Source: Escherichia phage vb_EcoM-VR5. Taken from it: a DNA stretch of 64,000 bases. This document shows, one piece after another, positions 1 through 64,000 of the stretch (position 1 is the first letter of the stretch; each line of letters opens with the position of its first letter). The position numbers were made by a program, and so were the translations under genes. The stretch is from the sequence record NC_028881.1. The stretch is one strand, 5' to 3'. The notes below the pieces were generated by a model. The model was not told the DNA's origin. It saw only the letters and a list, made by a program, of their open reading frames with translations, and did not search any database.

Positions 1-1
1 G

Positions 2-2212
2 TTAAGCCGCTTCCACGGCTTTCATGAATTTAACGATTTGAGCTACAGAAGCCTCGGTAATGGATGTTCCACGACGATACATATAGTCTGAAACTAAATG
101 GTAATCAGATTCAAACTGTACAGTCATTTTATCATTGTTGTTTGAAGCATTATTGGATAACGTATTGAACGTTGTGTTACAGATTTTCTTGATAACAGAA
201 AGTTTGTCATCAGTGATATACCCATGGAAATTCATATAACGGAATATATCATAGAAATTACTCAGACGAGTATACGCTTCAGACACCGGCTTATCGCTGA
301 AATACTTAGTCATAAACCCAAGCTCAGGGAACTTAGCAATGATTTCAAGATAATACCGGGCACGGGTATTGCTACCGATATAATCATCAATATCTACAGC
401 ATCTAATGCTTCAGCATAAGCTTCTAATGTGGCTTCCATCAGGCATTCGCACTGGCCCAACTTTTTAATCTTTTTGGCAATCTGAGGACGAATGATATGG
501 AATTCGGTAATACCTAACAAATTAGCCATACGAGTCATTGTAGTGGTGTTGATATCAAAGATACCATAAGCTTCATCCATTCCTAGGATATCAGAACGAC
601 TACCGAACAGCACATAACCTGAAATCTCTTCAGCTTCAGCCGCAGTCAAATACATTGTCTCTGTTTGCCAGCGCCCGTCTTTAATGAACCAACGATAAGC
701 ACTTGGTGTTTTAGGACGAGGTTCGGATGAACGAACAGTAACCGGAATCCATGGCTTAGCAATTTTATTCAGTTCCGAGACTTTATAAAAATGAATTGTA
801 TCACCTTTAAAAAGGGCTTTAACTTTTTCAAGTTGCTGCATTTGCAGCATTGAATTCGGGTCAACAAAAATAAGGTCTGTCCCGTATTTAGGAATATTAT
901 GCTCTTTAACAATTTTCTTGGCCGAAGCGCTGTTGTCCATTGCTAGCGCCCATAGACCTCGAACCAGAGGCACACGACCCTTTTCGTCATCATAAACAAC
1001 ATGGATTTCTTTCTTATTAATGCCTAATAAGCCACTAAGTCCTGCCACAGAAGAAGTATTACCACTTGACTTAATTCGTTTTAAACGCGGGTCCATACAA
1101 ACTTCGTAAACAACACCCAAATTAATAAGGTCGTTTTGAAGCGTATAACGTTGGTACAATTTCTCGTATGTTAATTTTTCAGTTGTGAACTGTTTAGTAA
1201 CACCTCTTTTAGAAAGGTATTCACGAGCACTATAGCCTAGGTTTGAAAGGTCGCGATAAACATGACGCGGATTATCAGATTCGACCCATTCCTGTGTATC
1301 GTTTTTAAAGACCACTGCATCTAGGGCTTCAATACGGGTTGCAATATTTTCCATAGTACGCTTATCAAGCGACAACGCTTCACGAGATGGAGCAATATCT
1401 AATGAACCCATAGGGAACTTAATATAAACTACATCATGACGAGTACGCATCCATGTGCCTTTGTTATAGGCGGAATCTAATGGATAAACAATACCACCAT
1501 AAACAGCATAAAGTCCTGAACGTTCAAAATCACCGTAGCCTGTATCAGTTACTGAATGGTAGTCTTCGAACTCAGGAAAATAATTAACTTCGGCCCCATC
1601 GACATCACCCAGTCCAATGAAAGGACGCATGATATAACGAATTTCAGTTTCAAACTTACGGAAATCTTCTTCATCAACAGGAACAGTGATTTCAATACCT
1701 GTTTTATCACCTGGCTGCATCGGTTCAACGAATGTAGGTTTAATCTGGGGACCATCACCATCCATATAAGCTACATAACCACGGACTTCACCGTTATGCC
1801 ATGAAGTAATATTAAACGTTTCTGTATAACTGAATGGAGATTTCGAACCAAGACCAAAGCCACCAATGAAATCGTTAGAAGCTGTTTTGGATGAAGCGAA
1901 ATAAGAGTTATACAAACCGGTTTCGTTTTCATCACCGCGAATCTGGAAATCACTCATACCCGGACCGAAGTCACGGCATACGAAACGTGGGTCAAGCTTA
2001 CCAGGAACCTGTACTTTCCAACGTTCTTTATTACCATTCAGAATATGGGCATCAATCATGTTGGTGATTAGTTCACGAACTACAGCACGTACCTTATTAC
2101 TATAAAGGTCTGATGACAAAATTTTAAAGACCTTAGGAGACGCCTGGATAGTAAAGCCTGTGGACTTAGAGCCGTTACCGATGATTTGTTCTTTTTCAGT
2201 TTCAATAATCAT
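2..2212 (-). CDS. rIIA: rIIA protein (C-terminal end runs past window start)
   Basis: 736-aa ORF open to window edge; N-terminal GHKL-ATPase-like region; sits immediately downstream of the topo II gene as in T4. Confidence 0.85.
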   Translation of the reverse strand: MIIETEKEQIIGNGSKSTGFTIQASPKVFKILSSDLYSNKVRAVVRELITNMIDAHILNGNKERWKVQVPGKLDPRFVCRDFGPGMSDFQIRGDENETGLYNSYFASSKTASNDFIGGFGLGSKSPFSYTETFNITSWHNGEVRGYVAYMDGDGPQIKPTFVEPMQPGDKTGIEITVPVDEEDFRKFETEIRYIMRPFIGLGDVDGAEVNYFPEFEDYHSVTDTGYGDFERSGLYAVYGGIVYPLDSAYNKGTWMRTRHDVVYIKFPMGSLDIAPSREALSLDKRTMENIATRIEALDAVVFKNDTQEWVESDNPRHVYRDLSNLGYSAREYLSKRGVTKQFTTEKLTYEKLYQRYTLQNDLINLGVVYEVCMDPRLKRIKSSGNTSSVAGLSGLLGINKKEIHVVYDDEKGRVPLVRGLWALAMDNSASAKKIVKEHNIPKYGTDLIFVDPNSMLQMQQLEKVKALFKGDTIHFYKVSELNKIAKPWIPVTVRSSEPRPKTPSAYRWFIKDGRWQTETMYLTAAEAEEISGYVLFGSRSDILGMDEAYGIFDINTTTMTRMANLLGITEFHIIRPQIAKKIKKLGQCECLMEATLEAYAEALDAVDIDDYIGSNTRARYYLEIIAKFPELGFMTKYFSDKPVSEAYTRLSNFYDIFRYMNFHGYITDDKLSVIKKICNTTFNTLSNNASNNNDKMTVQFESDYHLVSDYMYRRGTSITEASVAQIVKFMKAVEAA

Positions 2213-2219
2213 ATTTTTC

Positions 2220-2423
2220 TCAATTCAGATTACGTTTAAAAATATCTGCTACTTCAAGGAGCTCGTCCTTAGTAGCGATGTCGTTGAGTATTTTATACCG
2301 TATTTCCTTAAAGCGTTCTTTAAAATCTTCAGCCGCATTGATATCAAAAAATCTCTGGATTAGCCGGAATTCTTTGTGGACTGCTTTATCAAACAAATCA
2401 ATATTGACTTTAAAGTTTGTCAT
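2220..2423 (-). CDS. hypothetical protein (67 aa)
   Basis: ORF in tight minus-strand operon between topo gene and rIIA. Confidence 0.45.
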   Translation of the reverse strand: MTNFKVNIDLFDKAVHKEFRLIQRFFDINAAEDFKERFKEIRYKILNDIATKDELLEVADIFKRNLN

Positions 2424-2733
2424 TTTTAACTACCTCATGTTGAACATATTCTCTGGTAGAACCTAGTTCAGCCAGAATTCTTCTCATAGAACCCATTGTG
2501 CTTTTGTGCTCTCTGTGGCGATACATTATCTCTAAAACCTTTTCCTGGACAACAGGAGAGAGCGCCTGGTTATCTTTAATCTTTAAGGCAATAGATTTTA
2601 CAGCCTTGAGATATTCGAGACCCTTGCCGCTTGTAATCACTATTCCTTCATCTCTACAATTGCGAATTGCAGTCTCCATAAAAGACAAGGCCAAGTTGTC
2701 GGTGTTCACTATACTATTATCTTGCATAATCAT
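2410..2733 (-). CDS. hypothetical protein (107 aa)
   Basis: ORF with RBS AAGAGGTGA upstream of ATG; preceded by promoter-like and terminator-like elements. Confidence 0.6.
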   Translation of the reverse strand: MIMQDNSIVNTDNLALSFMETAIRNCRDEGIVITSGKGLEYLKAVKSIALKIKDNQALSPVVQEKVLEIMYRHREHKSTMGSMRRILAELGSTREYVQHEVVKNDKL

Positions 2734-2751
2734 ATTATCACCTCTTAGAGA

Positions 2752-2781
2752 ATCATATCACACTTTTAATCGGTTGTAAAC
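2752..2781 (-). promoter_or_regulatory. early-type sigma70 promoter (-35 GTTTAC, -10 TATGAT)
   Basis: motif upstream of ORF 2410-2733. Confidence 0.4.
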
Positions 2782-2805
2782 CCCGAAAAGGGCCTTGCGG
2801 CCCTT
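2782..2805 (-). terminator. rho-independent terminator (GNRA-loop hairpin + U tract)
   Basis: aagggcc-gcaa-ggccctt followed by TTTT on minus strand. Confidence 0.5.
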
Positions 2806-3011
2806 AATTAGTTGCTTGAATCGACTCTATAAACTTGACCACTGGTTTGGTAAACTTCGCCGTCCCACGTTTCAACTGTGATAGTAACGTACTCTGCAAA
2901 AAGAGGACGTGTATCTGTCCAGAGATAACCATATTCACCTGTGACGAGCGTAACCCAGTACTTTCTCATAAAGTCTCCTTTTATACGGCACTCATGTACC
3001 GTACGTATTTA

Positions 3012-4829
3012 TTACGACATCCAAGCCTTACGAAGCTGTGGGTCGTTTCCAAGGAGCATTTCGAACTGGTCTTTCCAATCTTCAGGTAATTGGACTACAT
3101 CAAATTTAGGGTCTTGAATCATTCGGCGGTATTCAGCTTTCTCAAGAGAACCGAGACCTTTGATATAACGAATAGAATGTTTAGGCAACTTATCCTTAGC
3201 TTCATTATAAGACGGAACATCATAGAACCATTCCTGTTCTTTACCAACCTGCGCAATAATTACCGGAGTTTTACAGAAACGAATTCGTCCCTGTTCGAAC
3301 AATTCAGGCCATTGGCTAAAGAAGGCTAATAACGAAGGATAAATCGAACCAGTACCATCCACATCAGCGTCAGTCATGATAGCGATATTATGATAGTTGG
3401 TTTTATTTGCAGGTTCGCCAATAATTAATCCTGTGATTGCACAGATATCAAATAGTTCCTTGTTCTTCATGATATCAGCAGCAGTCATACCCCAGGTATT
3501 CATAACCTTACCGCGTAATGGATAACCACCTTGGAGGTCTTTATTACGAACTTCAATGAAAGGACCCATTGCAGAATCACCTTCGGTTAAGAACAGAGTC
3601 GTATCAGCATCTTTGCCGTACATATTGGCTTTAATATGCTTATGGACCTTGGCTTTAGAAGCTTTCTTAGCAGCTTTAGTTTCGGCTGCCTTTTCAGCTG
3701 CTAATTTACGTGCTAAAGCGGCTTCGATAATAGGCATAATCAACCCATCAACTTTAAGAATAGCTTGAGCAATTTTCTTAGCATCAATTTGGATATGATT
3801 ACGAATCTCGCCAAATGGAGAGGTCAAACGTTCTTTAGTCTGGGAATCAAAACGCATATTGCTCATATCACGAATGAACATAACCATAGTAAGGCATTCT
3901 TTAACACGGGCCTTGGTTACTTCGATTCCACGATATTTCTTTTTAATACCTGGCAGAAGGTGCTCACAAATATCATCGAATACACATTCAACATGGTGGC
4001 CGCCATTCTTAGTATGGATATTGTTTACATACGTCAGTTGACGGAACCCGTCCGGAGAAGGAGTAAATGCCATCGAAACGTTATCAGTTTCTTGGATTAC
4101 AAAGTCTTCACCAAATTGCTTAGCATACTTTTTAAAGTTACCATCTACTTTTTTACCGTTAAAAGTAAATTGGATATCCGGATAAATTACGGCCAGTGTT
4201 TGAAGTCGGTCTAATGTAATATCCAGATAAATTTGTGACAGACTATTTTCTTCAAAATGATTAAAGTCTGGGGTGAATACAACCGAAGTACCTTTACCTT
4301 TAGATTTCTTGGTAGACCAACCTTTGTTTTCCATTCCATTGGAACAGTTAACTGTAATCTCATTCTCGCCATCAGAGGTGATGCCTGTGAACAAAACAGA
4401 GAAGATATTAGTTAAACTACTACCGACACCATTCATGCCGCCTGTCTTACGCTCTGCGTCATCTCCAAAGTTACCACCAGCCTTTGGAATAGTCCACGCA
4501 GCTACAGGGCCCGGAATCTGTTCACCGTTTTGATCGGTAACCATTGCTTGAGGAATACCACGGCCATTATCAGAAACTGAAACCTGGTTATTCTTAATTT
4601 GGACATCAATTTTATTTGCGAATTTAAAGCTTGTACGAATAGCTTCATCCACAGAGTTATCGATGATTTCGTCAATCAGTTTTACCAGCCCAGGAACATA
4701 GTTGACCTGAGTAAAATTACCGAACAGAAAACGTCCGTGAGCTTCATTAGCACTTGAACCGATATACATCCCACTACGTTTTTTGATATGTTCAATGTCG
4801 GACAGTACTTTAATTTCATTCTTAATCAT
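3012..4829 (-). CDS. 39: DNA topoisomerase II large subunit (GyrB-like; fused gene 39+60 form)
   Basis: 605-aa ORF; GHKL ATPase and TOPRIM-type motifs; RBS GAGGAAA; length fits fused 39/60 as in phages lacking the gene 60 bypass. Confidence 0.9.
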   Translation of the reverse strand: MIKNEIKVLSDIEHIKKRSGMYIGSSANEAHGRFLFGNFTQVNYVPGLVKLIDEIIDNSVDEAIRTSFKFANKIDVQIKNNQVSVSDNGRGIPQAMVTDQNGEQIPGPVAAWTIPKAGGNFGDDAERKTGGMNGVGSSLTNIFSVLFTGITSDGENEITVNCSNGMENKGWSTKKSKGKGTSVVFTPDFNHFEENSLSQIYLDITLDRLQTLAVIYPDIQFTFNGKKVDGNFKKYAKQFGEDFVIQETDNVSMAFTPSPDGFRQLTYVNNIHTKNGGHHVECVFDDICEHLLPGIKKKYRGIEVTKARVKECLTMVMFIRDMSNMRFDSQTKERLTSPFGEIRNHIQIDAKKIAQAILKVDGLIMPIIEAALARKLAAEKAAETKAAKKASKAKVHKHIKANMYGKDADTTLFLTEGDSAMGPFIEVRNKDLQGGYPLRGKVMNTWGMTAADIMKNKELFDICAITGLIIGEPANKTNYHNIAIMTDADVDGTGSIYPSLLAFFSQWPELFEQGRIRFCKTPVIIAQVGKEQEWFYDVPSYNEAKDKLPKHSIRYIKGLGSLEKAEYRRMIQDPKFDVVQLPEDWKDQFEMLLGNDPQLRKAWMS

Positions 4830-4853
4830 GTTATTTCCTCATGTAGTGGAAGA

Positions 4854-4880
4854 ATTATATCCCAAGCTATTAAAAGCAAA
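4854..4880 (-). promoter_or_regulatory. MotA-box middle promoter upstream of gene 39
   Basis: TTTGCTTTTA box, 11-nt spacer, -10 TATAAT. Confidence 0.5.
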
Positions 4881-4896
4881 AAGGGCCGAAGCCCTT
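4872..4896 (-). terminator. rho-independent terminator (UUCG-loop hairpin + U tract)
   Basis: aagggc-ttcg-gccctt + TTTTTGCTTTT. Confidence 0.6.
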
Positions 4897-5164
4897 ATTC
4901 AAATCGAATGGTGGAGTTTTTGAACAGTAGCCCAGAGCACACGGTACCTTTAACAGTTTTACCTGTAGGACCGACAGCAATGAATCCTGTACGTTGGAAG
5001 TCATCTTCAGAACACCCAAACAAACTATAACCGGTGATTTGGATTTGCTCAAAACCATTGGCATTCAAAACCTTAGTAGCATTATCAGCGTCAGTACACC
5101 CGACCAGCGAAAAAGCAAGAACCAGTGCAGCAATAGTACGATTTACGTATTTCATATTTCTCAC
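4895..5164 (-). CDS. putative lipoprotein (89 aa)
   Basis: signal peptide with lipobox LVGC. Confidence 0.6.
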   Translation of the reverse strand: MRNMKYVNRTIAALVLAFSLVGCTDADNATKVLNANGFEQIQITGYSLFGCSEDDFQRTGFIAVGPTGKTVKGTVCSGLLFKNSTIRFE

Positions 5165-5334
5165 TTAAGCAGGTCGTAGAACCCGCCGTTAACATGTTTA
5201 GGAGCAGAGACTAGCCGAACAGCCAGCCGATGGCAATCAGGACAAACATCATTATCTCTTTCAGAGATTTTCTTGATTTTTTCGTATTCTTTCGCACAGT
5301 CTTCAGATTGGCATTTGTAATCATAAAGTGGCAT
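5161..5334 (-). CDS. FmdB-type zinc-ribbon protein (57 aa)
   Basis: hand-translated small ORF MPLYDYKCQSEDC...CPDCHRL with CxxC...CxxC; RBS AAGGAA; not in >=60 aa track. Confidence 0.5.
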   Translation of the reverse strand: MPLYDYKCQSEDCAKEYEKIKKISERDNDVCPDCHRLAVRLVSAPKHVNGGFYDLLK

Positions 5335-5335
5335 A

Positions 5336-5731
5336 TTATTCCTTAAAGTGTGCTTTCAACATCTGGAAAACTGACCAGGCTTCTTCATTATTACTAATGG
5401 TGATTTTAGTCAATGGGAATGCAGTGATTTCTGGAGCTTCAGTTTCTTCATCGTCAGGTACACCATCTTCAGCCCATTCTTCATCACAGTCAACTTCGAC
5501 CATTTCGGTAAAGAATTTACGCTCAGTGGGATATAAAATCATGTCTTTATTATCGCCATAAGCTAGGTCTACGTTAGTCACATTACCTGCTGTGATAGTC
5601 CTTGGACAAAAACCTTCAGCTTCAATAATAGCATCCGCTATACCGCTATTGTTGATAACTCTACGACGGAATTCCGCTTCAGACACCTCATCTTTAAAAT
5701 AATACCACTTACCAACTTCAAATTTAGACAT
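5336..5731 (-). CDS. hypothetical protein (131 aa; start trimmed to ATG with RBS GGAAGGAGA)
   Basis: ORF; track N-terminus overlaps upstream gene, internal ATG at 5731 has strong RBS. Confidence 0.6.
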   Translation of the reverse strand: MSKFEVGKWYYFKDEVSEAEFRRRVINNSGIADAIIEAEGFCPRTITAGNVTNVDLAYGDNKDMILYPTERKFFTEMVEVDCDEEWAEDGVPDDEETEAPEITAFPLTKITISNNEEAWSVFQMLKAHFKE

Positions 5732-5942
5732 TGTAAGTCTCCTTCCAGAAGTCTGGACCAATTGAACTGATTTCACGGAACACACCGTAAATAGGATTTT
5801 TATCATCTTGATTTTCGTACACATAAACTGAAGTCAAGTGAGAGCGAGCATCAGAGTGTTCTTTCTGTACTACAACCAAATCTGGATTGAACAGAACGTC
5901 TTCAAATTCTTCACGGGTCGAGTTCACGGTAACTTTAGCCAT
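5724..5942 (-). CDS. hypothetical protein (72 aa)
   Basis: ORF with RBS GAGGAAA; promoter motif upstream. Confidence 0.55.
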   Translation of the reverse strand: MAKVTVNSTREEFEDVLFNPDLVVVQKEHSDARSHLTSVYVYENQDDKNPIYGVFREISSIGPDFWKETYNV

Positions 5943-5967
5943 TTTATTTTCCTCATCTACACTTGTT

Positions 5968-6009
5968 TTTGATAGGGTAATCTTATCACTACCCTATCTT
6001 GTTGTACAC
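5968..6009 (-). promoter_or_regulatory. early-promoter family member (variant)
   Basis: GTGTAC ... TAAGAT with gatagggta/taccctatc inverted repeat. Confidence 0.4.
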
Positions 6010-6022
6010 TACTTTTTAAACT

Positions 6023-6589
6023 TTACGCACGATGAATATTAGCATACTCAACAATAAAGCTTTCAGGAACTACCTTAAAGGTTCCAGTGAATACGATGTT
6101 ATAAAGCTTAACACCTTCTTCAACCCACTGGTCGGTGATGTAGCCAGACATGCTAGTAGTTTCGTAAGTACCAAACGGTTCATCAGTGTATTCAAAAGGC
6201 TTAGGAGAAACGAAAAAGACACCAGCACCTAATTTCCATTTAAAATCAACACCAACATGAGACAGGTCAATGGTTTCAACTTCTTGAGCCACTACACCAC
6301 GAATATCATTGCTTTCGCACACATACCCATCGTGTGATTCAACTTCTTCAACCACAGGAGCGACACGTCCAGTAAATTCAGTTGATTCTAGGAATTTAGC
6401 ACGAACGTAAGCAAATTGTGTTTCTGTCTGACCATTTTTAGGAATAATACGTACTTTTACTTCAGCGTTTTCAAGTCTGACACCTTCTTTAAGTTGAATA
6501 CTAACAACTTCAACTAAACAGCCTGCGGCTTTTGAACGAGATTGTTTGGATACGCGAACGATACCGCCGATATCTGAAATAGTAATCAT
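6023..6589 (-). CDS. hypothetical protein (188 aa), C-terminal domain paralogous to next gene
   Basis: ORF; C-terminus ITDQWVEEGVKLYNIVFTGTFKVVPESF resembles C-terminus of ORF 6663-7412. Confidence 0.65.
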   Translation of the reverse strand: MITISDIGGIVRVSKQSRSKAAGCLVEVVSIQLKEGVRLENAEVKVRIIPKNGQTETQFAYVRAKFLESTEFTGRVAPVVEEVESHDGYVCESNDIRGVVAQEVETIDLSHVGVDFKWKLGAGVFFVSPKPFEYTDEPFGTYETTSMSGYITDQWVEEGVKLYNIVFTGTFKVVPESFIVEYANIHRA

Positions 6590-6620
6590 AATTTTTCTCT
6601 CTTGGTTAAAGGTTTATTCT

Positions 6621-6660
6621 CCATGAGAGCCATTATAACATGGCTCTCGATAAAGTAAAC
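6621..6660 (-). promoter_or_regulatory. early promoter (-35 GTTTAC, 17 nt, -10 TATAAT)
   Basis: consensus hexamers; gagagccat/atggctctc inverted repeat around -10. Confidence 0.55.
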
Positions 6661-6662
6661 TA

Positions 6663-7412
6663 TTAGTTCAAAACATTCACAACTGCACTACGAGGTACTA
6701 CACTAAAATCACCAGCATGGACAACATTCAGAAGCTCAACGCCATCTTCAATCCATTGGTCTGTTACCCACCCACAGATAGGATTATCAAAAGGACGACG
6801 GACGCTTACTGGCTTACACAACAAATCGGTAGGGTCTTGTTCGACTTCGACTTCACGGAAAAGGCCGAATTCAGCTTCGTAAACCAGGATTTTCTCTATT
6901 TTGTTATTGTCTAAACGACGGCCGTGGATGACGTAAGATTTAGTAAACCAGTTACTTTTTGTAAAGTCTTCAACAATAAATTCGCCTTCGCCAAAAACAT
7001 CAGTCAGAGTTTTATGACCGGAAATCAAGGCATTAGTTTTAATTTCAGGTTCAACCAGTTTGTAGGTTTTGCCGATTTCAATAGCGATAGTCATAGTTGT
7101 TTCCTTAATTTCCAGTGGTTTAACAGGGCATACATAAGTGCTTACAACATCAAAATCGATAAGCTGCTTTGGAGCTAAACGAATAAAGGCAGCCATTTCT
7201 CGTTGCGACAATCGAATAGTATGTATATCCGGAACACCACATTCTTGAACTGTTACAGATTTAATATTATCAAGCTCATCAGGTCCAATAGAAAGAATAC
7301 GGAACTCGTTGCCTTTAGTCATCTTTTTAAGGAGGTCATAAGCTTGGTTGTAGAGCTTAAGTTCAGAGTACGGGGTAACGATGTATTTGGCATTCAGATC
7401 GAAAGTATTCAT
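6663..7412 (-). CDS. hypothetical protein (249 aa), C-terminal domain paralogous to previous gene
   Basis: ORF; C-terminus VTDQWIEDGVELLNVVHAGDFSVVPRSA. Confidence 0.65.
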   Translation of the reverse strand: MNTFDLNAKYIVTPYSELKLYNQAYDLLKKMTKGNEFRILSIGPDELDNIKSVTVQECGVPDIHTIRLSQREMAAFIRLAPKQLIDFDVVSTYVCPVKPLEIKETTMTIAIEIGKTYKLVEPEIKTNALISGHKTLTDVFGEGEFIVEDFTKSNWFTKSYVIHGRRLDNNKIEKILVYEAEFGLFREVEVEQDPTDLLCKPVSVRRPFDNPICGWVTDQWIEDGVELLNVVHAGDFSVVPRSAVVNVLN

Positions 7413-7918
7413 AATTGTCTCATTTCAATAAAATCTACGAGTTCAGCATGGGATTTGCGGAACATTACTTGGTGGTCACCAATGACAACCTCATCTTCAG
7501 GTATTTCGTAAACGGCAAGATAGAATCCTTTAGAAGATAATTCTTCTCGCTCTTCACGACTGAACCAGCGCATCATATCATACTCGCTGGCAAAAGCAAA
7601 ATGATAGAGATGAACAAACCAACTAGGTATATAGTTATCTACACCATTATAATCAGGGCGACCCCACTTAGTATTAATTGCTCTATTAGAATTCGCAACC
7701 AACAATTTATCTTGGGATGGTACCGGGATATTTTTAGTATTGCTATGGTGGTGTCTAAAATCAGGTTTATTATAACCCGCTTCTAATAACCATCCTTCAC
7801 TCCACTCGTCGAATAATCCGCTATATGGTGTTAACTGACGACTCGCCTGTCGGGTGATTGTGATACCGTTTCTGTCATCTAAAACACTGAATGATGATTC
7901 AACTCTATAAATTTTCAT
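7409..7918 (-). CDS. hypothetical protein (169 aa)
   Basis: ORF with promoter motif and RBS GAGGAGAA upstream; ATGA overlap with downstream gene. Confidence 0.65.
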   Translation of the reverse strand: MKIYRVESSFSVLDDRNGITITRQASRQLTPYSGLFDEWSEGWLLEAGYNKPDFRHHHSNTKNIPVPSQDKLLVANSNRAINTKWGRPDYNGVDNYIPSWFVHLYHFAFASEYDMMRWFSREEREELSSKGFYLAVYEIPEDEVVIGDHQVMFRKSHAELVDFIEMRQL

Positions 7919-7931
7919 TTTGTTCTCCTCA

Positions 7932-7972
7932 TGTTGATAGGGCTATAGTATCATGTCATGAGGAGAAGTAAA
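7932..7972 (-). promoter_or_regulatory. early promoter family member with SD/anti-SD inverted repeat
   Basis: GTTTAC...TGATACTATAGCCCTATCAAC; ttctcctcatg / catgaggagaa. Confidence 0.55.
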
Positions 7973-7977
7973 CACTT

Positions 7978-8652
7978 TTATCGATTTTTTACACTCAAAG
8001 GGTCTGGATTCTCAGGGACATCTTCCAGGCTTAAAGCGTATCGTTGGGCGTATTTAAGCATCAAGATATCCTTGGCACAGTCATGGATAGAGTCGTGAGC
8101 TACGAATCCTTTCAATGTTCCATTAGGCAGAGGACACATGCTTAATCCACGAGTCAACGAGTACGCTTCAATAGCAGTACGGATATCACGTTGGTTCCAG
8201 AATTTAACAGGTTCTAACTTAGAGGTATCGATTTCATTCTCAGGAACACCTTCAGAACGGTACGCATCACGGATTAGGTCGACCAAGATTGGAAAATCAA
8301 AGGACATTCCACGACACCACATCTGGGATTTCCATTGGTCTACTTCGTTTTTGCGACAGTATTCTAAGAAGTTACCAAGCCCAATAGAAGTAGACACATC
8401 AATTTCAGACGGAGCCAGGTTTTTACGTGCTTCAGGCCCTTGCTCTTTCCACCATTGGAGGGTGCTTTTAGAGAACAGACGTTTATCGCGCTGAGAAGCA
8501 AGGTCAAATTTAATACGAAGGCCGCGTTGAGTAAGCTCTTCAAATGATTCTACTACTTCTGGATTAGGGTCATAAGCAATTACGGCAAGGTCAATAACAG
8601 CTGCATTCTGGGTAGTAGCAAAGGTTTCAAAGTCAATAATTATATCTTTCAT
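7978..8652 (-). CDS. dexA: exonuclease A (DEDDh 3'-5' exonuclease)
   Basis: 224-aa ORF; N-terminal IIDFET motif; size and position as T4 dexA. Confidence 0.8.
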   Translation of the reverse strand: MKDIIIDFETFATTQNAAVIDLAVIAYDPNPEVVESFEELTQRGLRIKFDLASQRDKRLFSKSTLQWWKEQGPEARKNLAPSEIDVSTSIGLGNFLEYCRKNEVDQWKSQMWCRGMSFDFPILVDLIRDAYRSEGVPENEIDTSKLEPVKFWNQRDIRTAIEAYSLTRGLSMCPLPNGTLKGFVAHDSIHDCAKDILMLKYAQRYALSLEDVPENPDPLSVKNR

Positions 8653-8888
8653 TTAATGTACCTCATAAGGTCCCTGATTTGGCCAATGGTGTAGTCTTCA
8701 ATATAAACCGAAGAGATATTGTCGTCCATCAGATTTTGCACTGCAATAAAATCACTTTCAATCTCTTTAAGTGAATGCAAGACCTTATGGGCCTTGCCAC
8801 AGATATTTGTATCGTCCTGGTTGACCTTAATAATATATTCTGTTTCAAATTTCAACTTATAAAACTGGTCTTTAGTTACTTTAATCAT
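8649..8888 (-). CDS. hypothetical protein (79 aa; start at ATG with RBS GAGGAAA)
   Basis: ORF; trimmed start avoids overlap with dda. Confidence 0.5.
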   Translation of the reverse strand: MIKVTKDQFYKLKFETEYIIKVNQDDTNICGKAHKVLHSLKEIESDFIAVQNLMDDNISSVYIEDYTIGQIRDLMRYIK

Positions 8889-8895
8889 ATTTTCC

Positions 8896-10227
8896 TCAAA
8901 CGTAATAGGCATCAGTACGAGCACGAGTAATACTAACATAAGCTAGCTGTGAAGCTAAATTAACATCAGCCATGTGCATACATGGGGTATAGATGAAACT
9001 ATTCTGGACTGTGAGCCCCTGTGATTTATGAACAGTGCTCACTGGAAGAGCTCGAACCTTAGTAAACATTCTCTTAGCTTTCCAGAAATCAGCCCACTTA
9101 GGTTTCTTACCAGTTCCACGCATAGCCTTATACTCAGTAGCAACCTTAGCCAAGAAATAATGGAACTTCTCAACTGAAGCCTCATCGATAACCTTGATAT
9201 GCTCTACGTAATACTCGTCGTCTTCATCAATAGATTCAACCTGGAGGTCCCAGTAATTAACCATTTGGCGAGTGCCTACGTCCTTAGCAGACAAGAACAG
9301 TGAGGTGTGGTTCACATCCAGAATACGAACCATTTGACCGTTATTAAAAATGGTTTCAGAGAATTTCTTACCATCGTATTCAAGTTCCTTCATAAAAGGC
9401 TCTTGCATCACAAGGATTTCACCCTTGATATAAGGTACATCAGTTTCGTAAAGCTTTTTACGGATAATGCTATTAAGCTTTTCAACCGATTTATTTGTAT
9501 AAGCAAACATCCTGTTCTCAAACAGTGCATCTGCATCTTTTACGATGGAAAAATAATTCATCATAAAATCTTTTAAAGCGGTTTGGGATTTAAAACCATG
9601 AACACCATGACCTTCGAATACACAATCTCTAAACCAGCCGCCATTACGGATTTCGGTAGCAACCTCAATGATAGGAGCATTACTACGCATCACTTCAGTC
9701 AGATGTAGCTGTTTAATTTTAGGATGTGTAAAGAATGGAGACAACTGAGGGCTTCCATCACTTCCGGGTTCTACAGGTTGTAACTGTGCTCGGTCACCAA
9801 TTCCTAGTACAGTGCACCATGGTGGAACCGAAGCTTCAATAATCTTAAACAACTTACCGTCAATCATTGAGCCTTCATCAACAACTAGAACATTACATTT
9901 GCTCAAGTCAGGAGCTTCGCGTTGTTCGAAGATATCCTGGTCTTCATATGTAGTCGGGTTAATCTTTAAGATTCGATGAATTGTCGATGCTTCTTGGCCT
10001 GCGAGTTTAGACAATACCTTTTTGGCTGCATGTGTAGGCGCAGTCAAAATAACTCCGAGTTCGCCATTCTTGACCAGGTGGTCAAGAATAAATTTAGTAA
10101 GGGTTGTTTTACCTGTACCGGCAGGACCATTCAATGTAATCCATTCACCCTTACGTCGTTTAATAGCTTCAATGATTTCTTTAAAGGCCGTCCTCTGGCC
10201 AATGTTCAAGTCTTCAAATGTAATCAT
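8896..10227 (-). CDS. dda: Dda DNA helicase (SF1B)
   Basis: 443-aa ORF; Walker A GPAGTGKTT; N-terminus matches my recollection of T4 Dda. Confidence 0.9.
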   Translation of the reverse strand: MITFEDLNIGQRTAFKEIIEAIKRRKGEWITLNGPAGTGKTTLTKFILDHLVKNGELGVILTAPTHAAKKVLSKLAGQEASTIHRILKINPTTYEDQDIFEQREAPDLSKCNVLVVDEGSMIDGKLFKIIEASVPPWCTVLGIGDRAQLQPVEPGSDGSPQLSPFFTHPKIKQLHLTEVMRSNAPIIEVATEIRNGGWFRDCVFEGHGVHGFKSQTALKDFMMNYFSIVKDADALFENRMFAYTNKSVEKLNSIIRKKLYETDVPYIKGEILVMQEPFMKELEYDGKKFSETIFNNGQMVRILDVNHTSLFLSAKDVGTRQMVNYWDLQVESIDEDDEYYVEHIKVIDEASVEKFHYFLAKVATEYKAMRGTGKKPKWADFWKAKRMFTKVRALPVSTVHKSQGLTVQNSFIYTPCMHMADVNLASQLAYVSITRARTDAYYV

Positions 10228-10523
10228 GCCAATTTTACTCGCTTAACATTAACAGTATCTAAAACCAATTTAAGTTCTCTTGCGCGGTCTTCTGTAGGGA
10301 ACACCGTTTTGGATTCACGCTTATCAAACCACCATTTTCTTGGAATGTACAAAGTTTCAATACGTCCCATACTTAAATATCTTTTTGTAGTGTATGAATA
10401 GTTGGCAAGTTCATAATCCGCGGCAGCCTTTGTGGTATACAAGGTAACCTTCCCATCATACTCCAATGGATGTTCAAATCCATCCTTATCTTTGTAAACC
10501 AATACATAAGCGTAGTACATCAC
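10224..10523 (-). CDS. hypothetical protein (99 aa)
   Basis: ORF, ATGA-coupled to dda. Confidence 0.6.
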   Translation of the reverse strand: MMYYAYVLVYKDKDGFEHPLEYDGKVTLYTTKAAADYELANYSYTTKRYLSMGRIETLYIPRKWWFDKRESKTVFPTEDRARELKLVLDTVNVKRVKLA

Positions 10524-10524
10524 A

Positions 10525-11268
10525 TTAACCTCTAATCAGTTTAAAAATTGACGCGTTCAGTGGAAGACCTTTTTTCAACTTCAATTTGTCAATAAAAGAA
10601 AGGTGTTCTAAACGCTCCAGACCTTGAATAATTTTATCATACATATCGTAACGCGTTTCTGCTTCAGACAATTTAAACTTGGCACGCCAATCAGGCCCAC
10701 CAATTAAAGATTTAAGACCTTTTTCCATTATACCGATCGAAGCGTTAGAACCATGGATACGAGCTTTAACTGCGATAACAGAAGGAGTTTTATCGGTAGC
10801 TCCTGATTTAATAAGTTCCTTAAGACGATTTTCACGTTTCTTAAGACCTTTTTGAGTATCTTTGATATTTTTAATGATTTTACGAATTTTATAATAATTA
10901 TCAGGAGTAACTTTAAAACTATTTGGCATTTTAGAACCGCCTGAAATACGAACTGCTAAACGGGTCTGAGCACGTTTCAATTCATCAAGAGATAAATCGG
11001 CCCGTAAGCCGTTATACTTAACTTTAACCGGGATTACATTACCCTCGACATACCCTAGGTCATTATTGAATCGTTCGAACGAGACTTTATCAAGAGTTGA
11101 GTTCTCATCAAAACGTTCCCCGGAATAAGCACAGAATTCCTGTCTCAAAAGATTAGCGATATACTTGCTAGTCAGATTGAAATCCTTACCTCGGCGCTTA
11201 GCAGAAGTTTTGGTGTGCTCGCGGCGTTTGTAAACTTTTAACGCAAACTCTTCTTTTGATAAGTTCAT
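10525..11268 (-). CDS. hypothetical protein (247 aa), in the position of T4 srd
   Basis: ORF; size and synteny (dda ... modA) match T4 srd; no motif check possible. Confidence 0.6.
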   Translation of the reverse strand: MNLSKEEFALKVYKRREHTKTSAKRRGKDFNLTSKYIANLLRQEFCAYSGERFDENSTLDKVSFERFNNDLGYVEGNVIPVKVKYNGLRADLSLDELKRAQTRLAVRISGGSKMPNSFKVTPDNYYKIRKIIKNIKDTQKGLKKRENRLKELIKSGATDKTPSVIAVKARIHGSNASIGIMEKGLKSLIGGPDWRAKFKLSEAETRYDMYDKIIQGLERLEHLSFIDKLKLKKGLPLNASIFKLIRG

Positions 11269-11300
11269 GATATTTTTCTCATCTTACGGACGATTAGCTG

Positions 11301-11337
11301 ACAGGTCTATAGTATCACGTTACTCTATAAAGTAAAT
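11301..11337 (-). promoter_or_regulatory. early promoter family member
   Basis: TGATACTATAGACCTGTCAGC core. Confidence 0.45.
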
Positions 11338-11406
11338 ACTTTTTTGCTTTAAATTTTCAATGGTATAATGAATCAAGGACTTTGCCTTTCAATTAAACCA
11401 GGTAGT

Positions 11407-12021
11407 TCAGTAAGAAAGAACGGAAAGATTCCATAATGTATAATCCTGCCATCCATAAACACTCTCAATAGAGTCTACGCGTAGCGTAGTTCCCGCAGGG
11501 AACATCATCTCATCTTCATCGTTTACTAATTGTAAGTTTGTAGCGCGTGTTATTTCAGGAAATAATCCGTTGAACTCTTCAGGTGGGGCAGCACAAATCA
11601 TTTTAAAGATTGCTTCCTGGTAATCGAATGCAAAAGGTGCATCATTAATACAGAAAATATTTTTAGTTCCGTAAAAATTATATGAAGCAAAGTTACGGGC
11701 CACCTTAAAATCCTTTGAAAAGCTCATTACTCGGTCGAATTCAATTGTAGCACCAACACATCCTACCGATTCAAGGTATTTCAGCGTTTTCTTTGAAATA
11801 CCGCGATACAACTTATCAGGCACTACAGAAGTCAGATTCTTACGAATAATTTTGTTCAAAGTTTCTTGAATAGAATCCGGTTTATTTTCCATGCACTGCC
11901 ACAGGACGCTTTGTTCTTCGTCAGTAAAACGCTCATTAATTTCACCCTGAGCATTATCACGAAAATCATCACATACAATATTATCGTAGAACTCGTTCAT
12001 TTTATAAGTGGTGTATAACAT
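11407..12021 (-). CDS. modA: ADP-ribosyltransferase, ModA-like
   Basis: 204-aa ORF; R-S-ExE motifs (LYRGI, SFS, EDE); tandem paralog of next gene; RBS GAGGAG. Confidence 0.7.
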   Translation of the reverse strand: MLYTTYKMNEFYDNIVCDDFRDNAQGEINERFTDEEQSVLWQCMENKPDSIQETLNKIIRKNLTSVVPDKLYRGISKKTLKYLESVGCVGATIEFDRVMSFSKDFKVARNFASYNFYGTKNIFCINDAPFAFDYQEAIFKMICAAPPEEFNGLFPEITRATNLQLVNDEDEMMFPAGTTLRVDSIESVYGWQDYTLWNLSVLSY

Positions 12022-12034
12022 ATTATTCTCCTCA

Positions 12035-12076
12035 GTTGATAGAAAGATAGTAACACGAGCCTCCTTTCTCGTAAAC
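12035..12076 (-). promoter_or_regulatory. early promoter family member upstream of modA
   Basis: GTTTAC...TTACTATCTTTCTATCAAC. Confidence 0.5.
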
Positions 12077-12645
12077 TAAAAATCCAACATTTTTAAATGA
12101 ATTGTTTTGTACTCGATTTCGTATGGGTCTCTTTTGATAGTTTCGATTTCTACAATCTCGAACCGTGATAGACTAGAGACCATGAATTCACATTCAGTTT
12201 CAACCATATCATAGAGGTCAATACGGGTTTCATCTATTTCAAGCCCATCCACGTTCCCTGCAAGAACAAGGTCAATAGCGTGATTATAGTAGTCAAAAAT
12301 GAAAGGTGCATTCCTGAGACTTAAGATGGTTTTGGTCCCGTACTCCCAAGCCCCTGCGAACTGACGAGCTTGGGAATATTGAGTACTAAAAGAAGTGACC
12401 CGACCTGGAGACCACTGACACCCAACAGAAAGAACTTCAAGTTGTTCAAGTTCTCTAGGGGTAATCCCACGATAAAGCTCTACCGGAACTGCTGAAGTAA
12501 CATGCTTACGAACTAGTTTGTCTAGGTCGTAATGGAAGTTAGGGTCTTTTTTGGCATCTAGACATTTTTCTAAGATGGCCTGTTCTGATTTTGAGAATTT
12601 GGAATTGATTCTGTCTTGATAAAGACATTTTTGCTCGATGTTCAT
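12076..12645 (-). CDS. modB: ADP-ribosyltransferase, ModB-like
   Basis: 189-aa ORF; LYRGI, SFS, ETECE motifs; RBS GGAGG. Confidence 0.7.
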   Translation of the reverse strand: MNIEQKCLYQDRINSKFSKSEQAILEKCLDAKKDPNFHYDLDKLVRKHVTSAVPVELYRGITPRELEQLEVLSVGCQWSPGRVTSFSTQYSQARQFAGAWEYGTKTILSLRNAPFIFDYYNHAIDLVLAGNVDGLEIDETRIDLYDMVETECEFMVSSLSRFEIVEIETIKRDPYEIEYKTIHLKMLDF

Positions 12646-12654
12646 ATGACCTCC

Positions 12655-12699
12655 GGTGATTTAGAGGTCATTATAACATGAAGAGAAGGGATGTAAAAC
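12655..12699 (-). promoter_or_regulatory. early promoter variant upstream of modB
   Basis: -10 TATAAT followed by GACCTCTAAATCAC. Confidence 0.45.
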
Positions 12700-12888
12700 T
12701 TATTTTACCCAAGGTGCCCAGGGTGGAGGGTCTTGATAGTAAGAAGCAAGGTCGCTCAGGACCTCTTTAGGCAACTTAAAACCGTGCTTCTGTATAATCA
12801 TATCAAGTTCATTAACAAGGTCAATAGGCGGCTCCTGAGTTGTTTCAGGCTCAGGGTCCGGGATGACAAACATATCAAATAAATCCAT
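12700..12888 (-). CDS. hypothetical protein (62 aa)
   Basis: ORF in operon. Confidence 0.5.
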   Translation of the reverse strand: MDLFDMFVIPDPEPETTQEPPIDLVNELDMIIQKHGFKLPKEVLSDLASYYQDPPPWAPWVK

Positions 12889-13379
12889 TAGTAACCACCG
12901 ATAGGACCATAACCGTACATACGACCTCGTAGCTTAGCATCGCGAATAGCTTCTTCAGTAGGTGTAAAGCGCAAACCTATATCAAAGTGTTTCCAAATCT
13001 GACATTCTACTTCCGTAAGGTCTTCGATGGTAGAAATCAAATACGTACGGCCTTTAAGTCGTTCATTAGACATTCTATCAGTATCTTTATAGAAAATATC
13101 CATTGTTCCTTCGGCAAACGCGTCTGCTGGATAACGATACCCTTTGATATGCAACGCTTGAGACACACTAAAAGGACAGCCCTCAGCTACAGCAACGTTT
13201 TTGTTATGATACGCCTTCATCATGATGTTTTCTGGTAGCTTAATAGCCTTTAACCTTTTTTCCAAATCAGCAATAGAATTCATACCGTTGTCAACAAAGA
13301 TAAGACACGCCGTAGCATCATAAGGTCGTGTTTGGCCTGATGAATCACGTACATGGAATTCGAGTTCATAGACTTTCAT
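12888..13379 (-). CDS. hypothetical protein (163 aa; T4 mrh region)
   Basis: ORF with RBS GAGGAAA. Confidence 0.6.
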
Positions 13380-13533
13380 TATGTTTTCCTCTTCTTAGTT
13401 TACCTACTAAAGGGCCATCCGGAATTTTATTTTCCTGGATGTATTTCTCGTTTTCTTCCATCATTTTACTGCCAATTTTAAGAAGCAAATCCAGCGCCTC
13501 TTTAGCATGTGCTTCAGCTTCTTCAGTAGTCAT
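13366..13533 (-). CDS. small hypothetical protein (55 aa)
   Basis: hand-translated [18 protein letters not shown]...; ATGA overlap with upstream ORF stop; SD GGGGA. Confidence 0.4.
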
Positions 13534-13733
13534 GATTTATCCCCATAGATATCACGCATCAACTTAAGGGTGGAACGTTCAATACGTTTTTCGCGTTCAG
13601 CTTGAATACCATTAGCAGCCCATTCTTCAGCTTCGTTCTGCATTTCTTTGTTTACTTGGTCAACCCAACCATCGTCGATATACATACCACTCGGACGGTC
13701 TAACCAATCTTTAAGCCATGATAAAGGTTTCAT
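13530..13733 (-). CDS. hypothetical protein (67 aa)
   Basis: ORF. Confidence 0.5.
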
Positions 13734-14074
13734 TAATCACACGAGCCTGACGAAGAGTCACAGCTTCCTGAATCGTAAGAGGAATAAGATGAATCACCGG
13801 TCCATGAACTAGCGACAATTGCCGTAGTCACGATGGTAGAAGTATCCAAATCACTTCGGTTTCGCCGTTCATCTAAACGCATCCGTTCTAGACGCTCTTT
13901 TAATTTTTCTGAATTCAATGGAAGAGCATCATGCCCACGAACCCAGTCAGTAGGGCGAATAACTTCTTCCATCATACCATCGCCCATATAGACGTATTCC
14001 TTTTTAGGCGTGTTGATAGGAACCATACCTTGACCTGGGCTGGAAGCAAATAACTCTTTGAGCCACTTAAACAT
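13733..14074 (-). CDS. hypothetical protein (113 aa)
   Basis: ORF. Confidence 0.55.
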   Translation of the reverse strand: MFKWLKELFASSPGQGMVPINTPKKEYVYMGDGMMEEVIRPTDWVRGHDALPLNSEKLKERLERMRLDERRNRSDLDTSTIVTTAIVASSWTGDSSYSSYDSGSCDSSSGSCD

Positions 14075-14292
14075 TATAAGAACCCTCTTACAAATGCAAC
14101 TTTAAGATGTGGTTCGTCTTCGAAATCACTACGGATTTCAGCATTAAACTCAACAGAACCGTCAGCGTGCATCATGAACGAATGCACAACAACTTCAGCA
14201 TACCATAGTTGAAGACCATATTTCTGTATAACCTGACGAGCAATAACTTCATCTAGACCTTTATTAGGTTTAATCCAACGATTTAACATCAT
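14074..14292 (-). CDS. hypothetical protein (72 aa; ATG start with RBS GAGGAG)
   Basis: ORF; track start is a GTG extension. Confidence 0.5.
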   Translation of the reverse strand: MMLNRWIKPNKGLDEVIARQVIQKYGLQLWYAEVVVHSFMMHADGSVEFNAEIRSDFEDEPHLKVAFVRGFL

Positions 14293-14300
14293 GTTCTCCT

Positions 14301-14345
14301 CTATAAGATAAGACCATCTTAACACAGTCTACTAAGAAAGTAAAC
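14301..14345 (-). promoter_or_regulatory. early promoter family member
   Basis: GTTTAC, 18 nt, TAAGAT. Confidence 0.45.
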
Positions 14346-14349
14346 CAGT

Positions 14350-14380
14350 AAAACGAAAAAAGGAATCCCGAAGGATTCCT
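14350..14380 (-). terminator. rho-independent terminator downstream of soc
   Basis: aggaatcc-ttcg-ggattcct + TTTTTTCGTTTT. Confidence 0.65.
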
Positions 14381-14385
14381 TATAA

Positions 14386-14619
14386 TTAAACAATATCAGT
14401 AGGCGTAAACATTGCCTCGTTTTTGGTCTTCCAGTCAGCAGCATCAGTCACTACAGTTGAGTAGGCCGCTACCGCCGAAGGGAAAGTCTGATAATGAGCA
14501 TTAGCAATACGATGTGCATTAGAATAGATTTCAAACGGAACAGAAACCTCGGTACCTTTAACTTCTTTACCTACACCAGCTGCATGCGTGAAGGTTTTAA
14601 TATTAACGAAACCACCCAT
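14386..14619 (-). CDS. soc: small outer capsid protein
   Basis: 77-aa ORF; GFVNIKTF...HYQTFPS..AAYSTV matches my recollection of T4 Soc; TATAAATA late promoter upstream; terminator downstream. Confidence 0.85.
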   Translation of the reverse strand: MGGFVNIKTFTHAAGVGKEVKGTEVSVPFEIYSNAHRIANAHYQTFPSAVAAYSTVVTDAADWKTKNEAMFTPTDIV

Positions 14620-14650
14620 AATAAACTCCTTTGTTGTTTAATTACAGGTG

Positions 14651-14658
14651 TATTTATA
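14651..14658 (-). promoter_or_regulatory. late promoter TATAAATA upstream of soc
   Basis: exact TATAAATA on minus strand about 30 nt before soc ATG. Confidence 0.5.
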
Positions 14659-14661
14659 TCA

Positions 14662-15183
14662 TTAATAACCTCGGTCCTGACGAGCAAAGTTCTCGGCATT
14701 TTTCAGGTAATACAGTTTAAAGATTTCTTCAGCAGTAAGTCCAAGACCCTGGAACATGTTCAGAACGAAATGGAGAATATCAATCATTTCAAATTTAATT
14801 TCGAGCTGGTCTTCAGGAGAGAGTTCGTCGATACGACGATTACGGAATTCAGCATGCTGAGCTTTCCAAGGCTTCCAGCAACTTGAAGCAGCTTTCTCAC
14901 CATTGCTCATACCACCAAGAGAAGTCAGAAGTTCACGGAATTCATCATCAATATAATCTTTCTGATTACGCAGCCAATCAACAACTTCACCTGCAGTAGC
15001 CAAATCATCAGGGTGACGGTTATATTCAGGTTTATCTTTAGCCAAACGGACCTGTAAAGATTTCTGCATATCAAGCATAACCTGCAGTGGGTCTTTATCT
15101 TCGTGAATCAAGGCATTAAAATAAGCTTCCTCAGCTTTATCAACGCCAGCAATCAAACCACTACACTCATTAAAATGTGCCAT
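14662..15183 (-). CDS. 56: dCTP pyrophosphatase (gp56, MazG-like)
   Basis: 173-aa ORF; size and position as T4 gene 56; RBS AGGAAA. Confidence 0.8.
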   Translation of the reverse strand: MAHFNECSGLIAGVDKAEEAYFNALIHEDKDPLQVMLDMQKSLQVRLAKDKPEYNRHPDDLATAGEVVDWLRNQKDYIDDEFRELLTSLGGMSNGEKAASSCWKPWKAQHAEFRNRRIDELSPEDQLEIKFEMIDILHFVLNMFQGLGLTAEEIFKLYYLKNAENFARQDRGY

Positions 15184-15187
15184 TATA

Positions 15188-15844
15188 TTATTTCCTATTA
15201 AAGTTTTCTATCATTCGTCGATAACAAATATCAGGATATCCATTATCGACAGCTATTTTATTAAATTTGGTGCGTTTAGGTTTATTATTATAAACCCATA
15301 ATTCATAAAGCGCATCATAACTATCCCATATTTCTCCTCGCCTAGGATTTGGTAAACCGTATCGAGGTGAATTTTTACCGCTAAATCTTCCTTTTCGAGC
15401 TTTACTCATATTAGCCTTGGCTTCATCGGATATAATTTTATCTTTATGAGCTAGACGCATTTTGGCTTTAGTTTCTTCTGGGGTCTTTTTGCCTTTAATC
15501 CATGACGGCTTGCCATATCTAGGATTATTTTCACCTGTAACTAATAGTGAATTATTTTCCCTTAATGATGCTATAGTTCTGCTAGTTAATTTAACTCCTT
15601 TATTATATCTCATTAAATTAACGGCATGATGCAGACCTTTTACTTCAGGATACATTTTTGTTAAAAGCCTATGGGCTATAAAGTGCTCTCTTGGTAATAA
15701 AGCCACCAAATTATTTTTATCATCGGAACCATTCATACATTTGGGTACAATATGGTGTTCTTCTGTATAATATGGTAAGGACCGCTTGGTACCTCTTAAT
15801 TTTCCATTAGATATTAATTCATTGTATATTTTTTCATAGTTCAT
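15188..15844 (-). CDS. HNH homing endonuclease (freestanding, Mob-like) with NUMOD-type C-terminal DNA-binding repeats
   Basis: 218-aa ORF; HNH motif EEHHIVPKCMNG...NLVALLPREHFIAH; AT-rich; no SD upstream. Confidence 0.8.
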   Translation of the reverse strand: MNYEKIYNELISNGKLRGTKRSLPYYTEEHHIVPKCMNGSDDKNNLVALLPREHFIAHRLLTKMYPEVKGLHHAVNLMRYNKGVKLTSRTIASLRENNSLLVTGENNPRYGKPSWIKGKKTPEETKAKMRLAHKDKIISDEAKANMSKARKGRFSGKNSPRYGLPNPRRGEIWDSYDALYELWVYNNKPKRTKFNKIAVDNGYPDICYRRMIENFNRK

Positions 15845-15904
15845 GGGATAATTATAAACTGTTTAGATTAAAGCGAATAAATATTAATTTAACAGGAGGA
15901 TAAC

Positions 15905-16105
15905 ATGGGCAGTATTTTTTATCAAATCTGGAAATTGGCCGAAAAGAAAGACAAGAAAATGATGTTAGGTTTTCTTGCGCTAGACGTATTCCTTTGGAAT
16001 CTTTTAGTAGTCCCTGTAGCCGCTAGCCAAGGTGTAGTTTTACCAGCGGTTACAATGGAGCACGTGTTAAGCATAATTGGATTCTTTAGCGGAATTCCTG
16101 CCTAA
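15905..16105 (+). CDS. small hydrophobic membrane protein (66 aa), only plus-strand gene with expression signals
   Basis: ORF with strong SD AGGAGG 5 nt before ATG; late-promoter-like GAATAAATA upstream; convergent with gene 61. Confidence 0.5.
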   Translation: MGSIFYQIWKLAEKKDKKMMLGFLALDVFLWNLLVVPVAASQGVVLPAVTMEHVLSIIGFFSGIPA

Positions 16106-17130
16106 ATCTTGGAATATTTTGAAAGTCGCATTTTTGCCATTAAACCTTGTGCGATATTCTCTTTCATATAAGAAAGGACATCGTTTATATTGGCTTTATC
16201 TTTCATAACCATATCATTTATATCTTTAGAAGGCCATGGAGCCTTGTCCCAGAATAGAACCCTTTCACCGGCATCAACTAGACGTTGCATACGCTTAATT
16301 GTGTCAGGATGACGGGGTTCATTGTCCATTACCCATGCTCTTGTTTCTTTACATGGAACTATTGATAAGTCTAACGACCCACCAGTAATTGCTATTGCAT
16401 TAGGTACAAATAATGAATCTATAGGACCTTCCATTACCCACACCAACTGGCGTTCATCTATCGTATCCATTCCATATATTTTTGTAGCTTGGTCGTGAGC
16501 TTTAATTGTAATATATTTTTGCGGGGCATCTTTACGTAAAGCTCGACCCTGAAAGCTTTCAATTTGTTTATCCTTATTAAAAATAGGAATAACCAAACGA
16601 GGCTCAGGTATTTCTTTAGAATAGGTTCCTGGATTCACTGAGTTAACCAGCGCCGGCCACTCTTTCGTAAACCATAGTCTATTCCATTTGTTTTCGGGGA
16701 TGCATCGCAGAGTTACATATTTGATAATAGGATGGTCTTTAGGCATTCTATCTAATCGTTCACAGAAATTAAGCTTTTCGATGACAGGCATCTTAGCTTT
16801 AATTTTTTCAGATATCTCCACCTTAGGTGTAGCTTGTCTCCCGAACGATTGCTCTTTATGTTTCTCAAGAATATATTCTCGATATAAATCTGGCTCATAT
16901 TCGTATAGATACTTCTTAATTCCTGCTGAATAGTCACAATTAAAACAATGCAACATAATAGAACCATCGTTAGCCGGGTAAGCCCAAAATCGAGCTTTGT
17001 TCTCATCTTTTTGTGAGTCACCACATACACGACAACGACAGTTTAATTTAAAATCACTACCGGTTACTTGTCTGAATTTAGGTTGGTAATTCAAGGCACG
17101 TACAGCAAATTCTTTATCGACATATGACAT
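16102..17130 (-). CDS. 61: DNA primase (gp61)
   Basis: 342-aa ORF; zinc-binding CxxC...CxxC and TOPRIM region; length as T4 gp61. Confidence 0.9.
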   Translation of the reverse strand: MSYVDKEFAVRALNYQPKFRQVTGSDFKLNCRCRVCGDSQKDENKARFWAYPANDGSIMLHCFNCDYSAGIKKYLYEYEPDLYREYILEKHKEQSFGRQATPKVEISEKIKAKMPVIEKLNFCERLDRMPKDHPIIKYVTLRCIPENKWNRLWFTKEWPALVNSVNPGTYSKEIPEPRLVIPIFNKDKQIESFQGRALRKDAPQKYITIKAHDQATKIYGMDTIDERQLVWVMEGPIDSLFVPNAIAITGGSLDLSIVPCKETRAWVMDNEPRHPDTIKRMQRLVDAGERVLFWDKAPWPSKDINDMVMKDKANINDVLSYMKENIAQGLMAKMRLSKYSKI

Positions 17131-17141
17131 TATTTTTCCTT

Positions 17142-17168
17142 GGGCTCTAAATTAATAGAGCCATTATA
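17142..17168 (-). promoter_or_regulatory. extended -10 promoter (TGATATAAT) with adjacent hairpin upstream of gene 61
   Basis: -10 plus ggctcta/tagagcc stem. Confidence 0.4.
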
Positions 17169-17330
17169 TCATTCGTTTTTGGATTTTTCTTTACGCTTTT
17201 TAGATGGGATTTGTTCAGGCCCTTTGTTGACGACTGCGCCTGAGGTAGTTCCGGAGGCAATATTAGATGGATTTCCACCCGCATCACCGGCGACCATATC
17301 TTCGTTCACGAACTCTTTATATGTTTTCAT
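17169..17330 (-). CDS. small late protein with internal-protein-like capsid targeting sequence (53 aa)
   Basis: hand-translated MKTYKEFVNEDMVAGDAGGNPSN...KKRKEKSKNE; N-terminus like ipII/ipIII MKTY(Q/K)EFI; perfect TATAAATA plus SD AGGAG upstream. Confidence 0.55.
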   Translation of the reverse strand: MKTYKEFVNEDMVAGDAGGNPSNIASGTTSGAVVNKGPEQIPSKKRKEKSKNE

Positions 17331-17343
17331 AGGCTCCTGGCCT

Positions 17344-17351
17344 TATTTATA
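17344..17351 (-). promoter_or_regulatory. late promoter TATAAATA upstream of CTS small ORF
   Basis: exact TATAAATA followed by SD AGGAG and ATG. Confidence 0.5.
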
Positions 17352-17538
17352 TTACAAAGATTGCTTTGTCACCATTTGCATCAGTGACTTCATAAGTATC
17401 TTCGTGGTACAGTGGGATAATCCAAGTTACACCGTCACAGGCTATAACATGGATAGCTTCTTGGTCTTTTGATACGATTTCATATTCTTCGAACAGTTCG
17501 AATACAGAAATCTTAGAGCCCGTACACATTGCAGTCAT
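17347..17538 (-). CDS. hypothetical protein (63 aa)
   Basis: ORF. Confidence 0.45.
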   Translation of the reverse strand: MTAMCTGSKISVFELFEEYEIVSKDQEAIHVIACDGVTWIIPLYHEDTYEVTDANGDKAIFVI

Positions 17539-17734
17539 ATTGTTCCCTTCTTTTAATCAGATGACGGTGGGCCTTTTTAAGCTTACGAATCTGTCTTTTA
17601 GTAGGACGCGCAACGTAAGCTTGTGTAGTTACTCGTCCGAAAACTCCATACTTGGGAGACGGAGTATCAATGAAGACTTCCCATTGACAAGAGTAACCGT
17701 ATATTGCTTTAGAGAATTGAGTTAAGACAAACAT
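17513..17734 (-). CDS. hypothetical protein (73 aa)
   Basis: ORF. Confidence 0.5.
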   Translation of the reverse strand: MFVLTQFSKAIYGYSCQWEVFIDTPSPKYGVFGRVTTQAYVARPTKRQIRKLKKAHRHLIKRREQYDCNVYGL

Positions 17735-17735
17735 A

Positions 17736-18182
17736 TCAACCTCGGTTCATAAAGGCATTAAAAATCTGGTCGTCAATTGAATAAACTGGAGCTTCAAGAA
17801 TTTTCAAAAGACTGTTTTTGATGTACTTGCTAGGGATACCCATATTAACGACATCATTATTCAATTTATTGTCTGGATTGATGTCTTTAAATTCAAACCC
17901 TTCAAACTCAACCTTGTCAGGAATACCATCAGCGAAAAAATAAACCAATTGATGCATTGTATTGCATGAAAATAATTTAGACCTCACTGCAATAAGTTCT
18001 TGCCAGTGGTTTAATTCTCTATTAAGAAGTTTATGAGCAAATACAATCCTATCATCGCTATCAACAATAAAATAGCCTAGGTATTGATGGTCGTCGCTCC
18101 AATACATCCTGTATGCCTGGGCATTTGGATTTTTACAACGAAGCTTTTTAATAATCAAAGTTCTGTTAATCATTTTATTCAC
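17736..18182 (-). CDS. hypothetical protein (148 aa)
   Basis: ORF. Confidence 0.6.
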   Translation of the reverse strand: MNKMINRTLIIKKLRCKNPNAQAYRMYWSDDHQYLGYFIVDSDDRIVFAHKLLNRELNHWQELIAVRSKLFSCNTMHQLVYFFADGIPDKVEFEGFEFKDINPDNKLNNDVVNMGIPSKYIKNSLLKILEAPVYSIDDQIFNAFMNRG

Positions 18183-18468
18183 CTGTCACCTCTTTAACAA
18201 TATTTTTGTTATCGAAATTGGCATCGCAGTACAGAACATAGTTATACTGCATAACACCACCGGATGCCAATTGGTCGGATACTTCTTTAACCATATCAGG
18301 ACGGTCGCGTTTAGTGATATTCATGATATCAGCGTAAATCTGATGTTCAACTGATTCTTGGTCTGCAGTCATTGACCATTCACAAAGGTCTTTATCCATT
18401 CCAGCCGTAACTGGAGCCGTACCACATGATGCTACTGTAAGGATTGCTGCGATTAATAACTTTTTCAT
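18175..18468 (-). CDS. sp: periplasmic protein, Spackle-like
   Basis: 97-aa ORF with signal peptide/lipobox ASCG; size and position between 61 and 41 as T4 sp. Confidence 0.5.
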   Translation of the reverse strand: MKKLLIAAILTVASCGTAPVTAGMDKDLCEWSMTADQESVEHQIYADIMNITKRDRPDMVKEVSDQLASGGVMQYNYVLYCDANFDNKNIVKEVTGE

Positions 18469-18484
18469 TTTTAACTCCTCATGT

Positions 18485-18526
18485 TTTGATAGGTCTATAG
18501 TATCTCAACCATAGACCGTTGTAAAC
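18485..18526 (-). promoter_or_regulatory. early promoter family member
   Basis: GTTTAC...GATACTATAGACCTATCAAAAC. Confidence 0.55.
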
Positions 18527-18527
18527 C

Positions 18528-18767
18528 TTATTTTAAAGAATCTTCCAAATAAATTTTACGGAATTTACGTTTTGTCTGACGAATCTGACGCTTAGTAGGC
18601 TTCACAGGAAATTCGAAGAACTCCACGTATTCTTGTTCATAATCACCATTGCTGACTGAAAGAACCAGTTCCCAGTTGTTTACGGTACGTTGGATAAATT
18701 CCTGGTGCTTACCGAAAGATTTATTCCAAAAAGAACTAGGAGTCGGTTTCATTAATACAATATTCAT
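18528..18767 (-). CDS. hypothetical protein (79 aa)
   Basis: ORF. Confidence 0.5.
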   Translation of the reverse strand: MNIVLMKPTPSSFWNKSFGKHQEFIQRTVNNWELVLSVSNGDYEQEYVEFFEFPVKPTKRQIRQTKRKFRKIYLEDSLK

Positions 18768-18768
18768 T

Positions 18769-18888
18769 TTATTCCTCGTCTTCGTATTCGCTGTCGCAGT
18801 CTAAACAGGTTGCGTTGTCCCAAGCATCAAATACTGCCTGTTCTTCACATACAGAACAACCACATACTACACATTCAAACTCTTCCAT
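18769..18888 (-). CDS. small Cys-rich protein (39 aa)
   Basis: hand-translated MEEFECVVCGCSVCEEQ...CLDCDSEYEDEE; RBS GAGGAAA. Confidence 0.4.
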   Translation of the reverse strand: MEEFECVVCGCSVCEEQAVFDAWDNATCLDCDSEYEDEE

Positions 18889-19092
18889 TTAGATTTCCTC
18901 AATGCGGGCATCATATTCAAAAACTTTATTGTCATTAACAAAGGCTTTCACCAGCGCATTATTCACTTCTGCATACTGCACTGTAACCCATTCAATCATA
19001 TTTTTGTCACTAACATCCAGCGCAGTTTCTTTGGTAAACATATTACCATTTTCAAACCAACCAATAAACACTACGTTCTCTAATTTATACAT
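18889..19092 (-). CDS. hypothetical protein (67 aa; in the position of T4 dmd/61.x)
   Basis: ORF immediately upstream-region of gene 41 cluster. Confidence 0.5.
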   Translation of the reverse strand: MYKLENVVFIGWFENGNMFTKETALDVSDKNMIEWVTVQYAEVNNALVKAFVNDNKVFEYDARIEEI

Positions 19093-19410
19093 TTAGATTT
19101 CCTCACAGAAGGCCCATTCAGCGTGGTAAACCGTAGCGCCTTTAGTATCATTTAAACAAACCACATCTACCGGAGCAATTACACGATAAAGACGAGGTTC
19201 TCCTCCCACTGAACGAGCAGCTCGTCCAGCATAAATCTTAGCCAAACCAATATCTTCAGTAAAGAACACACGATTCAGGTTTTTCTTACGACCAGTTTCA
19301 GACAGAACTCCTGTTTCCTCAGGAGGACAAAGCACATTACCAATATTAGCAACACTACAACTTCCGTGATAATACACTTTATATTCTGCTTTACAGTCGA
19401 TGGTTTTCAT
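19093..19410 (-). CDS. hypothetical protein (105 aa; ATG start)
   Basis: ORF; RBS GGAGAA; promoter motif upstream. Confidence 0.55.
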   Translation of the reverse strand: MKTIDCKAEYKVYYHGSCSVANIGNVLCPPEETGVLSETGRKKNLNRVFFTEDIGLAKIYAGRAARSVGGEPRLYRVIAPVDVVCLNDTKGATVYHAEWAFCEEI

Positions 19411-19422
19411 TTTGTTCTCCAA

Positions 19423-19463
19423 GTTGATAGGTCTATAGTATCATGCTTACAGGAGAAGTAAAC
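19423..19463 (-). promoter_or_regulatory. early promoter family member
   Basis: GTTTAC...TGATACTATAGACCTATCAAC. Confidence 0.55.
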
Positions 19464-19466
19464 CCT

Positions 19467-19494
19467 TAAAACAAAAAAGGAGCCGAAGCTCCTT
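19467..19494 (-). terminator. rho-independent terminator downstream of gene 41
   Basis: aaggagc-ttcg-gctcctt + TTTTTTGTTTT. Confidence 0.6.
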
Positions 19495-20923
19495 AAAATT
19501 TGATAGATGCTGCTAAATCGTCCAAATCACTTCTATTAACACGCGTCTGCCGATTGACCTCGGCTTGGCGATTCATTTCACCTGTAGCCTCACGAACGGT
19601 GTTCACTGGACCTGGATTGCTATCGTCTTCAACTTCATACCAACGTTGGTTACCTTTCTTAACACCAATCTTAAATTTGTTGTAGTAGCTCTTATCGCCA
19701 TAACGAGATTTAAGCTGTTTGACCATCTGCATACCCATCTGAGCAAACTCTTCTGTCTCGACTACGCCTAACATAAAGTCAGCAGTATGAGCAATACCAA
19801 AGGATTCAGCAATATCAGCCATATCAATTTCGGCTGCAACGTTAGCACCGCGAGTAGTCTGGGCTGCAGTCCACAACAATAATTTCTTCTCTACTGCAAG
19901 GCCACGTAGTTCTTCTGCAACCATCTTAATTAAACCATAACTGTTTTCAGAGAAAACTTTCGTACGGGATGAAGCACAGATAGCCAAGTAGTCAACGATA
20001 ACGACCTGCGGAACAAAGTTTTGTTTCAGTTTGTATTCGTTTAATAATGCACGGAATGTATCAGCATTCGCGCCGCCAGTAGGATACTGTTTAATCTTTA
20101 AACGACCTAAAGTAGCAGTTGAACGCCACTTATCCATCTTAGCTTTATATTCAGGCCATGAGACATGTCCATCATCAATATCATCCAGTGATACATCTAG
20201 AAGGTTGGCATCGATACGCTTAGCACATACTTCCTCAGCCATCTCCATGGAGATATAAAGAACATCGTAACCGGATTGAAGGTAATCAGCAGCCAATGAA
20301 CATAGCCCAAGAGACTTACCTACGTTTGTTCCTGCCAACAATACGTTTTCAGTACCAAACTCTGCTCCACCCTTAGTAATCTTATTCAGAATATTAAGTC
20401 GGAATGGAATTTTACGGGCTTTGTCTGAATAACTTTTAAAACGTTCTTCATAGTCATCCATCCAATCATGGCCCAACTCTGAATCGAAACAAATCGATAA
20501 TGCATCACGCATGATATCTGGGATAGCACCAATACCTGGGAGTTTTCTATTTTGTTGCTCAACCGGAAGGTCGGCATTAGTTTGGATTTCAATGATTTTT
20601 GAAGTAGCATTATACATCGCTGCCTTCTGAACATATTTCTCTGTCTCTTTAACCAACCATTCTTGGTCTTCAGGGCCAGCGTTCAGTGAACTTAAAAGCT
20701 CTTTAGCTCCTTGGTGTTCAACTTCAGAAATTGTACTGTTATCTAATGCAATACCTAAGGCATTCTTAGAAGGCACTGCATTATATTCGGTAACATGTTT
20801 TTTGATTTCTTTGAAAAGGGTCTTTGCAGGACCCTGGTCAAAATAAGAATCATTCATATAAGGCCAGACCTTAGTGAAATAATCACTATTGCCTAGCAGT
20901 TGAGCCAAAATAGTTTCTACCAC
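19493..20923 (-). CDS. 41: replicative DNA helicase (gp41, DnaB-like); GTG start
   Basis: DnaB-family Walker motifs; N-terminus MVETIL aligns with recalled T4 MVEIIL when third GTG is used; SD AAGAGG 8 nt upstream. Confidence 0.88.
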   Translation of the reverse strand: MVETILAQLLGNSDYFTKVWPYMNDSYFDQGPAKTLFKEIKKHVTEYNAVPSKNALGIALDNSTISEVEHQGAKELLSSLNAGPEDQEWLVKETEKYVQKAAMYNATSKIIEIQTNADLPVEQQNRKLPGIGAIPDIMRDALSICFDSELGHDWMDDYEERFKSYSDKARKIPFRLNILNKITKGGAEFGTENVLLAGTNVGKSLGLCSLAADYLQSGYDVLYISMEMAEEVCAKRIDANLLDVSLDDIDDGHVSWPEYKAKMDKWRSTATLGRLKIKQYPTGGANADTFRALLNEYKLKQNFVPQVVIVDYLAICASSRTKVFSENSYGLIKMVAEELRGLAVEKKLLLWTAAQTTRGANVAAEIDMADIAESFGIAHTADFMLGVVETEEFAQMGMQMVKQLKSRYGDKSYYNKFKIGVKKGNQRWYEVEDDSNPGPVNTVREATGEMNRQAEVNRQTRVNRSDLDDLAASIKF

Positions 20924-21246
20924 TTCCACCACCTCTTAGATTTAATTTTATCCAGTTCTTCTTGTATTTGCATTGTAACACATTTTTCTACATGAAGCGC
21001 TAGCTCTTCTTTTCGGTCTTCGGAAGGTGTTCCGAAATCAACCGACACTTTTCCATCTTTCTCAATAACAATATTCATCACATAAACGATGTGAGCAGTG
21101 CCATCGGGTAAAGTAAGCATAATTTCCTGCTTAACAGAACCCATTGACTTACGGATTATATCTAATGATTTCTCATAATACAGAGGGTCATAGTGACCCT
21201 CTTCAGTATCTTTAACAAAATTATCTAAATCAGATAAATCAGTCAT
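20917..21246 (-). CDS. hypothetical protein in the position of T4 gene 40
   Basis: 109-aa ORF between uvsX and 41. Confidence 0.55.
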   Translation of the reverse strand: MTDLSDLDNFVKDTEEGHYDPLYYEKSLDIIRKSMGSVKQEIMLTLPDGTAHIVYVMNIVIEKDGKVSVDFGTPSEDRKEELALHVEKCVTMQIQEELDKIKSKRWWKW

Positions 21247-22411
21247 TTAAATCCATCTCTTCTAAATCGTTTTCGATATCAGCAGCGCTTTGAGCGTCCC
21301 CACTCAATTTAACTGCAACGTTCTTAGAGACTCGAGAGTTAATAAGGTCGTTCACCGCATCGTCAACTTCTTTAATAGAATTAATTGCACCAAGCTTATA
21401 CTTATTCTCGATTGCTGCACGGAACGGAGCATGTTTAAACAGTGGTCCCCAGAACTCGACACAATCAGTAGCTTTAGCGCGCCATGATTTTTCTTCTTGA
21501 ACCATTTCACCTGTGGTTTCGTCAAGAAATGCACGATTATACCAGCCAGCTTTAGGTTTGACGACAAAACCAATTTCAGTGGCCATTTCAAGCAGACCAC
21601 TAAACGGATCGATACCACCTTCAAAGTTCACGGTAATTGGGAACGTTGATTTCTCTTTAACCGTACGAGATTTCTCTGCTTTCAAGGTGAAGTCATAACC
21701 GGTGAGCTCAGTACCATCTTTAACCTGGCGTTTAGAAATAAAGAACACGGTAGAAGCAGAATACAGAATACCAGTACCACCACCCATAATCTCTTTAGGA
21801 TACATTCCACCAATTTCCATAGCCGTGTGGTTAATTGCTACGCAAGGGATATCCTTGATGGTCAGATATGGGGTAACGATACGGAACAAAGATTTCAGAG
21901 ACTTAGCACGAGTCATATCACCTACAACTTTCTCGTTCAAAGCATCTTCGGTTTCTTTCTTAGAAGCTGTGTTACCAATGGAGTCGATAAATATAATAAC
22001 CTTTTCGCCACGGGTAATTTCTTCTAATTGGTTAGTCATGTCAACCTTCAGTTGTTCGACTGACTGGATTGGTGTGTGGACCACACGTTCCAGGTCAACA
22101 CCCATTGAACGGAAATAAGATTCTGAAGCACCAAACTCAGAGTCATAGAACAAACAAATTGCGTCTGGATATTTCTTCATATACGCCGCGACCATAGTTA
22201 ATCCAAACAGAGTTTTAAAGTGTTTAGATGGAGCAGCAAAGATTGTCAAACCTGATTGCAAGCCTGCATTCAACGCACCGCCTAATGCAATATTAAGCAT
22301 AGGAATACGAGTAGGAACTTCATCACGCCCATTAAACAATTTGGATTTGGTCAGGTCGGCGGTCATTTTAGAAGTAGAAGCTTTAATCAAACGGGATTTT
22401 AAATCAGACAT
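21239..22411 (-). CDS. uvsX: UvsX recombinase (RecA-like)
   Basis: 390-aa ORF; RecA fold; T4 UvsX is 391 aa. Confidence 0.9.
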   Translation of the reverse strand: MSDLKSRLIKASTSKMTADLTKSKLFNGRDEVPTRIPMLNIALGGALNAGLQSGLTIFAAPSKHFKTLFGLTMVAAYMKKYPDAICLFYDSEFGASESYFRSMGVDLERVVHTPIQSVEQLKVDMTNQLEEITRGEKVIIFIDSIGNTASKKETEDALNEKVVGDMTRAKSLKSLFRIVTPYLTIKDIPCVAINHTAMEIGGMYPKEIMGGGTGILYSASTVFFISKRQVKDGTELTGYDFTLKAEKSRTVKEKSTFPITVNFEGGIDPFSGLLEMATEIGFVVKPKAGWYNRAFLDETTGEMVQEEKSWRAKATDCVEFWGPLFKHAPFRAAIENKYKLGAINSIKEVDDAVNDLINSRVSKNVAVKLSGDAQSAADIENDLEEMDLND

Positions 22412-22454
22412 TATATTTTTCCATAGGCATCATTATATTTTACTCACGTTTTAA

Positions 22455-22480
22455 GATAGGGTAATTATATCACTTCACAA
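22455..22480 (-). promoter_or_regulatory. extended -10 promoter upstream of uvsX
   Basis: TGATATAAT followed by TACCCTATC. Confidence 0.4.
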
Positions 22481-22488
22481 TTACAGCA

Positions 22489-23382
22489 TTAAAGGACCAC
22501 GTCCTCATAACGTGGCATTTCGTACTCGGAATGAATATGGGCACCAAAATAAATGAATTCAGCCAAACCAGGATGGAATACTAAACCCGGGTTCTCATGA
22601 TAAATGATATGTGGTCTTGATTTCAGAATCTGGTAATATTCAACCTTACTCGGTTTGAATTTAATAATCTCTACATCAGGACGATAGTCTCCACGTTTAA
22701 ATGAATCGTTGGGGTCGGTGATATAGAGTCGAGCACCTTCAGCCGCAGCTCGGTCTACAACTCGTTCGAATTGATAGCATTTATCAGAGATACGAAATGG
22801 GTGAAAAATACCATCAATTTTAATAGGCGCTAGACCATCAGAGTAACGCTCAATTACTGCCGGATTAATTACCTTTTGGTCTACAAAAATCTTATCAGAG
22901 GATGCACCTCGTGACACCAGGACGTCTTTCTGGCATTGATTCAGGACTGTAGTATAAATCGAACGTTCGACTGAAGAAACATCAATATCAATAAACTCGT
23001 CGATATAATAACGAGGAACTTCAGGGTCCATTGTGATATTAAAGTTGAATTGTACAGTCTGGGCACCATCATAACCTGTGATATCAGTTACCAACCCTGA
23101 GCAGTCGTAGTATTCGATTAATGAATCGACTACGAACTCGTTTTCAGACCAGAAATGTTTACGGGTTTCATAAGCATTTTCTTTATACCAAAGTGGCACA
23201 AAATTCAGTTCAGGGAATAACTCGATGCACTGATTGATATCGCTCGAATTTCTAGGATAAGCCAGATAATCACCTGGCCGAGCACGGTTTAAATGGAGTT
23301 GAAAATTGCCGTCCTTAAGGACAGCATATTCACCCGTTTCGTAACTACGCATACTGAAAATAGGAACGATAAACAGACTCAT
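22489..23382 (-). CDS. unknown protein occupying the T4 beta-glucosyltransferase slot; candidate DNA-sugar transferase
   Basis: 297-aa ORF; no resemblance to recalled T4 beta-gt; ATGA-coupled to hydroxymethylase gene. Confidence 0.7.
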   Translation of the reverse strand: MSLFIVPIFSMRSYETGEYAVLKDGNFQLHLNRARPGDYLAYPRNSSDINQCIELFPELNFVPLWYKENAYETRKHFWSENEFVVDSLIEYYDCSGLVTDITGYDGAQTVQFNFNITMDPEVPRYYIDEFIDIDVSSVERSIYTTVLNQCQKDVLVSRGASSDKIFVDQKVINPAVIERYSDGLAPIKIDGIFHPFRISDKCYQFERVVDRAAAEGARLYITDPNDSFKRGDYRPDVEIIKFKPSKVEYYQILKSRPHIIYHENPGLVFHPGLAEFIYFGAHIHSEYEMPRYEDVVL

Positions 23383-24077
23383 TTCAGAAAACCTCGGACG
23401 TAGTCAAAATCACGTTCAAATACGTGTGCACTAACCATGGTGTGAGAATACGTACCCAAACCAACACCACACTGCTCTGCAATAAAGGCCATCAGTTTAC
23501 CCTGCAGATAGAAATCAAGCTGCATAACAACGGCACAGTTCTGTGAACGCATATGGGTATGTGCATACAAACGACCGTCACGAATGTAATACGTCACCGA
23601 ATCAGTACAAGGATATTCTAGGGATTCGTCAGAATCAAGGAGAGCTTGGTCTTGTTCTTGGAGAATCTGGAACACAACTCTTCGCGAGTTAGGCTTTTCT
23701 TTAAGCTCTTTAAGTAGGGCTGGGAGCTGGGCCACAATTCGAGGTCCATAGAAAGTGTTGAAGTTTGCAGGCAATACGTCACTTTTCGGCTTATCAATGA
23801 ACTTAGCAACATTAGGGTATTCCTTAAATGCTTCGGAGGCATCAGTACCACCGGAAATCATAAACTTCCAAAAGGATTCAGCGTATTCATAACTAATACG
23901 ATTGATGCGTGGGTCGGTGAACTTGAACGTGCTAGCATCAAGAACTTCTACTGAAGCCGAACCGACTTCATAACAACGGCCGATACGAGAATCTACTGCA
24001 AACTGCGGAGCTTCAAGGATTTCTTCGTTCATTTGTTTAAATGCATTTTCAAAACTAACAGCGGTAATGTGTTTCAT
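23379..24077 (-). CDS. 42: deoxycytidylate hydroxymethylase-like enzyme (thymidylate synthase fold)
   Basis: 232-aa ORF; PNSRR, PCTD nucleophile and Asp 31 residues after Cys align with T4 gp42 NPDSRR, MCTNT, D179; overall divergent. Confidence 0.7.
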   Translation of the reverse strand: MKHITAVSFENAFKQMNEEILEAPQFAVDSRIGRCYEVGSASVEVLDASTFKFTDPRINRISYEYAESFWKFMISGGTDASEAFKEYPNVAKFIDKPKSDVLPANFNTFYGPRIVAQLPALLKELKEKPNSRRVVFQILQEQDQALLDSDESLEYPCTDSVTYYIRDGRLYAHTHMRSQNCAVVMQLDFYLQGKLMAFIAEQCGVGLGTYSHTMVSAHVFERDFDYVRGFLK

Positions 24078-24610
24078 TTATTCACCTTATTTTCAATATA
24101 TTCATTCAGACGTTTTAATTCTACCATATCAACATTAAGCAAATTATTATGGCCGTCATGATTTAAGATTTTAAACACGTTTTCAAAACATGTTTCGTAT
24201 TGTCTGACAGTTAGGTTGAACTCATCTTTAGTTAATTTAATAAGGTCGTCTTCGAAGTCTTCGTCTAACGGATTACGAGTTAAAATAACCTCGATAATGT
24301 TAAATTCAGATTTGAACCCTTTCCAATCTTCCAGTTCTACATAAGGGTCCATTTCACCACGAAGGAATCCCGAGTAAACAATATTACTAGGATACCCACG
24401 GTCTAAGATATAGACAAAATTTGGGTCTAAAAACTTATACAGAGTTTCAACTAGAGCCTTATCATTATCAGTTCCTAATGAAATACATTTGCCATTAATC
24501 TTTTTAGGAAAATCAATAAGGCGGTATTTCTTATCGGATAACAGATTTTTAATTAAAGTAGACTTCCCGGAATTATCCGGGCCGTCTATAACAATGATTT
24601 TTGGATTCAT
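24074..24610 (-). CDS. P-loop nucleotide kinase, thymidylate-kinase-like
   Basis: 178-aa ORF; Walker A IVIDGPDNSGKST; DRGY-type motif YILDRGYPSNIVYSG. Confidence 0.7.
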   Translation of the reverse strand: MNPKIIVIDGPDNSGKSTLIKNLLSDKKYRLIDFPKKINGKCISLGTDNDKALVETLYKFLDPNFVYILDRGYPSNIVYSGFLRGEMDPYVELEDWKGFKSEFNIIEVILTRNPLDEDFEDDLIKLTKDEFNLTVRQYETCFENVFKILNHDGHNNLLNVDMVELKRLNEYIENKVNK

Positions 24611-24990
24611 GGATGATAGGCCTTATAACTATCAAGAGTTCCTTCACGAACCATTTCTTTAAAGTGGTCGGGCCGGATTGCTCGGTCATCGATGATAAAA
24701 GTATAACTCGGCTTGTGTGTAAGCAAATTGTGATATTTCAATCCAATTTTTTCAAGGTTCTTAACCAATGCCGGAACTACTTCAACCAATATTCGGCCAG
24801 GGCCACATGAAGTCATACCACGGGCGGTGAACAATGTAATCTCACACCCTTCATCATAAAGCTTGTTAATCATGGACACCATTTCAGTGTCCGGTTTAAA
24901 GTTTTCATAATCACGGTCATGATTCCAAATCGTGATTGTGTTATCGATATCAAAACATAAATGCGGCTTATTTTCTACTCGATGCGACAT
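24607..24990 (-). CDS. HAD-superfamily phosphatase
   Basis: motif I CFDIDNTIT, motif II TLFTAR, motif IV FIIDDRA; start set at ATG overlapping upstream stop (TAATG). Confidence 0.65.
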   Translation of the reverse strand: MSHRVENKPHLCFDIDNTITIWNHDRDYENFKPDTEMVSMINKLYDEGCEITLFTARGMTSCGPGRILVEVVPALVKNLEKIGLKYHNLLTHKPSYTFIIDDRAIRPDHFKEMVREGTLDSYKAYHP

Positions 24991-26663
24991 TAAATTTTCT
25001 TCCATTGTTTGTGGAGTTCAGTAGAACCTGTAGGTTTATATTTTACACCAGTTTCCTGGTCAAGCAAAACCCACTTATCAGGACAACGAGTAATAATTTG
25101 TGCCGTAATAGGGTCACGAACTTCATCAACGAATTCACCTGTAATAAGCTTACGCTTACGAGGGTGCCGCTTCAGCAGCACACTCAGTTGGTACAAACCG
25201 TTGTAATATGCGCCAAGAGCTTTCAGAGGATTATTCTTAAAGTAACCTGCTAGCGCCATCCAAATAACAGCAATCCAGAGCTTGTGCTTAAATGTACACA
25301 TCGGAATATCGTCTAAAGGCATGACCTTTTCAATATCAACGAATACACGAGTTCCATTACGGGTTAAGCCACCCCATAGAGGGTCTGAGTTAAATTTATC
25401 ATAGCCATCGATAGAATAAAGCACCTTAGCTTCGTCATAAATCGCGGGGCCTTTAGAACTATTACCGAAATAACCACGTGGGTCGATGATTTTAATATCA
25501 CCTTCGTCCGACAGCATAATATTACTGTAGTGCGGGTCGCCATGAATAAGTTGATACGGTTCTTTATGTTCAGACAGAATTTCTAGTGCATGACGAAGAA
25601 GTTTTTCAGGGTCTCCTACCTTGAAGTCGTTAACATGGGTGATGCCCTGTGGAGAAAAGCCTTCAATCAATCCAGCAATAGAAGCATTACGAATCAGGAC
25701 CTTGTCCAATACTTCTTTCTTAACATCAGAATACCATTGCTCATCAGATGGGTTATCGATAGTTCCACCAAATGAACGTAATGCACTAATGACCTTATAA
25801 ACCATGAGCACTTTAGTTTCTTTAGACATAAACCGGTAGGCATCTGCCATGGTGCGACCAAAGATACGTTCCATTTTAATGAATTCACCTGGCGCAAAGT
25901 CTACAATGCTCGGAACGAATTCAGAATCAATAGAATTATACCAATTGATTTCTTTAGATTGAATTTCTTTACCTAATTCGTTGGTTGGTACTTTAATAGC
26001 CAGATTCTCAGTGAATTCTAATTTATTAAATTCACGATTAATTTCAGAATCTTCATGGGCCTTGGCCAGCTTCAGTTTATCACCAACATCAACTACAAAG
26101 TCCAGCTTACGTTCAGACAAATAAACCATTGAATCCAGGTTATCCGCAAGGTCTTCACCATAATTAGAACGGTCGAATCCTGTCCAATTCGCCACCTGAT
26201 ACAAACCAACTACACCGCCACCTGTACCAATTTCACGTAAGTACGGTTCTTCAAATGTAAACCGACAATCGGTCCCATAGGTATAACAGTAGTCGTTATC
26301 CCACTCAACTTTATGGCCTTCAGGAATTATGTCACACCAGTTAAATAGAACGTTATGCCCAATAATATCTTCAGCAATGCAATCGATAGCATGGGCCGAA
26401 CCGTTAGCAACATCCACATTACGAATAGTGAACTTGGGCTTATCGCCTGTAATCATATTAATCGATTTAATATAGCCTTTAACGAGGTCGTTAAATTTAC
26501 TGTGAATAACCAGAATAATTTCATCTGATTGGTTACTATACAAATCATACAAATGCTTTAATACCGTATGTTGTTTATAGTTAACCAATACCTTAGGGAT
26601 TTCATTAGTAATTGGATACAACCGTGAGCCAAGACCTGCGCCTAAAATAACAACCTTTTTCAT
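24990..26663 (-). CDS. bifunctional sugar-phosphate nucleotidyltransferase / APH-ChoK-like kinase
   Basis: N-terminal GAGLGSRLYPIT (NTP-transferase signature); C-terminal HGDPHYSNIML and IIDPRG (Brenner-type kinase motifs); RBS GAGGAA before ATG 26663. Confidence 0.75.
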   Translation of the reverse strand: MKKVVILGAGLGSRLYPITNEIPKVLVNYKQHTVLKHLYDLYSNQSDEIILVIHSKFNDLVKGYIKSINMITGDKPKFTIRNVDVANGSAHAIDCIAEDIIGHNVLFNWCDIIPEGHKVEWDNDYCYTYGTDCRFTFEEPYLREIGTGGGVVGLYQVANWTGFDRSNYGEDLADNLDSMVYLSERKLDFVVDVGDKLKLAKAHEDSEINREFNKLEFTENLAIKVPTNELGKEIQSKEINWYNSIDSEFVPSIVDFAPGEFIKMERIFGRTMADAYRFMSKETKVLMVYKVISALRSFGGTIDNPSDEQWYSDVKKEVLDKVLIRNASIAGLIEGFSPQGITHVNDFKVGDPEKLLRHALEILSEHKEPYQLIHGDPHYSNIMLSDEGDIKIIDPRGYFGNSSKGPAIYDEAKVLYSIDGYDKFNSDPLWGGLTRNGTRVFVDIEKVMPLDDIPMCTFKHKLWIAVIWMALAGYFKNNPLKALGAYYNGLYQLSVLLKRHPRKRKLITGEFVDEVRDPITAQIITRCPDKWVLLDQETGVKYKPTGSTELHKQWKKI

Positions 26664-26723
26664 TATCTGTTCCTCAAGTGAATGTAGGTACATTATACAC
26701 TATTTTTAATAAATTTCTATTGC

Positions 26724-27224
26724 TTAAATCTTATCTTTACCGTATTCCATGCATTGTTCTACTGCAGCGGGCACTTTGGTCTTAAGCTTATTGATTTGTT
26801 TCTTATAATCACGGGCCTTATCAAAGCTTTCGGTTTCTAGCATTTCGTAATAACGAGCTTCATGGATAGAAACCTGCAGATTGATATGGTTTACACACAT
26901 AGCATACAGTTTCTGCTTTTTGTACAAATCATCTTGTCGCTTCATTTCTGCCTGGTGTTTGGCTAGTACCGCTTCTCGCTTAGACTCTTGTTCACGTTGG
27001 AATTCTATTTCACGAGCCGCATATTTACCGCAGTTATTTCCGCATTGGTTGTTAGCACGAGTATAAGTAATGCCTGAACCTGCACGGAACTTAACTTCAC
27101 CATCATACTGCTTCTGTTCAGCAGCAATACGAGCTTTACCTACTTCATCAGCCGTAACAACTTCACCGTATTGGACCGCACAACCAGAGAGTAATAATGA
27201 CGCTGCGATAATTAGCTTTTTCAT
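26724..27224 (-). CDS. putative lipoprotein (166 aa)
   Basis: signal peptide with lipobox LLSGC. Confidence 0.6.
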   Translation of the reverse strand: MKKLIIAASLLLSGCAVQYGEVVTADEVGKARIAAEQKQYDGEVKFRAGSGITYTRANNQCGNNCGKYAAREIEFQREQESKREAVLAKHQAEMKRQDDLYKKQKLYAMCVNHINLQVSIHEARYYEMLETESFDKARDYKKQINKLKTKVPAAVEQCMEYGKDKI

Positions 27225-27370
27225 GATGGTTCCTTAATTAAAACATTCAAATTTGATTTGTAAGATTAACATTACCCAAGCCAAGATAAGAGTTGGAATC
27301 ATTGGTGGGACTGTCACTGCAAAATAAACAGTCATTAACACAAATATGAGTAAGAGTAAACCGGTTATAA

Positions 27371-27607
27371 TCATTGTTTAACCACGATAATCTGTGCGTT
27401 TGTTTTACGTTCGGCTGCGATAGACCAAATCAGTGCAACCACCCACCCAATCATCGTCCAACCTAACAGAAGGTTAAGCACAAAAATTCCACCATTGCTT
27501 CGAGTACCACGTAGTAATGCGATAATCCATGGTAAGAAATAACCGATGAACATAACAGCAAGAGAACCAATACCAAACACACCAGCACCGACGATTAAAG
27601 CTTCCAT
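27371..27607 (-). CDS. two-TM membrane protein, Imm-like
   Basis: 78-aa hydrophobic ORF adjacent to gene 43 as T4 imm. Confidence 0.5.
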   Translation of the reverse strand: MEALIVGAGVFGIGSLAVMFIGYFLPWIIALLRGTRSNGGIFVLNLLLGWTMIGWVVALIWSIAAERKTNAQIIVVKQ

Positions 27608-27671
27608 TGTAATTTCCTCTTAAGTAGTTGATAGGAAGGATAATACCACGTTCCATGTGGTATGTAAACAA

Positions 27672-30383
27672 TTAAAAGTCGAACATGTCAAATAACGTTG
27701 CTTTTTTCTCGTAGTCGATTTTAGCAGACTCAGTAAAACCGGTCAGAGGTTTGATAAAGGTCTTTTGGAACAATACGTTGTAGTCCATCCAACGGAGAAC
27801 TTGGTCGCGAATCTGAACTGGAAGCTCAATACCTGACGGCCAGGCCATACAAGCTTCACCAAACGGGTTACCTTCTTTAAGTGGCAGTACATATACCTTT
27901 TCACCATCAACGATACGAGGCATAGTCAAATCACCTGCAGATGCACGCATGTAAGCTAAGCAACCTTTGATGTGGTATGGACATTTAGAACCAGGGAACC
28001 CGCCTTCATTATATTTCTCAATGTTGTTAGCACTTGATACTGCAGCAATGCTTACATAGTCCAGTTCGTTGAATTCTTTATTAAACTGTTTGAAATATTC
28101 TTGCAAAGAAGCCTCGCCTTCTTGAAGCATACGACGGATACATTCTTTCAGAGCTTTCTGAACAGCTTTAGGTGTACTTGATTTCTGGGTTTCGAGACCC
28201 ATGATTTTCAAGTGAGGTTCGGCATAACGGGTGCCTTCCATGTCCCAAACGTTCAGTGCATAACGTTTCTTACCAGTCCAGAATCCACCAAGACCTTTAG
28301 AACCGAGTGGTGGGCCTGCGATAGCTTCTCGGTCCATGAACATCAAGTGTTCTTTATTATTAAGGTATTCAGCTAATTCGCGGAAGGCCTTATCTATAGC
28401 AGGTTCCATACGTTCAGATGCAAACTTACTTAAGAAGTCGACCCAATGGTTGGTATCACGGAATTTATCTTCACCTACTTTATCGATGATTGCATCAGCT
28501 TTAACATAGATGGAGTCCGTATCTCCATAGAGCACGAATTTCTGGTTTTCAGTCTTACACACTCTATTCAGATATTCGTTAACCTTACGTTCAATCCATT
28601 GGAGGGCCATTTGACCAAACAATGTGATTGCTGTAGCGTTACGCAAGTCATAGTAACGGAACCATACGTTACCAAGTGCACCATAAAGGGAGTTGATAAG
28701 CAACTTACGGTTAATCTGAGCGGTGTTACCTGCTACTTCAGTACGTTCGGCTTTGAACAACATTTCTCTTAAAGAAGGCGCTGACAACGATTTAATCTGA
28801 GATTTGATTTCTTCAGAGAAGTCAAATCGATAGTCGATATCCAGTGGACTATCAACAGACAGATTAGGATTTTCTAATGCTTCTTTAATTAACTCACCGT
28901 TACGTTGGGCTGCAAGCATATAACCTTTATGTTCTTTACGTTGTAAGAACACCTTCGTGATTTCTGTAGGAATCACACCATCGCGGTCTTTAAAATACAT
29001 CATGCCGTTAGGAGAGCAACTGTAGGTATCGCTAGGACGCGGAGCAGTTCCGGCAATATATTCATGTATCGGCGCATTAGCGAATGTCCCTGCGATGGTC
29101 TCTGGGCTAATATTCACTTGTCGAATGATACTCGGGTATAGAGATGTAAGGTCGAAACTCATTACATATTTGTAGGCATTAGGAATCGGTTCCTTAACGA
29201 AAGCACCAGGATAAGGTTGAACCATATGCGACCTAGCCTGAGGAATTACCTTACCCTGTTCTTTAAGACTGTTAAAAATGATAGCGTCCCAAGTCTTAAT
29301 AGGGCTGAACACCGACTGAATCTGCATCTTGGCATAGTAACCCATGTCTAGACTCAGAAGAATGAACTGGCGCTTCATATCAATCTGCACAACACGATAT
29401 ACGTCGATAATGTTATAGGAAATATATCGTTGGTGGTTAGTCTCACGTAATTTAGAGATCGGACCATCGTATTTCAACTTACCTACTTTCAATTCATATT
29501 CAGAAACATAATCCAGAGAATAAGATGGTTGGTTGGTAAAGCTGAATTTTTTATAAAGGTCGATATAGTCCAGAACCGAGATACCGAACAGTGTAATGAT
29601 TTCACGAGCACCATACATGTTCTCGATAACTTTAACACGAGTCTTACGATGTGGGCTTAATCGCTTAGCGGTGTTCTCACCAAACAGATTTTTCAGACGG
29701 TTATAAACGTACGGCACGTCAAATGATTCAACGTTCCAACCAGTCAAAATCACAGGAGTTTTCTGTTGCCAGAAGTTTAGGTATTCAAGCATCATTTCTT
29801 CTTCAGAATTAAACGGAAGATAAACGATTTTGTCAATGATTTCCTGTGGAACTTCGTCGCCGCCTTCGTCTTGGAGTTTCTCAGCGATTTTAATCGACCA
29901 CTCTTCGACCGTACCATAAGGTGAAACTAAAAGGTCAAATACATAGAATTTATCGTCAATCGAGTCGTAGTGAGTAATGGCATCGATAGGATGTTTAGCC
30001 TGGGCTGGTTCAGGGAATCCGTCAGGAGATGTTACCTCGATGTCGAAGTTAGCAATACGAATCTTAGAAGAATCATACTTGATTTCTTTACGATAGGTAT
30101 CAGACAAATATGCTAATTTATAGTCGTCCATACCAAGGGCTTCAAGTCCCATATCGTCCATGCGCTTCATCCACTGGGATGCATCCCGCATAGAATTAAA
30201 TTCTTTCTTAATACAACCTTTACCGTAGATGTCAATATATTTTACGGCTTGTTCTGGGTTGGCATGCATAAACATCGTAGGCTTGTAAGGAACTTCACGA
30301 CTACGTTCTTTGCCATTTTTATCGATGTATCGTTCGAGAATATTATCACCGATTTGTTCGACTGTCAAATAGAATTCTTGCAT
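27672..30383 (-). CDS. 43: DNA polymerase (family B, gp43)
   Basis: start at MQEFYLTVEQIG (track ORF has N-terminal extension); exo motif FDIEV, pol motif YGDTDS; strongly resembles RB69 gp43 from memory. Confidence 0.92.
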   Translation of the reverse strand: MQEFYLTVEQIGDNILERYIDKNGKERSREVPYKPTMFMHANPEQAVKYIDIYGKGCIKKEFNSMRDASQWMKRMDDMGLEALGMDDYKLAYLSDTYRKEIKYDSSKIRIANFDIEVTSPDGFPEPAQAKHPIDAITHYDSIDDKFYVFDLLVSPYGTVEEWSIKIAEKLQDEGGDEVPQEIIDKIVYLPFNSEEEMMLEYLNFWQQKTPVILTGWNVESFDVPYVYNRLKNLFGENTAKRLSPHRKTRVKVIENMYGAREIITLFGISVLDYIDLYKKFSFTNQPSYSLDYVSEYELKVGKLKYDGPISKLRETNHQRYISYNIIDVYRVVQIDMKRQFILLSLDMGYYAKMQIQSVFSPIKTWDAIIFNSLKEQGKVIPQARSHMVQPYPGAFVKEPIPNAYKYVMSFDLTSLYPSIIRQVNISPETIAGTFANAPIHEYIAGTAPRPSDTYSCSPNGMMYFKDRDGVIPTEITKVFLQRKEHKGYMLAAQRNGELIKEALENPNLSVDSPLDIDYRFDFSEEIKSQIKSLSAPSLREMLFKAERTEVAGNTAQINRKLLINSLYGALGNVWFRYYDLRNATAITLFGQMALQWIERKVNEYLNRVCKTENQKFVLYGDTDSIYVKADAIIDKVGEDKFRDTNHWVDFLSKFASERMEPAIDKAFRELAEYLNNKEHLMFMDREAIAGPPLGSKGLGGFWTGKKRYALNVWDMEGTRYAEPHLKIMGLETQKSSTPKAVQKALKECIRRMLQEGEASLQEYFKQFNKEFNELDYVSIAAVSSANNIEKYNEGGFPGSKCPYHIKGCLAYMRASAGDLTMPRIVDGEKVYVLPLKEGNPFGEACMAWPSGIELPVQIRDQVLRWMDYNVLFQKTFIKPLTGFTESAKIDYEKKATLFDMFDF

Positions 30384-30440
30384 TTCATTTCCTTTATAGA
30401 CGAGTGATTGTCTTTTGTTTGTTGGTGAATCATTATACTC

Positions 30441-30461
30441 CAAAAAGGGACCGAAGTCCCT
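30441..30461 (-). terminator. terminator-like hairpin between regA and gene 43
   Basis: gggac-ttcg-gtccc + TTTTT, followed by TATAAT. Confidence 0.45.
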
Positions 30462-30471
30462 TTGCTTTATC

Positions 30472-30834
30472 TCAATTACCAATCGTATATTTGGACAACA
30501 ATTCCCAGTCATTTTTCTGTTTAAAGGAAATGACACGGAAGTTATTAGTGATTTCAAACAATTCAGAATCGTCTACAATATCAATAAGTCCCCAATCCTT
30601 AAGAAGCTGGGCGATAGAATCGCGACGTTGGTAGTCTTCACCATCTATATCTACCTGGCGACCATCCATACGCAACATCTCTTTAAAGTGGACAATATAA
30701 TACCGTCCTTGCTTTTGCAAAATGTGACAGGATTGATATAGTTTCTTTTCTTTATTATTAGCGATACCCATACGAGTTAGGGTCTCTTTCACTTTCAAGA
30801 AGTCTTCAGGTTGCTTCAGAGTAATTTCAATCAT
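30472..30834 (-). CDS. regA: translational repressor RegA
   Basis: 120-aa ORF; near-identical to my recollection of T4 RegA (MIEITLK...NNFRVISFKQK). Confidence 0.9.
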   Translation of the reverse strand: MIEITLKQPEDFLKVKETLTRMGIANNKEKKLYQSCHILQKQGRYYIVHFKEMLRMDGRQVDIDGEDYQRRDSIAQLLKDWGLIDIVDDSELFEITNNFRVISFKQKNDWELLSKYTIGN

Positions 30835-30840
30835 TTTAAT

Positions 30841-31413
30841 TTACCATTCCAATGCTTTCTTTTTCAAGTCTTTTTGTTCTTTCACATTTTTGGTTACGGA
30901 TTTCAGGAACTCATCTGTAACCAACCCTTTCATCTTCTTAAGCATTGCCGGAAGATGGCCTTTAATTTTATAGGTCTCGAGATAACGATAAGCGTCATCA
31001 TTATTAATTGAATGGTATTTCATCAATAAACGAGTAATAAAAACTACGCTAACTTCATCATCATGGGCCTTAGCCCATTTACCAAATCTCTTACCCTTAG
31101 GAACCGCATGTAAAAGATAATTGAAGTGACTTTGGTCATCAAGTTTAAGACAGTTAACCATTGCGGCTTGCATAATACAATCTACATGTTGACTCAAACT
31201 ATTATTGAGCCAAAATTGATTATAGTTTTCTGATTGAGCCAAGTTACGTTGTTTCTTACCATACGTGATATCGTTCATAATGGCAAACAATTCGTTTTCA
31301 GCCTTTTCTTTAAATGAATCGGCTAAGGCTTGAATAGCAGCGTCGTTACGTTGTTTCCAAGCAACTTCATGTTCATTCAGTTCAACGTCATCATCAAAAA
31401 GACTTATAGCCAT
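30841..31413 (-). CDS. 62: clamp loader small subunit (gp62)
   Basis: 190-aa ORF between regA and 44. Confidence 0.8.
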   Translation of the reverse strand: MAISLFDDDVELNEHEVAWKQRNDAAIQALADSFKEKAENELFAIMNDITYGKKQRNLAQSENYNQFWLNNSLSQHVDCIMQAAMVNCLKLDDQSHFNYLLHAVPKGKRFGKWAKAHDDEVSVVFITRLLMKYHSINNDDAYRYLETYKIKGHLPAMLKKMKGLVTDEFLKSVTKNVKEQKDLKKKALEW

Positions 31414-32363
31414 TGGAGCTCCAGAGCAAGTTGGATGAACAGATAAGTCATGTGAATTTCCGGGTTAGCCGCAATACCGTGGTATTGGTTATTTTCACCG
31501 ACTATTTCATACATTCTAACAATGCTTGGCCCAGGCAATTTACCATAGAGTTCGTTAGCCAATGACATGATAAAGTTGGCGTAATCATTGACATGACGCG
31601 GAGCTAATGCACGGAGTTCTTTAAAGTTTTTATCTTTCAGTGCCGCCACTACTTCATCGATAGGCGAATTAGTATTCATTACAATACTCAAAATGCCTGT
31701 ATCGATTTTACCACTTGATGAATAACGGTCTAGTTGGTTAACTGTTTTACGGAAGTCAGGGAAGTTTTGTTTAACTAAAGCAGCAATAACTTTAAGGTCT
31801 TCGACTTCGATATTTTCATTTTTACAAATTGCTACGGCACGATGAATCATTTCTTTCATCATGGTCGTTTGGTCAGCTGGAGTGGCTTCACCAAATTTAA
31901 TTACACGACAACGGGATTGAAGTGGGCCGATGATACCATCAATATTGTTTGCTGTAATAATTACAGAACAGTTTGAGGAATAGGCCTCTAAGAACGAACG
32001 AAGGTGGCGTTGAGCTTCGGCAACACCTGCACGGTCAAATTCATCAATAACAATTACTTTACGCTTACCTTCGATAGATTTGGAAGATGCAAAACGAGTA
32101 AGTTCATTACGAACGAAATCAATACGGCAGTCAGAACCATTAACAAACAGCATGTCTGAATTTGTATCAGCACACAGTGCTTTAGCTACGGTAGTTTTAC
32201 CTGTACCCGGTGAAGCAGAGACTAGGATAATGTTAGGGATTAGGCCCTTATTAACAATAGCTTGGAGAGTTTCTTTATCATGGGCGGGTAGAATACATTC
32301 AGATAAAGTACCTGGACGATATTTCTGTTCCCACATGAATTCATTATTATTTACTGTAAGCAT
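31404..32363 (-). CDS. 44: clamp loader large subunit (gp44, AAA+)
   Basis: 319-aa ORF; Walker A SPGTGKTT; RBS GAGGAAA. Confidence 0.9.
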   Translation of the reverse strand: MLTVNNNEFMWEQKYRPGTLSECILPAHDKETLQAIVNKGLIPNIILVSASPGTGKTTVAKALCADTNSDMLFVNGSDCRIDFVRNELTRFASSKSIEGKRKVIVIDEFDRAGVAEAQRHLRSFLEAYSSNCSVIITANNIDGIIGPLQSRCRVIKFGEATPADQTTMMKEMIHRAVAICKNENIEVEDLKVIAALVKQNFPDFRKTVNQLDRYSSSGKIDTGILSIVMNTNSPIDEVVAALKDKNFKELRALAPRHVNDYANFIMSLANELYGKLPGPSIVRMYEIVGENNQYHGIAANPEIHMTYLFIQLALELQWL

Positions 32364-32389
32364 ATTAATTTCCTCAGGTTTGTTTTTAC

Positions 32390-32418
32390 ATTATACTCCA
32401 AGGGAGGAATTTCCTCCC
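32390..32418 (-). promoter_or_regulatory. hairpin plus -10 TATAAT upstream of gene 44
   Basis: gggagga/tcctccc stem then GGAGTATAAT. Confidence 0.35.
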
Positions 32419-32424
32419 TATGCT

Positions 32425-33123
32425 TTAGAACGAGTGGCTTGAGCCTGCTTCCATGGCTAATACATAAGAAGCCTGTGCGCCTTCAAATTTAGCGGCGAAT
32501 CGAGCATCTTGGCCTTCACCGCGCGCCCATAACAACACATGATAATCAGCTGGCATCATTTTCATATTAGTTTTGTTAATGATGAACTTAAAGTCAGGAC
32601 CGTCATGATCGGCTACTACCAAAGAATACAGTGGACGAGTTAATTCTTTATCGTCGACTTGTTTATAACCGTTGATAACAATTTTACCGTCGTCTACGGT
32701 GATTGCAAATGTATCAATACTCAATCCGGAAGATACTCGCATCAGTTGCTGATAATCTTCAGCTTTCAGATCGAAAATAACTTCAGCTACAGGGAACGGG
32801 ATAGCTTTGCTTGGGAATGCGATTGTGCTTGGGTCGGCAATAGGCCACTTAATTGTTGAACGTTGGTCTTTAATAATTAAGGTGGTTTGGTCTTCACTTA
32901 CCGAAACTTCAGCACTTTCTGACACCAAAGACAGAATACTTAAGAAGCCATTCAGGTCATAGATTGCAGCTTCGATATCAAAGGTATCACTTACAGTAGC
33001 TTCACCATAACTTGCACCGGTAACAGATCGAGTCAGAATGGTGTTGCCAGGTTTAAGCATAATGCCAGGGTTAATACCGGAGAAGTTTTTAAGAATGTTA
33101 AGAGTATCTTTAGAGAATTTCAT
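32425..33123 (-). CDS. 45: sliding clamp (gp45)
   Basis: 232-aa ORF; N-terminus similar to recalled T4 gp45. Confidence 0.88.
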   Translation of the reverse strand: MKFSKDTLNILKNFSGINPGIMLKPGNTILTRSVTGASYGEATVSDTFDIEAAIYDLNGFLSILSLVSESAEVSVSEDQTTLIIKDQRSTIKWPIADPSTIAFPSKAIPFPVAEVIFDLKAEDYQQLMRVSSGLSIDTFAITVDDGKIVINGYKQVDDKELTRPLYSLVVADHDGPDFKFIINKTNMKMMPADYHVLLWARGEGQDARFAAKFEGAQASYVLAMEAGSSHSF

Positions 33124-33146
33124 AATGTTTCCTTTTCAAGTCAAAA

Positions 33147-33560
33147 TTAAGCAATAACGATCATTTGTTTGCGAATGGATTCAGGCAGAGATTCAATATA
33201 CTCTGGAATTTGTGAAGCAACAATACCACCGGCTTCAAGCAGTTGTTCGTCAAAATCTACACAATAATCATCTTCGAGACGTTCAGAACCATCACGGTCG
33301 ATAACCAGTTTAGCACCTGCAGCCAGTGAGTCATTATAATGGCGGCGCATAATTTCTACCCACTTATCGGATACGTCGTTATCAATGATGCCGTAGAGCA
33401 TGAACTTAGTTTCTTGTGGAAGAGACTGCAGACGACGTGCAGAGTCGGTATCAATGTTCAGTACCCATGATTTGCGGATACGGTTTTGGTTATGCGGATT
33501 GGAATCGGTACGGATGGTTTTAACTTGGATATCTTTAACAGTAATAGTGTTAGCAAACAT
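33147..33560 (-). CDS. rpbA: RNA polymerase-binding protein RpbA-like (start uncertain)
   Basis: ORF in rpbA position; MotA-box middle promoter upstream; candidate starts at 33560 or 33575. Confidence 0.5.
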   Translation of the reverse strand: MFANTITVKDIQVKTIRTDSNPHNQNRIRKSWVLNIDTDSARRLQSLPQETKFMLYGIIDNDVSDKWVEIMRRHYNDSLAAGAKLVIDRDGSERLEDDYCVDFDEQLLEAGGIVASQIPEYIESLPESIRKQMIVIA

Positions 33561-33590
33561 AATATTTTCTCTCATTTGGTTGGTAGATGT

Positions 33591-33614
33591 ATTATAAATC
33601 AATATTTTAAAGCA
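33591..33614 (-). promoter_or_regulatory. MotA-box middle promoter upstream of rpbA
   Basis: TGCTTTA box, 11-nt spacer, TGATTTATAAT. Confidence 0.45.
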
Positions 33615-33622
33615 CTTAACGA

Positions 33623-33814
33623 TTAATCAAAGTATTCATAAACGAACCATGCCGGATTTCTATTTGACATGATTTTATCATATTCTGACTTAAAAGCATT
33701 TCGGAGATAATCTTCAGTAACAAGATGTTCGTCTCCAGAGAAGTTGTTAACTAAAACGTATCTCTTTATTTCTGGGACGGCCAACAAATGCTGGCCTGTT
33801 ATAAAATCACTCAT
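33623..33814 (-). CDS. hypothetical protein (63 aa)
   Basis: ORF, ATGA-coupled to gene 46. Confidence 0.5.
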   Translation of the reverse strand: MSDFITGQHLLAVPEIKRYVLVNNFSGDEHLVTEDYLRNAFKSEYDKIMSNRNPAWFVYEYFD

Positions 33815-35493
33815 TCCATCACCGTGAATCGTCCAACTTTCTTCATCTGAAGATGTTGGCCGTAAGCTTGTGGGTCATGGTCTCGGTGAGAGATAATGAA
33901 CACGTTCGTATCTTCAAGGCTATTCAAGATGGTTGCAATGCTCTTAACGCCTTCAGAGTCAGTTGCACTATCAAACACCTCATCAAGAATTAGTGTAGAT
34001 ATATTAACACCGGATACCTTAGAAGCAATATCACGCCATGTAAAAAGAAGTGCGATATCAATACGTGCTTTCTCACCCTGTGAAAATGAAGCGTAACTAA
34101 AGTCTTCACGTCCACGTGATTTAATCGTCTCATTGAACTCTTCGTCAAGTGTAAAGACGTAGTCGGCTTCCATAATCTTCAAATAAGAATTTATCTGCTT
34201 ATTAAAGATTGGAATGTATTTCTTAATAATGGAACCTTTAATACCGGTATCCTTCAACATTTCTGTTAGAATTCCACGATGATATTTTTCCATTACTAAG
34301 GATGATTTGGTAGAGACGATTTTATCAAGCTCTGCTTGAAGCGTAGCAATCTCTTCGGTATTACTTACGAACTCAGCTGCCGCTTGGTCAATTAATAGCT
34401 TAACCTTTTTAGCTTTCTCTACAGCAGTAACAGCTTGTTGTTTATGGGTAGCTATCTGGGATTTAATAGCCAACGCTTTATTGCGTTGTTCGGTTACTTG
34501 GTCTTTAATGAGCTTGAGTTCTTGGTATTGCTCATTAATCTTATCTAAAGATTTTTGAAGCTCAAAGTTTTTATCCTTAATTTTAGTAAGGATGTTTCCG
34601 TGCTCTTCTAACCCTTGCATACACGTAGGGCAGTGACCACCTGTTTCATAAAGCTTAACCACCTTTGTAAAGGTAGCCATATCATTTTTGATTGCAAATC
34701 CTTTATTACTCAGGTCACTCATGGAGTCGCTAGGGTCATCATCCACGATGACATTGAGTAATTCATCAGTTAGTTTTTCTATGTTGCTCTTGGCAGTCCT
34801 GGCTTCTTTAACTAGCTCGTCATACATTAACTGTAGCCGTGCTGCATTTTCGCCTGACAATTTACGTTGACGTTCTTCGTTGTCATTATAAATTTTAATT
34901 TGTTGGGTAATAGAATCTTGTTTAACGTCTATTACTTGGATTTGGCTATTGGTCTCGCGAATCAAAGATTTGTTCAACTTATCCATATCCGCTAATACGG
35001 AAACCTCTAAGAGATCTTCGACGAGTTTTCTTCTTGCAGGAGTGGATAGGCCCATAAAAGGGGTATATCCAGCTGTGCCGAGTACGACAATCTGTTTGAA
35101 GCTTGCATAGGACATTCCGATAAGCTGTTCAAATTCTGCTTGGAAGTCTTTACTGCTGGCAGATTCATTAAGACGTTCACCGCCACAAGAGATTTCAAAA
35201 ACATTGGGTTTTTGCCCACGTTTGATATAGTATTCTTTGCCATCGTATTCCATCCACAATTCGACCAAAAGGTCTTTTTTATTACTCGAGTTAATCAACT
35301 GGCCTTTCTTAACGTCACGAAAAGGCTTACCAAACAAAGCAAATGTAACGGCTTCAAGGAATGTTGATTTCCCTGCACCATTTTTACCAGTGACTAAGGT
35401 CTTTTGGACCTTGTCAAGTTCTACAGTAATAGCCTGCTGCCCTACCGACATAATATTTTTATACGTTACTTTCTTTAACTTAAAAGTCTTCAT
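33811..35493 (-). CDS. 46: recombination endonuclease subunit gp46 (Rad50/SbcC-like)
   Basis: 560 aa from MKTFKL; Walker A GKNGAGKST, Walker B LILDEVFD; near-identical to recalled T4 gp46. Confidence 0.9.
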   Translation of the reverse strand: MKTFKLKKVTYKNIMSVGQQAITVELDKVQKTLVTGKNGAGKSTFLEAVTFALFGKPFRDVKKGQLINSSNKKDLLVELWMEYDGKEYYIKRGQKPNVFEISCGGERLNESASSKDFQAEFEQLIGMSYASFKQIVVLGTAGYTPFMGLSTPARRKLVEDLLEVSVLADMDKLNKSLIRETNSQIQVIDVKQDSITQQIKIYNDNEERQRKLSGENAARLQLMYDELVKEARTAKSNIEKLTDELLNVIVDDDPSDSMSDLSNKGFAIKNDMATFTKVVKLYETGGHCPTCMQGLEEHGNILTKIKDKNFELQKSLDKINEQYQELKLIKDQVTEQRNKALAIKSQIATHKQQAVTAVEKAKKVKLLIDQAAAEFVSNTEEIATLQAELDKIVSTKSSLVMEKYHRGILTEMLKDTGIKGSIIKKYIPIFNKQINSYLKIMEADYVFTLDEEFNETIKSRGREDFSYASFSQGEKARIDIALLFTWRDIASKVSGVNISTLILDEVFDSATDSEGVKSIATILNSLEDTNVFIISHRDHDPQAYGQHLQMKKVGRFTVME

Positions 35494-35743
35494 CGTTATA
35501 AGCATCCTTGATGCATGATTCGGCCATGTGGATTAATGTTTCTGGAGTATCATCTTCCATTACATTAAAACTAAATTCTACAGCCCAATCGGTAGCAACA
35601 TAAACTTTAATAAGCTCGTTGGTATCACGAGTGCTCACAGCTTCAAACCAGAACTTAATAATGTTCGTTTGGTTATCGTCATCGACAACCAGGCAGTCAT
35701 GTTCAAGCTCAAGGCCTGATTTTTTGAATTCATCTAAAGTCAT
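35480..35743 (-). CDS. hypothetical protein (87 aa)
   Basis: ORF between 47 and 46. Confidence 0.5.
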   Translation of the reverse strand: MTLDEFKKSGLELEHDCLVVDDDNQTNIIKFWFEAVSTRDTNELIKVYVATDWAVEFSFNVMEDDTPETLIHMAESCIKDAYNDEDF

Positions 35744-36762
35744 CGTGTAACCTCATTATAAAGTTGGGCAGCCATAGTCTTAAGGGCTTTAAGGTCATCT
35801 TCAGTATGGCCATCAGGAAGAGCATCGATATAATCATACATCATATCCAAGAGCGACTTAACTTCGTCTTCCTCTTCAGAATCATCAATATCAACGCTGT
35901 TATCTACCTTAGACACAATACGTAAAGAGTGGACCACCTTTTCAAGTTCAGATTCAAACTTAGTAAGCCCGTCATCGATTTTATCGACTATAACACGAAC
36001 TGCAATATTTGTAAAATCTTTGTAATCGATGGTTGCATTAGGATAATGAATCTTACGATGCCAACAGGTTTCATTGATAACAAAATCCATTTTATGGGTT
36101 TCAGTATCGAAAATCCAGAAACCGCGAGGGTCGTTCTCATCGCCTGCAGTAAGGGTCCATGGAGTACCGATGTACTTAACGTTTGCGGCATCAGAAATAG
36201 TATGGAAGTGGCCAGACCAAACTTGCTTATACTTTTTAAGGAAATCAGGTTCTAAACCGTGAGATTTCATTCCTTTATAGAAATAGAACCCATTTAATTC
36301 CCAGTGACCAATACAGAAATCTGCTGTAGTATTTTTGATATGTTCCATGATATCAGTCGTGTTTTCTTCACACATCCACGGAATCAAATCAATTTCGGTG
36401 CCATCAAAGTTTACTGTTGTAGGTTTCTCGATAACCTTGATATGGTCATATTTACCGAGAACTTCAGAAGCGGCATTCGGCGTTAAGGTATTTTTGTAGT
36501 GCATATCATGATTACCAACAACGGTATACATGGTAATGCCATTAGCTTTAAGCAAATCAGAGATTTCGCGAGCGAATTCCATACACTTATGGGTAATTGC
36601 TTTACGAACGTCAAAGATATCACCGTATTGAATCCATACAGTAATGCCATTTGCTTTAGAATAATCAATAGCGTCTTGGATACCTTGGCGTTGGATATTT
36701 TGTACCCACACATCATCGGCTTTCACTCCAAGGTGCCAGTCACCTGTGTTTAATATTTTCAT
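35740..36762 (-). CDS. 47: recombination endonuclease subunit gp47 (Mre11/SbcD-like)
   Basis: start at MKILNTGDWHLG (phosphoesterase motif); track ORF has 66-aa upstream extension. Confidence 0.85.
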   Translation of the reverse strand: MKILNTGDWHLGVKADDVWVQNIQRQGIQDAIDYSKANGITVWIQYGDIFDVRKAITHKCMEFAREISDLLKANGITMYTVVGNHDMHYKNTLTPNAASEVLGKYDHIKVIEKPTTVNFDGTEIDLIPWMCEENTTDIMEHIKNTTADFCIGHWELNGFYFYKGMKSHGLEPDFLKKYKQVWSGHFHTISDAANVKYIGTPWTLTAGDENDPRGFWIFDTETHKMDFVINETCWHRKIHYPNATIDYKDFTNIAVRVIVDKIDDGLTKFESELEKVVHSLRIVSKVDNSVDIDDSEEEDEVKSLLDMMYDYIDALPDGHTEDDLKALKTMAAQLYNEVTR

Positions 36763-36902
36763 AAGCCAAGCACCGTTATCGCAATGCAAAATAAAATTAT
36801 TGAAATGAACCCGTCTGGAGTGGAAAAGAATCCTATCCAACAAGCTCGTGTGAATGTGTAGAATGCCATGAATAACACGACATATCCTAAAAATAATTCC
36901 AT
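36759..36902 (-). CDS. small hydrophobic peptide (47 aa), translationally coupled to gene 47
   Basis: hand-translated MELFLGYVVLFMAFYTF...; RBS GAGGAGAA; stop overlaps gene 47 ATG (ATGA). Confidence 0.45.
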   Translation of the reverse strand: MELFLGYVVLFMAFYTFTRACWIGFFSTPDGFISIILFCIAITVLGL

Positions 36903-36922
36903 ATGTTCTCCTCAGTTGGTTC

Positions 36923-36949
36923 ATTTTATCATCCCGAATATAAAGCAAA
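36923..36949 (-). promoter_or_regulatory. MotA-box middle promoter upstream of 47.1-like ORF / gene 47
   Basis: TTTGCTTTA box, 12 nt, -10 TAAAAT. Confidence 0.45.
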
Positions 36950-36970
36950 AAAGGAAGCACTAGGCTTCCT
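36941..36970 (-). terminator. rho-independent terminator upstream of gene 47 region
   Basis: aggaagc-ctag-tgcttcct + TTTTTTGCTTT. Confidence 0.55.
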
Positions 36971-37133
36971 TTCCAATTAATACACCGTACAGAGGTTCAC
37001 GATTAGACGTGAACTTGATGGGTTTATAGGTAATAGTACCTTCATTTTCTGCTTTAATACGAGCGGCTTCAAATTGAAGCATCATCTCATTTTTGTCAGA
37101 TTTAATCTTATCAAAATCCGTCGAACTCGTCAT
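36960..37133 (-). CDS. small hypothetical protein (57 aa)
   Basis: hand-translated MTSSTDFDKIKSDKNEMML...; SD AAGGGG; stop overlaps terminator hairpin. Confidence 0.35.
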   Translation of the reverse strand: MTSSTDFDKIKSDKNEMMLQFEAARIKAENEGTITYKPIKFTSNREPLYGVLIGKEA

Positions 37134-37375
37134 TCATATGACCCCTTAAAAATCTGGATGTTCGTCATTCATTAGCCAGCCGTCCATGTTATCATCGCTG
37201 CCACCACTTCTTAAGTTGATGAGAATCCACCCAAACCTTGGCTACAGGCTCAATCTGAAAAATTCCATCAGATAACCTGCCTACCATTTTGTATTCGGTT
37301 TCAGACTGCTTAATACAGATATTACCGTACGAACGAAGTCTGAAAGCGGCTCCAATAAGAAGCCGTTTAAAGGGT

Positions 37376-37687
37376 TTATTTACTAGCGCCATTGATAATT
37401 TCCCAAATCTGTTTACGTGTAGTTTCCCACATAACTCTAACGATTTCATCGGTAGTCGGTTGTCGGTAAATACCACGCAATTTAATTATAGCATATTTGT
37501 AAGCTTCGAAATTGTTTTCGAGAACAGCACCCTGTGCATGTTTATTAAGACGTGTAATTTCACGAGCATTCTTTTTAAGGATTTTAGCAGCCTGTGAATC
37601 GGCTTCTTTAGCATTGTTCTCTTCTAAACGCTTCTGAGCTTCTTCAATCTGCTTATCAGTCAATTGAGAAATGTCGGTGCTTTGCAT
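37376..37687 (-). CDS. hypothetical protein (103 aa)
   Basis: ORF with RBS AAGGA. Confidence 0.55.
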   Translation of the reverse strand: MQSTDISQLTDKQIEEAQKRLEENNAKEADSQAAKILKKNAREITRLNKHAQGAVLENNFEAYKYAIIKLRGIYRQPTTDEIVRVMWETTRKQIWEIINGASK

Positions 37688-37688
37688 A

Positions 37689-37952
37689 TTAATCCTTGTA
37701 ATTCAATTTTATATAAAAATCTTCGTCAGTAACGTGATAGTTATAAGTTAATGTTCCTTTTTCAGTTTTAATTTCTACCGAATCGGGGTGTTTTGGGTCT
37801 ATTACAATAGGAAGTTTGGCAATATCCTTAAGATACATTTTAAGAACATAAGGAATTGCCGAATACTCTCCATCTACTTCTTCTAAAAGGCCTACCAGGT
37901 TAATCTTGAGTTCCATATAAAAAATCCAGCTCACCAACTTTAGATTCAGCAC
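37689..37952 (-). CDS. hypothetical protein (87 aa)
   Basis: ORF. Confidence 0.5.
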
Positions 37953-38457
37953 TCTTATCAGACCCTGGCGCTTTAACTAAAGAGGTTTCATACTGAGTCA
38001 TTTTGTCGTAAATATCCTGGATAAAAGTTTCATCTGCGATACCTACCATGTCGTCGTCATTAGCGTCATAAACGTTATGGACGAAGTAGCTATATTTCTT
38101 TGCCATTTCTTTACGTTCTTTCTTGATACGCTGAACAAAGGCATTAAAACAAGCCATAGTGATATATGCATGTGGGTTGTCGTATTTTGTTTCGTCGAAG
38201 TTGTGAAGACCTTTAATAGAAGCTTCGATTCCATCAGCAATCATTTCTTGCTTCCAGGATTGGGTATATCCGGAGAAGTTAAAACGTTTACTTAGGCCTT
38301 CAGCAATGAGCATAATAGCCAAGCCGATAACGTCGTTCTGACGAACTATTTTATTAGGGTCGGTATTTTCTCGGAGCTCTGTTTTCCACTGGGTAATGGC
38401 TTTCAGAAGCTCCTTATTATTTACATAGTTATTTTTAGTCAGTTTAATTTCGGTCAT
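37900..38457 (-). CDS. 55: late sigma factor gp55
   Basis: 185-aa ORF; long stretches match my recollection of T4 gp55 ([44 protein letters not shown]). Confidence 0.9.
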
Positions 38458-38480
38458 TGTTACCTCAGATAACTCAAATC

Positions 38481-38520
38481 ATAGGTCTATTATATCATAG
38501 TATTTGGAGACCCGTTTAAA
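38481..38520 (-). promoter_or_regulatory. extended -10 promoter upstream of gene 55
   Basis: TGATATAAT followed by AGACCTATG. Confidence 0.4.
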
Positions 38521-38523
38521 GCA

Positions 38524-38787
38524 TCAACGGAGTAAGCAATAAGCCTGAAATACTGTTTCAAGGATTTGTGTGAACTCAGAATAAGAAATTGTATCAGTGC
38601 ATCCGTGTTCAGACATGTATCCGCAAAATTCTTTAAAAAGACCCGGATATTCACGATGGTTGTATTTGGAGATGTGAGACTTCCATACTAAAGAAGTCTC
38701 GCCACAAACAAACTCTACATCCATACAGTTATCTATTAAGAAAAATCCGAGACCTTCGTAAGCGAGGGTGCTAGATATAGGTTTCAT
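38524..38787 (-). CDS. hypothetical protein (87 aa)
   Basis: ORF. Confidence 0.55.
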   Translation of the reverse strand: MKPISSTLAYEGLGFFLIDNCMDVEFVCGETSLVWKSHISKYNHREYPGLFKEFCGYMSEHGCTDTISYSEFTQILETVFQAYCLLR

Positions 38788-39056
38788 TGTAGGAATCGGG
38801 CTCCTTCTAGTGCATCATCAAGGTTATCAAACTCATCAACGTAATCAATACCACCAACTTCATCCTTTGCATACAGCCAGTACTGTTTAAATTCATATTC
38901 GATAATAAAGTGGTCGCCTTCGATTTGAAGTACGCCAGCATCATTTTCACATACGGTATAACCAACCAGTCGAATGTCGTTCAAGAGTTCGTTTTTCATA
39001 GTAATTGTTTCCAGGTTCTTCTCGTAATTAGAGAGTTTAATTTTAGGTAAAGTCAT
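38784..39056 (-). CDS. hypothetical protein (90 aa)
   Basis: ORF, ATGA-coupled. Confidence 0.55.
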   Translation of the reverse strand: MTLPKIKLSNYEKNLETITMKNELLNDIRLVGYTVCENDAGVLQIEGDHFIIEYEFKQYWLYAKDEVGGIDYVDEFDNLDDALEGARFLQ

Positions 39057-39382
39057 TTCGCAGCCTTAACAATTTTCAGGTCAACGAATTTTTTCTTACG
39101 TTGGTTTTTCATACGTCGAATAGTTTTATCTGTGATTTCACCCGGGTGCCAAGCTTTAGATTCAACACCAAAGGCAGCAACATCAAACTCGTCAAGGATA
39201 TATTGAACCAGGATTTCACGAATACCGTTATGACCGATTTTTTGGTCTTTAGAGCGCATGATTGGTAACAGTTCAGCAACCCATTGGTCAAGAATCTGAG
39301 GAGTTACAAAGCCAGTTTTCATCAGTTCGTTAACTTTATCGAAAGCGAAAGAGTTCAGTACGTTTTTGATTGCTTGTGACAT
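39053..39382 (-). CDS. hypothetical protein (109 aa)
   Basis: ORF, RBS GAGGAAA. Confidence 0.55.
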   Translation of the reverse strand: MSQAIKNVLNSFAFDKVNELMKTGFVTPQILDQWVAELLPIMRSKDQKIGHNGIREILVQYILDEFDVAAFGVESKAWHPGEITDKTIRRMKNQRKKKFVDLKIVKAAK

Positions 39383-39453
39383 AATAATTTCCTCAGTTTA
39401 TTAAAATTTATAATCCGTAGGACCATTATACTCTGGTCCCAAGAGTTTGTAAA

Positions 39454-39654
39454 CTATTTTTGTGCTAATGCACCTTTCCAGCCTTCATACATCATTCCGG
39501 CTGAAAGTAACAAAGCGCCTGAACAGCTTGAGTGTTTGTGATTCCAAAACCAATTCAGAAAAACTTCGTCATCAATACCTTGAGCTATCATATTTTCAAA
39601 GAACTGACGACGAGCTTCGGCAATACGTTGTGACAGTAAAGATTGTGGATTCAT
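39454..39654 (-). CDS. hypothetical protein (66 aa; start at ATG with RBS GAGGAAA)
   Basis: ORF. Confidence 0.5.
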   Translation of the reverse strand: MNPQSLLSQRIAEARRQFFENMIAQGIDDEVFLNWFWNHKHSSCSGALLLSAGMMYEGWKGALAQK

Positions 39655-39661
39655 ATTTTCC

Positions 39662-39955
39662 TCAGCTATAACGATAACATTCGTTTGATTTACGTTTTGC
39701 AACTCGATGAGAAGTATTGTAATCAGGTTCATCGTCGTTGTAAACATCTTTTTTCAGCTTTCTCACTTCTTTACGAAGCTGACGATTCATTTCATTCTTA
39801 ACTTCGGAATCAACACCACCCATACGTTTCCACTTATCAGAACGGAAGATATTCTCTTCAACTTGTTCCTGACTTACACCGTCCGGTGCTTTACGACGTC
39901 CTGAATAACAAAAATCTTTTACAGACAATTCTTTACGACGAATAGTTTTACCCAT
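39662..39955 (-). CDS. hypothetical basic protein (97 aa)
   Basis: ORF. Confidence 0.5.
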   Translation of the reverse strand: MGKTIRRKELSVKDFCYSGRRKAPDGVSQEQVEENIFRSDKWKRMGGVDSEVKNEMNRQLRKEVRKLKKDVYNDDEPDYNTSHRVAKRKSNECYRYS

Positions 39956-39957
39956 AG

Positions 39958-40212
39958 TTACCTCAGCAGTTTGTATCCAATAAGATTTTTGATATACTGA
40001 ATATCTTTGATATCCAAATCCAACTTAAGGTCTTTCAGACGTTCAGCCAGAGTAAGAAATGTTACTCGCTTCCAATTTTTAACAGGGCAGCAATAAGTCT
40101 TAGGCCCATTTGCAATTTCAATATTTTTATCTGTGATGGTGAGAAAAATCAGGCGCTCATCATCAAGGTTCAGGGTGATGACATTTTTCATTGCATGTAA
40201 TTTCAGGCTCAT
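39958..40212 (-). CDS. hypothetical protein (84 aa)
   Basis: ORF. Confidence 0.5.
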   Translation of the reverse strand: MSLKLHAMKNVITLNLDDERLIFLTITDKNIEIANGPKTYCCPVKNWKRVTFLTLAERLKDLKLDLDIKDIQYIKNLIGYKLLR

Positions 40213-40391
40213 GATTTAATTTCCTTTGCTACTGAACAAAACACAGAGCGGTCACACACCATCAACGGGGCATCAGGCCAATTCAAAGGTTGATACCAGA
40301 CATCCAGACTTGATACTTTAGTTACTTGAACAGGATAGCCGTTTACTGAAAAATACTGGTCAACTTTAATTTCTTTATCTTGAATAGTCAT
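40209..40391 (-). CDS. hypothetical protein (60 aa)
   Basis: ORF with promoter motif upstream. Confidence 0.5.
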   Translation of the reverse strand: MTIQDKEIKVDQYFSVNGYPVQVTKVSSLDVWYQPLNWPDAPLMVCDRSVFCSVAKEIKS

Positions 40392-40407
40392 AATGTTCTC
40401 CTCATGT

Positions 40408-40449
40408 GTTGATAGGATAGACTATAACACACAAGGAGAGGAAGTAAAC
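40408..40449 (-). promoter_or_regulatory. early promoter family member
   Basis: GTTTAC ... TATAGTCTATCCTATCAAC. Confidence 0.5.
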
Positions 40450-40450
40450 A

Positions 40451-40768
40451 CTAATCTTCAATTAAATCTCGGTCATAACCAAGTTCAATCAAAAGTGTCT
40501 TAAAAGAAGGAATATTTTCTATTTTCTTATTATCAACAAAGATAACAGGATAACGTATAGCTAAGCTCTTGAAGCCGGCACGTTTGGCCAATGATACTAT
40601 AAGAGGCTTGTCATATACTGCACCTGACGGCGTCTGGTTAATCACAGGATAGAAAGTATATTGAATGGAAAGGGAATTTAGGAGCGATAGAACTGCAATG
40701 CACCCTGGACAGCGCATGACTGTCTCAGGGATACCGTAGATTTCGATTTTAGTTGACTTTTGGTCCAC
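40451..40768 (-). CDS. glutaredoxin-like redoxin (CPGC active site); GTG start
   Basis: IEIYG...CPGC...YPVIFVD glutaredoxin-fold motifs; SD AAGGAG 9 nt before GTG; track ORF N-terminus is an extension. Confidence 0.5.
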   Translation of the reverse strand: MDQKSTKIEIYGIPETVMRCPGCIAVLSLLNSLSIQYTFYPVINQTPSGAVYDKPLIVSLAKRAGFKSLAIRYPVIFVDNKKIENIPSFKTLLIELGYDRDLIED

Positions 40769-41048
40769 AGGAAATAACTCCTTGGTAGTCCCAAGTTTTG
40801 ATAACTTCTTCATCATCAATGGTTTTATACGGGACATAAACCTGAATAAGGAAACCGGTGTCATCGAAAGAGAAATAAACCGTTGGTTTGATTCCATGAA
40901 TCTCAGATAGAGCATAGATATCTTTAAGGTCTTCTTCTTTATCAGCAAAGAATTCCGGGTTAAGGTCGCAGTCATGGAAGTACCAGTCATCACCGAACTT
41001 GTCCCATTCGGTCCAATTGGTAGCTACATATTCTTCGAAACGTTTCAT
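40749..41048 (-). CDS. hypothetical acidic protein (99 aa)
   Basis: ORF, ATGA-coupled to upstream gene. Confidence 0.55.
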   Translation of the reverse strand: MKRFEEYVATNWTEWDKFGDDWYFHDCDLNPEFFADKEEDLKDIYALSEIHGIKPTVYFSFDDTGFLIQVYVPYKTIDDEEVIKTWDYQGVISCGPKVN

Positions 41049-41260
41049 TCTTTCACCTTCAGCATTTTTGCGATAACACTATGAATAGCCTGGATACGTT
41101 TGTTGAACTCAGACTCTTCAAGACCCTTTTCAGTACTCAGCCATCCGATGATAACAAACAGCAATCCGAACGGAATAGCCAGGATTAAAAGGCACACGAT
41201 AAACAAGACCAGTGTAATGTTAGCCAGAATATCAGAAGCAGCATTACGAAAATTATTCAT
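41045..41260 (-). CDS. small membrane protein (71 aa)
   Basis: hydrophobic ORF. Confidence 0.55.
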   Translation of the reverse strand: MNNFRNAASDILANITLVLFIVCLLILAIPFGLLFVIIGWLSTEKGLEESEFNKRIQAIHSVIAKMLKVKE

Positions 41261-41385
41261 AGGATAACCCAGGTATTATTGACAACAAATAACCATAGAG
41301 CTGGATACTCTACACCCATACGACGGATAATATCATTCATAGCTTCAGTTAGAGCATAGAACGTGTAACCATAAAAATTAATCAT
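41257..41385 (-). CDS. small hypothetical protein (42 aa)
   Basis: hand-translated MINFYGYTFYALTEAMNDIIRRMGVEYP...; ATGA overlaps with gene 49 stop and next ORF start. Confidence 0.35.
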   Translation of the reverse strand: MINFYGYTFYALTEAMNDIIRRMGVEYPALWLFVVNNTWVIL

Positions 41386-41855
41386 TTAAGCGATTTCCTC
41401 AGTTGTTTTTTAAATGAATCAACCATTTGTTTCTTAGTGTCGGATTCATTATAAGTCATTCCATGTGAAAGCATTTCAGCAATCATTTCTTCCTTACCTA
41501 ATCTACTGAACTCTTTGGTTTTATCAGGAACGAAATTCGGGTGGATATTATTTTCAGTGTAATCGGTTTTCAGATAGACTAGCAAATTCTCTAACCATTC
41601 GAGGTAGTCAACGTTTTGACCTTTCAAACCAGAACGGTTGAACTTATGCTTCATTTGTCCCTCTGCAGCATTGCACAGGTTACATAGTAAACCACGAACC
41701 TTACCAGCTTTTGGCCCGTTCAATTCATGGTCGTGGTCAAGGTGGTTACTTTGAACATCAGGGTTTAATTCACGTTTACAAATCAAACACTTACCATCCT
41801 GTGCATCATAAAGTTTTTGTTTTTCTTCTTTGTATAATTTGCCAGTCAACAACAT
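41382..41855 (-). CDS. 49: endonuclease VII (Holliday junction resolvase, gp49)
   Basis: 157-aa ORF near-identical to recalled T4 endo VII (MLLTGKLYKEEKQK...CLIC...HLDHDH). Confidence 0.92.
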   Translation of the reverse strand: MLLTGKLYKEEKQKLYDAQDGKCLICKRELNPDVQSNHLDHDHELNGPKAGKVRGLLCNLCNAAEGQMKHKFNRSGLKGQNVDYLEWLENLLVYLKTDYTENNIHPNFVPDKTKEFSRLGKEEMIAEMLSHGMTYNESDTKKQMVDSFKKQLRKSLK

Positions 41856-41860
41856 AATAA

Positions 41861-41885
41861 ACCCTTACCTGTATTAGATAAGGGT
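41861..41885 (-). promoter_or_regulatory. hairpin overlapping translation initiation region of gene 49
   Basis: accctta-(11 nt)-taagggt stem next to AATAAATA element. Confidence 0.4.
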
Positions 41886-42066
41886 ATTTATTAAATATTA
41901 TAAAACGAGCGATGCAACCGTTTAAATTGTCGAATCATCTTTTTAGTAGGATGAGTATATAATCCTACGCAGGTGACCATAAACCGGTCAGTAGGACTTC
42001 CTTTGATAAGAAGTTTCCAGACCTTACCACCATTTAACTTTTCGGTATAGACTAATACAGTTTTCA

Positions 42067-42240
42067 TTAGAACGCCTTATCAGAAAAGCGAAGTTGAGCT
42101 TCAAGCCAATGGATATAATCAGCCGCGGCAAAAATTAAATCAGATTCTTCATCAGATAACTTACGGGAATCCGACAGCTCGTAAAGAGAATGTTCAATCA
42201 GACGACCTTTATGTCGGCCAACTTCAATTTTGGTACTCAT
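42067..42240 (-). CDS. small hypothetical protein (57 aa)
   Basis: hand-translated ORF with SD ACGGAG; low certainty. Confidence 0.3.
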   Translation of the reverse strand: MSTKIEVGRHKGRLIEHSLYELSDSRKLSDEESDLIFAAADYIHWLEAQLRFSDKAF

Positions 42241-42356
42241 ACCCAAACTCCGTATCGATTAATTCATTGTTTGAAGGTTCATTATACTCTATTTCGGAAT
42301 CGTTGTAAACCGGTTCCTCTGGCTCGGTAGTTTCCCACCGAGCGACATACCATGGC

Positions 42357-42665
42357 TTAACGGTCACACCACCAACTACTTACTTCAAAATCGGGTTCAC
42401 CGTCTTCCCAGAACCAGGGGCCAACCGGATGCCAATCGCCATGCTTATCTTCTTCATATTCTTCAGATTCAAGTCCAACGTATTGCCATTGGACTTCATA
42501 AGCAATGTCGCCGATTACAACAGTGTTCTCGCCATACGGGTTAGCCACAACAAAGTCAATACCTTCTGCTTTAGCCAACCAAACCATGTATTCATATAGC
42601 TTATATTCTAGGTCATCTTCGGTACCGTCACCTAGAAAAATGGTCTGTTCGTTTAATTCAATCAT
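42357..42665 (-). CDS. hypothetical acidic protein (102 aa)
   Basis: ORF. Confidence 0.55.
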   Translation of the reverse strand: MIELNEQTIFLGDGTEDDLEYKLYEYMVWLAKAEGIDFVVANPYGENTVVIGDIAYEVQWQYVGLESEEYEEDKHGDWHPVGPWFWEDGEPDFEVSSWWCDR

Positions 42666-42850
42666 AATTCCACCATAAATTCAAATAGCTGGTCACGTAC
42701 ACAAGTATCAGTCCAACCCCATTCGTTGGCTTCTTCTTTTAACCAATCCGGGAGATTTGCCAATACGATTTCTTTACTAGGCGCAGGAGTATCAAACTCT
42801 CTTGCAAACTCTCTTGCGCAGGTTTCATAAGCTGTATCAAATTCGGTCAT
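42662..42850 (-). CDS. hypothetical protein (62 aa)
   Basis: ORF, ATGA-coupled. Confidence 0.5.
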   Translation of the reverse strand: MTEFDTAYETCAREFAREFDTPAPSKEIVLANLPDWLKEEANEWGWTDTCVRDQLFEFMVEL

Positions 42851-43014
42851 TTAAAGTTCCAGAATGAAGCACCAACCAGAAATAAAGGCCAACAAATCAT
42901 AGACGTCAGCCACCAACAAAAATCACCTACACCGAAATCATCTAATTTAGCTAGGGTCTTAGCATAACCAATACCGATGATAATATACAAAACACCCAAC
43001 ATTAATTCAATCAT
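42847..43014 (-). CDS. small membrane peptide (55 aa)
   Basis: hand-translated MIELMLGVLYIIIGIGYAK...; ATG overlaps nrdC stop, stop overlaps next ATG. Confidence 0.4.
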   Translation of the reverse strand: MIELMLGVLYIIIGIGYAKTLAKLDDFGVGDFCWWLTSMICWPLFLVGASFWNFK

Positions 43015-43274
43015 TTGAAATATTCTCGCAGTTCAGTGAATCCACCAATATGACTTCCGTCAGGAGCAAACACTTGTGGCATAGTCAAGCCAATTTGGGA
43101 TTCGCGACCAAGTTTAGCCAGGAGTTGAGCAATCTTCTCATCATCAAACACGCCTTTTTCTGGCATAACGTTCACGAACTCGTAAGGTTGTTTCTTAACA
43201 TCCAAAAAACGTTTAGCATTATCACAGAAAACACAACGATGAATATTTGAATCATAACCATAAATTTTAAACAT
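43011..43274 (-). CDS. nrdC: thioredoxin (NrdC)
   Basis: 87-aa ORF; CVFC active site; near-identical to recalled T4 NrdC. Confidence 0.88.
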   Translation of the reverse strand: MFKIYGYDSNIHRCVFCDNAKRFLDVKKQPYEFVNVMPEKGVFDDEKIAQLLAKLGRESQIGLTMPQVFAPDGSHIGGFTELREYFK

Positions 43275-43275
43275 T

Positions 43276-43512
43276 TTAAATTCCTAATACTTGTTTGAAG
43301 GTCTCAGTATAATCAGGGTATTGACCGGTTTGTTCTTTATGTTTGTCCATAATATCATAAACTTCTGAACGCACATTATTATACGAGCGAGTTAAAGCGG
43401 ATTTCAATACTGAATAACTATCCGGAAATTTACCGTGTTCTTTATAATAGGCCAGAGTTAATTCACGGACCGCCTTATCAGCAGTCTCAAGATATTCTTT
43501 ACGCTTTGCCAT
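43276..43512 (-). CDS. hypothetical protein (78 aa; trimmed start)
   Basis: ORF. Confidence 0.45.
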
Positions 43513-43810
43513 TTTCGTCTCGCTCAAATTTGTGTTTACAATGACGGCATTTATAACGAAGATTGCTAGTCTGCCAATGCACCAGTTGGACCTGTTCAGT
43601 TCCGCATTCCGGACAGTTAGGAACATTCTTGGAAGCTTGTTCACGACGACTAACCATAGCCATCACAGCATCCCAATTAACAGGGCTATAATCATCGCAC
43701 CCATGAATTTTTCCAATCAATTCAACTTCATCGTCCTCGGCTTCTTTAATAAATTTCAATAAACCTGTATTAGAGGCTGCAGCAATATCTTCTCTTAAAC
43801 GATTTTTCAT
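43499..43810 (-). CDS. zinc-ribbon protein (103 aa)
   Basis: CPECG...CRHCKH. Confidence 0.55.
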
Positions 43811-44814
43811 TTCAGCAGCTCCAGAGCGTGTTCAAGACGGTCTAAACGATTAGTGGACTCTTCCCAAAGTTTCTTAGCAGCAGTATATTGTCCAGTCAGT
43901 TTTTTGTTAATAGCAAGGGCGTCTTTATATGCTTTTTCCAGAGCAATTATTTCCGGCAACTTGGATTTAGTAATTGGTGTAGGGGCCATGATAGGGCTAT
44001 TCAAGTCATTAATCAAGTCTTCTAATGTAGCAGGCTCTTTATCAGTGTTCACAATTTCCTCACATTTTTCTTGGTAAATTTCGGCGTCAGTTTTTGGAAC
44101 AGCACATTTGATTTCGCGAACTTTTACTAGGACTTCATATCCTTTCCAGCCTAAGGTGCGTTTGATTTCTTGAGTCTCATATTTCTCTACCGTATCCATC
44201 AGGGCTAAAGCCTGTTCGACGGTATTCAGAGTTTCATAAGAAATATCTTGGTACTTTACAACTTCCGCTTCATCTTTAGGTTTCCGGTTTGGTGACCAGA
44301 TAATAGAAATAAGCACCCTTCCTTTATAAGCATTTGTTTTAATCATGCAATTCGCCAATGGGTGGATAGTACGACCGTCACCGGCAACTACAGTTTTAGT
44401 GGCTGCTTTGAGAATTAATGCAGAGTTAGCCTTAAATTCGGCGGCCCAACGTTGTGGAAATAGGGTACTAAGGTCCATACCTTTAATTTTGATATACCCT
44501 TTTAAAACATCACCAAACCATTTGTAGTTAACATGAGCCGGACTACGATATTTCTCTTTGCCAAAGTCGGAAAGGAGGTCCTTATTGACCAAGCGTGAAA
44601 GCAGTCGAGACCCTTTAAAAGTTTCAGTGATATCAGAAATAAACAAACGGCCCGCAATCTTTTCGATTTCAGATTTAAAACACCGTGACAAATCTTCATC
44701 AATTTGGTCAACCCATTTACTGATATTAGAAACTATTACCTCATACGGCGTTAATGGAGGCGTAGTGGTAGTAATATACGCAGTGAAGGCTTTGATATAT
44801 TCGTTACGTGACAT
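43807..44814 (-). CDS. hypothetical protein (335 aa)
   Basis: ORF from ATG with RBS GAGGAGAA; promoter motif upstream. Confidence 0.65.
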   Translation of the reverse strand: MSRNEYIKAFTAYITTTTPPLTPYEVIVSNISKWVDQIDEDLSRCFKSEIEKIAGRLFISDITETFKGSRLLSRLVNKDLLSDFGKEKYRSPAHVNYKWFGDVLKGYIKIKGMDLSTLFPQRWAAEFKANSALILKAATKTVVAGDGRTIHPLANCMIKTNAYKGRVLISIIWSPNRKPKDEAEVVKYQDISYETLNTVEQALALMDTVEKYETQEIKRTLGWKGYEVLVKVREIKCAVPKTDAEIYQEKCEEIVNTDKEPATLEDLINDLNSPIMAPTPITKSKLPEIIALEKAYKDALAINKKLTGQYTAAKKLWEESTNRLDRLEHALELLK

Positions 44815-44834
44815 GATATTCTCCTCAGTAGATT

Positions 44835-44871
44835 TAGAAAGATTATACTCCATCCGTCCTTGGATGTAAAC
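44835..44871 (-). promoter_or_regulatory. early promoter (-35 GTTTAC, -10 TATAAT)
   Basis: consensus hexamers 18 nt apart. Confidence 0.5.
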
Positions 44872-44872
44872 A

Positions 44873-45742
44873 CTATTTTAGAGCTTTTACTGCAGCGCGA
44901 AGCTTGTCACGCTGGATTTCCATATTCTTGATGCGAATCAATACGTCTTGAATACTCTTTTTCTCATCTTCGATCTGACCGTTTAAACGGTGGATTGATT
45001 CCTGGATGTAGTCCTCATGATACTTCTCGATAGGTTTCATCGTAGGGTTAGTAACAACCATAGAATTATCAGGTGTAATTTTCCAATGATACGGTTTGGA
45101 ATTGAATGGACTAGGCACCGCGGTGGTTTTGAATTTGTCATAGGCTGCATACTGGCCTACACTGTCACATGATACTGCAGAGATACGACGTTCCATTTGT
45201 GGTTCCTTTTGTTGGGATTGATAAGGGGCATAAGACAAAAGATATTGTCGAGTTAGTTTAACTCTGATATACACGGCATCGGCTCGCCCGGAACAATCAG
45301 CATATTCATCGGTTGTAACTTTATATGATTCTACTGCCTTAATACGAGTCATTGCCTCTCTGAATAAGGTTTCGAATGCTTCACGAAGGGCCTTATTACC
45401 TTTTGAGGTAGGACGGAAACGAACTTGGATACCGTCAGCCAGAATATTAATGACTAAGTTACGAGGGGTAAAATTAATATTCTTGATATTAACAGGAACC
45501 GTAACAATGCGCCCTGCTGTAGACAAAAGGTCTTTGATATTAGCTCGTAATGTTGCAGCAAATAAATGAGCAGGGCTACGGCAGTAATCATTCAAAGAAG
45601 AGATATAAGTTCCTTTACGACCTACGCCATAAGTATAACTACCATTACAAATATAGCCAAAGTCAGCTAGCCGGTCAATAGCGATACGACGAGTCGTGTC
45701 ATGGTCATATATAGAGTATTCTTTACGTGTTTTAATGTTCAT
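44873..45742 (-). CDS. hypothetical protein (289 aa) with C-terminal coiled coil
   Basis: ORF; start set at ATG adjacent to upstream stop. Confidence 0.6.
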   Translation of the reverse strand: MNIKTRKEYSIYDHDTTRRIAIDRLADFGYICNGSYTYGVGRKGTYISSLNDYCRSPAHLFAATLRANIKDLLSTAGRIVTVPVNIKNINFTPRNLVINILADGIQVRFRPTSKGNKALREAFETLFREAMTRIKAVESYKVTTDEYADCSGRADAVYIRVKLTRQYLLSYAPYQSQQKEPQMERRISAVSCDSVGQYAAYDKFKTTAVPSPFNSKPYHWKITPDNSMVVTNPTMKPIEKYHEDYIQESIHRLNGQIEDEKKSIQDVLIRIKNMEIQRDKLRAAVKALK

Positions 45743-45743
45743 A

Positions 45744-45959
45744 TTAAAGTCCAAATAATTTTTCATAGAGTTTAGCGAATGGCCACAGCACGACCATAAC
45801 TGCACAAACAAACCAAAGCAAAGGCCATACTAGTGTAATGAATACTGCATCATAACTTGACTCAATTTCGACCGGATTCCAATCACCGGATTTATGAATA
45901 AAGACGGCCGTTATGAATCCTAATACAAAATAAAGGAAAATAAAACCTAAGATTTCCAT
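45744..45959 (-). CDS. small membrane protein (71 aa)
   Basis: hydrophobic ORF. Confidence 0.55.
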   Translation of the reverse strand: MEILGFIFLYFVLGFITAVFIHKSGDWNPVEIESSYDAVFITLVWPLLWFVCAVMVVLWPFAKLYEKLFGL

Positions 45960-45961
45960 AA

Positions 45962-46807
45962 TTAATCCTTAAGAAGATTTAGAATATCAAGATATTTTTG
46001 ACGTTCGGCCTTGGCTTTAGCATTCAGACCGGAAAGTCGGAAAATCTCATCGTCTTGGCGCTGGATTTCAACATTCAAGCAAGTAATCAAATTAGTAAAA
46101 TACTCAAGCTGGGTTTGGTGTTTCTCATTGCTACGCACTGGTACAGGTTCCGCTTTAGGAGCTTGTTCTGAATGATTCTTAACTTCATTGCCTGGCCTAA
46201 TAAGTTTAATACGCCAACCTGTATTGGTATGAACATTATCGAAGGTAAGAATACCACTACGTTCAAGTTCGGTCAACGCCAATCGGAGATGGAATTTCCA
46301 GTTGTCGTATTGACATCCACTAAAAGTGGAAGTAAGATACTCGTTTTCATTACCTGGTTGGTTAACAATATTAAAGATAATCCAATCACCAGAGCCATTG
46401 GTCTTAAATGGCATTTGCTTATCTTGGCCTGAAGCCATACGAGCACCAAGTGCTAGTAAACGACGTTGGTTGGTACGAAGGTCTTTAACAACTTCATCAA
46501 ATGTCATCGCCGGGATTAAACGACCATAGAGGTCATAGCCTTTGTTATAATTTTTAAGAATAATTTTGGCGTTAGCACGAGACAACATACCTGCCCTGTG
46601 AAGAGATTTCATGACTCGGTCTTCTAACGTAAACAAACCTTTAGTCTTGTCAAAGATTTTAGTGAATTCATCTACAGCAATACAAACTTCAAACTTTTCC
46701 CACATCATGGCCAAAACCTTTTCAACCACTTCTTTATTCAGTGGAATACGACCAAATTTAATAACTTTTTTAACTTCAGAACGAATTTGATTAATTGCCT
46801 GTGACAT
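45962..46807 (-). CDS. hypothetical protein (281 aa)
   Basis: ORF with RBS GAGGAAA. Confidence 0.65.
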   Translation of the reverse strand: MSQAINQIRSEVKKVIKFGRIPLNKEVVEKVLAMMWEKFEVCIAVDEFTKIFDKTKGLFTLEDRVMKSLHRAGMLSRANAKIILKNYNKGYDLYGRLIPAMTFDEVVKDLRTNQRRLLALGARMASGQDKQMPFKTNGSGDWIIFNIVNQPGNENEYLTSTFSGCQYDNWKFHLRLALTELERSGILTFDNVHTNTGWRIKLIRPGNEVKNHSEQAPKAEPVPVRSNEKHQTQLEYFTNLITCLNVEIQRQDDEIFRLSGLNAKAKAERQKYLDILNLLKD

Positions 46808-46870
46808 AATAATTTCCTCAGTAAGTAATTAAGAACCTAGAACCATTATACCATCCTTGGTATAAAGCGT

Positions 46871-47395
46871 TTATGCGAGAACCGTCTTTAAACGCTCTTC
46901 AAATTTCTGAAGCAGAGCTTGGCGTTCAGCTCGTTGTGATTTGTACTGCTCGATACGTCCTGAAGTGAGGGCGTACTGTTCGTTTACTGATTCCCGCATA
47001 AATTCAGGAATTTCTTTACAAGCTTTGATTTCGTCAAACTTATCAATAACCGCTTGTTCCTCGGCAATCAGATTATCGAAATAAGCGATATCTGATTTAA
47101 CGTTTGCCAGGTCAGATTCGGTAGGCATTAAACGTTTGTTACGTTCAGATTGATAAGCTTGGTTGGTTTCACGACTCCAGTGAAGAGTACGTTTTTTGTT
47201 AGTATTTTTATAGAGCTCTACAATACCTACTGAATCGATGATAGCAATCCAGTTCCAACGGCTTTTGTAAATCTCTCCTCCAGATACGGTAATCTCATTT
47301 CCACAAGCAACATCGTTAAAGAACTTGCTTTGTTTTTCAGATTTAAAATTACCGTTATTAAAATTAATCAGTGAAAAAATATCTTTAGCGTTCAT
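46871..47395 (-). CDS. hypothetical protein (174 aa)
   Basis: ORF; promoter motif and RBS GGAGG upstream. Confidence 0.6.
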   Translation of the reverse strand: MNAKDIFSLINFNNGNFKSEKQSKFFNDVACGNEITVSGGEIYKSRWNWIAIIDSVGIVELYKNTNKKRTLHWSRETNQAYQSERNKRLMPTESDLANVKSDIAYFDNLIAEEQAVIDKFDEIKACKEIPEFMRESVNEQYALTSGRIEQYKSQRAERQALLQKFEERLKTVLA

Positions 47396-47409
47396 GTTAA
47401 CCTCCAGTA

Positions 47410-47450
47410 GTTGATAGGTCTATAGTATCATTCCTACTGGAGATGTAAAC
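47410..47450 (-). promoter_or_regulatory. early promoter family member with SD/anti-SD inverted repeat
   Basis: cctccagtag / ctactggag flanking TGATACTATAGACCTATCAAC. Confidence 0.55.
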
Positions 47451-47452
47451 AA

Positions 47453-47794
47453 CTAATAGAAACTTTTTTCGCCGGCTTGTCCACTAAACCAGGCTGATTG
47501 GGTATTAGGTTTCCGTTGTTGCTCAATACGGGTACGATATTCTTTTCTTATGGCACAGAGGTCATCCTGGAAGTCGGCTGCCAACTTTACCTGCTTGCGG
47601 TCTAGATTTATTAAGGCCTGAGTCTTAGCTGCCAAGGCCAGTCTCTTGTAGTCTCCTTCTTCACAATCGGTTTTATAAACTCTACTAGCGTATCCATCGA
47701 TAAATTCTTTATCATAGTCTTTGATAGACTGTTCCATGGCATTAGAGTACTTCAACTCTGCTTTTATAAGGTCATAACTAAATTGTTCAAACAT
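47453..47794 (-). CDS. hypothetical protein (113 aa)
   Basis: ORF. Confidence 0.55.
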   Translation of the reverse strand: MFEQFSYDLIKAELKYSNAMEQSIKDYDKEFIDGYASRVYKTDCEEGDYKRLALAAKTQALINLDRKQVKLAADFQDDLCAIRKEYRTRIEQQRKPNTQSAWFSGQAGEKSFY

Positions 47795-47803
47795 AATTTA
47801 CCT

Positions 47804-48784
47804 TTATTTCAGAAGTGTAACTTCGGCAATTTCAGACCAATCATTAGAATCAGTAGCAATGAAATCAGCCAAATAGAGGGCGGTACGCAATGAAACATTA
47901 CGCAAACGTAATACATTAGCCTTCATCCATGAGAGTGCCTGGTAAGTCTGAGCGTCAGTCAGACCACGTTTCTGCATCATATCTGTAGACAGAATAACAT
48001 CTTCAACACGAACCATAATCTCTTCGTTAGAGTGAACACCGAGGTCTAAGTAAACTGAACGTGATACTAAAGCCTGAAGGTGTGGAGCAAGTTTAGTACC
48101 ACGTTCCAATTCACGGTCAATATCAACGTTAGTGATGAATACGATGGTGCCTTCAAACTCGAATTCTTTATCGATATTTTTATCATCGAGATAAGAACTT
48201 GAAGTGCTCCAACATACCTTACGTTTCTCACCGGTGTCCAATGCCGCTTTCAGAAGATTCAGAATATCCATATCAGAGAATACATCAACATCATCGATAA
48301 GAAGAACACTATTAGGGCCGCGGTTATTCCAAAGCTGCTCGTAAAGACCGATTCCACTAATCTTTCCGTTGATTGATTTATATTCGATAGTTTCATTTTC
48401 GTGGGCATTCTGTAATGCTTTATCCAATGAATATGTTTTACCAATACCTGCGGCACCAGAGATGATAAGGGAACGAATTTTACCATCGATGATTCCATTA
48501 GTCATCATGTTCATTACTTTAAAACGTTTGTTGATGCGGTGTTTCATTTCGTCCTGGGATTCAGTTACGACTGCAGGGGTTTCAACACCTTCAGTTTCGA
48601 TATCAGATTTGAACACCCATACACCACGCTCTACACCATCAATCTGAACAAAGACCTTACCATCGCCGAGGTGGGCTTCTGATTCATGAATTTTATTAGG
48701 GAACCAGGTTTTACCTGAACTCATGAACGTACCGGAGATTTCGTTACCGCGGTAGATGCCTTTGTTGATTTTGATAGTTAACAT
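47804..48784 (-). CDS. P-loop ATPase (AAA-like)
   Basis: Walker A ISGAAGIGKTY, Walker B VLLIDDVDVF; ATG start with RBS AAGGA. Confidence 0.7.
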   Translation of the reverse strand: MLTIKINKGIYRGNEISGTFMSSGKTWFPNKIHESEAHLGDGKVFVQIDGVERGVWVFKSDIETEGVETPAVVTESQDEMKHRINKRFKVMNMMTNGIIDGKIRSLIISGAAGIGKTYSLDKALQNAHENETIEYKSINGKISGIGLYEQLWNNRGPNSVLLIDDVDVFSDMDILNLLKAALDTGEKRKVCWSTSSSYLDDKNIDKEFEFEGTIVFITNVDIDRELERGTKLAPHLQALVSRSVYLDLGVHSNEEIMVRVEDVILSTDMMQKRGLTDAQTYQALSWMKANVLRLRNVSLRTALYLADFIATDSNDWSEIAEVTLLK

Positions 48785-48806
48785 TTTATTATCCTTCACT
48801 CATTTG

Positions 48807-48848
48807 TTTTGATAGGTCTATCTTAACACGATTAATCAGGTTGTAAAC
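48807..48848 (-). promoter_or_regulatory. early promoter family member
   Basis: GTTTAC, 17 nt, TAAGAT, AGACCTATCAAAAC. Confidence 0.5.
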
Positions 48849-48865
48849 ATTTTTTTGCACTAAAC

Positions 48866-48891
48866 CCAAAAAAGGAACCCGAAGGTTCCTT
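48866..48891 (-). terminator. rho-independent terminator
   Basis: aaggaacc-ttcg-ggttcctt + TTTTTT. Confidence 0.6.
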
Positions 48892-48895
48892 AATA

Positions 48896-49906
48896 TTATC
48901 GATAATAGGCGTTGTGGTTTTCTAGATAAACCTCTTCAACAAATTTGTCCCAGAACTTCATATCTACCTTATCAGGCATACCGTTCTTGGCCGCCCAGAC
49001 GGCATTGGTTTCGACTTCATCGACGATTGCTTCAAGTTCAGCTTGTACATCTTTAAAAGCGTGTAGGCCTTGTTTGATTTCAAGGATAAATGGAGCCGTA
49101 CGTAAAGGATATTGGAGATCGCCTGTTTGATAGATTTCCTTTAACTGATATCCAGCGCGATAAGCATGACTCAGCGCTTTCCAATCAATACCTTCGTTAG
49201 CTTCAGCCTTACGAGCACGTTCGCCGTATTCAGCATCCAGTTTGTTCAGAGATTGCTTAAGCTCGATTAATGACAAAGTAGTTTGGTATTTACGTCCTAA
49301 GACAGTATAGAACGTTTGTGGGCCGGTTTTCTCATGGTTATGAAATACCCATTCACAGAATTCGTTCTCTGGAAGTCGATGCTTAATATCTTCAACTTTA
49401 GTACGACGATGTTTAGTCGAACCATCTTCTTGGTAGTCAACCCACTGTTCAGGAATCTGGTTAACAATTGACAGTACACCACGTAATGCAGCTAAACGAG
49501 AACCCTTAACACCATACTTAGAAGCTTGCTTACGGACGTACCCTAAATAGGCTTTCATGTTAGTCGTATAGAACCGAGAACGGTTGTCTTGGATAAATTT
49601 CCATACATCAGGTAAATCAGATTTGACCACTAGTTCAGGCGGGGTGTGGATCATATCCAGAGCTACAGTTTCACCTTCAGCAGCCAGTTTAAAGAAATAT
49701 TTCAGGCTGTAAAGCTCATGGTCAACATCGTCTTTAGTGTTTTTAGAAGCTGTGTTATTCGTGTTCAAGTTGGTATGGTTCATTGCCGTACCTAACAGAA
49801 TGTCACGCGCTGCAGGAACAAAGATTTCCTTAAAATCGACATCAGATTCCGGAGTACTTGTTCCATAAAGATGGCTACCGAAGTAGCCCTTCATAACTGT
49901 TCTCAT
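48896..49906 (-). CDS. nucleotidyltransferase-fold protein
   Basis: GS-x10-DxD signature (GSHLYGTSTPESDVD) typical of Pol-beta-type NTases. Confidence 0.6.
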   Translation of the reverse strand: MRTVMKGYFGSHLYGTSTPESDVDFKEIFVPAARDILLGTAMNHTNLNTNNTASKNTKDDVDHELYSLKYFFKLAAEGETVALDMIHTPPELVVKSDLPDVWKFIQDNRSRFYTTNMKAYLGYVRKQASKYGVKGSRLAALRGVLSIVNQIPEQWVDYQEDGSTKHRRTKVEDIKHRLPENEFCEWVFHNHEKTGPQTFYTVLGRKYQTTLSLIELKQSLNKLDAEYGERARKAEANEGIDWKALSHAYRAGYQLKEIYQTGDLQYPLRTAPFILEIKQGLHAFKDVQAELEAIVDEVETNAVWAAKNGMPDKVDMKFWDKFVEEVYLENHNAYYR

Positions 49907-50355
49907 TTCTTCGCCTCAAAATGGATTACCGGACACATCTTAGATTTACGAGCTTTGATATATTGAATGAAAACGTTTTCTTTAGTTTCTAGGCCTTCAC
50001 GCTCAGCTTTAATTCGTTCCCATTCCTTTTCTTCTTTATGTGTATCGTACCAGGACCATAAATTCATTAGACCATACATTAAACCAAATGCTACCGCCAG
50101 AATAAGAGATAATGTAGCTAGTCCTAAAATAAACCCTAACCCTAAACCAACAGGAATACTTAATACAAAGAACTGGTCCAATACACCAGCACCTGCAACA
50201 GTTAAGGCGAAGATTGTACTACCAATAAAAACTGCACAAACAAAACAAGCCCATACAATTTTCCAGAAGTAAGCACACAAAGAGTGTGGTCGAGAATGAC
50301 GGTCATAAAAACGGTCGTGGAAACGAGCGTGCCAAGAGTTCGTATTGATAATCAT
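49903..50355 (-). CDS. membrane protein (150 aa)
   Basis: multiple hydrophobic segments. Confidence 0.6.
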   Translation of the reverse strand: MIINTNSWHARFHDRFYDRHSRPHSLCAYFWKIVWACFVCAVFIGSTIFALTVAGAGVLDQFFVLSIPVGLGLGFILGLATLSLILAVAFGLMYGLMNLWSWYDTHKEEKEWERIKAEREGLETKENVFIQYIKARKSKMCPVIHFEAKK

Positions 50356-50365
50356 AATATTTTCC

Positions 50366-50920
50366 TTAAGGGTTCATAGTTGGGATAATAGTGTTCAGGT
50401 ATTTTACCAGAACTTTTAATTCGTCTTTAGTGAATACTACTTCAGCTTCACCATCGTGGGTCTGGATGATAGATAACATATCACGACCCTCGTGTTGATG
50501 GACACTGAATTCAGTATTATAATCGCCTTCTTCATCACCTTCAAAGGTTTCGCTTGAATGTATAATAGCATCACAACCAGGAATTTTCCACTCGAGCTCA
50601 GGTACACACTCTTCTTGGAACAGTTTAAAAATTTTCTCTAAAAATTCTGAACGGTTTTTAATGGATAAACAAGCCCATTCGGTTTCCAGATTAAAGCCAC
50701 TTTCACCTCGATACAACCAAGCCATAACTTCATCGTTAATTTTAAAGACACGATTATGAGTTTGAATATACTGCTCTGCATCAATAACAGACAACTCATA
50801 CAGGTTCTGAATATCTTGAATGGTCAAAACTACTGTATCATCTTCTTGTTTAAGCACGATTGCATTATCAATTACATCGGCAGTCAGGTCACCAAACAAT
50901 TCAGCTGTTTCAATAATCAT
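50366..50920 (-). CDS. hypothetical acidic protein (184 aa)
   Basis: ORF. Confidence 0.6.
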   Translation of the reverse strand: MIIETAELFGDLTADVIDNAIVLKQEDDTVVLTIQDIQNLYELSVIDAEQYIQTHNRVFKINDEVMAWLYRGESGFNLETEWACLSIKNRSEFLEKIFKLFQEECVPELEWKIPGCDAIIHSSETFEGDEEGDYNTEFSVHQHEGRDMLSIIQTHDGEAEVVFTKDELKVLVKYLNTIIPTMNP

Positions 50921-50930
50921 TTTCTGTTCC

Positions 50931-51113
50931 TCATTTCACATTTTGTTTAATAAATTTTAATAATTCTTTAAGAGCTTTATCTTCTTCTTTGGAAAGCCTA
51001 GTACAATCATCAACCGAGTAATGGCGGCAAAATGCTGTTTCGAATCTAGCAACTGTATCTGCATAGGCCTCGATAAGCTCTTCAAGCTTTAAGTGCTTTT
51101 CTTTAGTTTTCAT
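50931..51113 (-). CDS. hypothetical protein (60 aa)
   Basis: ORF. Confidence 0.45.
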   Translation of the reverse strand: MKTKEKHLKLEELIEAYADTVARFETAFCRHYSVDDCTRLSKEEDKALKELLKFIKQNVK

Positions 51114-51116
51114 AAA

Positions 51117-51326
51117 TCACCGGTTATGTTTTAAAATACTATAAAGCTCTTCAACTTGGCTCGCATCCAGATAAATGACCTCGTCATCTTGTTCCAGGAC
51201 AATCCCACCCTTAACAATATTCCACTCTACTACTTCAACAGTCATATCATCACCGGAACCTGCTAATGTTTCAGGCTCTAAAGCAATAACGCCATTTTCA
51301 GAATTACCACTTGGATCGTATAACAT
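51117..51326 (-). CDS. hypothetical protein (69 aa; trimmed start)
   Basis: ATG with RBS GAGGAAA. Confidence 0.5.
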   Translation of the reverse strand: MLYDPSGNSENGVIALEPETLAGSGDDMTVEVVEWNIVKGGIVLEQDDEVIYLDASQVEELYSILKHNR

Positions 51327-51417
51327 TACAGTTTCCTCGCTAACCATGAAAAGAATAAACCAATTAAAACAGGCCCTACAACCATTGTTAACCAAGCCCA
51401 AGGTTCAAGATAGTAAA

Positions 51418-51675
51418 TCATCTCATGCTCCTATGCCAACAGTTACGTGGCTCACGTTTAAAAATTTCATCATGCATCGCTTGACAACCAACACAATATA
51501 TCACACCCTTTATAGCTTGGCGTCGTGCTTCAGGAATTTTTTCATCGCAGTCAAAACAATATTCAGCGGATTCACGTTCAACAGCTACTTGCTTACGAGC
51601 GTGTACTATAGCGGCCTGGACGACCGCTTCCATTTCGAGCTGTTCGGCTCCGTCCTTAGCAAATCCAACAGCCAT
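51418..51675 (-). CDS. TraR/DksA-type C4 zinc-finger protein
   Basis: CFDC-x17-CVGC. Confidence 0.6.
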   Translation of the reverse strand: MAVGFAKDGAEQLEMEAVVQAAIVHARKQVAVERESAEYCFDCDEKIPEARRQAIKGVIYCVGCQAMHDEIFKREPRNCWHRSMR

Positions 51676-51857
51676 TATGCTTTCAACTCATTAAGATACT
51701 CAACCAAGGCTGCTTTAGAGTTAGCCAAATCTCGTTTACACTGTTCTATCCCAGAATATGAATAGCCTTCGCAATGTTCTACTGCAATATCATAAGAATC
51801 GCGTTCAATAGCAGTAGCGAGTTTAATAATTTTTTCAATCTGTTCAGCGGTTAACAT
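51675..51857 (-). CDS. hypothetical protein (60 aa)
   Basis: ORF. Confidence 0.45.
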   Translation of the reverse strand: MLTAEQIEKIIKLATAIERDSYDIAVEHCEGYSYSGIEQCKRDLANSKAALVEYLNELKA

Positions 51858-51861
51858 AATA

Positions 51862-52098
51862 TCACCAGTATTTGTTGATGGTAGAAATTAATTCTTGGGC
51901 CTGAGTAGTCTTCAGCTTGCACCCACATCCATTTAATGTATCTTTAAGGAGCCATGGCTCCTTGAGCTCGTCCTTTTCTAGGCGAATTCTGTATCCTCGG
52001 TAATCAGCAAAGATACTTCGGTCATCAAATATCTTAATCTCAAGGAGACGGTTATTGATTTCGTATTCCAACGAAACCGTAGTACTTGTAAGTTTCAT
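51862..52098 (-). CDS. hypothetical protein (78 aa)
   Basis: ORF with promoter motif and RBS upstream. Confidence 0.55.
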   Translation of the reverse strand: MKLTSTTVSLEYEINNRLLEIKIFDDRSIFADYRGYRIRLEKDELKEPWLLKDTLNGCGCKLKTTQAQELISTINKYW

Positions 52099-52115
52099 AA
52101 TGTTCTCCTCATTAG

Positions 52116-52155
52116 TTGATAAGTCTATAGTATCATGTTCCTAGAGGATGTAAAC
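52116..52155 (-). promoter_or_regulatory. early promoter family member
   Basis: GTTTAC...TGATACTATAGACTTATCAAC. Confidence 0.55.
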
Positions 52156-52162
52156 ACCTAAA

Positions 52163-52191
52163 CGAAAAAAGGTCCCACCGAAGTGAGACCT
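52163..52191 (-). terminator. rho-independent terminator
   Basis: ggtctcac-ttcg-gtgggacc (one mismatch) + TTTTTT. Confidence 0.5.
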
Positions 52192-52195
52192 TTGA

Positions 52196-52582
52196 TTATT
52201 CTAACGTTAACAAATACTTAGTTTGGTAAAAGACACCAGTGATGTCGTCCAAAGTCGATTGGATGGCCTTAGGAAGATTTTTGTAGATTTTATCAGATGC
52301 TTTAATAAGTTCATCAAGAAAATCTATAGGGTCTTTAGGCAGTTCTGAAGCAGACGGCAGTGATGCTTTATATTCTTTACCACTAAATCCTAGATACTGC
52401 TCACTGAACTGGTCTAGTGGTCCTTGAACTTCCGTATAATAGAAGTCGTATGCTTTGTGTCTTGCATAGCTTTTGGTTTCCAAATGGGCTGACTTAAAAT
52501 AGGCTAAAGAAACCAACAGCCAGCCAATATAAGAATCTACTTCAGTCCCTCGACTAAGTACGAAATCATTGAATTTCATCAT
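52196..52582 (-). CDS. hypothetical protein (128 aa)
   Basis: ORF followed by terminator. Confidence 0.55.
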   Translation of the reverse strand: MMKFNDFVLSRGTEVDSYIGWLLVSLAYFKSAHLETKSYARHKAYDFYYTEVQGPLDQFSEQYLGFSGKEYKASLPSASELPKDPIDFLDELIKASDKIYKNLPKAIQSTLDDITGVFYQTKYLLTLE

Positions 52583-52859
52583 CTACCTTCATTAGTTTAG
52601 CGTATCGTTCTCCGACCGCCCGACCTTCAATCGAGCAAGACTCTATTGTATTGCAATTTGAAAGTTTCCAAGAAGCAGTTACATAAGCCCAGTAGTCTTC
52701 AGAGGCCTTTACGCTAGGTTTACTCATTTGCGCATAAACTGGCATCGCACTACTAGCAAAGGCATCCATCAATTTAGGATCAGATTTGTTTGCTAGTGAA
52801 ACTGATGGGCTTAAACATCCGATCATAAGGATACAAGCCACTGTACGGAAAATACCCAT
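52566..52859 (-). CDS. secreted protein (97 aa)
   Basis: signal peptide. Confidence 0.5.
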   Translation of the reverse strand: MGIFRTVACILMIGCLSPSVSLANKSDPKLMDAFASSAMPVYAQMSKPSVKASEDYWAYVTASWKLSNCNTIESCSIEGRAVGERYAKLMKVDDEIQ

Positions 52860-52951
52860 ACAAAAGTCCTTTGTTATTTTATACGAATTTGCCTTTCGGC
52901 CTTAACCGATAGCGTTTCCAAAAGCAAAAGCTCTATGGTTAGTAATTGTAT

Positions 52952-53230
52952 TTATAGCTTTTTAAGCTTACTACAATAAGCATAAAATACATCGTTAAAA
53001 TTTTCAGAAACCCATCCACGCTGTATAGGCGAAGTAATTGAAAGCAGATAATGTGCTTTAATTAGCTCCATCCCATTTTTATTAGGGCATTCTTTATTAT
53101 TAGCATTATACGTCGCTGCTACAACCTCTATCTCTCTTTTGTAAGCCGTATCATCCATGATAGGCAAAAGAACAATATAAGAAATAGCCACAGCTACCGC
53201 TAGAATTAAAATCTTTGAATTTAGGCCCAT
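52952..53230 (-). CDS. membrane-anchored protein in the position of T4 rI
   Basis: 92-aa ORF with N-terminal hydrophobic anchor, adjacent to tk. Confidence 0.45.
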   Translation of the reverse strand: MGLNSKILILAVAVAISYIVLLPIMDDTAYKREIEVVAATYNANNKECPNKNGMELIKAHYLLSITSPIQRGWVSENFNDVFYAYCSKLKKL

Positions 53231-53237
53231 AGTACCC

Positions 53238-53810
53238 TCAACTCGTTATTTCTATCCAATGCTTCCTGCATAATGACACGTAAGAATCGTTGCCACCTAT
53301 AGAAACTTGGTCGCCATCCTTAATTGCGATACCATTTTGGATACGAGCTGTCATAGTAGCCTTACGTCCACAATGGCACACACCTTTGTACTCAACGAGT
53401 TTATCTGCTGTAGCTAATAATTCAGCAGAGCCAGGAAACAGTTTACCCTGAAAATCAGTTCTTAGACCGTAACACATGACCGGTATATTATAATTATCTA
53501 CTATCTTTGCCAATTGTTTTATTTGCAAAGGTTCTAAGAACTGTGCTTCATCCACAAATACGCAGTGGATATCTTTTTGAGATTCAGCCCAACGATAGAA
53601 CTCGTATAGGTCCATGTCTGGAGTCACTGCATTAGCCTCTTGGCTAATCCCTATACGAGACGAAATTCTATGGCTTGATTCTCTATTATCTATCGCAGGC
53701 TTTAAAAGGAGTACACCCATACCACGTTCTTTATAGTTATGGGCAGCCGTTAGCAATGAAGAGGTCTTCCCAGAATTCATCGCCGCATAGTGAAACATCA
53801 AACTTGCCAT
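53238..53810 (-). CDS. tk: thymidine kinase
   Basis: 190-aa ORF; P-loop AAMNSGKTS; C-terminal Cys cluster. Confidence 0.88.
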   Translation of the reverse strand: MASLMFHYAAMNSGKTSSLLTAAHNYKERGMGVLLLKPAIDNRESSHRISSRIGISQEANAVTPDMDLYEFYRWAESQKDIHCVFVDEAQFLEPLQIKQLAKIVDNYNIPVMCYGLRTDFQGKLFPGSAELLATADKLVEYKGVCHCGRKATMTARIQNGIAIKDGDQVSIGGNDSYVSLCRKHWIEITS

Positions 53811-54535
53811 TTAGATACAATTCCTCTATAAGAACAATCGGGATAACCTTTACTCAAGGCTATCTTTTTAAACATATACGCCGAGGGTTTATTAGATTCT
53901 TCCCATAGTATTTTCAATTCATCATAATATTTCCAAGTCTCATTTCTAATAGGAGAAGGTTTTCCTTTCATTGCGCCCTGTTTACCAAACATAGGATTCT
54001 TTTCACCCTTTTTAGAATCGCTCATGTTTTTAATAGTAGCACATGAATGCTTAAAGCCTTTTAATTTTTTAGAAGCGAGACCTATTTTAGCCTTATGTTC
54101 ATCCGTAAATCCTATTCTATTCGAATAGTGGTTTGCGCCTTTATTAGAAGTGGTATATTTAGAAGCTTCTATTCTCGCAGCACTCCATTTAACTCCTTTT
54201 TTGGACCTGGACATTTTACATTTAGTTAGCAATGATAACTTAGTTCCTTTCTTTTTGCCGCGTCCGCCATCGGCAAAATTTAAAGAATGCTTTCCATATT
54301 TTAATTTAGCTTTTTCTACTAAAGGAACTTCAGCATCGTAAGCTTCATCTTCAGTTTCAAAGAATTTTAATATACGGGTTTTATAAGGGTGCTTTTTGCA
54401 AATATTTTTAACAACAGTGCCACTTCCAAAATACCCATCAGAAAGATTATCAGTAGAATGTTTTCCTACGTAATAATATTTTGCCTTGAGGGTTTTTATT
54501 ACAGTTAAATAATTATAATGGAATTCCTTTACCAT
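53798..54535 (-). CDS. GIY-YIG homing endonuclease (Seg-like) with NUMOD-type C-terminal domain
   Basis: YYYVGKHS...GYFGSG N-terminal motif; C-terminus similar to HNH endonuclease at 15188-15844; RBS AAGAAGG. Confidence 0.75.
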   Translation of the reverse strand: MVKEFHYNYLTVIKTLKAKYYYVGKHSTDNLSDGYFGSGTVVKNICKKHPYKTRILKFFETEDEAYDAEVPLVEKAKLKYGKHSLNFADGGRGKKKGTKLSLLTKCKMSRSKKGVKWSAARIEASKYTTSNKGANHYSNRIGFTDEHKAKIGLASKKLKGFKHSCATIKNMSDSKKGEKNPMFGKQGAMKGKPSPIRNETWKYYDELKILWEESNKPSAYMFKKIALSKGYPDCSYRGIVSKWQV

Positions 54536-54544
54536 ATTACCTTC

Positions 54545-54727
54545 TTAAAGCGTATTCACGTAAGCAATTAATTCGTTTTCTTTCTCATCAAACTGTTCGG
54601 CGATTTTTTCGTAATCTTCAGCACTCACAGGACCCCATTCATCGTATGATTGCATTCCAGAATTCTCTTCTAGAAGCTCATGGATAAGCTCAAACAATTT
54701 ATCTTTTTGTTCTTTACTTAGGCTCAT
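54545..54727 (-). CDS. hypothetical acidic protein (60 aa)
   Basis: ORF. Confidence 0.45.
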   Translation of the reverse strand: MSLSKEQKDKLFELIHELLEENSGMQSYDEWGPVSAEDYEKIAEQFDEKENELIAYVNTL

Positions 54728-55169
54728 AATCTACCACCACTAAATTAATATCAGGAGTAAACAAATTAATCAATTGATAAACCTTGTCCCAATCACCGCC
54801 AGCAATACCACAGCCAATGCGAGGAATATAAATTCTCGGTTTAAACAAAAGACCCTTTGCAGTACGGTTTAATTCTATCATACAGTTTACTAAAGCACCA
54901 TAATCAAGATTAGGACCTGGTTCATATTGGGTATAAAGATTATAGCAAATTTGCCCATTATTGCCTGTGGCTTGAGTAAATGTTCCAAGTTTTGCAGAAT
55001 CACCCAAATAAGTGGCTTCTCTATCAATGGCAAGAATAGGTGAATAAGCCTTAGCCAATTGACCTGCTACGCCCGAACCCATAGTATGAAAACAGTTACA
55101 CCCATGAGCAACGTTATTACCTTGAAGAAACAGGGCGACGATATCGCCCTTAATATAATCAATAATCAT
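54714..55169 (-). CDS. macro-domain-like protein (putative ADP-ribose binding/hydrolase)
   Basis: GDI...GCNCFHTMGSGVAGQLA resembles macrodomain NAAN/GGGV region; tentative. Confidence 0.5.
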   Translation of the reverse strand: MIIDYIKGDIVALFLQGNNVAHGCNCFHTMGSGVAGQLAKAYSPILAIDREATYLGDSAKLGTFTQATGNNGQICYNLYTQYEPGPNLDYGALVNCMIELNRTAKGLLFKPRIYIPRIGCGIAGGDWDKVYQLINLFTPDINLVVVDYEPK

Positions 55170-55522
55170 TTAGAGTTTAGTCCTCGGTTGTAAGAGTCAA
55201 CGAGTCTGTCTACCATAGACGCGCACATTTCTTTATACTTTTTATCAGATGGAACACATTCAGTAACGTTTAGACGTTGCTCGTATCTTTTAGAAAGAGT
55301 TTTCTCTTTCATTCGACGATGCTCGACGTCATTCTGCCCATCTTTAAAAGCAGCTGTTATTTTTGAACTGAATTCAATAACACATTCAGTATTACTTGGA
55401 TGACAATAATCTTTTGCTGTACGGGTAGCATACTCGACAATTGAATTATTGGTATCATCAACCTGTGACGCTAATACTCCCGGAGCAATCAACATAAGCG
55501 CTATAGTCATCTGTTTAATCAT
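55166..55522 (-). CDS. secreted Cys-containing protein (118 aa)
   Basis: signal peptide. Confidence 0.55.
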   Translation of the reverse strand: MIKQMTIALMLIAPGVLASQVDDTNNSIVEYATRTAKDYCHPSNTECVIEFSSKITAAFKDGQNDVEHRRMKEKTLSKRYEQRLNVTECVPSDKKYKEMCASMVDRLVDSYNRGLNSK

Positions 55523-56062
55523 TTAATATACCGCCTCAAACATCTTTTTAGATTTTAGGTAATTGGCCTTTTCTAGAACTTCCGAAGCATATTTACTACC
55601 TGCTTTGGCATTCCAGCCCGCATTATAAGAAGCAATCGCTTTTCTCAGGTCACCTTTGTGAACATTAATCCAATACGACAGTTCAATGTAGGCCCAAGAG
55701 GCACTGTTCTGTCGGTTTTGGACCATACGAATTATTTCTTTATCCGACATCTTCCAACCTACCTGTTTAACACGACTTCTTAACGTAGGCAAGTAATTTT
55801 GGAACATGCCATAAGCATGGTGCTTATCTTTATTTAAACCTTGATTAATCCCAGCAGATGATTCCTGCCATAATAATCCGGCCATTATATATCCTAATCC
55901 TTTTTGATTAGGGGTTTCTTTGAACTTTCCCGACTTTTGGTATTGTTCACCGAAAGCATACGCGTAATGTAAATTATCGAGTTGTTCATTACTGAAAGTA
56001 GGCTCTACGCTATAGGCAGACATACTAACTGTCAATAGTAAAGTGGCTAATACTTTTTTCAT
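55523..56062 (-). CDS. periplasmic lytic transglycosylase (SLT domain)
   Basis: signal peptide; LWQESS, GMFQ, YNAG motifs. Confidence 0.65.
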   Translation of the reverse strand: MKKVLATLLLTVSMSAYSVEPTFSNEQLDNLHYAYAFGEQYQKSGKFKETPNQKGLGYIMAGLLWQESSAGINQGLNKDKHHAYGMFQNYLPTLRSRVKQVGWKMSDKEIIRMVQNRQNSASWAYIELSYWINVHKGDLRKAIASYNAGWNAKAGSKYASEVLEKANYLKSKKMFEAVY

Positions 56063-56074
56063 GAGACCTCATTA

Positions 56075-56533
56075 TTAAAGATAGATTACTTTCGTGCTAG
56101 TTTTACCTTCTAAACGTTTAGAGTTAACAAATGCCATACGACATTTTAATGAATATCCTTTATCAGGATGTTTACGATCTACAGTCATACCTAACCATAA
56201 GGTTTTATCGGTAATCTCGAGACGCAGTGGACGATACACTTTACCTGGGACAATTTCAGATTCTACATCAGGCAGAGGTTCCTGGATTAAAAATTCATGG
56301 ATTTCTTTAACATGGTTATGGAGTTGCTTGAATAAAGCAAAAACGTATTTTTCGTCAATTTCACGTTGGATAGCACGGTCCAATAGGTGATTAGAGTACT
56401 TAATAAAGAAAGCTGGGACTCCACTCTTAATGGCGGCTTTTTTGATGGATGTATTCAGTTCACGAAATTCGGTTTCGAACTGACGACGTAATTTGTTGCG
56501 GCGGATGAATACTTCTGAATTAATTTCTGACAT
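56075..56533 (-). CDS. regB: endoribonuclease RegB-like
   Basis: 152-aa ORF; N-terminus EVFIRRNKLRR resembles recalled T4 RegB; position relative to denV. Confidence 0.6.
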   Translation of the reverse strand: MSEINSEVFIRRNKLRRQFETEFRELNTSIKKAAIKSGVPAFFIKYSNHLLDRAIQREIDEKYVFALFKQLHNHVKEIHEFLIQEPLPDVESEIVPGKVYRPLRLEITDKTLWLGMTVDRKHPDKGYSLKCRMAFVNSKRLEGKTSTKVIYL

Positions 56534-56548
56534 TTTGTTTCTCCTGTA

Positions 56549-56589
56549 GTTGATAGGTTTATAGTATCATGCCTACAGGAGATGTAAAC
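56549..56589 (-). promoter_or_regulatory. early promoter family member with SD/anti-SD inverted repeat (upstream of regB)
   Basis: tctcctgtag / ctacaggaga flanking TGATACTATAAACCTATCAAC. Confidence 0.55.
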
Positions 56590-56593
56590 TGCT

Positions 56594-56803
56594 TTATTCT
56601 TGGAATGGTGTGAGTTTTCCAGCTATCGAACAAATTTCTACCATTGCAGGATAAAACTCTTTCACTTGTTCAAGGCGCTGGACAGCGTACCGCATTTCGC
56701 CTTCTTCAAGACAAGCCACTTGGTCATCGAGCAAATATTTGTGGTAACCAGTACAGGCTTCACTAATGATACGTTGGAATTCTTGCAAACTTTCAATTTT
56801 CAC
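56594..56803 (-). CDS. hypothetical protein (69 aa)
   Basis: ORF. Confidence 0.5.
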   Translation of the reverse strand: MKIESLQEFQRIISEACTGYHKYLLDDQVACLEEGEMRYAVQRLEQVKEFYPAMVEICSIAGKLTPFQE

Positions 56804-57066
56804 TAGTATTTTTCCTCAGGTCGAAATACTGCACGACATGCCCACATGCTGGCTTCTTTTAGATGTTGCTTAGCATACTTAAGAGCCTGCACTGCATCCA
56901 TATCTTCTTTGGTTTGTTGCTCGGTTTCATTTTCTTTAAAGATATATGCTTCTTCAATCAGAGCATCAAACATCAATCCAAGACGGACTTCTGCATCTTT
57001 AATAGCGTTCACTTTACCGATTTTATCGTCGGTATGTGGCTTGTAACCTTTGATATCTTCAATCAT
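56803..57066 (-). CDS. hypothetical protein (87 aa)
   Basis: ORF. Confidence 0.5.
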   Translation of the reverse strand: MIEDIKGYKPHTDDKIGKVNAIKDAEVRLGLMFDALIEEAYIFKENETEQQTKEDMDAVQALKYAKQHLKEASMWACRAVFRPEEKY

Positions 57067-57320
57067 TTCACTTCCTCACCTGTTGCAATATCATATTCAA
57101 CTAAACGAAGACCATCTGTCCACCCTTGAACAGAGATATAGGTGGTCGGGTAAACCAGTTCTTTACCATTCCACTGACCGCCGTCCCAAACTTCTAGAAA
57201 GCTTTGTTCGCCTGGTCCATTAAACCATTCAACGAATCTTTTCAAGGCTGCATCAGAGCCTTCGATCGTCAGTTTAGACATATTTTTTCCAGTCATTAAC
57301 CATACGAACCTCTTGGTCAT
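57063..57320 (-). CDS. hypothetical protein (85 aa)
   Basis: ORF. Confidence 0.5.
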   Translation of the reverse strand: MTKRFVWLMTGKNMSKLTIEGSDAALKRFVEWFNGPGEQSFLEVWDGGQWNGKELVYPTTYISVQGWTDGLRLVEYDIATGEEVK

Positions 57321-57570
57321 ATGTCAGGAGGCTACGAGTTATAATACCCTTACACGGTCCTGAGATGAACTCGAGAGTGAAGTAAGGAACCTGTTTCATT
57401 AATCGGATACTTGGAGCATGGCATCTAAAACGAGAGCCCGTAAAGGGCCCTGACATGAACACGTATTCTAATGGGTAGAAATAAGCATATTCAAAATTTA
57501 TAGTAAGGTCTTCTCTTCGAACCTTACGTGAGAAATAGCAGAACTCAAAAAGCTCTTCATCAGTCATCAT
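57274..57570 (-). CDS. hypothetical protein (98 aa)
   Basis: ORF. Confidence 0.5.
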   Translation of the reverse strand: MMTDEELFEFCYFSRKVRREDLTINFEYAYFYPLEYVFMSGPFTGSRFRCHAPSIRLMKQVPYFTLEFISGPCKGIITRSLLTYDQEVRMVNDWKKYV

Positions 57571-58094
57571 TGCATTCCTATCACAAAGAACAAGGGCAGA
57601 GGTTTATTACCTTGGCACATAAATTTATTCATCATTACCTGGTAAGCTTCATAGAACTTATCCATCGCTGGAAGTCGCATAGGCTCTTCGATAATAATCA
57701 ATAATCGAGTAACAGATAATCCACGATACTTATGGAAGTTATCTTCGTCTAAAAATGAACGAACGGTATCATAGGCGATAAATCCAGGGCGTTCTACTTG
57801 AAGATGTGGTTGTGCCTTAGAAACCTGTTTTATTACATTACAGATTTCTCGTGAGCGATGTGAAGAACTTGACATAACAATAACATCATTACCCTTAGAG
57901 ACCCAATCAGCTGCGAACTGGGCAAGGGCACTTGTTTTACCTGTTTGACGACCGCCATCAAGCCTAAGAGTACCAAACTCTTGCATTCTTGAAGTGGGTT
58001 CATACCAGGTGTATTGGTCTGAGTCTAAACGTTCAATGGCGCGTTCAGCGAAGGCGTGCATTAAGGTTAGATAAATTGGAGTTAAAAATTTCAT
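57567..58094 (-). CDS. P-loop NTPase (175 aa)
   Basis: Walker A GGRQTGKTS. Confidence 0.6.
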   Translation of the reverse strand: MKFLTPIYLTLMHAFAERAIERLDSDQYTWYEPTSRMQEFGTLRLDGGRQTGKTSALAQFAADWVSKGNDVIVMSSSSHRSREICNVIKQVSKAQPHLQVERPGFIAYDTVRSFLDEDNFHKYRGLSVTRLLIIIEEPMRLPAMDKFYEAYQVMMNKFMCQGNKPLPLFFVIGMQ

Positions 58095-58226
58095 AGTTGT
58101 CTCTTAGTAGGGGCCATTCCTTGGCACATAATTCATCCCTTTCTGCATTTACCCATTACCGCACTTGGGCTCGACCTTATTACAGGTTGGTGGGAGTCCC
58201 TCAGTATTGAGGTCCAGGTTGCTCCC

Positions 58227-58643
58227 TTATGCATAAATCGCCTTACTGTAATATTTATACCAGGTAGGGCGTTGTGCAATTTTTTCGTCTAAACGGGCCT
58301 GTGATATAACGATAGAAGCTTCATGGGGGATATAATCACCACGGAATTCCTGAGGAATATCACTAATATCCTGGACTGTAGTATCCTTGATATTAAACCC
58401 ACGTTTTAGACATTCGTCTATAAGCTCAATTTGACGTTTACGTAAGAACTCGAGCTTATCGTAAAAGAATGTAACATGACCTGTGCCAAGGATAAAAGTA
58501 GGACTGATTTTAAAATCACGAACCCGTTTACCATTAGCAACATGCTTACGAACTGCACCAAAAACACGTGGTAATTCACGATATTCGGCCATTAAGTGTT
58601 GGTCAGCCAATTCAGATACTAAAGTAAGGTTGATACGAGTCAT
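58227..58643 (-). CDS. denV: endonuclease V (pyrimidine dimer DNA glycosylase)
   Basis: 138-aa ORF, same length as T4 DenV; N-terminus MTRINLTLV. Confidence 0.88.
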
Positions 58644-58658
58644 TTTAATCTCCTGTAG

Positions 58659-58698
58659 TTGATAGGTCTATAGTATCATACCTACAGGAGATGTAAAC
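58659..58698 (-). promoter_or_regulatory. early promoter family member with SD/anti-SD inverted repeat (upstream of denV)
   Basis: atctcctgtag / ctacaggagat flanking TGATACTATAGACCTATCAAC. Confidence 0.55.
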
Positions 58699-58707
58699 TA
58701 CTATGAA

Positions 58708-59007
58708 CTAGAAAGAACCAGAGCCTTTAATTGTGTTCTGGCGTCCTTTATTTTCTACTTCAGAGTGGTCGATTTCGTAAGCTTGTGCTACACCAAAGGA
58801 TTTTTTAATTTTGGCCAACGACCCTTTAGAAATAACAATGTTAAAGGTATTGCCTTTAGAAAAATCTACCAAATCTACAGTAACGCCGTTATTGGTTAAA
58901 CTATTAACAATAGCATCAACATATTGTTGGTCTAAAGTTCCCTGAACGCCGATTTGAAAAGCTTTAGGTGCTTTAGCTTCAGTGATAAATTCTTGATATG
59001 TTTTCAT
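58708..59007 (-). CDS. ipII: internal protein II
   Basis: 99-aa ORF with N-terminal capsid targeting sequence MKTYQEFITEA. Confidence 0.7.
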   Translation of the reverse strand: MKTYQEFITEAKAPKAFQIGVQGTLDQQYVDAIVNSLTNNGVTVDLVDFSKGNTFNIVISKGSLAKIKKSFGVAQAYEIDHSEVENKGRQNTIKGSGSF

Positions 59008-59140
59008 TTCAAATCCTAGCTGGTTTTAATTAAAAGCCATTCCGTGGCTCATTAGTTAAGGTTAATCCCTTCCTGCAGTACCTGTTCGAGTGCTCGGGCC
59101 CTCCTCATAGAGGTTAGACCCTGTTAGACTTTATTAGGAA

Positions 59141-59710
59141 TTAACGGGCTGCATTAGCAACAGCGTAAGCGTACTGAATATTAGCGTCTTTAAACTTACC
59201 TTTAGAGGTATCTATTTCTGCCTTAAAGCCGCCTTTAGTCATAACATCGGCAAATTCTTTACGGAAAGCCATTGCATCAAGACCTTTCCATGATGATTTA
59301 TGCTTGGCAAATTCAAGACCTGCGAAGTTGACAGCTTTAGCCAATTTATTATCAATAGCCCATTTACCGGCTTTAGGCACAAACTTCGGGCCCTTCTGTT
59401 TAGAGAACAGTTTTAAATTCCAGCGGCGAAGGTCCGAATCAGCTTTAACAAATTCGGAGTCTAAATTACTAGCAACAACATCGTCAATATGAGCGAATTT
59501 AAGTCCGTCAACTTCAATATTTAGGTCGTTACGCCAGCGAAGTCCTTCCCAGGCGAAAGCTTTAAAGTCAGAAGCTTTTGTAGCTAAGTACCGTTCAATA
59601 GGAGCTGTTTTAGCGTCAAAACCGTTTCCTCGGTAGGTCCACTCATCTTTGTTAATGCCTTGGGCTTTTCCTACAGAAGCTTCGGCGATAAATTCTTTAT
59701 ATGTTTTCAT
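59141..59710 (-). CDS. ipIII: internal protein III
   Basis: 189-aa ORF with MKTYKEFIAEA capsid targeting sequence. Confidence 0.7.
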   Translation of the reverse strand: MKTYKEFIAEASVGKAQGINKDEWTYRGNGFDAKTAPIERYLATKASDFKAFAWEGLRWRNDLNIEVDGLKFAHIDDVVASNLDSEFVKADSDLRRWNLKLFSKQKGPKFVPKAGKWAIDNKLAKAVNFAGLEFAKHKSSWKGLDAMAFRKEFADVMTKGGFKAEIDTSKGKFKDANIQYAYAVANAAR

Positions 59711-59754
59711 GTGTTTCCTTTAAATATTTTAATTAGCGATTTGACTGTTTAAGT

Positions 59755-59794
59755 AACTGTGAATATAGTATCATGACCACAGATCAAAGTAAAC
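59755..59794 (-). promoter_or_regulatory. early promoter family member upstream of ipIII
   Basis: GTTTAC ... TGATACTATATTCAC. Confidence 0.5.
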
Positions 59795-59798
59795 AAAT

Positions 59799-60293
59799 TT
59801 ATAGATTTTTATACGCGTCCCAAGTGCCAGTTCTAAACGTTGCAATGACTCGCTTAGCTCGGTTGGGGGTCTGTTTGTACCAACGAGATTGCGCTAGGTT
59901 AACTGCGGCCTCATCCCAACGTTTTTGTTGGAGCATACGAAGAGAGTTAGTAAATCCTGCTACACCAGCTTCACCCATTTGGAAGACCATATTAATTAGT
60001 GCGCAACGACGAACTTCGTCAAGCACATCATAAACAGGTTTCAATTTAGGATTACGCAAAATAGCCCTACGAGCATTTTCCACTGAACGATTAAAGAGTT
60101 GTTCTGCTTCAGTCATTGTAATACGACCATTACAAACTCGACCCATAAGTTTATCAAGTTCAGCACGAGCAACATCTTTAGAAGGATTCTTGGTTATCAA
60201 TTGGCCGATGCCAATAGTCCAATAACCTTCGGTGTCTTTATAAAGATTTAAATCAAGACCTTCGTCTTGACGTAACATATCAAAAATATCCAT
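59799..60293 (-). CDS. e: lysozyme (endolysin, T4 e)
   Basis: 164-aa ORF; catalytic-region motifs of T4 lysozyme ([11 protein letters not shown], ...[10 protein letters not shown]...[10 protein letters not shown]). Confidence 0.92.
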
Positions 60294-60319
60294 AATACCT
60301 CCTGAGTATAGGAGGTATT
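60294..60319 (-). promoter_or_regulatory. SD-sequestering hairpin upstream of lysozyme gene e
   Basis: aatacctcc-(8 nt)-ggaggtatt perfect 9-bp stem containing GGAGG immediately before ATG; AATAAATA late-promoter-like element abuts it. Confidence 0.55.
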
Positions 60320-60327
60320 TATTATTC

Positions 60328-60777
60328 TTAGAACATTGAGCTCAGAACCTTATACATCGACTGGCCCATGACATATTCCCATTGTGGACGTTTAATCAAG
60401 GCGAAAGCATCGAACTCAGGAATACTACGACCGTCAGGGAACGTATGATAAGCCGTACATTTGCAATTCTTGAACTGCTCGTGTTCCACAGGCACAGTAT
60501 ATAAGAACAGGTGTAGATTCTTATTGCTGGAATATTTGAACTCACCTAGGTCTTTCAGGAACGCAGGGTCATATGCAGTGAATCCAATCTCTTCTTCGGT
60601 TTCACGCATAGCAGCTTGGATAGGCTCTTCACCTGATTCAACATGACCTTTAGGAATGTCCCATTTATGACGCATATTCTCTGGATTACGAGAACCTGTT
60701 ACACGACCCATGACTAGTTCTTTATCAACGGTCATGAACAAAATACCAGCGGATAATTCTTTAACTTTCTTACTCAT
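60328..60777 (-). CDS. nudE: Nudix hydrolase (NudE-like); start uncertain
   Basis: Nudix box [23 protein letters not shown]; start set at MSKKVKE. Confidence 0.65.
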
Positions 60778-61006
60778 AATCACGTTCCCAAGATTTTTTA
60801 AAGATTTCGGCCATAATAATTTCAATGCGTGTTTCTGTTGAAGGAGATTCACTATCAGAAGTTTGAACTCTGTATTCAGAAATCGGGCGTAACAAGTCCA
60901 GGTCAATTTCTAAATCATCTTTGATTTCAACTTCAGGCGTACCTTTATCATAGGAATACAGGTAAGAATCACATGACTCTGATTTAATATAAATTGCAAT
61001 ACTCAT
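60770..61006 (-). CDS. hypothetical protein (78 aa)
   Basis: ORF. Confidence 0.45.
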   Translation of the reverse strand: MSIAIYIKSESCDSYLYSYDKGTPEVEIKDDLEIDLDLLRPISEYRVQTSDSESPSTETRIEIIMAEIFKKSWERDYE

Positions 61007-61596
61007 TTACGACATTCCTCAATAAAATCATTTAAGTTCTTTTTAGTTTTACCTTCGTCATAAAGACGTTGTTGACGACGTAAACGCCATGGCATTTCAA
61101 TAGCCAGACACCAGATACTTAAGGCAACGCCTGCGGTAAAAAGGTTCATTAACCCGGCGCCAATAATGGTTCGTTCTAACGCATCATTCCAGTTTACATC
61201 AATTAAAAACGAGCTCAGCACTAGCATCGGAAGTAAAGTAATAAGATATGCCACTACATATCGTCCAAACGTAAGCCATTCGGTATCAATGAGCTTTGCC
61301 TTTCCATCTTGGAAGCAAATATACTTATCGTCAGTGCGAGTAATTTTCTTTGCAGGTTGCCAGCCATTTACAATATAACCCATTTTATATTCCTCAATTA
61401 AAAGCTCTTTCATATGACGGTTACAATGCGACCAATCTACTGTACTAGCTGCAATTCCTTCATCACCATCATCAAGATTTCGCCAGGACTTTTTAATAAC
61501 CATATTTTCACCGCTTGGTACAATGATTCCGGCGTTTTCAGAACGACGGACGAAGTTCACATCTAGGCCCATACATCCGGGTTCATAAAGAGCCAT
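61003..61596 (-). CDS. hypothetical membrane-associated protein (197 aa)
   Basis: ORF with hydrophobic segments. Confidence 0.55.
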   Translation of the reverse strand: MALYEPGCMGLDVNFVRRSENAGIIVPSGENMVIKKSWRNLDDGDEGIAASTVDWSHCNRHMKELLIEEYKMGYIVNGWQPAKKITRTDDKYICFQDGKAKLIDTEWLTFGRYVVAYLITLLPMLVLSSFLIDVNWNDALERTIIGAGLMNLFTAGVALSIWCLAIEMPWRLRRQQRLYDEGKTKKNLNDFIEECRK

Positions 61597-62282
61597 TACC
61601 AGCCCTCCATAGGGAATTCAAGATAAACTTGAGCATTGACACGGATTTCATTGGTAATATTTTTAACACGGTCAGTGTTACGAGATACACGTCCAAACCA
61701 GCGCCATCCATTACTTACCGTACGAGAACCGGTATGCCAGGTTTGCCAATCAAACTGCAAGAGTGTACGGTCTGGAGCTTCCCACTGTTCCAATTCACCT
61801 GATTCAATTTTAGCCAAGACTTCTTTGTGCCATTGGCGATAAATCAATTCACCTTCCGGGATTTCACTAAAGGTAGCTTCACCGGTAGCAAAATGGGTAG
61901 GACACACATCAGCGTTAACAAGACCAAGAATGTGTTCAGACAAATAGCGAGGATTGTCATAATCAGGTTGTCCTGCAGTAATAAAATGTTGGCCTGTTGG
62001 AATAGGTGGACGAGGAACATCGTCATGGTGATAACCTGGGATAGCCGGATACCAGCCTGGCATCAACATATGCACACGCGAATCAAACACTACTTGGTCA
62101 TTGTTCCAATCATCAGGCAAGTTCATAATAAAAGAGCGTGTAATACGGTCACCGTTATTATAAGCAAATTCTAAACTACAGTTGAAGAACATCGGTTCGT
62201 TCTTGATTTTATCATTAGAAATACCGCCAGCAAAACCACCTACTGCACGAGCTTGACTATTAAAAGTTTTAGGACCGTTCAT
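61596..62282 (-). CDS. hypothetical protein (228 aa; ATG with RBS GAGGAAA)
   Basis: ORF. Confidence 0.55.
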   Translation of the reverse strand: MNGPKTFNSQARAVGGFAGGISNDKIKNEPMFFNCSLEFAYNNGDRITRSFIMNLPDDWNNDQVVFDSRVHMLMPGWYPAIPGYHHDDVPRPPIPTGQHFITAGQPDYDNPRYLSEHILGLVNADVCPTHFATGEATFSEIPEGELIYRQWHKEVLAKIESGELEQWEAPDRTLLQFDWQTWHTGSRTVSNGWRWFGRVSRNTDRVKNITNEIRVNAQVYLEFPMEGW

Positions 62283-62295
62283 AATATTTTCCTCA

Positions 62296-62520
62296 TTACT
62301 TTTTATTGAAAAAGTACATTTTACCTTTAGGAGATAAAGATACACGAAGCGCGTTACCGATACCAACTGAACATTTAACCAGGTCAGCAGATTTCAATTC
62401 ACCAAACGCTTGACGAAGGTCACCATCACGAGTGTTAACCATCAGGCATTTAGCACCAGCTGCACGAACTTCGTTTAACATGTTGATTGCGTTAGTAGAA
62501 AGTTTCATTTTATTCTCCAT
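62296..62520 (-). CDS. hypothetical protein (74 aa)
   Basis: ORF downstream of promoter motif. Confidence 0.45.
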   Translation of the reverse strand: MENKMKLSTNAINMLNEVRAAGAKCLMVNTRDGDLRQAFGELKSADLVKCSVGIGNALRVSLSPKGKMYFFNKK

Positions 62521-62534
62521 TTCACTCTGTTGTT

Positions 62535-62574
62535 TTGATAGGTCTATAGTATCACACCTATAGACCTTGTACAC
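62535..62574 (-). promoter_or_regulatory. early promoter family member (variant -35 GTGTAC)
   Basis: ggtctatag / ctatagacc inverted repeat around TGATACTATAGACCTATCAAAAC. Confidence 0.5.
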
Positions 62575-62586
62575 TGTTTTATGCAA

Positions 62587-63546
62587 TTATTTTTCGAAAG
62601 GTCGAATTAAATGATGATTGTCTTGGAATCGCTTGATGTAATCATTTTCACCTAAAGCCTTATACATATTCACTACAGCTTGATAGTTTTCCCACGCGTA
62701 TTCGCGGAACCACCCGGAAGTGATAGAGGTGCACACTTTCTCAAGAGCCATATAGAAACTTGTGGCCGCTGGGATATTGAAGTCATTAGGAACCTGTGAA
62801 CGTTCTAGGGCCAGGACACAAGTTTCTTCGTATACGCCGGCCAGTTTAATAGCTTCAGGCAAAGCTTCAAACTTCTCACGAGAGGTCATGACTTCAGACC
62901 CATCTTTCATATAAAAGGTATACGCTGGACGTCCGGCCAGGGCCACAGCTTCATGGATAGAGTCGTGGTCTAATGTATAAATGATATCATTAAAGAATGA
63001 AGATTTGTTAACGTCTAGTTTAGGGTGAGAATAGCTCAACGTTTCTTTCTGACGTTGCAGCATGATTTCTCGGAGCTCTTCGTTCAGGGTTACACCCTTA
63101 TTACGAAGGTATTTGATATGGGACATCGTCTTCAAAAAGAACGGGTTGTTCTTCAAATAACGGTGGCTCATTTTGATAGCTAGACAGATATCAGGTGTAG
63201 CCCAATAGAAACCTGTCATACGATCTTTCTTAATATGATTTTCAGCATATTTCAGAAGACGATAGCTTGAGGTGAAGTCTTCATCTTGAAGCTCATCAGT
63301 GATTTCTCGTACGTTAGTCAAAGCGCGAACGATATAAGCTTCAAAATAGGTTTCTTTACCGTTGTGCATACATTTGAAAGCCTGAACATCAGGGTTATCT
63401 ACGTGTACATGGGCACCGAACATCTGCGCTTTAAAGTTATTCCATGAACCCTGGTCGGCAATGAAATCCCAATCAGAATTTTCGATATATTTACTTTCAA
63501 TTAATCCGGCATGGTGCAGGGCCCGAGAGCCAATAACTAACATCAT
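62587..63546 (-). CDS. hypothetical protein (319 aa; ATG with RBS GAGGAAA)
   Basis: ORF. Confidence 0.6.
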   Translation of the reverse strand: MMLVIGSRALHHAGLIESKYIENSDWDFIADQGSWNNFKAQMFGAHVHVDNPDVQAFKCMHNGKETYFEAYIVRALTNVREITDELQDEDFTSSYRLLKYAENHIKKDRMTGFYWATPDICLAIKMSHRYLKNNPFFLKTMSHIKYLRNKGVTLNEELREIMLQRQKETLSYSHPKLDVNKSSFFNDIIYTLDHDSIHEAVALAGRPAYTFYMKDGSEVMTSREKFEALPEAIKLAGVYEETCVLALERSQVPNDFNIPAATSFYMALEKVCTSITSGWFREYAWENYQAVVNMYKALGENDYIKRFQDNHHLIRPFEK

Positions 63547-63565
63547 AATATTTTCCTCAGTAAAC

Positions 63566-63805
63566 TTAAATTTCTGCAACGTAATCGTTATGCAATTCCC
63601 ACATATCGTCAGAATTACTCTTCACGATAGGAATTATCTCATTAGAGATTTCTTCTGCATAAGGGTCATTGATACAATGAGCCTCTTCAAAACGAACACC
63701 GTAATCAGACTTCTTATAGGCAAACCCATAAATCTTTTTAAACTTGGTCCGACTAATGCGCGCCGGCTCATCAGATTTATCAGACAACGGAGAGTAATAC
63801 CACAT
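63566..63805 (-). CDS. hypothetical protein (79 aa)
   Basis: ORF with promoter-like motif upstream. Confidence 0.5.
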   Translation of the reverse strand: MWYYSPLSDKSDEPARISRTKFKKIYGFAYKKSDYGVRFEEAHCINDPYAEEISNEIIPIVKSNSDDMWELHNDYVAEI

Positions 63806-63822
63806 AATGTTCTCCTCATGTT

Positions 63823-63862
63823 TGTGTATGGTAATAGTACCACAGTTTTCTAGAGTTGTACA
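63823..63862 (-). promoter_or_regulatory. early-type promoter (TGTACA, 17 nt, TGGTACTAT)
   Basis: hexamers at canonical spacing upstream of ORF 63566-63805. Confidence 0.4.
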
Positions 63863-64000
63863 TCACTTCTGCAATATTCTAAAAATAATTTATTGTTGTC
63901 AACTGTATCCCAACGTCGCCAAGATGGATTCCAGACCAAAGCGTTGTCACCACAATCATTGAGCTTAAAATGGTCATAGTACATAGCTATATGTCTAGTC

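What the first reader, a model, noticed from the sequence alone, without database searches (positions are those of the whole stretch)
22489..26663. Candidate non-glucose DNA hypermodification / activated-sugar cassette between uvsX and gene 43
In T4 this interval holds beta-gt, gene 42 and imm. Here the beta-gt slot is an unrelated 297-aa protein, the gene-42-like hydroxymethylase is divergent, and three extra genes are inserted before the imm-like gene: a thymidylate-kinase-like P-loop kinase (IVIDGPDNSGKST, ILDRGY), a HAD phosphatase (DIDNT, DD) and a 557-aa fusion of a sugar-phosphate nucleotidyltransferase (GAGLGSRLYPIT) with an APH/choline-kinase-fold kinase (HGDPHYSN, IIDPRG). All five are translationally coupled (ATGA/TAATG overlaps), so they form one module. 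An anomeric-kinase plus nucleotidyltransferase pair is the standard salvage route to an NDP-sugar, which would give a DNA glycosyltransferase a donor the host does not make. From memory, RB69-like phages carry arabinosyl-hmC; I cannot confirm that these genes correspond to that system.
Basis: partly seen in the sequence, partly recalled or inferred. Interest (0 to 1): 0.85.

Follow-up and report, generated by a model that had tools for sequence, protein, structure and literature searches.

The report
Arabinosyl-5-hydroxycytosine DNA modification gene cluster
These five overlapping phage genes are a stripped-down copy of the recently described pathway that replaces cytosine in phage DNA with 5-hydroxycytosine and attaches arabinose to it, so the finding is real but already explained by 2025-2026 papers.

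Summary
Five intact, overlapping minus-strand genes lie at 22489-26663, between uvsX and gene 43, in a JS98/JS10-like Dhakavirus (92-94% nt identity). Each matches a gene of the arabinosyl-5-hydroxycytosine clusters studied in phages RB69 and HY126:
- first glycosyltransferase, 66% identity; the model has a GT-B fold
- thymidylate-synthase homologue, 80%
- Tmk-like kinase, 36%
- HAD phosphatase (AfhF-like), 62%
- fused nucleotidyltransferase/kinase (AfhE-like), 43% over the full length

The "divergent gene 42" is not a hydroxymethylase. It carries the D169N signature of flavin/O2-dependent 5-hydroxy-dCMP synthases and is only 24% identical to T4 gp42. The acceptor base is therefore 5-hydroxycytosine, not hmC.

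The base chemistry and the kinase substrate need correcting.

This version is the most reduced one I saw. It has no phage arabinose-5-phosphate isomerase, no U32-family protein and no second arabinosyltransferase, either in the window or in the rest of the JS10 genome. I infer mono-arabinofuranosyl-5-hydroxycytosine built from host arabinose-5-phosphate. No Dhakavirus DNA chemistry was found in the searchable literature. Lee et al. 2026 already list Dhakaviruses among cluster carriers, so novelty is low.

The parts
24990..26663 (-). AfhE-like bifunctional enzyme (557 aa). The N-terminal sugar-1-phosphate nucleotidyltransferase domain is inferred to make UDP-arabinofuranose. The C-terminal APH/choline-kinase-fold domain is inferred to be an arabinose-5-phosphate 1-kinase.
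   Evidence: Pfam NTP_transferase 3.3e-8 and APH 1.6e-5. phrog_4098 E=7e-269. 43% identity over the full length to the HY126 562-aa protein, with GAGLxxRLYPIT, HGDPxxSN and IDPRGYFG conserved. 44%/41% identity to RB69 gp53/gp52. GAGGA lies 7 nt before the ATG at 26663.
24607..24990 (-). AfhF-like HAD phosphatase (127 aa from the ATG at 24990; an upstream ATG at 25005 would give 132 aa). Inferred to convert arabinofuranose-1,5-bisphosphate to arabinofuranose-1-phosphate.
   Evidence: 62% identity to RB69 gp51 and to the HY126 128-aa protein. PDB 9iqw E=2e-53; I take this to be the HY126 protein because 9iqz of the same accession run is titled as HY126. PDB 1xpj E=2e-11. DxDxT (DIDNT) and DD motifs are present. 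TAATG overlap with the upstream gene.
24074..24610 (-). Thymidylate-kinase-fold P-loop kinase (178 aa). Inferred to be a kinase for the modified dCMP; substrate not established.
23379..24077 (-). 5-hydroxy-dCMP synthase (232 aa): a thymidylate-synthase-family, flavin/O2-dependent dCMP C5-hydroxylase.
   Evidence: 80% identity to RB69 gp48 and to the HY126 enzyme. PDB 9iqu/9iqc/9ir2 E~6e-127. 24% identity to T4 gp42. Identical to HY126 at all 13 ThyA active-site positions compared, including C146, W80A, L143E, D169N and N177D.
22489..23382 (-). First DNA arabinosyltransferase candidate (297 aa, compact GT-B fold): homologue of RB69 gp46:47 and the HY126 299-aa protein.
26692..26719 (-). Promoter-like site (TAGAAA-16-TATAAT) just upstream of the cassette. 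Weak evidence only.
   Evidence: Consensus scan and sequence reading. The number of such sites in the region is not above the shuffled expectation (29 found against a mean of 27.8).
14662..15183 (-). gp56 dCTPase/dUTPase. An accessory step outside the flagged span: it supplies dCMP and keeps unmodified dCTP out of the DNA.
   Evidence: 95% identity to RB69 gp56 by tblastn.

Best explanation
The five coupled genes are the Dhakavirus version of the arabinosyl-5-hydroxycytosine (Afh-type) DNA hypermodification pathway.

Base branch. gp56 dCTPase makes dCMP. The 232-aa thymidylate-synthase homologue hydroxylates dCMP at C5 with a flavin and O2, giving 5-hydroxy-dCMP. This is phosphorylated by the phage gp1 dNMP kinase, which lies outside the window, and/or by the cluster's Tmk-fold kinase. 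gp43 then incorporates it in place of C.

Sugar branch. Host arabinose-5-phosphate, from KdsD/GutQ in the Kdo pathway, is phosphorylated at C1 by the C-terminal kinase domain of the 557-aa protein. The HAD phosphatase removes the 5-phosphate. The N-terminal nucleotidyltransferase domain makes UDP-arabinofuranose.

Transfer. The 297-aa GT-B enzyme transfers arabinofuranose to the 5-OH of 5-hydroxycytosine.

Only one such transferase is encoded and no RB69 gp3-type second transferase exists, so the predicted product is mono-arabinosylated 5-hydroxycytosine.

Shown here: homology, signature residues, folds, gene coupling, purifying selection, and absence of the isomerase, U32 and second-transferase genes. 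Shown elsewhere for homologues: 5-hydroxy-dCMP synthesis by RB69 gp48, and the AfhE/AfhF activities of HY126 as reported by Lee et al. Inferred: every activity of the window's own proteins, the host origin of arabinose-5-phosphate, the role of the Tmk-like kinase, and mono-arabinosylation.
Against: No chemistry for any Dhakavirus DNA was found in the searchable literature. The AfhE-like protein is only 43% identical to the characterised HY126 enzyme. It belongs to a separate clade with Klebsiella Marfavirus (80%) and a Proteus phage (71%). The one member of that clade I inspected, Marfa, also has no isomerase in its cluster, so the sugar could differ. The activity of the GT1 family is hypothesised, not demonstrated, in the paper I could read; Lee et al. 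saw no activity of single transferases on 5hoC-DNA. The Tmk-like kinase is very divergent (36%) and its substrate is unknown. I could not read He et al. 2026 or Mahler et al. 2025.
Confidence: 0.8

Rival explanations
1. Same 5-hydroxycytosine base chemistry, but a sugar other than arabinose. The Dhakavirus/Marfavirus clade of the kinase/nucleotidyltransferase would activate a different sugar phosphate, for example another pentose, giving a different glycosyl-5-hydroxycytosine.
For: No phage arabinose-5-phosphate isomerase is present. The AfhE-like protein is about 43% identical to every isomerase-associated homologue and clusters only with Marfavirus and Proteus phage proteins. 5-hydroxycytosine is known to carry hexoses in Rhizobium phage RL38J1 (PMC13326640). 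The Thanatos GT1 homologue (TH1_063) showed UDP-xylose pyrophosphorylase activity in vitro (PMC12838424).
Against: E. coli makes arabinose-5-phosphate constitutively for Kdo (established knowledge), so a phage isomerase is dispensable. The phosphatase (62%) and GT1 (66%) are close to the HY126 proteins. The Thanatos-2 locus also shows no isomerase, yet Lee et al. describe Thanatos as mono-arabinosylated (PMC13326640). Motifs and architecture of AfhE are conserved end to end.
Confidence: 0.1
2. One reading: a divergent gp42-type dCMP hydroxymethylase makes hmC, which is then arabinosylated (arabinosyl-hmC).
For: The original RB69 report (PMC6024577) proposed arabinosyl-hmC. The protein is a thymidylate-synthase-family member with N177D and L143E, like T4 gp42.
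Against: The D169N, W80A and G173V signature is identical to the enzymes shown to make 5-hydroxy-dCMP and differs from T4 gp42, which keeps D169, W80 and G173. Identity is 80% to RB69 gp48 against 24% to T4 gp42. The RB69 structure was revised by NMR/MS in PMC13326640 and called erroneous in PMC13390438.
Confidence: 0.03
3. The sugar genes serve a non-DNA target, for example host envelope or capsule remodelling as the database labels 'capsule biosynthesis protein' and 'phosphoheptose isomerase' suggest, and merely sit next to the nucleotide genes.
For: Database annotations of homologues. The nearest solved relatives of the N-terminal domain act on cell-wall or capsule precursors.
Against: The genes are translationally coupled to the synthase and GT1. 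The same genes are syntenic across Straboviridae whose DNA carries arabinose (PMC13326640). The labels are automated name transfers; the 'phosphoheptose isomerase' is a HAD phosphatase.
Confidence: 0.03

Closest known systems
Escherichia phages HY126 and RB69 (Mosigvirus) arabinosyl-5-hydroxycytosine cluster (Afh system; He et al. 2026 as cited in PMC13326640; Lee et al. 2026)
   Same: Five homologous genes lie between uvsX and gene 43: 5-hydroxy-dCMP synthase (80%), GT1 (66%), HAD phosphatase (62%), bifunctional kinase/nucleotidyltransferase (43%) and Tmk-like kinase (36%). Both also have a gp56 dCTPase.
   Different: The window lacks the arabinose-5-phosphate isomerase, the Peptidase_U32-family protein and the second transferase (gp3, between rIIA and gp39). 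Gene order differs: the Tmk-like gene precedes the synthase instead of following GT1. Mosigvirus DNA is mono- plus di-arabinosylated; mono only is predicted here.
Klebsiella phage Marfa (Marfavirus) cluster
   Same: Same gene order (gp43, AfhE-like, HAD, Tmk-like, synthase, GT1, uvsX). No isomerase in the cluster. Closest AfhE-like clade, 80% identity.
   Different: Marfa keeps a U32-family gene between the Tmk-like gene and the synthase (89% identical to HY126's). The window does not.
Shewanella phage Thanatos cluster (pentose-modified cytosine; PMC12838424; called mono-arabinosylated with a single ara-GT in PMC13326640)
   Same: A single GT1-type transferase, AfhE-like, HAD, synthase and Tmk-like genes between gp43 and uvsX. 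No isomerase in the locus. It is the best precedent for a one-transferase, mono-sugar outcome.
   Different: Thanatos has the U32-family gene. Its identities to HY126 are 48-72% for the GT1, AfhE, HAD and synthase proteins and 44% for the Tmk-like kinase. The host is Shewanella.
T4 glucosyl-hydroxymethylcytosine system (gp42, alpha-gt, beta-gt)
   Same: Same genomic slot and same logic: dCTPase, then a ThyA-family enzyme modifying dCMP, then incorporation, then a GT-B glycosyltransferase.
   Different: T4 uses a folate-dependent hydroxymethylase (D169 and W80 retained), UDP-glucose from the host and no sugar-activation genes. There is no sequence similarity between beta-gt and the 297-aa protein.
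Metagenomic myovirus modules: Flavodoxin_2, D169N synthase, GT1 homologue, Tmk-like kinase (loci L009, L010); and Rhizobium phage RL38J1 hexosyl-5-hydroxycytosine
   Same: The trio of synthase, GT1 and Tmk-like kinase is conserved, adjacent and overlapping. The synthase has the same signature residues.
   Different: No arabinose-activation genes are nearby, and an FMN-reductase-like gene is present. The sugar donor is presumably a host NDP-sugar.

Membership tests
Arabinosyl-5-hydroxycytosine (Afh / RB69-type) DNA hypermodification cluster | ThyA-family 5-hydroxy-dCMP synthase with the catalytic Cys146, N177D (dCMP substrate) and the diagnostic D169N | tested here: met
   Alignments with E. 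coli ThyA, T4 gp42, RB69 gp48 and HY126. 80% identity to the characterised enzymes. PDB 9iqu/9iqc E~6e-127.
Arabinosyl-5-hydroxycytosine (Afh / RB69-type) DNA hypermodification cluster | Base-proximal glycosyltransferase (RB69 gp46:47 family, GT-B fold) encoded next to the synthase | tested here: met
Arabinosyl-5-hydroxycytosine (Afh / RB69-type) DNA hypermodification cluster | Bifunctional AfhE: N-terminal nucleotidyltransferase fused to a C-terminal APH-fold kinase | tested here: met
   Both Pfam domains score above their gathering thresholds. 43% identity end to end with the HY126 562-aa protein, with catalytic motifs conserved.
Arabinosyl-5-hydroxycytosine (Afh / RB69-type) DNA hypermodification cluster | AfhF HAD phosphatase | tested here: met
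   62% identity to the HY126 and RB69 proteins. PDB 9iqw E=2e-53. DxDxT motif present.
Arabinosyl-5-hydroxycytosine (Afh / RB69-type) DNA hypermodification cluster | Tmk-fold nucleotide kinase in the cluster | tested here: met
Arabinosyl-5-hydroxycytosine (Afh / RB69-type) DNA hypermodification cluster | Phage-encoded arabinose-5-phosphate isomerase (RB69 gp55). Present in RB69, HY126 and DLP3 but evidently not universal. | tested here: not met
   No tblastn hit in the window or in JS10 62-171 kb. Phage records with an AfhE-like gene number 366, against 276 with the isomerase. Also absent from the Marfa and Thanatos-2 loci.
Arabinosyl-5-hydroxycytosine (Afh / RB69-type) DNA hypermodification cluster | Additional arabinosyltransferase(s) of the RB69 gp3 type, giving di- or tri-arabinosyl forms | tested here: not met
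   No tblastn hit. The rIIA-gp39 slot holds a 107-aa ORF of unknown function. All 137 Escherichia-named records among the 212 gp3-type hits fall in the >=95%-identity band; none of the 60 records sampled across all hits has a Dhakavirus name.
Arabinosyl-5-hydroxycytosine (Afh / RB69-type) DNA hypermodification cluster | Virion DNA in which C is replaced by arabinosylated 5-hydroxycytosine | not testable with these tools
   Requires LC-MS or NMR of virion DNA. No Dhakavirus data were found in the literature searches.
T4-type glucosyl-hydroxymethylcytosine system | gp42-type folate-dependent dCMP hydroxymethylase (D169 and W80 retained) | tested here: not met
   24% identity to T4 gp42. D169N, W80A and G173V in the window protein.
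T4-type glucosyl-hydroxymethylcytosine system | alpha- or beta-glucosyltransferase homologue | tested here: not met

The most novel reading that the evidence does not exclude
The first sugar may be added before replication. The synthase, GT1 and Tmk-fold kinase form a conserved, overlapping trio, even in distant phages that lack the arabinose genes. T4-like phages already own a gp1 dNMP kinase that phosphorylates 5-hydroxy-dCMP. One reading is therefore that GT1 glycosylates the mononucleotide and the dedicated Tmk-fold kinase phosphorylates the bulky glycosyl-5-hydroxy-dCMP, so that the polymerase incorporates an already glycosylated nucleotide. Lee et al. state that their data cannot tell nucleotide-level from DNA-level first arabinosylation, and they saw no single-enzyme activity on 5hoC-DNA. 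A second unexcluded reading concerns oxygen. Dhakaviruses lack the U32-family protein that other clusters conserve at 82-89% identity. If that protein is an O2-independent hydroxylation factor, like RlhA, TrhP and UbiU/V of the same family, Dhakavirus DNA modification would be strictly oxygen-dependent.
Probability: 0.15. Interest if true: 0.75.

Novelty: already known. Interest (0 to 1): 0.3.

Why it matters
The cluster determines what the phage's DNA looks like to restriction enzymes, CRISPR nucleases and type IV (modification-dependent) systems. That bears on host range and on the use of JS98/CLB_P2-type phages in therapy. The pathway itself was worked out in 2025-2026 for Mosigvirus, Acinetobacter and Serratia phages, so this window adds a member rather than a mechanism. 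Its value is as a natural minimal version. Five genes plus gp56 appear sufficient, which suggests that the phage isomerase, the U32-family protein and the second transferase are accessory. It also gives concrete predictions: mono-arabinosyl-5-hydroxycytosine, dependence on host arabinose-5-phosphate, and possibly dependence on oxygen.

Tried and rejected
- The promoter/terminator scan of 21-31 kb found no more sites than shuffled sequence (29 against 27.8). The TATAAT-containing site upstream of the cassette is therefore only suggestive.
- A weak tblastn match of the RB69 HAD protein to 14869-15090 (E=0.007) falls inside the gp56 dCTPase ORF. I treated it as chance.
- I looked for a second transferase among the large unannotated ORFs of the window with Pfam and PHROGs. 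All belong to conserved T4-type families of unknown function, homing endonucleases or known replication genes, and none is a recognisable GT. Pfam also misses GT1 itself, so this negative result is weaker than the tblastn result with RB69 gp3.
- He et al. 2026 (Nat Chem Biol) and Mahler et al. 2025 (Cell Host Microbe) are not held. Their results are cited only as reported in PMC13326640 and PMC13390438.
- A flavodoxin-like FMN reductase, found next to the synthase in distant phages, has no homologue in the window.
- The ESCO10 annotation under the best nucleotide hit is clearly mis-registered and was not used.

Full report
**What is there.** The window is a T4-like phage of the JS98/JS10 group (genus Dhakavirus). 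The 5.3 kb around the finding matches about 50 such genomes at 90-94% nucleotide identity over its full length.

Between uvsX (21239-22411) and gene 43 (27672-30557), all on the minus strand, the genes run in this order of transcription (sequence):
- imm (27371-27607)
- a 45-aa hydrophobic ORF (27237-27374)
- a 166-aa ORF with a lipoprotein signal (26724-27224)
- the five flagged genes: 557 aa (24990-26663), 127/132 aa (24607-24990/25005), 178 aa (24074-24610), 232 aa (23379-24077) and 297 aa (22489-23382)

The junctions are TAATG, ATGA, ATGA and ATGA, and the ATG at 26663 follows a GAGGA. T4 has segA, beta-gt, 42, imm and imm.1 in this interval.

**Identification.** Pfam recognises a thymidylate-synthase domain in the 232-aa protein. 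In the 557-aa protein it finds an NTP_transferase domain followed by an APH kinase domain. The 178-aa protein gives only sub-threshold P-loop hits, and the 297-aa and 132-aa proteins give nothing.

Direct comparison with RB69 and with HY126, the phages in which the pathway was studied experimentally, gives a one-to-one match:

| Window protein | RB69 / HY126 counterpart | Identity |
|---|---|---|
| 297 aa | RB69 gp47+gp46 (one gene split by a sequencing error) / HY126 299 aa | 68%/65% / 66% |
| 232 aa | RB69 gp48 / HY126 238 aa | 80% |
| 178 aa | RB69 gp45 / HY126 182 aa | 37% / 36% |
| 132 aa | RB69 gp51 / HY126 128 aa | 62% |
| 557 aa | RB69 gp53+gp52 / HY126 562 aa, end to end | 44%/41% / 43% |

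The GAGLxxRLYPIT, HGDPxxSN and IDPRGYFG motifs are conserved in the 557-aa protein. Two window proteins match members of the 9iq*/9ir2 run of PDB accessions: the synthase matches 9iqu/9iqc/9ir2 (E about 6e-127) and the phosphatase matches 9iqw (E=2e-53). Only 9iqz of that run is explicitly titled as a phage HY126 glycosyltransferase, so I infer that the others are HY126 proteins as well.

**The base is 5-hydroxycytosine, not hmC.** Lee et al. (PMC13326640) showed by MS and NMR that RB69 and DLP3 DNA carries arabinose linked by an ether bond to 5-hydroxycytosine. They showed that RB69 gp48 and DLP3 gp80 make 5-hydroxy-dCMP from dCMP using O2 and a flavin. They also showed that Asn at the position of E. 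coli ThyA Asp169 marks this activity.

In my alignments the window protein has Cys146, L143E, N177D and D169N. It is identical to the HY126 enzyme at all 13 active-site positions compared, including W80A and G173V. T4 gp42 keeps W80, D169 and G173. Identity to T4 gp42 is 24%. An independent paper calls the earlier arabinosyl-hmC assignment for RB69 erroneous (PMC13390438).

**The other parts.**
- *Sugar genes.* According to Lee et al., summarising He et al. 2026, HY126 AfhE is both an arabinose-5-phosphate kinase and a UDP-arabinose pyrophosphorylase, and AfhF is the Mg-dependent phosphatase that turns the 1,5-bisphosphate into the 1-phosphate.
- *Selection.* All five genes are under strong purifying selection against JS10 (dN/dS 0.015-0.048).
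- *dCTPase.* The gp56 dCTPase lies at 14662-15183.

[quoted passage not shown] None of these has a tblastn match in the 64-kb window or in JS10 positions 62-171 kb. Together those two sequences stand in for a whole Dhakavirus genome (annotations).
- The rIIA-gp39 slot holds a 107-aa ORF.
- The alpha-gt slot between genes 47 and 55 holds no ORF of 140 aa or more.
- Across the phage collection, the AfhE-like protein occurs in 366 records and the isomerase in 276.
- The window's AfhE-like protein forms its own clade with Klebsiella Marfavirus (80%) and a Proteus phage (71%). It is about 43% identical to all others.
- Marfa has the same gene order and no isomerase in its cluster, but keeps the U32 gene.
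- The Thanatos-2 locus also shows no isomerase, and Lee et al. describe Thanatos as mono-arabinosylated with a single transferase.

I therefore infer that the window's five genes are a minimal form of the system. It would draw arabinose-5-phosphate from the host Kdo pathway (established knowledge: E. coli KdsD and GutQ) and add a single arabinose.

**The conserved core.** In two distant metagenomic myoviruses, the GT1 homologue sits between a D169N synthase and a Tmk-like kinase. A flavodoxin-like gene lies upstream, and no arabinose genes are nearby. Lee et al.'s table shows the same trio in the hexose-bearing Rhizobium phage RL38J1. The Tmk-fold kinase is therefore tied to the modified base rather than to the sugar. 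Its exact substrate is open. RB69's gp1-type kinase already phosphorylates 5-hydroxy-dCMP, which leaves room for the pre-replicative glycosylation reading given as the novel case.

**Verdict.** It needs correction on the acceptor base and on the kinase substrate.

The system is already described. Lee et al. name Dhakaviruses among the genera with syntenic clusters. I found no measurement of Dhakavirus DNA in the searchable literature. The mono-arabinosyl prediction and the dispensability of the isomerase, U32 and second-transferase genes are modest additions that can be tested.

Noticed in passing
L008:10896-12056 (HY126), L011:7787-8947 (Marfa), L012:11428-12564 (Thanatos-2); absent from the window: The Peptidase_U32-family protein is the best-conserved protein of the cluster in other phages: 89% between HY126 and Marfa, and 82% between HY126 and Thanatos-2, against 72-80% for the synthase. 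Thanatos TH2_068 has a Cys-rich C-terminus. The gene is cleanly missing from the Dhakavirus cluster. From my own knowledge, U32-family members (RlhA, TrhP, UbiU/V) act in O2-independent hydroxylation, including 5-hydroxycytidine in rRNA. It may therefore be an anaerobic route to 5-hydroxycytosine. No paper in the library combines the terms U32, hydroxycytosine and phage.
   Followed up: partly
window 36960-37900 and 38457-41382: There is no ORF of 140 aa or more between genes 47 and 55, the alpha-gt slot in T4. There is none between gene 55 and endonuclease VII either, where T4 carries nrdH, nrdG and nrdD. JS10 annotation elsewhere shows only nrdA and nrdB. This phage group seems to lack the anaerobic ribonucleotide reductase.
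   Followed up: partly
window 26724-27224 (-): A 166-aa ORF with a lipoprotein signal (MKKLIIAASLLLSGC), phrog_1754 of unknown function, lies between imm and the cassette. Thanatos-2 has a lipoprotein-like ORF (TH2_061) in a similar position next to its imm-like gene. It diverges faster than its neighbours (91% aa identity to JS10, dS 0.73). Possibly a superinfection-exclusion factor.
   Followed up: no
window 27237-27374 (-): A 45-aa hydrophobic ORF starts in an ATGA overlap with the imm stop codon. It is homologous to RB69p054 (54% identity), which in RB69 and HY126 sits between the AfhE gene and the isomerase gene.
   Followed up: no
window 24074-24610 (-): The Tmk-like kinase is as far from the Mosigvirus homologue (36%) as from homologues in unrelated metagenomic phages (37-38%), while its neighbours are 62-80% identical to Mosigvirus. 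It also sits at a different place in the gene order. This suggests replacement or relocation of the gene in the Dhakavirus/Marfavirus lineage.
   Followed up: partly
L009:6739-9594 and L010:6426-9576: Distant metagenomic myoviruses carry a compact module of Flavodoxin_2 (FMN-reductase-like), D169N synthase, GT1 homologue and Tmk-like kinase, without sugar-activation genes. This fits the flavin dependence of the hydroxylase and use of a host NDP-sugar donor.
   Followed up: partly
window 15188-15844 (-): A 218-aa homing-endonuclease ORF (phrog_655) lies immediately upstream of the gp56 dCTPase gene. That gene is unusually close to RB69's (95% aa identity) compared with the rest of the region.
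   Followed up: no
OM386655.1 (phage ESCO10), best nucleotide hit: The annotated features under the match (rIIA, rIIB, endonuclease IV) do not correspond to the genes actually there. The record's annotation appears offset.
   Followed up: no

What the first reader, a model, noticed from the sequence alone, without database searches (positions are those of the whole stretch)
22489..23382. Unrelated 297-aa protein in the beta-glucosyltransferase slot, and no alpha-gt between 47 and 55
The T4 positions for beta-gt (uvsX to 42) and alpha-gt (47 to 55) do not contain recognisable glucosyltransferases. The 47-55 interval holds only small ORFs. The 297-aa protein is co-transcribed with and translationally coupled to the hydroxymethylase, making it the best candidate for a novel hmC-modifying transferase. 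This rests on synteny, not on a recognised glycosyltransferase motif.
Basis: inference. Interest (0 to 1): 0.65.

Follow-up and report, generated by a model that had tools for sequence, protein, structure and literature searches.

The report
Phage DNA arabinosyltransferase candidate, already described

Summary
The window comes from a Dhakavirus (JS98-like T-even phage). A real 297-aa ORF (22489-23382, minus strand) lies between uvsX and a thymidylate-synthase homolog, with an ATGA stop/start overlap. Neither the window nor the complete JS98 genome has a T4 alpha- or beta-glucosyltransferase.

The upstream enzyme is not a hydroxymethylase. It is 80% identical to RB69 gp48, a verified flavin-dependent 5-hydroxy-dCMP synthase, and it carries that enzyme's D169N signature.

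So the kind is already known, although transfer activity has not been shown in any paper I could read. One paper reports pyrophosphorylase activity instead.

Dhakavirus details: there is no phage arabinose-5-phosphate isomerase and no second transferase, and the sugar-activating enzyme is a divergent subtype. I predict mono-glycosylated 5-hydroxycytosine DNA. The sugar identity is untested.

The parts
22489..23382 (-). GT1: 297-aa compact GT-B-fold protein, ortholog of RB69 gp46:47, DLP3 gp79 and Thanatos TH1_063. Proposed first (alpha) arabinosyltransferase acting on 5-hydroxycytosine.
23379..24077 (-). 5-hydroxy-dCMP synthase homolog (thymidylate-synthase superfamily, flavin-dependent hydroxylase type). 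This is not a dCMP hydroxymethylase.
   Evidence: 80% identical to RB69 gp48 and 24% to T4 gp42. PDB 9iqu/9iqc/9ir2 E~6e-127, versus T4 gp42 1b49 E=5e-6. Signature L143E, Cys146, D169N, N177D (E. coli ThyA numbering) is present, while T4 gp42 keeps D169. RB69 gp48 activity is shown in Lee et al..
24074..24610 (-). KIN: 178-aa thymidylate-kinase-like P-loop nucleotide kinase (RB69 gp45 / DLP3 gp78 / TH1_064 family). Its substrate is unknown.
   Evidence: phrog_761 'thymidylate kinase' E=2e-39. Weak P-loop/TMK Pfam hits. 37% identical to RB69 p045 and 40% to DLP2_046. Present next to GT1 in 44 of 51 loci.
24607..25005 (-). HAD-family phosphatase, AfhF / RB69 gp51-like (arabinose-1,5-bisphosphate 5-phosphatase by homology).
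   Evidence: 62% identical to RB69 p051. TIGR01689 capsule-biosynthesis phosphatase E=5.5e-14. AfhF role as cited by Lee et al..
24990..26693 (-). BIF: bifunctional sugar-phosphate kinase (C-terminal APH-like domain) and sugar-1-phosphate uridylyltransferase (N-terminal domain), AfhE / RB69 gp52:53-like. The probable true start is the ATG at 26663. It is a divergent 'type B' subtype.
   Evidence: PF00483 E=3e-8 and PF01636 E=1.6e-5. 41-44% identical to RB69 p052/p053. Homologs and JS98 gp042 (557 aa) begin at residue 11. Subtype analysis.
26692..26719 (-). Sigma-70-like promoter candidate (TAGAAA-16-TATAAT) upstream of the five-gene cluster.
   Evidence: Consensus scan with 10 of 12 matches. 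This is a pattern match only; the total number of promoter-like sites does not exceed the shuffled expectation.
14665..15183 (-). gp56 dCTPase/dUTPase homolog. It supplies dCMP and removes dCTP, upstream of the hydroxylation step.
   Evidence: 69% identical to T4 gp56. The role follows from established T4 biochemistry and Lee et al. Table 1 (RB69p028 dCTPase).
36759..37952 (-). The gp47-gp55 interval: five small ORFs (47, 57, 94, 103 and 87 aa) in the position of 47.1 and a-gt.2 to a-gt.5, with no alpha-gt.
   Evidence: ORF list. JS98 annotation of the syntenic genes. T4 alpha-gt tblastn finds only noise.

Best explanation
The 297-aa protein is the Dhakavirus member of the GT1 family (RB69 gp46:47, DLP3 gp79, Thanatos TH1_063). 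It is a small two-domain GT-B glycosyltransferase.

Proposed pathway:
- gp56 makes dCMP.
- The adjacent flavin-dependent thymidylate-synthase homolog hydroxylates dCMP to 5-hydroxy-dCMP.
- 5-hydroxy-dCMP is phosphorylated and polymerised into phage DNA in place of C.
- In parallel, the bifunctional kinase/uridylyltransferase and the HAD phosphatase convert arabinose-5-phosphate into UDP-arabinofuranose. Here the arabinose-5-phosphate presumably comes from the host enzymes KdsD/GutQ, because the phage has no isomerase.
- GT1 then transfers the first arabinose from the UDP-sugar onto the 5-hydroxyl of cytosine. This most likely happens on DNA after replication, with retention of configuration, giving an alpha ether-linked sugar.

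Because Dhakaviruses have no gp3-type second transferase, the DNA is predicted to be mono-arabinosylated.

Shown here: orthology, fold, gene neighbourhood, the hydroxylase-type signature of the partner enzyme, and the absence of other candidate transferases. Inferred: donor, acceptor, stage (DNA versus nucleotide), stereochemistry and sugar identity.
For: Orthology: RB69 p047 and p046 map collinearly onto the ORF at 68% and 65% identity. Their BFVD models superpose on the N- and C-terminal halves with target-normalised TM 0.96 each. The ORF is 49% identical to DLP2_045 and 51.5% to TH1_063.

Partner enzyme: 80% identical to the experimentally verified RB69 gp48, with the D169N signature.

Linkage: a TS homolog lies immediately upstream of GT1 in 47 of 51 viral loci. 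In 45 of the 46 readable cases it is the N169 hydroxylase type, never the D169 type.

The cluster also encodes AfhE-like and AfhF-like UDP-arabinose enzymes.

No other transferase: T4 alpha-/beta-gt, RB69 gp3 and the DLP2 GTs give only noise in the window and in whole JS98, and the ten other large unassigned window ORFs show no GT domain.

Thanatos has the same single-GT cluster and pentosylated cytosine DNA.

The genes are translationally coupled.
Against: No paper I could read shows transfer activity for any GT1 member. Lee et al. saw no arabinosylation when individual DLP3 GTs were given UDP-Arap or UDP-Araf and 5hoC-DNA, and they state they cannot tell whether the first arabinose is added to the mononucleotide or to DNA. 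Brandt et al. report UDP-xylose pyrophosphorylase activity for the ortholog TH1_063 and no transfer, although they tested only non-hydroxylated acceptors.

No GT sequence signature is detectable by Pfam, NCBIfam or hhalign. The Foldseek top hits are UDP-GlcNAc 2-epimerases, which share the GT-B fold.

I found no chemical analysis of Dhakavirus DNA. The phage lacks an arabinose-5-P isomerase, and its sugar-activating enzyme is a divergent subtype, so arabinose is not certain.

He et al. 2026 and Mahler et al. 2025, which may settle these points, are not in the library.
Confidence: 0.65

Rival explanations
1. Same enzyme family and donor, but the acceptor is the free nucleotide. GT1 arabinosylates 5-hydroxy-dCMP before replication. 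The co-conserved thymidylate-kinase-like protein (KIN) then phosphorylates the bulky arabinosyl-nucleotide, and the polymerase incorporates it. Only later sugars, in phages that have extra GTs, are added on DNA.
For: TS-GT1-KIN is the conserved core. KIN accompanies GT1 in 44 of 51 loci, usually directly downstream, and this holds even in distant environmental phages that lack all UDP-arabinose genes. TS, GT1 and KIN are translationally coupled here. GT1 is strongly acidic (net charge about -15, family median pI 5.2; T4 beta-gt pI 9.05, T4 alpha-gt 6.1). The top structural neighbours use small acceptors, and the acceptors named here (fructose-6-P for SPS, inositol-phosphate for MshA, malate for BshA) come from my own knowledge. 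Individual GTs were inactive on 5hoC-DNA, and Lee et al. explicitly leave the stage open. The gp1-type dNMP kinase already handles 5hodCMP, which leaves KIN without an obvious job.
Against: All characterised phage DNA glycosylations are post-replicative (T4 paradigm; Lee et al. abstract). Expressing RB69 gp48 with the dNMP kinase puts 5hodC into DNA, so the unglycosylated triphosphate is polymerisable. DLP3 gp76/gp77 act on DNA. Acidity is weak evidence, because T4 alpha-gt is also mildly acidic. KIN could simply be a dedicated 5hodCMP kinase.
Confidence: 0.2
2. The protein is a UDP-pentose pyrophosphorylase that makes the activated sugar (UTP + pentose-1-phosphate gives UDP-pentose), and another protein carries out the transfer.
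For: Brandt et al. (PMC12838424) detected UDP-xylose by LC-MS/MS when purified TH1_063 was incubated with UTP and xylose-1-phosphate, and found no transfer to DNA, dCMP, dCTP or cytosine. TH1_063 is a full-length 51.5% ortholog of the window protein.
Against: The fold is GT-B, not the nucleotidyltransferase fold. The cluster already has a genuine NTP_transferase domain in the 567-aa protein (PF00483), and its HY126 homolog AfhE is reported to be the UDP-arabinose pyrophosphorylase. If GT1 were not a transferase, Dhakavirus and Thanatos would have no detectable transferase, yet Thanatos DNA is pentosylated. The negative transfer assays used acceptors without the 5-hydroxyl, so they are uninformative. 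Carry-over of a host uridylyltransferase was not excluded (my inference).
Confidence: 0.07
3. GT1 is the first-sugar transferase on 5-hydroxycytosine, but in Dhakavirus-type clusters the sugar is not arabinose.
For: No arabinose-5-P isomerase is found in the window or in whole JS98. The bifunctional activating enzyme is only 42-45% identical to those of RB69, DLP2 and Thanatos, which are 52-56% identical to each other. All 10 loci with this subtype lack the isomerase, while all 20 other T4-like loci have it. The GT1 family extends weakly to Rhizobium phages (24.6% identity, E=2e-5), and in Rhizobium phage RL38JI the base-proximal sugar is galactose. Distant loci lack arabinose genes altogether.
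Against: E. coli makes arabinose-5-P itself through KdsD/GutQ (established knowledge), so a phage isomerase is dispensable. The HAD phosphatase (62%) and GT1 (65-68%) are well conserved relative to RB69. The domain architecture of the activating enzyme is unchanged. Lee et al. group Dhakaviruses with the arabinosylation clusters.
Confidence: 0.15
4. One reading: a novel transferase that modifies 5-hydroxymethylcytosine made by a gp42-type hydroxymethylase.
For: It occupies the same genomic slot as T4 beta-gt and is translationally coupled to a thymidylate-synthase-family enzyme. Older literature listed JS98 as having a gene-42 allele.
Against: The partner enzyme carries the hydroxylase signature (N at ThyA position 169), is 80% identical to the verified 5hodCMP synthase and only 24% to gp42. 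GT1 is never found next to a D169-type enzyme. RB69's 'arabinosyl-hmC' has been re-determined as arabosyl-5-hydroxycytosine, that is arabinosyl-5-hydroxycytosine.
Confidence: 0.02

Closest known systems
RB69 gp46:47 / DLP3 gp79, 'arabinosyltransferase 1' (Lee et al., NAR 2026, PMC13326640)
   Different: In Dhakavirus the kinase-like gene lies upstream of the TS gene instead of downstream of GT1. There is no arabinose-5-P isomerase, no RB69 p049/p050 and no gp3-type second transferase, and the activating enzyme is a divergent subtype. The RB69 gene is split in the database record; here it is intact.
Shewanella phage Thanatos TH1_063 (Brandt et al., AEM 2025, PMC12838424)
   Same: 51.5% identical and 300 aa. 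Same BIF-HAD-TS-GT1-KIN cluster, a single GT, and no isomerase in the fetched 35-kb region.
   Different: Its reported in-vitro activity is UDP-xylose pyrophosphorylase, not transfer. Thanatos has the RB69-type activating enzyme (54%) and a p050 homolog.
T4 beta-glucosyltransferase and alpha-glucosyltransferase
Retaining GT4-type GT-B glycosyltransferases (sucrose-phosphate synthase 6kih, BshA 6n1x, PimA 2gej, MshA 3c4q, WaaG 8b5s)
   Different: Only 297 aa, against 340-500. 9-10% identity. No Glycos_transf_1 / Glyco_trans_4 Pfam signature.
RB69 gp3 / HY126 glycosyltransferase (PDB 9iqz) / Bas46 Aat, the second arabinosyltransferase
   Different: A different family with no profile similarity, and absent from the window and from JS98. 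I equate Aat with the gp3 type by inference.

Membership tests
GT1 family: first 5-hydroxycytosine arabinosyltransferase (RB69 gp46:47 / DLP3 gp79) | Full-length sequence orthology to the named members | tested here: met
   68% (p047) and 65% (p046) identity, collinear; 49% to DLP2_045; 51.5% to TH1_063.
GT1 family: first 5-hydroxycytosine arabinosyltransferase (RB69 gp46:47 / DLP3 gp79) | Encoded next to a 5hodCMP synthase (TS homolog with D169N, N177D, L143E/D) | tested here: met
   ATGA overlap with the TS homolog. Signature E-C-R-N-D. 80% identical to RB69 gp48.
GT1 family: first 5-hydroxycytosine arabinosyltransferase (RB69 gp46:47 / DLP3 gp79) | Cluster encodes UDP-arabinose synthesis enzymes (AfhE-like bifunctional enzyme, AfhF-like phosphatase) | tested here: met
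   PF00483 + PF01636 in the 567-aa protein. HAD protein 62% identical to RB69 gp51.
GT1 family: first 5-hydroxycytosine arabinosyltransferase (RB69 gp46:47 / DLP3 gp79) | Phage-encoded arabinose-5-phosphate isomerase (RB69 gp55 / DLP3 gp83) | tested here: not met
   No hit in the window or in whole JS98 (best E=1.1-5.3, noise). Also absent in the 10 loci with the same activating-enzyme subtype. It is an accessory gene, not a property of GT1 itself.
GT1 family: first 5-hydroxycytosine arabinosyltransferase (RB69 gp46:47 / DLP3 gp79) | Catalyses arabinosyl transfer from UDP-Araf to 5-hydroxycytosine | not testable with these tools
   Needs biochemistry. Not demonstrated for any member in the papers I could read.
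GT1 family: first 5-hydroxycytosine arabinosyltransferase (RB69 gp46:47 / DLP3 gp79) | Virion DNA contains arabinosyl-5-hydroxycytosine | not testable with these tools
   I found no chemical analysis of Dhakavirus DNA.
GT-B fold glycosyltransferases (GT4-like, retaining) | Two Rossmann-like domains with an interdomain cleft | tested here: met
GT-B fold glycosyltransferases (GT4-like, retaining) | Sequence signature of the family (Pfam Glycos_transf_1 / Glyco_trans_4, EX7E motif) | tested here: not met
   No Pfam hit at E<=0.1, no NCBIfam hit, and hhalign to RB69 gp3 (a GT4-like protein) gives probability 0.2%. I did not map the EX7E motif structurally.
T4 beta-glucosyltransferase / alpha-glucosyltransferase | Sequence homology to T4 b-gt or a-gt | tested here: not met
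   tblastn best E=2.7 and 0.033. hhalign probability 0.3% and 0.1%.
T4 beta-glucosyltransferase / alpha-glucosyltransferase | Acceptor 5-hydroxymethylcytosine made by a gp42-type hydroxymethylase | tested here: not met
   The partner enzyme is the hydroxylase type (N169), 24% identical to gp42.
Sugar-1-phosphate nucleotidyltransferases (pyrophosphorylases) | NTP_transferase fold / Pfam PF00483-type signature | tested here: not met
   No such hit for the 297-aa protein, whose fold is GT-B. The signature is present instead in the neighbouring 567-aa protein.
5hodCMP synthase (for the neighbouring gene 23379..24077) | D169N signature with N177D and L143E/D, catalytic Cys, and close homology to RB69 gp48 / the HY126 enzyme | tested here: met
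   The signature is defined in Lee et al..

The most novel reading that the evidence does not exclude
The first sugar is added before replication. GT1 glycosylates free 5-hydroxy-dCMP, and the strictly co-conserved thymidylate-kinase-like protein is the dedicated kinase for the glycosylated nucleotide, so the polymerase incorporates a ready-made glycosyl-dCTP. This would be the first case of nucleotide-level glycosylation in phage DNA hypermodification, and it would explain why the TS-GT1-KIN trio is the invariant core while the sugar-supply genes vary. A weaker related reading is that Dhakavirus-type clusters attach a pentose other than arabinose.
Probability: 0.2. Interest if true: 0.75.

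Novelty: already known. Interest (0 to 1): 0.3.

Why it matters
A 2010 review asked whether RB69 and JS98, which have a gene-42-like enzyme but no glucosyltransferase, carry bare hmC or some other modification. For RB69 the answer came in 2025-2026: arabinosylated 5-hydroxycytosine.

Practical value:
- Many of the phage records that hold this gene still annotate it as 'hypothetical protein' and its neighbour as 'dCMP hydroxymethylase' or 'thymidylate synthase'.
- Dhakaviruses are used in phage-therapy work, and their DNA chemistry determines sensitivity to restriction, CRISPR and type IV systems.

What remains open, at least in the papers I could read, is the biochemistry of the first transfer step and the role of the kinase-like gene. 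A five-gene Dhakavirus cluster with a single transferase is a clean system in which to settle both.

Tried and rejected
Sequence-level searches for a glycosyltransferase signature in the 297-aa protein all came back empty:
- Pfam at E<=0.1.
- NCBIfam.
- phmmer against PDB, which returned only chance C-type lectin hits at E~0.4.
- hhalign of the 50-sequence family profile against T4 alpha-gt, T4 beta-gt and RB69 gp3.
Only the fold revealed the relationship.

I looked for a hidden canonical transferase elsewhere. tblastn with six reference GTs against the window and the whole JS98 genome found nothing. A Pfam scan of the ten other large unassigned window ORFs found homing endonucleases, AAA/STAND NTPases, an RlaP nucleotidyltransferase and DUFs, but no GT.

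I tried to read He et al. (Nat Chem Biol 2026, HY126 Afh pathway), Mahler et al. (Cell Host Microbe 2025) and Zuber et al. (J Bacteriol 2007, JS98 genome). None is held, so I could not learn whether the first transfer step has been reconstituted or whether JS98 DNA resists restriction.

I considered that PDB 9iqz ('phage HY126 glycosyltransferase') might be a solved GT1. It is the gp3-type second transferase instead.

I considered using protein charge to decide between a DNA and a nucleotide acceptor. The family is acidic, but T4 alpha-gt is mildly acidic too, so this is only weak evidence.

Full report
**What is there.** The window is a JS98/JS10-type T-even phage of the genus Dhakavirus. The region 22000-27300 matches Escherichia phage ESCO10 at 95.9% and JS10/JS98 at about 93.5%. 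An IMG/VR contig of 170,473 bp encodes a 100% identical protein (L009). The ORF in the finding is real: 22489..23382, minus strand, 297 aa. It sits between uvsX (21239..22411) and a thymidylate-synthase-family gene (23379..24077), which is the slot T4 uses for segA and beta-gt.

The stop codon of the upstream gene overlaps the ORF's start as ATGA. The same kind of overlap links all five genes from 26693 to 22489. A promoter-like site precedes the first gene, and nothing convincing as a terminator lies inside the cluster. The gp47-gp55 interval holds only five small ORFs, the counterparts of 47.1 and a-gt.2 to a-gt.5. T4 alpha-gt and beta-gt have no counterpart in the window or anywhere in the complete JS98 genome.

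**The neighbouring 'hydroxymethylase' is something else.** The 232-aa protein is only 24% identical to T4 gp42 but 80% identical to RB69 gp48. It matches PDB entries 9iqu/9iqc/9ir2 at E~6e-127, against E=5e-6 for T4 dCMP hydroxymethylase. I take those entries to be the HY126 enzyme, because 9iqz in the same accession series is deposited as 'phage HY126 glycosyltransferase'.

Lee et al. (NAR 2026, PMC13326640) showed that RB69 gp48 and DLP3 gp80 are flavin-binding enzymes that convert dCMP to 5-hydroxy-dCMP using O2. They also showed that RB69 DNA carries arabinose ether-linked to 5-hydroxycytosine, not to hydroxymethylcytosine. They give D169N (E. coli ThyA numbering) as the predictive signature. 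In my alignment the window protein has N at that position, plus L143E, N177D and the catalytic Cys, whereas T4 gp42 keeps D. So the acceptor made in this phage should be 5-hydroxycytosine.

**What the 297-aa protein is.** At sequence level it is an orphan. It has no Pfam, NCBIfam or PDB hit, it falls in a PHROG of unknown function, and it shows no profile similarity to T4 alpha-gt, T4 beta-gt or RB69 gp3. It nevertheless belongs to a large phage family, with 351 phage records and 117 clusters in the protein collection.

RB69 ORF047c and ORF046c map collinearly onto its N- and C-terminal parts at 68% and 65% identity. Lee et al. state that these two are one gene split by a sequencing error, and the intact ORF here corroborates that. 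It is also 49% identical to the DLP2 homolog of DLP3 gp79 and 51.5% identical to Thanatos TH1_063.

**Context supports a role as the first-sugar transferase on 5-hydroxycytosine.** The other cluster genes are as follows:
- a thymidylate-kinase-like P-loop kinase;
- a HAD phosphatase, 62% identical to RB69 gp51;
- a 557/567-aa protein with an N-terminal sugar-1-phosphate nucleotidyltransferase domain and a C-terminal APH-type kinase domain.

As cited by Lee et al., the HY126 homologs AfhE and AfhF convert arabinose-5-phosphate to UDP-arabinofuranose.

Across 51 viral loci that encode a GT1 relative, a TS homolog lies immediately upstream in 47. The exceptions are two contig-end truncations and two of the most divergent relatives. 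In 45 of the 46 readable cases it carries the hydroxylase signature, and never the D169 type. These sequences are related, so this is a consistent association rather than 45 independent events.

No other candidate transferase exists in the window or in JS98. Thanatos, whose DNA carries a pentose on cytosine through an O-glycosidic bond, has the same single-GT cluster.

Because the closest structural relatives are all retaining enzymes, and the base-proximal arabinose in RB69 and DLP3 is alpha-linked, a retaining alpha-transfer is the natural inference.

**What is not settled.** Nobody, in the papers I could read, has shown transfer by a GT1 member.
- Lee et al. saw no activity when individual DLP3 GTs were given 5hoC-DNA and UDP-Ara. 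They say they cannot tell whether the first arabinose goes onto the mononucleotide or onto DNA.
- Brandt et al. reported that TH1_063 makes UDP-xylose from UTP and xylose-1-phosphate.

I rate the pyrophosphorylase reading low (0.07) for four reasons. The fold is wrong for that chemistry. The cluster has its own nucleotidyltransferase domain. Dhakavirus and Thanatos would otherwise have no transferase. The failed transfer assays used acceptors that lack the 5-hydroxyl.

The nucleotide-level reading deserves more weight (0.2). The kinase-like gene is as tightly linked to GT1 as the TS gene is, present in 44 of 51 loci. The trio persists even in distant environmental phages that lack all UDP-arabinose genes. 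GT1 is markedly acidic.

He et al. 2026 and Mahler et al. 2025 may already answer this, but I could not access them.

**Dhakavirus-specific features.** Relative to RB69, the cluster is minimal: BIF-HAD-KIN-TS-GT1. It has no arabinose-5-P isomerase, no p049/p050 and no gp3-type second transferase, either in the window or in whole JS98. This predicts mono-glycosylated DNA and dependence on host arabinose-5-P; E. coli KdsD/GutQ as the source is established knowledge.

The bifunctional enzyme is an outlier subtype, 42-45% identical to the RB69, DLP2 and Thanatos enzymes, which are 52-56% identical to each other. All 10 loci with this subtype lack the isomerase (six Dhakavirus, three loci at about 68% GT1 identity including Klebsiella phage Marfa, and L030). 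All 20 other T4-like loci have it. That leaves some room (0.15) for a different sugar. I found no chemical analysis of Dhakavirus DNA.

**Verdict.** The substrate is wrong (5-hydroxycytosine, not hmC). The family is not novel: it is 'arabinosyltransferase 1' of the 2025-2026 arabinosyl-5-hydroxycytosine literature, which names Dhakaviruses among the carriers. I score the novelty as already known and the interest as 0.3. The residual interest lies in the unproven first transfer step, the unexplained kinase, and the isomerase-less cluster subtype.

Noticed in passing
window 24990-26693 (and loci L009-L014, L016, L018, L019, L030): The bifunctional kinase/uridylyltransferase is a distinct subtype, 42-45% identical to the RB69, DLP2 and Thanatos enzymes, which are 52-56% identical to each other. 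Every locus with this subtype lacks a phage arabinose-5-phosphate isomerase and has the kinase-like gene upstream of the TS gene. GT1, TS and HAD do not show the same discontinuity.
   Followed up: partly
L040 7799-10576, L042 7539-10588, L047 7798-10576, L061 6426-9576: Distant environmental T4-like phages carry a compact block: Flavodoxin_2 (FMN/quinone-reductase-like, E 1e-13 to 1e-19), then the N169-type TS homolog, GT1 with a C-terminal extension (about 340-350 aa), and the kinase-like gene. No UDP-arabinose genes lie within 9 kb. A phage-encoded flavin reductase next to the flavin-dependent hydroxylase is independent support for that chemistry.
   Followed up: partly
window 15188-15844 (-) and 53798-54535 (-): An HNH + NUMOD3 homing-endonuclease-like ORF (218 aa) lies between gp56 and gp61, where JS98 has only about 290 nt of spacer and T4 has segF/dam. 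A second NUMOD3 ORF (245 aa) lies at 53.8 kb. A 2010 review listed JS98 and JS10 as having no homing endonuclease genes. No T4 dam homolog is found in the window or in JS98.
   Followed up: partly
window 26724-27224 (-): A 166-aa ORF with a lipoprotein signal (MKKLIIAASLLLSGC) and unknown function (phrog_1754; JS98 orf43) occupies the position, between the sugar-activation gene and gp43, where RB69 has its arabinose-5-P isomerase.
   Followed up: no
window 26663-26693 (-): The mechanical ORF start of the 567-aa gene (ATG at 26693) is probably too far upstream. Homologs, the PHROG profile and JS98 gp042 (557 aa) all begin at residue 11 (ATG at 26663), which also leaves room for the promoter-like site at 26719-26692.
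   Followed up: partly
window 22412-22488 (-): The 77-nt spacer between the GT1 stop and the uvsX start reads AATGCTGTA, then 12 nt, then TATAAT. It resembles a T4 MotA-box middle promoter, so uvsX may have its own promoter downstream of the modification cluster (the motif is recalled from knowledge of T4 and was not tested).
   Followed up: no
L001 6598-7498 and 10095-11781 (RB69 record NC_004928): The RB69 reference record still splits both the GT1 gene (p046/p047) and the bifunctional gene (p052/p053) into two ORFs. The intact, collinear Dhakavirus genes, and the two half-models that superpose on one GT-B model (target-normalised TM 0.96 each), support Lee et al.'s statement that these splits are sequencing errors.
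   Followed up: yes
public phage records matched: Annotation is inconsistent across records. The TS homolog is called 'dCMP hydroxymethylase', 'deoxycytidylate 5-hydroxymethyltransferase' or 'thymidylate synthase'. The HAD phosphatase is called 'phosphoheptose isomerase'. GT1 is almost always 'hypothetical protein', with one Acinetobacter phage record calling it 'glycosyltransferase'. In ESCO10 the listed features appear shifted relative to the sequence.
   Followed up: no
BFVD hit A0A5P8PH66 (Serratia phage Muldoon): A 308-aa protein with only 19% identity but a query-normalised TM of 0.76 to the model looks like a remote member of the GT1 family outside the set reached by sequence search.
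   Followed up: no

What the first reader, a model, noticed from the sequence alone, without database searches (positions are those of the whole stretch)
23379..24077. Divergent gene-42-like hydroxymethylase that keeps the cytosine-specifying Asp
The protein has thymidylate-synthase-fold hallmarks (PNSRR phosphate-binding region, PCTD nucleophile). An Asp lies 31 residues after the catalytic Cys, the same spacing as D179 in T4 dCMP hydroxymethylase, implying a cytosine substrate. Yet it is far more divergent from my recollection of T4 gp42 than neighbouring proteins are from their T4 counterparts, and it is followed by its own TMK-like kinase.
Basis: partly seen in the sequence, partly recalled or inferred. 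Interest (0 to 1): 0.5.

Follow-up and report, generated by a model that had tools for sequence, protein, structure and literature searches.

The report
Known flavin-dependent dCMP 5-hydroxylase, not hydroxymethylase
This gene of a JS98-like (Dhakavirus) T4-type phage has a thymidylate-synthase fold but belongs to the recently characterised enzyme family that adds a hydroxyl group (not a hydroxymethyl group) to dCMP, so that the phage can attach arabinose to its cytosines; the family is remarkable, but it has been published since 2025.

Summary
The sequence observation holds. A 232-aa ORF on the minus strand (23379..24077) has a thymidylate-synthase fold, PNSRR (129-133), PCTD (156-159) and an Asp 31 residues after the Cys (C157, D188). 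It is 24% identical to T4 gp42, while neighbouring proteins are 43-77% identical to their T4 counterparts.

The substrate is probably dCMP, but the enzyme is not a hydroxymethylase. It is 80% identical to RB69 gp48 and 81% to phage HY126 AfhB (PDB 9IQU "dCMP hydroxylase"; 9IQC, with dCMP and FAD). Both make 5-hydroxy-dCMP using a flavin and O2.

It carries the published diagnostic Asp-to-Asn change at the position of E. coli ThyA D169 (N180 here). It has also lost two other ThyA active-site residues, W80 and G173, which T4 gp42 keeps.

It sits in a five-gene, tightly packed module: AfhE-like arabinose-phosphate kinase/UDP-sugar pyrophosphorylase, HAD phosphatase, P-loop kinase, hydroxylase and glycosyltransferase. 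Dhakaviruses are already named in the literature as carrying this cluster.

The P-loop kinase accompanies the hydroxylase in 45 of 51 viral loci, with or without arabinose genes. The Dhakavirus module lacks a phage arabinose-5-phosphate isomerase, a second transferase and the U32-like gene.

Verdict: already known; modest interest.

The parts
23379..24077 (-). AfhB-type dCMP 5-hydroxylase (5-hydroxy-dCMP synthase) with a thymidylate-synthase fold, 232 aa. Key residues, with E. coli ThyA equivalents: R31 (R21), R132/R133 (R126/R127), E154 (L143), C157 (C146), R177/S178 (R166/S167), N180 (D169), D188 (N177), H218 (H207).
   Evidence: 80% identical to RB69 gp48 and 81% to the PDB 9IQU/9IQC sequence. 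AF2 model pLDDT 90.6; best Foldseek hits are 9IQC and 9IQU.
24074..24610 (-). P-loop nucleotide kinase (TMK/YorR/PPK2-like fold), 178 aa. P-loop GPDNSGKST; invariant DRG at residues 70-72. Inferred to phosphorylate the modified nucleotide (5hodCMP to 5hodCDP); its substrate has not been tested.
   Evidence: PHROG 761 at 2e-39. 37% identical to RB69 gp45. No close PDB sequence relative. AF2 pLDDT 82.6 with weak TMK/YorR/PPK2 fold matches. Linked to the hydroxylase in 45 of 51 viral loci.
24607..25005 (-). HAD-type phosphatase, AfhF-like (RB69 gp51 ortholog). Published role of the homologs: arabinose-1,5-bisphosphate to arabinose-1-phosphate.
   Evidence: 62% identical to RB69 gp51. PDB 9IQW at E=2e-53. 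NCBIfam TIGR01689 capsule biosynthesis phosphatase at 5.5e-14. Literature.
24990..26663 (-). AfhE-like bifunctional enzyme: N-terminal sugar-1-phosphate nucleotidylyltransferase plus C-terminal APH-type kinase. The mechanical ORF runs to 26693; the likely true start is the ATG at 26663.
   Evidence: Pfam NTP_transferase 3e-8 and APH 1.6e-5. 41-44% identical to RB69 gp52:53, with the alignment starting at 26663. The phrog_4098 alignment starts at residue 11. JS10 annotates 557 aa. Function of the homologs.
22489..23382 (-). Putative DNA arabinosyltransferase 1 (ortholog of RB69 gp46:47), 297 aa. It is the only glycosyltransferase candidate found.
   Evidence: 65% and 68% identical to RB69 gp46 and gp47. 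phrog_3891 at 1.6e-157. No Pfam, NCBIfam or PDB sequence match. Assignment taken from PMC13326640 Table 1.
14665..15183 (-). gp56 dCTPase/dUTPase. It destroys dCTP and supplies dCMP, the substrate of the hydroxylase.
   Evidence: 95% identical to RB69 gp56. JS10 annotates the ortholog as gene 56.

Best explanation
The gene encodes a flavin-dependent dCMP 5-hydroxylase (5-hydroxy-dCMP synthase; the AfhB / RB69 gp48 family) of a Dhakavirus (JS98/JS10-like T4-type coliphage). Proposed pathway, with the basis of each step:

1. gp56 dCTPase removes dCTP and yields dCMP (inferred from T4 biology).
2. The TS-fold enzyme binds dCMP through the conserved phosphate-binding arginines and the cytosine-specifying D188. 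C157 probably activates C5 by attack at C6, as in thymidylate synthases (inferred). A flavin-oxygen species derived from O2 then hydroxylates C5, in place of methylene transfer from folate. O2 as the oxygen source and the bound flavin are shown for orthologs that are 80-81% identical.
3. 5hodCMP is phosphorylated by the adjacent P-loop kinase and/or by the gp1-type dNMP kinase encoded elsewhere in the genome. The gp1-type activity is shown for RB69. The role of the adjacent kinase is inferred from gene linkage.
4. Phosphorylation to 5hodCTP is assumed to be done by a host kinase (my assumption from T4 biology, not tested). The phage DNA polymerase then incorporates it.
5. After replication, the single glycosyltransferase (22489-23382) transfers arabinose from UDP-arabinose. 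UDP-arabinose is made by the AfhE-like kinase/pyrophosphorylase and the AfhF-like phosphatase, starting from arabinose-5-phosphate.
6. Because no phage arabinose-5-phosphate isomerase is present, the arabinose-5-phosphate would have to come from the host, presumably through its KdsD/GutQ isomerases (inferred).

The expected product is mono-arabinosylated 5-hydroxycytosine replacing cytosine. This protects the DNA from restriction and CRISPR nucleases.
For: Identity to characterised enzymes:
- Full-length matches to PDB 9IQU/9IQC at E=6e-127. Their titles are 'phage HY126 dCMP hydroxylase-AfhB with substrate dCMP' and 'Monooxygenase dependent on riboflavin with dCMP and FAD'.
- 80% identical to RB69 gp48. 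RB69 gp48 produced 5hodC in E. coli DNA, incorporated 18O from 18O2 and co-purified with an FMN-like flavin (PMC13326640).

Active-site signature:
- D169N is N180, N177D is D188 and L143E is E154.
- These residues are invariant in 39 homologs of 48-98% identity retrieved independently of any motif.
- D169N is the published diagnostic; nine diverse D169N enzymes all made 5hodC.
- T4 gp42 has D/C/D/D at the four signature positions (ThyA 143/146/169/177), and td/ThyA have L/C/D/N.

Structure: AF2 model pLDDT 90.6, with top Foldseek hits 9IQC and 9IQU, then MilA, then thymidylate synthases.

Context:
- Orthologs of RB69 gp46:47, gp45, gp51 and gp52:53 form one overlapping same-strand block with this gene, and gp56 dCTPase is in the window.
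- The window is 93-96% identical to Dhakavirus genomes.
- Dhakaviruses are named in PMC13326640 as carrying the syntenic cluster.
- No T4 beta-gt and no second gp42-like gene is found in the window or in the complete JS10 genome, which has a separate td.
Against: - No biochemical or DNA-composition data exist for this protein or, in the literature I could search, for any Dhakavirus. The function is transferred from orthologs that are 80-81% identical.
- The flavin is named inconsistently across sources: FMN-like, riboflavin/FAD in the PDB titles.
- The catalytic role of the Cys in hydroxylation is my inference.
- The Dhakavirus module lacks the phage arabinose-5-phosphate isomerase, and its AfhE-like enzyme is only 41-44% identical to RB69's. 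The identity of the sugar is therefore less certain than the hydroxylation step.
Confidence: 0.9

Rival explanations
1. It is a divergent folate-dependent dCMP hydroxymethylase (a functional gene-42 equivalent) that makes 5-hydroxymethyl-dCMP.
For: TS fold with the Cys and the cytosine-specifying Asp. An acidic residue sits at the ThyA L143 position, as in gp42. The gene occupies the gene-42 slot between uvsX and gene 43. Some records annotate it as 'deoxycytidylate 5-hydroxymethyltransferase'.
Against: Only 24% identical to T4 gp42. The ThyA D169 equivalent is Asn, and W80 and G173 are replaced, whereas gp42 keeps all three. Orthologs of 80-81% identity are proven 5-hydroxylases that use O2 and a flavin. 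No hmC glucosyltransferase is present. The earlier 'arabinosyl-hmC' assignment for RB69 has been explicitly corrected.
Confidence: 0.03
2. It is a genuine thymidylate synthase (dUMP to dTMP), as RefSeq and many phage records name it.
For: It matches Pfam and PHROG 'thymidylate synthase' models and is annotated that way in many records.
Against: Asp instead of Asn at ThyA position 177. All NCBIfam thymidylate-synthase equivalog scores fall far below their cutoffs, for example 62.9 against 174.55 and 43.8 against 327. The closely related JS10 genome has a separate canonical td with the L/C/D/N signature.
Confidence: 0.01
3. It is a dCMP 5-hydroxylase, but in Dhakaviruses the final DNA modification differs from the published arabinosylation: a different sugar, or bare 5-hydroxycytosine. 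The reason would be that the module lacks the arabinose-5-phosphate isomerase, the U32-like gene and the second transferase, and its sugar-activating enzyme is divergent.
For: RB69 gp55, gp50, gp49 and gp3 homologs are absent from the window and from the whole JS10 genome. The AfhE-like enzyme is only 41-44% identical to RB69's. Other 5hoC phages use hexoses (RL38J1). Many metagenomic loci carry the hydroxylase, a GT and the kinase without arabinose genes.
Against: The HAD phosphatase (62%) and GT1 (65-68%) are close to their RB69 counterparts. E. coli has its own arabinose-5-phosphate isomerases, KdsD and GutQ (my own knowledge, not tested). Marfavirus-type Klebsiella phage loci also lack the isomerase yet keep the rest of the module.
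Confidence: 0.06

Closest known systems
Phage HY126 AfhB, dCMP hydroxylase (PDB 9IQU, 9IQC, 9IR2; He et al., Nat Chem Biol 2026, known to me only through PDB titles and citation in PMC13326640)
   Same: 81% identical over the full length. Same length class, same C/N/D/E active-site signature and the same gene neighbourhood type.
   Different: HY126 AfhB is nearly identical in sequence to RB69 gp48, so HY126 is probably a Mosigvirus-type phage; this was not checked against its genome. RB69-type genomes also encode an arabinose-5-phosphate isomerase, a U32-like protein and a second transferase that are absent here.
RB69 gp48 and Acinetobacter phage DLP3 gp80, 5hodCMP synthases (PMC13326640)
   Same: 80% identical to RB69 gp48 and 71% to the DLP1 protein, a DLP-type ortholog (DLP3 itself was not in hand). 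Carries the D169N/N177D/L143E signature and is linked to GT1, a TMK-like kinase, a HAD phosphatase and an AfhE-like enzyme.
   Different: Gene order differs: here the kinase lies between the HAD phosphatase and the hydroxylase, whereas in RB69 it lies beyond GT1. The kinase is only 37% identical. The single transferase predicts mono- rather than di- or tri-arabinosylation.
T4 gp42 dCMP hydroxymethylase (PDB 1B5E family)
   Same: TS fold, Cys nucleophile, Asp specifying cytosine, acidic residue at the L143 position, short C-terminus, and the same genomic slot between uvsX and gene 43.
   Different: 24% identity. gp42 keeps ThyA D169, W80 and G173 and uses methylene-THF to add CH2OH. This family has N, A and V at those positions and adds OH from O2 via a flavin.
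MilA CMP hydroxymethylase (PDB 5JNH/5B6D)
   Same: The best non-family match in both sequence (E=6e-14) and structure (TM 0.8).
   Different: About 25% identity; a folate-dependent hydroxymethylase acting on a ribonucleotide in antibiotic biosynthesis.
E. coli ThyA / phage td thymidylate synthase
   Same: Fold, the phosphate-binding arginines, the Cys, the R166/S167 pair and H207.
   Different: 17% identity. ThyA has N177 (uracil), D169, L143, W80 and a roughly 45-residue C-terminal extension that is absent here.

Membership tests
5-hydroxy-dCMP synthase / dCMP hydroxylase (AfhB, RB69 gp48 family) | Thymidylate-synthase fold | tested here: met
   Pfam PF00303 at 5e-14. AF2 pLDDT 90.6; Foldseek top hits 9IQC and 9IQU, then MilA and thymidylate synthases.
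5-hydroxy-dCMP synthase / dCMP hydroxylase (AfhB, RB69 gp48 family) | Asn at the position of E. coli ThyA D169 (the published diagnostic D169N) | tested here: met
   N180 aligns with ThyA D169 and T4 D171. Invariant in 39 family members. Criterion taken from PMC13326640.
5-hydroxy-dCMP synthase / dCMP hydroxylase (AfhB, RB69 gp48 family) | Catalytic Cys (ThyA C146), Asp at ThyA N177 (dCMP specificity) and an acidic residue at ThyA L143 | tested here: met
   C157, D188 and E154, all invariant in the family alignment.
5-hydroxy-dCMP synthase / dCMP hydroxylase (AfhB, RB69 gp48 family) | Close sequence relationship to experimentally validated members | tested here: met
   80% to RB69 gp48, 81% to HY126 AfhB, 81% to the Serratia phage 92A1 protein and 71% to the Shewanella phage Thanatos-2 protein.
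5-hydroxy-dCMP synthase / dCMP hydroxylase (AfhB, RB69 gp48 family) | Linked glycosylation and nucleotide-pool genes (DNA glycosyltransferase, NDP-sugar synthesis, dCTPase) | tested here: met
   GT1, HAD phosphatase and AfhE-like genes are contiguous with it, and gp56 dCTPase lies at 14665-15183. An arabinose-5-phosphate isomerase and a second GT are absent.
5-hydroxy-dCMP synthase / dCMP hydroxylase (AfhB, RB69 gp48 family) | Flavin binding and O2-dependent conversion of dCMP to 5hodCMP | not testable with these tools
   Shown only for the orthologs (PDB titles).
T4 gp42-type dCMP hydroxymethylase | Retention of ThyA D169, W80 and G173, three active-site residues that T4 gp42 keeps | tested here: not met
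   The query has N180, Ala and Val at these positions; T4 gp42 keeps D, W and G.
T4 gp42-type dCMP hydroxymethylase | Orthology-level similarity to gp42 | tested here: not met
   24% identity (E=3e-12 for the pairwise comparison), against 43-77% for neighbouring genes. phmmer E=5e-6 to 1B49, against 6e-127 to 9IQU.
T4 gp42-type dCMP hydroxymethylase | Accompanying hmC glucosyltransferases | tested here: not met
   No T4 beta-gt homolog in the window or in the JS10 genome. T4 alpha-gt was not used as a query, and no alpha-gt gene is annotated in the JS10 stretches read.
T4 gp42-type dCMP hydroxymethylase | Methylene-THF-dependent hydroxymethyl transfer | not testable with these tools
   Requires an enzyme assay.
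Thymidylate synthase (ThyA/td) | Asn at position 177, and scores above the curated equivalog cutoffs | tested here: not met
   D188 instead of Asn. The best NCBIfam TS equivalog scores 62.9 bits against a cutoff of 174.55.
Thymidylate kinase (for the adjacent 178-aa protein) | Score above the family threshold, and close structural similarity to thymidylate kinases | tested here: inconclusive
   A P-loop and a DRG motif are present. Pfam Thymidylate_kin scores 15.4 bits against 27. PHROG 761 scores 2e-39. Foldseek TM 0.5-0.58 to TMK, YorR and PPK2 with E of about 1e-3 to 1e-4. This places it in the nucleotide-kinase fold class; membership of the TMK family is not shown.

The most novel reading that the evidence does not exclude
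The hydroxylase and the small P-loop kinase may form an obligatory two-gene core of all 5-hydroxycytosine systems, whatever sugar is added later. The kinase would then be the dedicated 5hodCMP kinase, working alongside or instead of the gp1-type dNMP kinase. The Dhakavirus version would be a minimal five-gene module that depends on the host for arabinose-5-phosphate and makes only mono-arabosyl-5hoC. Neither point is addressed in the papers I could read. He et al. 2026, which I could not read, may already cover the kinase.
Probability: 0.45. Interest if true: 0.35.

Novelty: already known. Interest (0 to 1): 0.2.

Why it matters
This enzyme family is a striking case of a folate-dependent methyltransferase fold converted into a flavin/O2 monooxygenase. 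It underlies arabinosyl-hydroxycytosine DNA, which changes how phages evade or trigger restriction, CRISPR and type IV systems. For this window the practical value is correct annotation. Databases label these genes variously as 'thymidylate synthase', 'dCMP hydroxymethylase' or 'hypothetical'. Dhakavirus phages, which are candidates for phage therapy, should be expected to carry O-arabinosylated 5-hydroxycytosine rather than glucosyl-hmC. That affects sequencing, cloning, restriction analysis and predictions of sensitivity to host defences. The finding is not new: the family and its presence in Dhakaviruses were published in 2025-2026.

Tried and rejected
- A literature search by PDB codes (9IQU/9IQC/9IR2) returned only false hits. 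The entry titles came instead from the Foldseek PDB search.
- He et al. 2026 (doi 10.1038/s41589-026-02150-z) is not held, and a search for Afh gene names found only PMC13326640. The Afh nomenclature for the kinase and the transferase therefore remains unknown to me.
- One poorly chosen literature search was swamped by the term 'AAT'.
- The promoter/terminator scan of 22300-27700 gave counts at chance level (17 sites against 17.6 expected). I therefore make no claim about the transcription unit beyond the overlapping start and stop codons.
- PDB sequence searches with the kinase and GT1 found nothing.
- The word-indexed homolog search with the kinase gave only 9 hits. Its structural model therefore rests on a shallow alignment, and the fold matches are weak.
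- The 51 viral loci were retrieved partly through a peptide pattern that contains the diagnostic Asn. Their uniform N180 is therefore not independent evidence. The independent evidence is alignment A2.
- The MAFFT column for the ThyA E58 equivalent is unstable. HMMER's alignment to MilA places it at E67, while MAFFT shifts it by two residues. I make no claim about that residue.
- I considered and rejected the idea that the U32-like RB69 gp50 is needed for hydroxylation. It is absent here and from the Acinetobacter phage loci.
Full report
**What is at the coordinates**

The interval 23379..24077 is a 232-aa ORF on the minus strand with an ATG start. Its start codon overlaps the stop codon of the preceding gene (ATGA), and an AAGGTG ribosome-binding site lies 7 nt upstream. 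It matches Pfam Thymidylat_synt at E=5e-14, above the gathering cutoff.

PNSRR is at residues 129-133 and PCTD at 156-159. Asp188 lies exactly 31 residues after Cys157. In alignments with T4 gp42 and E. coli ThyA, C157 and D188 fall in the columns of C148/D179 and C146/N177.

- The protein is 24% identical to T4 gp42.
- The surrounding proteins are 43-77% identical to their T4 counterparts: UvsX 67, gp41 65, gp43 61, gp44 67, RegA 77, gp62 51, gp40 49 and Imm 43.

**Where the window comes from**

The region is 93-96% identical at the DNA level to Dhakavirus genomes (ESCO10, JS10, JS98, CLB_P2 and others). The protein is 98% identical to the JS98 and JS10 proteins. Those records call it 'hypothetical protein', 'thymidylate synthase' or 'deoxycytidylate 5-hydroxymethyltransferase'.

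**What the protein is**

A sequence search of the PDB gave two full-length matches at E=6e-127 (9IQU, 9IQC/9IR2). These score far better than MilA (6e-14), thymidylate synthases (1e-7 to 1e-10) and T4 gp42 (5e-6).

An AlphaFold2 model built on 39 homologs (pLDDT 90.6) returned the same entries as the best Foldseek hits, with their titles:
- 9IQU: 'phage HY126 dCMP hydroxylase-AfhB with substrate dCMP'.
- 9IQC: 'Monooxygenase dependent on riboflavin with dCMP and FAD'.

The protein is also 80% identical to RB69 gp48. Lee et al. (NAR 2026, PMC13326640) report the following for RB69 gp48 and DLP3 gp80:
- They convert dCMP to 5-hydroxy-dCMP.
- The oxygen comes from 18O2.
- The purified protein carries an FMN-like flavin.
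- The arabinose of RB69 DNA is attached directly to C5 through this oxygen, not through a hydroxymethyl group.

The earlier 'arabinosyl-hmC' description of RB69 has been corrected. The same paper names Dhakaviruses among the groups carrying the syntenic cluster.

**Signature residues**

PMC13326640 identifies Asn at the position of ThyA D169 as diagnostic of 5hodCMP synthases. Nine diverse D169N enzymes were tested and all made 5hodC.

At the four signature positions (ThyA 143, 146, 169, 177) the pattern is as follows:

| Protein | 143 | 146 | 169 | 177 |
|---|---|---|---|---|
| Query | E154 | C157 | N180 | D188 |
| RB69 gp48, DLP1, RL38J1 homologs | E | C | N | D |
| T4 gp42 | D | C | D | D |
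| JS10 td and E. coli ThyA | L | C | D | N |

R31, R132, R133, E154, C157, R177, S178, N180, D188 and H218 are invariant in 39 family members of 48-98% identity found by a motif-independent search.

Two further ThyA active-site residues that T4 gp42 keeps, W80 and G173, are Ala and Val in the query. This fits a change of cofactor.

All NCBIfam thymidylate-synthase equivalogs score far below their cutoffs. The phage group has a separate canonical td.

**Gene neighbourhood**

On the minus strand, five genes are packed with overlapping start and stop codons:

| Order | Coordinates | Product | Identity to RB69 counterpart |
|---|---|---|---|
| 1 | 24990..26693 (probable true start 26663) | Nucleotidyltransferase + APH-type kinase | 41-44% (gp52:53) |
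| 2 | 24607..25005 | HAD phosphatase | 62% (gp51) |
| 3 | 24074..24610 | 178-aa P-loop kinase | 37% (gp45) |
| 4 | 23379..24077 | dCMP hydroxylase | 80% (gp48) |
| 5 | 22489..23382 | 297-aa putative glycosyltransferase | 65-68% (gp46:47) |

The phosphatase matches PDB 9IQW at 2e-53. According to PMC13326640, which cites He et al., the HY126 homologs AfhE and AfhF turn arabinose-5-phosphate into UDP-arabinose. The route runs through arabinose-1,5-bisphosphate and arabinose-1-phosphate. A gp56 dCTPase lies at 14665-15183.

Several genes have no homolog in the window or in the complete JS10 genome:
- RB69 gp55, arabinose-5-phosphate isomerase.
- RB69 gp50, U32-like protein.
- RB69 gp49.
- RB69 gp3, the second arabinosyltransferase.
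- T4 beta-glucosyltransferase.

JS10 does encode gp1 dNMP kinase, td, frd, cd, alc, denA and denB elsewhere.

I therefore infer two things. The product is mono-arabinosyl-5-hydroxycytosine. The arabinose-5-phosphate is supplied by the host, presumably by its KdsD/GutQ isomerases (my knowledge, not tested).

**The kinase**

- It has a P-loop and an invariant DRG motif.
- PHROG 761 matches at 2e-39, but the Pfam TMK score is below threshold.
- It has no PDB sequence relative.
- An AF2 model (pLDDT 82.6) gives weak matches to YorR, PPK2 and thymidylate kinases, with TM 0.5-0.58.

To find out which half of the pathway it belongs to, I examined 51 viral contigs encoding family members with iterated profile searches:
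- The kinase lies within about 3 kb on the same strand in 45 loci.
- The six exceptions are contigs cut near the gene, or the single 28%-identical outlier, which has a gp42-type signature.
- The HAD, AfhE-like and isomerase genes occur in only 28, 30 and 21 loci.
- About twenty loci with more distant hydroxylases (45-60% identity) have the kinase, most of them also a GT, but no arabinose genes.

The kinase thus follows the hydroxylase rather than the sugar. This supports, but does not prove, a role in phosphorylating 5hodCMP. PMC13326640 demonstrated that step only for the gp1-type kinase.

**Mechanism**

Shown for orthologs of 80-81% identity: dCMP is the substrate, 5hodCMP is the product, the oxygen comes from O2, and a flavin is bound.

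Inferred here:
- C157 acts as the C6 nucleophile, as in thymidylate synthases.
- D188 reads the cytosine.
- N180, together with the loss of W80 and G173, reflects the switch from folate to flavin.
- The adjacent kinase acts on the product.
- A host kinase and gp43 complete incorporation.
- The single GT arabinosylates the DNA after replication.

**Comparison and novelty**

The protein meets every sequence-testable criterion of the AfhB/gp48 family. It fails those of gp42-type hydroxymethylases and of thymidylate synthases (see the membership table).

The family, its signature and its presence in Dhakaviruses are published, so the finding is already known.

No chemical analysis of Dhakavirus DNA turned up in the searchable literature.

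Noticed in passing
window 24074-24610 (-); loci L013-L063: The small P-loop kinase accompanies the AfhB-family gene in 45 of 51 viral loci, including about 20 that have no arabinose-pathway genes. The six exceptions are truncated contigs or a gp42-type outlier. RL38J1 likewise has a TMK-like gene two genes from its hydroxylase, plus a gp1-type dNMP kinase nearby.
   Followed up: partly
window 22400-27300 and the whole JS10 genome (L001, L007, L008, L010-L012): The Dhakavirus module lacks homologs of RB69 gp55 (arabinose-5-phosphate isomerase), gp50 (U32-like), gp49 and gp3 (second arabinosyltransferase). Marfavirus-type Klebsiella phage loci (L017, L018, L056) also lack the isomerase but keep the U32-like gene.
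   Followed up: yes
window 24607-25005 (-): This HAD-type phosphatase (NCBIfam TIGR01689 capsule biosynthesis phosphatase; PDB 9IQW at 2e-53) is named 'phosphoheptose isomerase' in RefSeq records and in PHROG 1238. This looks like a propagated misannotation.
   Followed up: partly
window 26663-26723 (-): The mechanical ORF of the AfhE-like gene starts at 26693, but homolog alignments and the JS10 annotation point to the ATG at 26663. A sigma-70-like TAGAAA-16-TATAAT site at 26719-26692 lies just upstream, but promoter-like sites in the region are no more frequent than chance.
   Followed up: partly
window 26724-27224 (-): A 166-aa ORF with a lipoprotein-type signal (MKKLIIAASLLLSGC; phrog_1754, unknown function) occupies the slot where RB69 has its arabinose-5-phosphate isomerase. 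Small membrane ORFs and an imm homolog (27371-27607) follow, before gene 43.
   Followed up: no
GenBank OM386655.1 (phage ESCO10), hits H1/H33: The features listed under the match (rIIA, rIIB, DNA endonuclease IV) do not correspond to the uvsX-to-gene-43 sequence found there. The annotation of that record appears to be out of register with its sequence.
   Followed up: no
window 22412-22488, between uvsX and the glycosyltransferase: This window has a 77-nt intergenic spacer, whereas JS10, JS98 and CLB_P2 have about 200 nt (BLAST splits into two pieces; record span 4985 against 4862 nt). CLB_P2 annotates a 43-aa ORF in the extra stretch.
   Followed up: no
RB69 locus L003 8493-9662 (gp50): The RB69 cluster contains a gene annotated as 'peptidase' (U32-like by fold in PMC13326640). 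From my own knowledge, bacterial U32-family proteins (RlhA, TrhP) are needed for 5-hydroxycytidine and 5-hydroxyuridine in rRNA and tRNA. This may be a coincidence and its significance is unknown. The gene is absent from this window.
   Followed up: no
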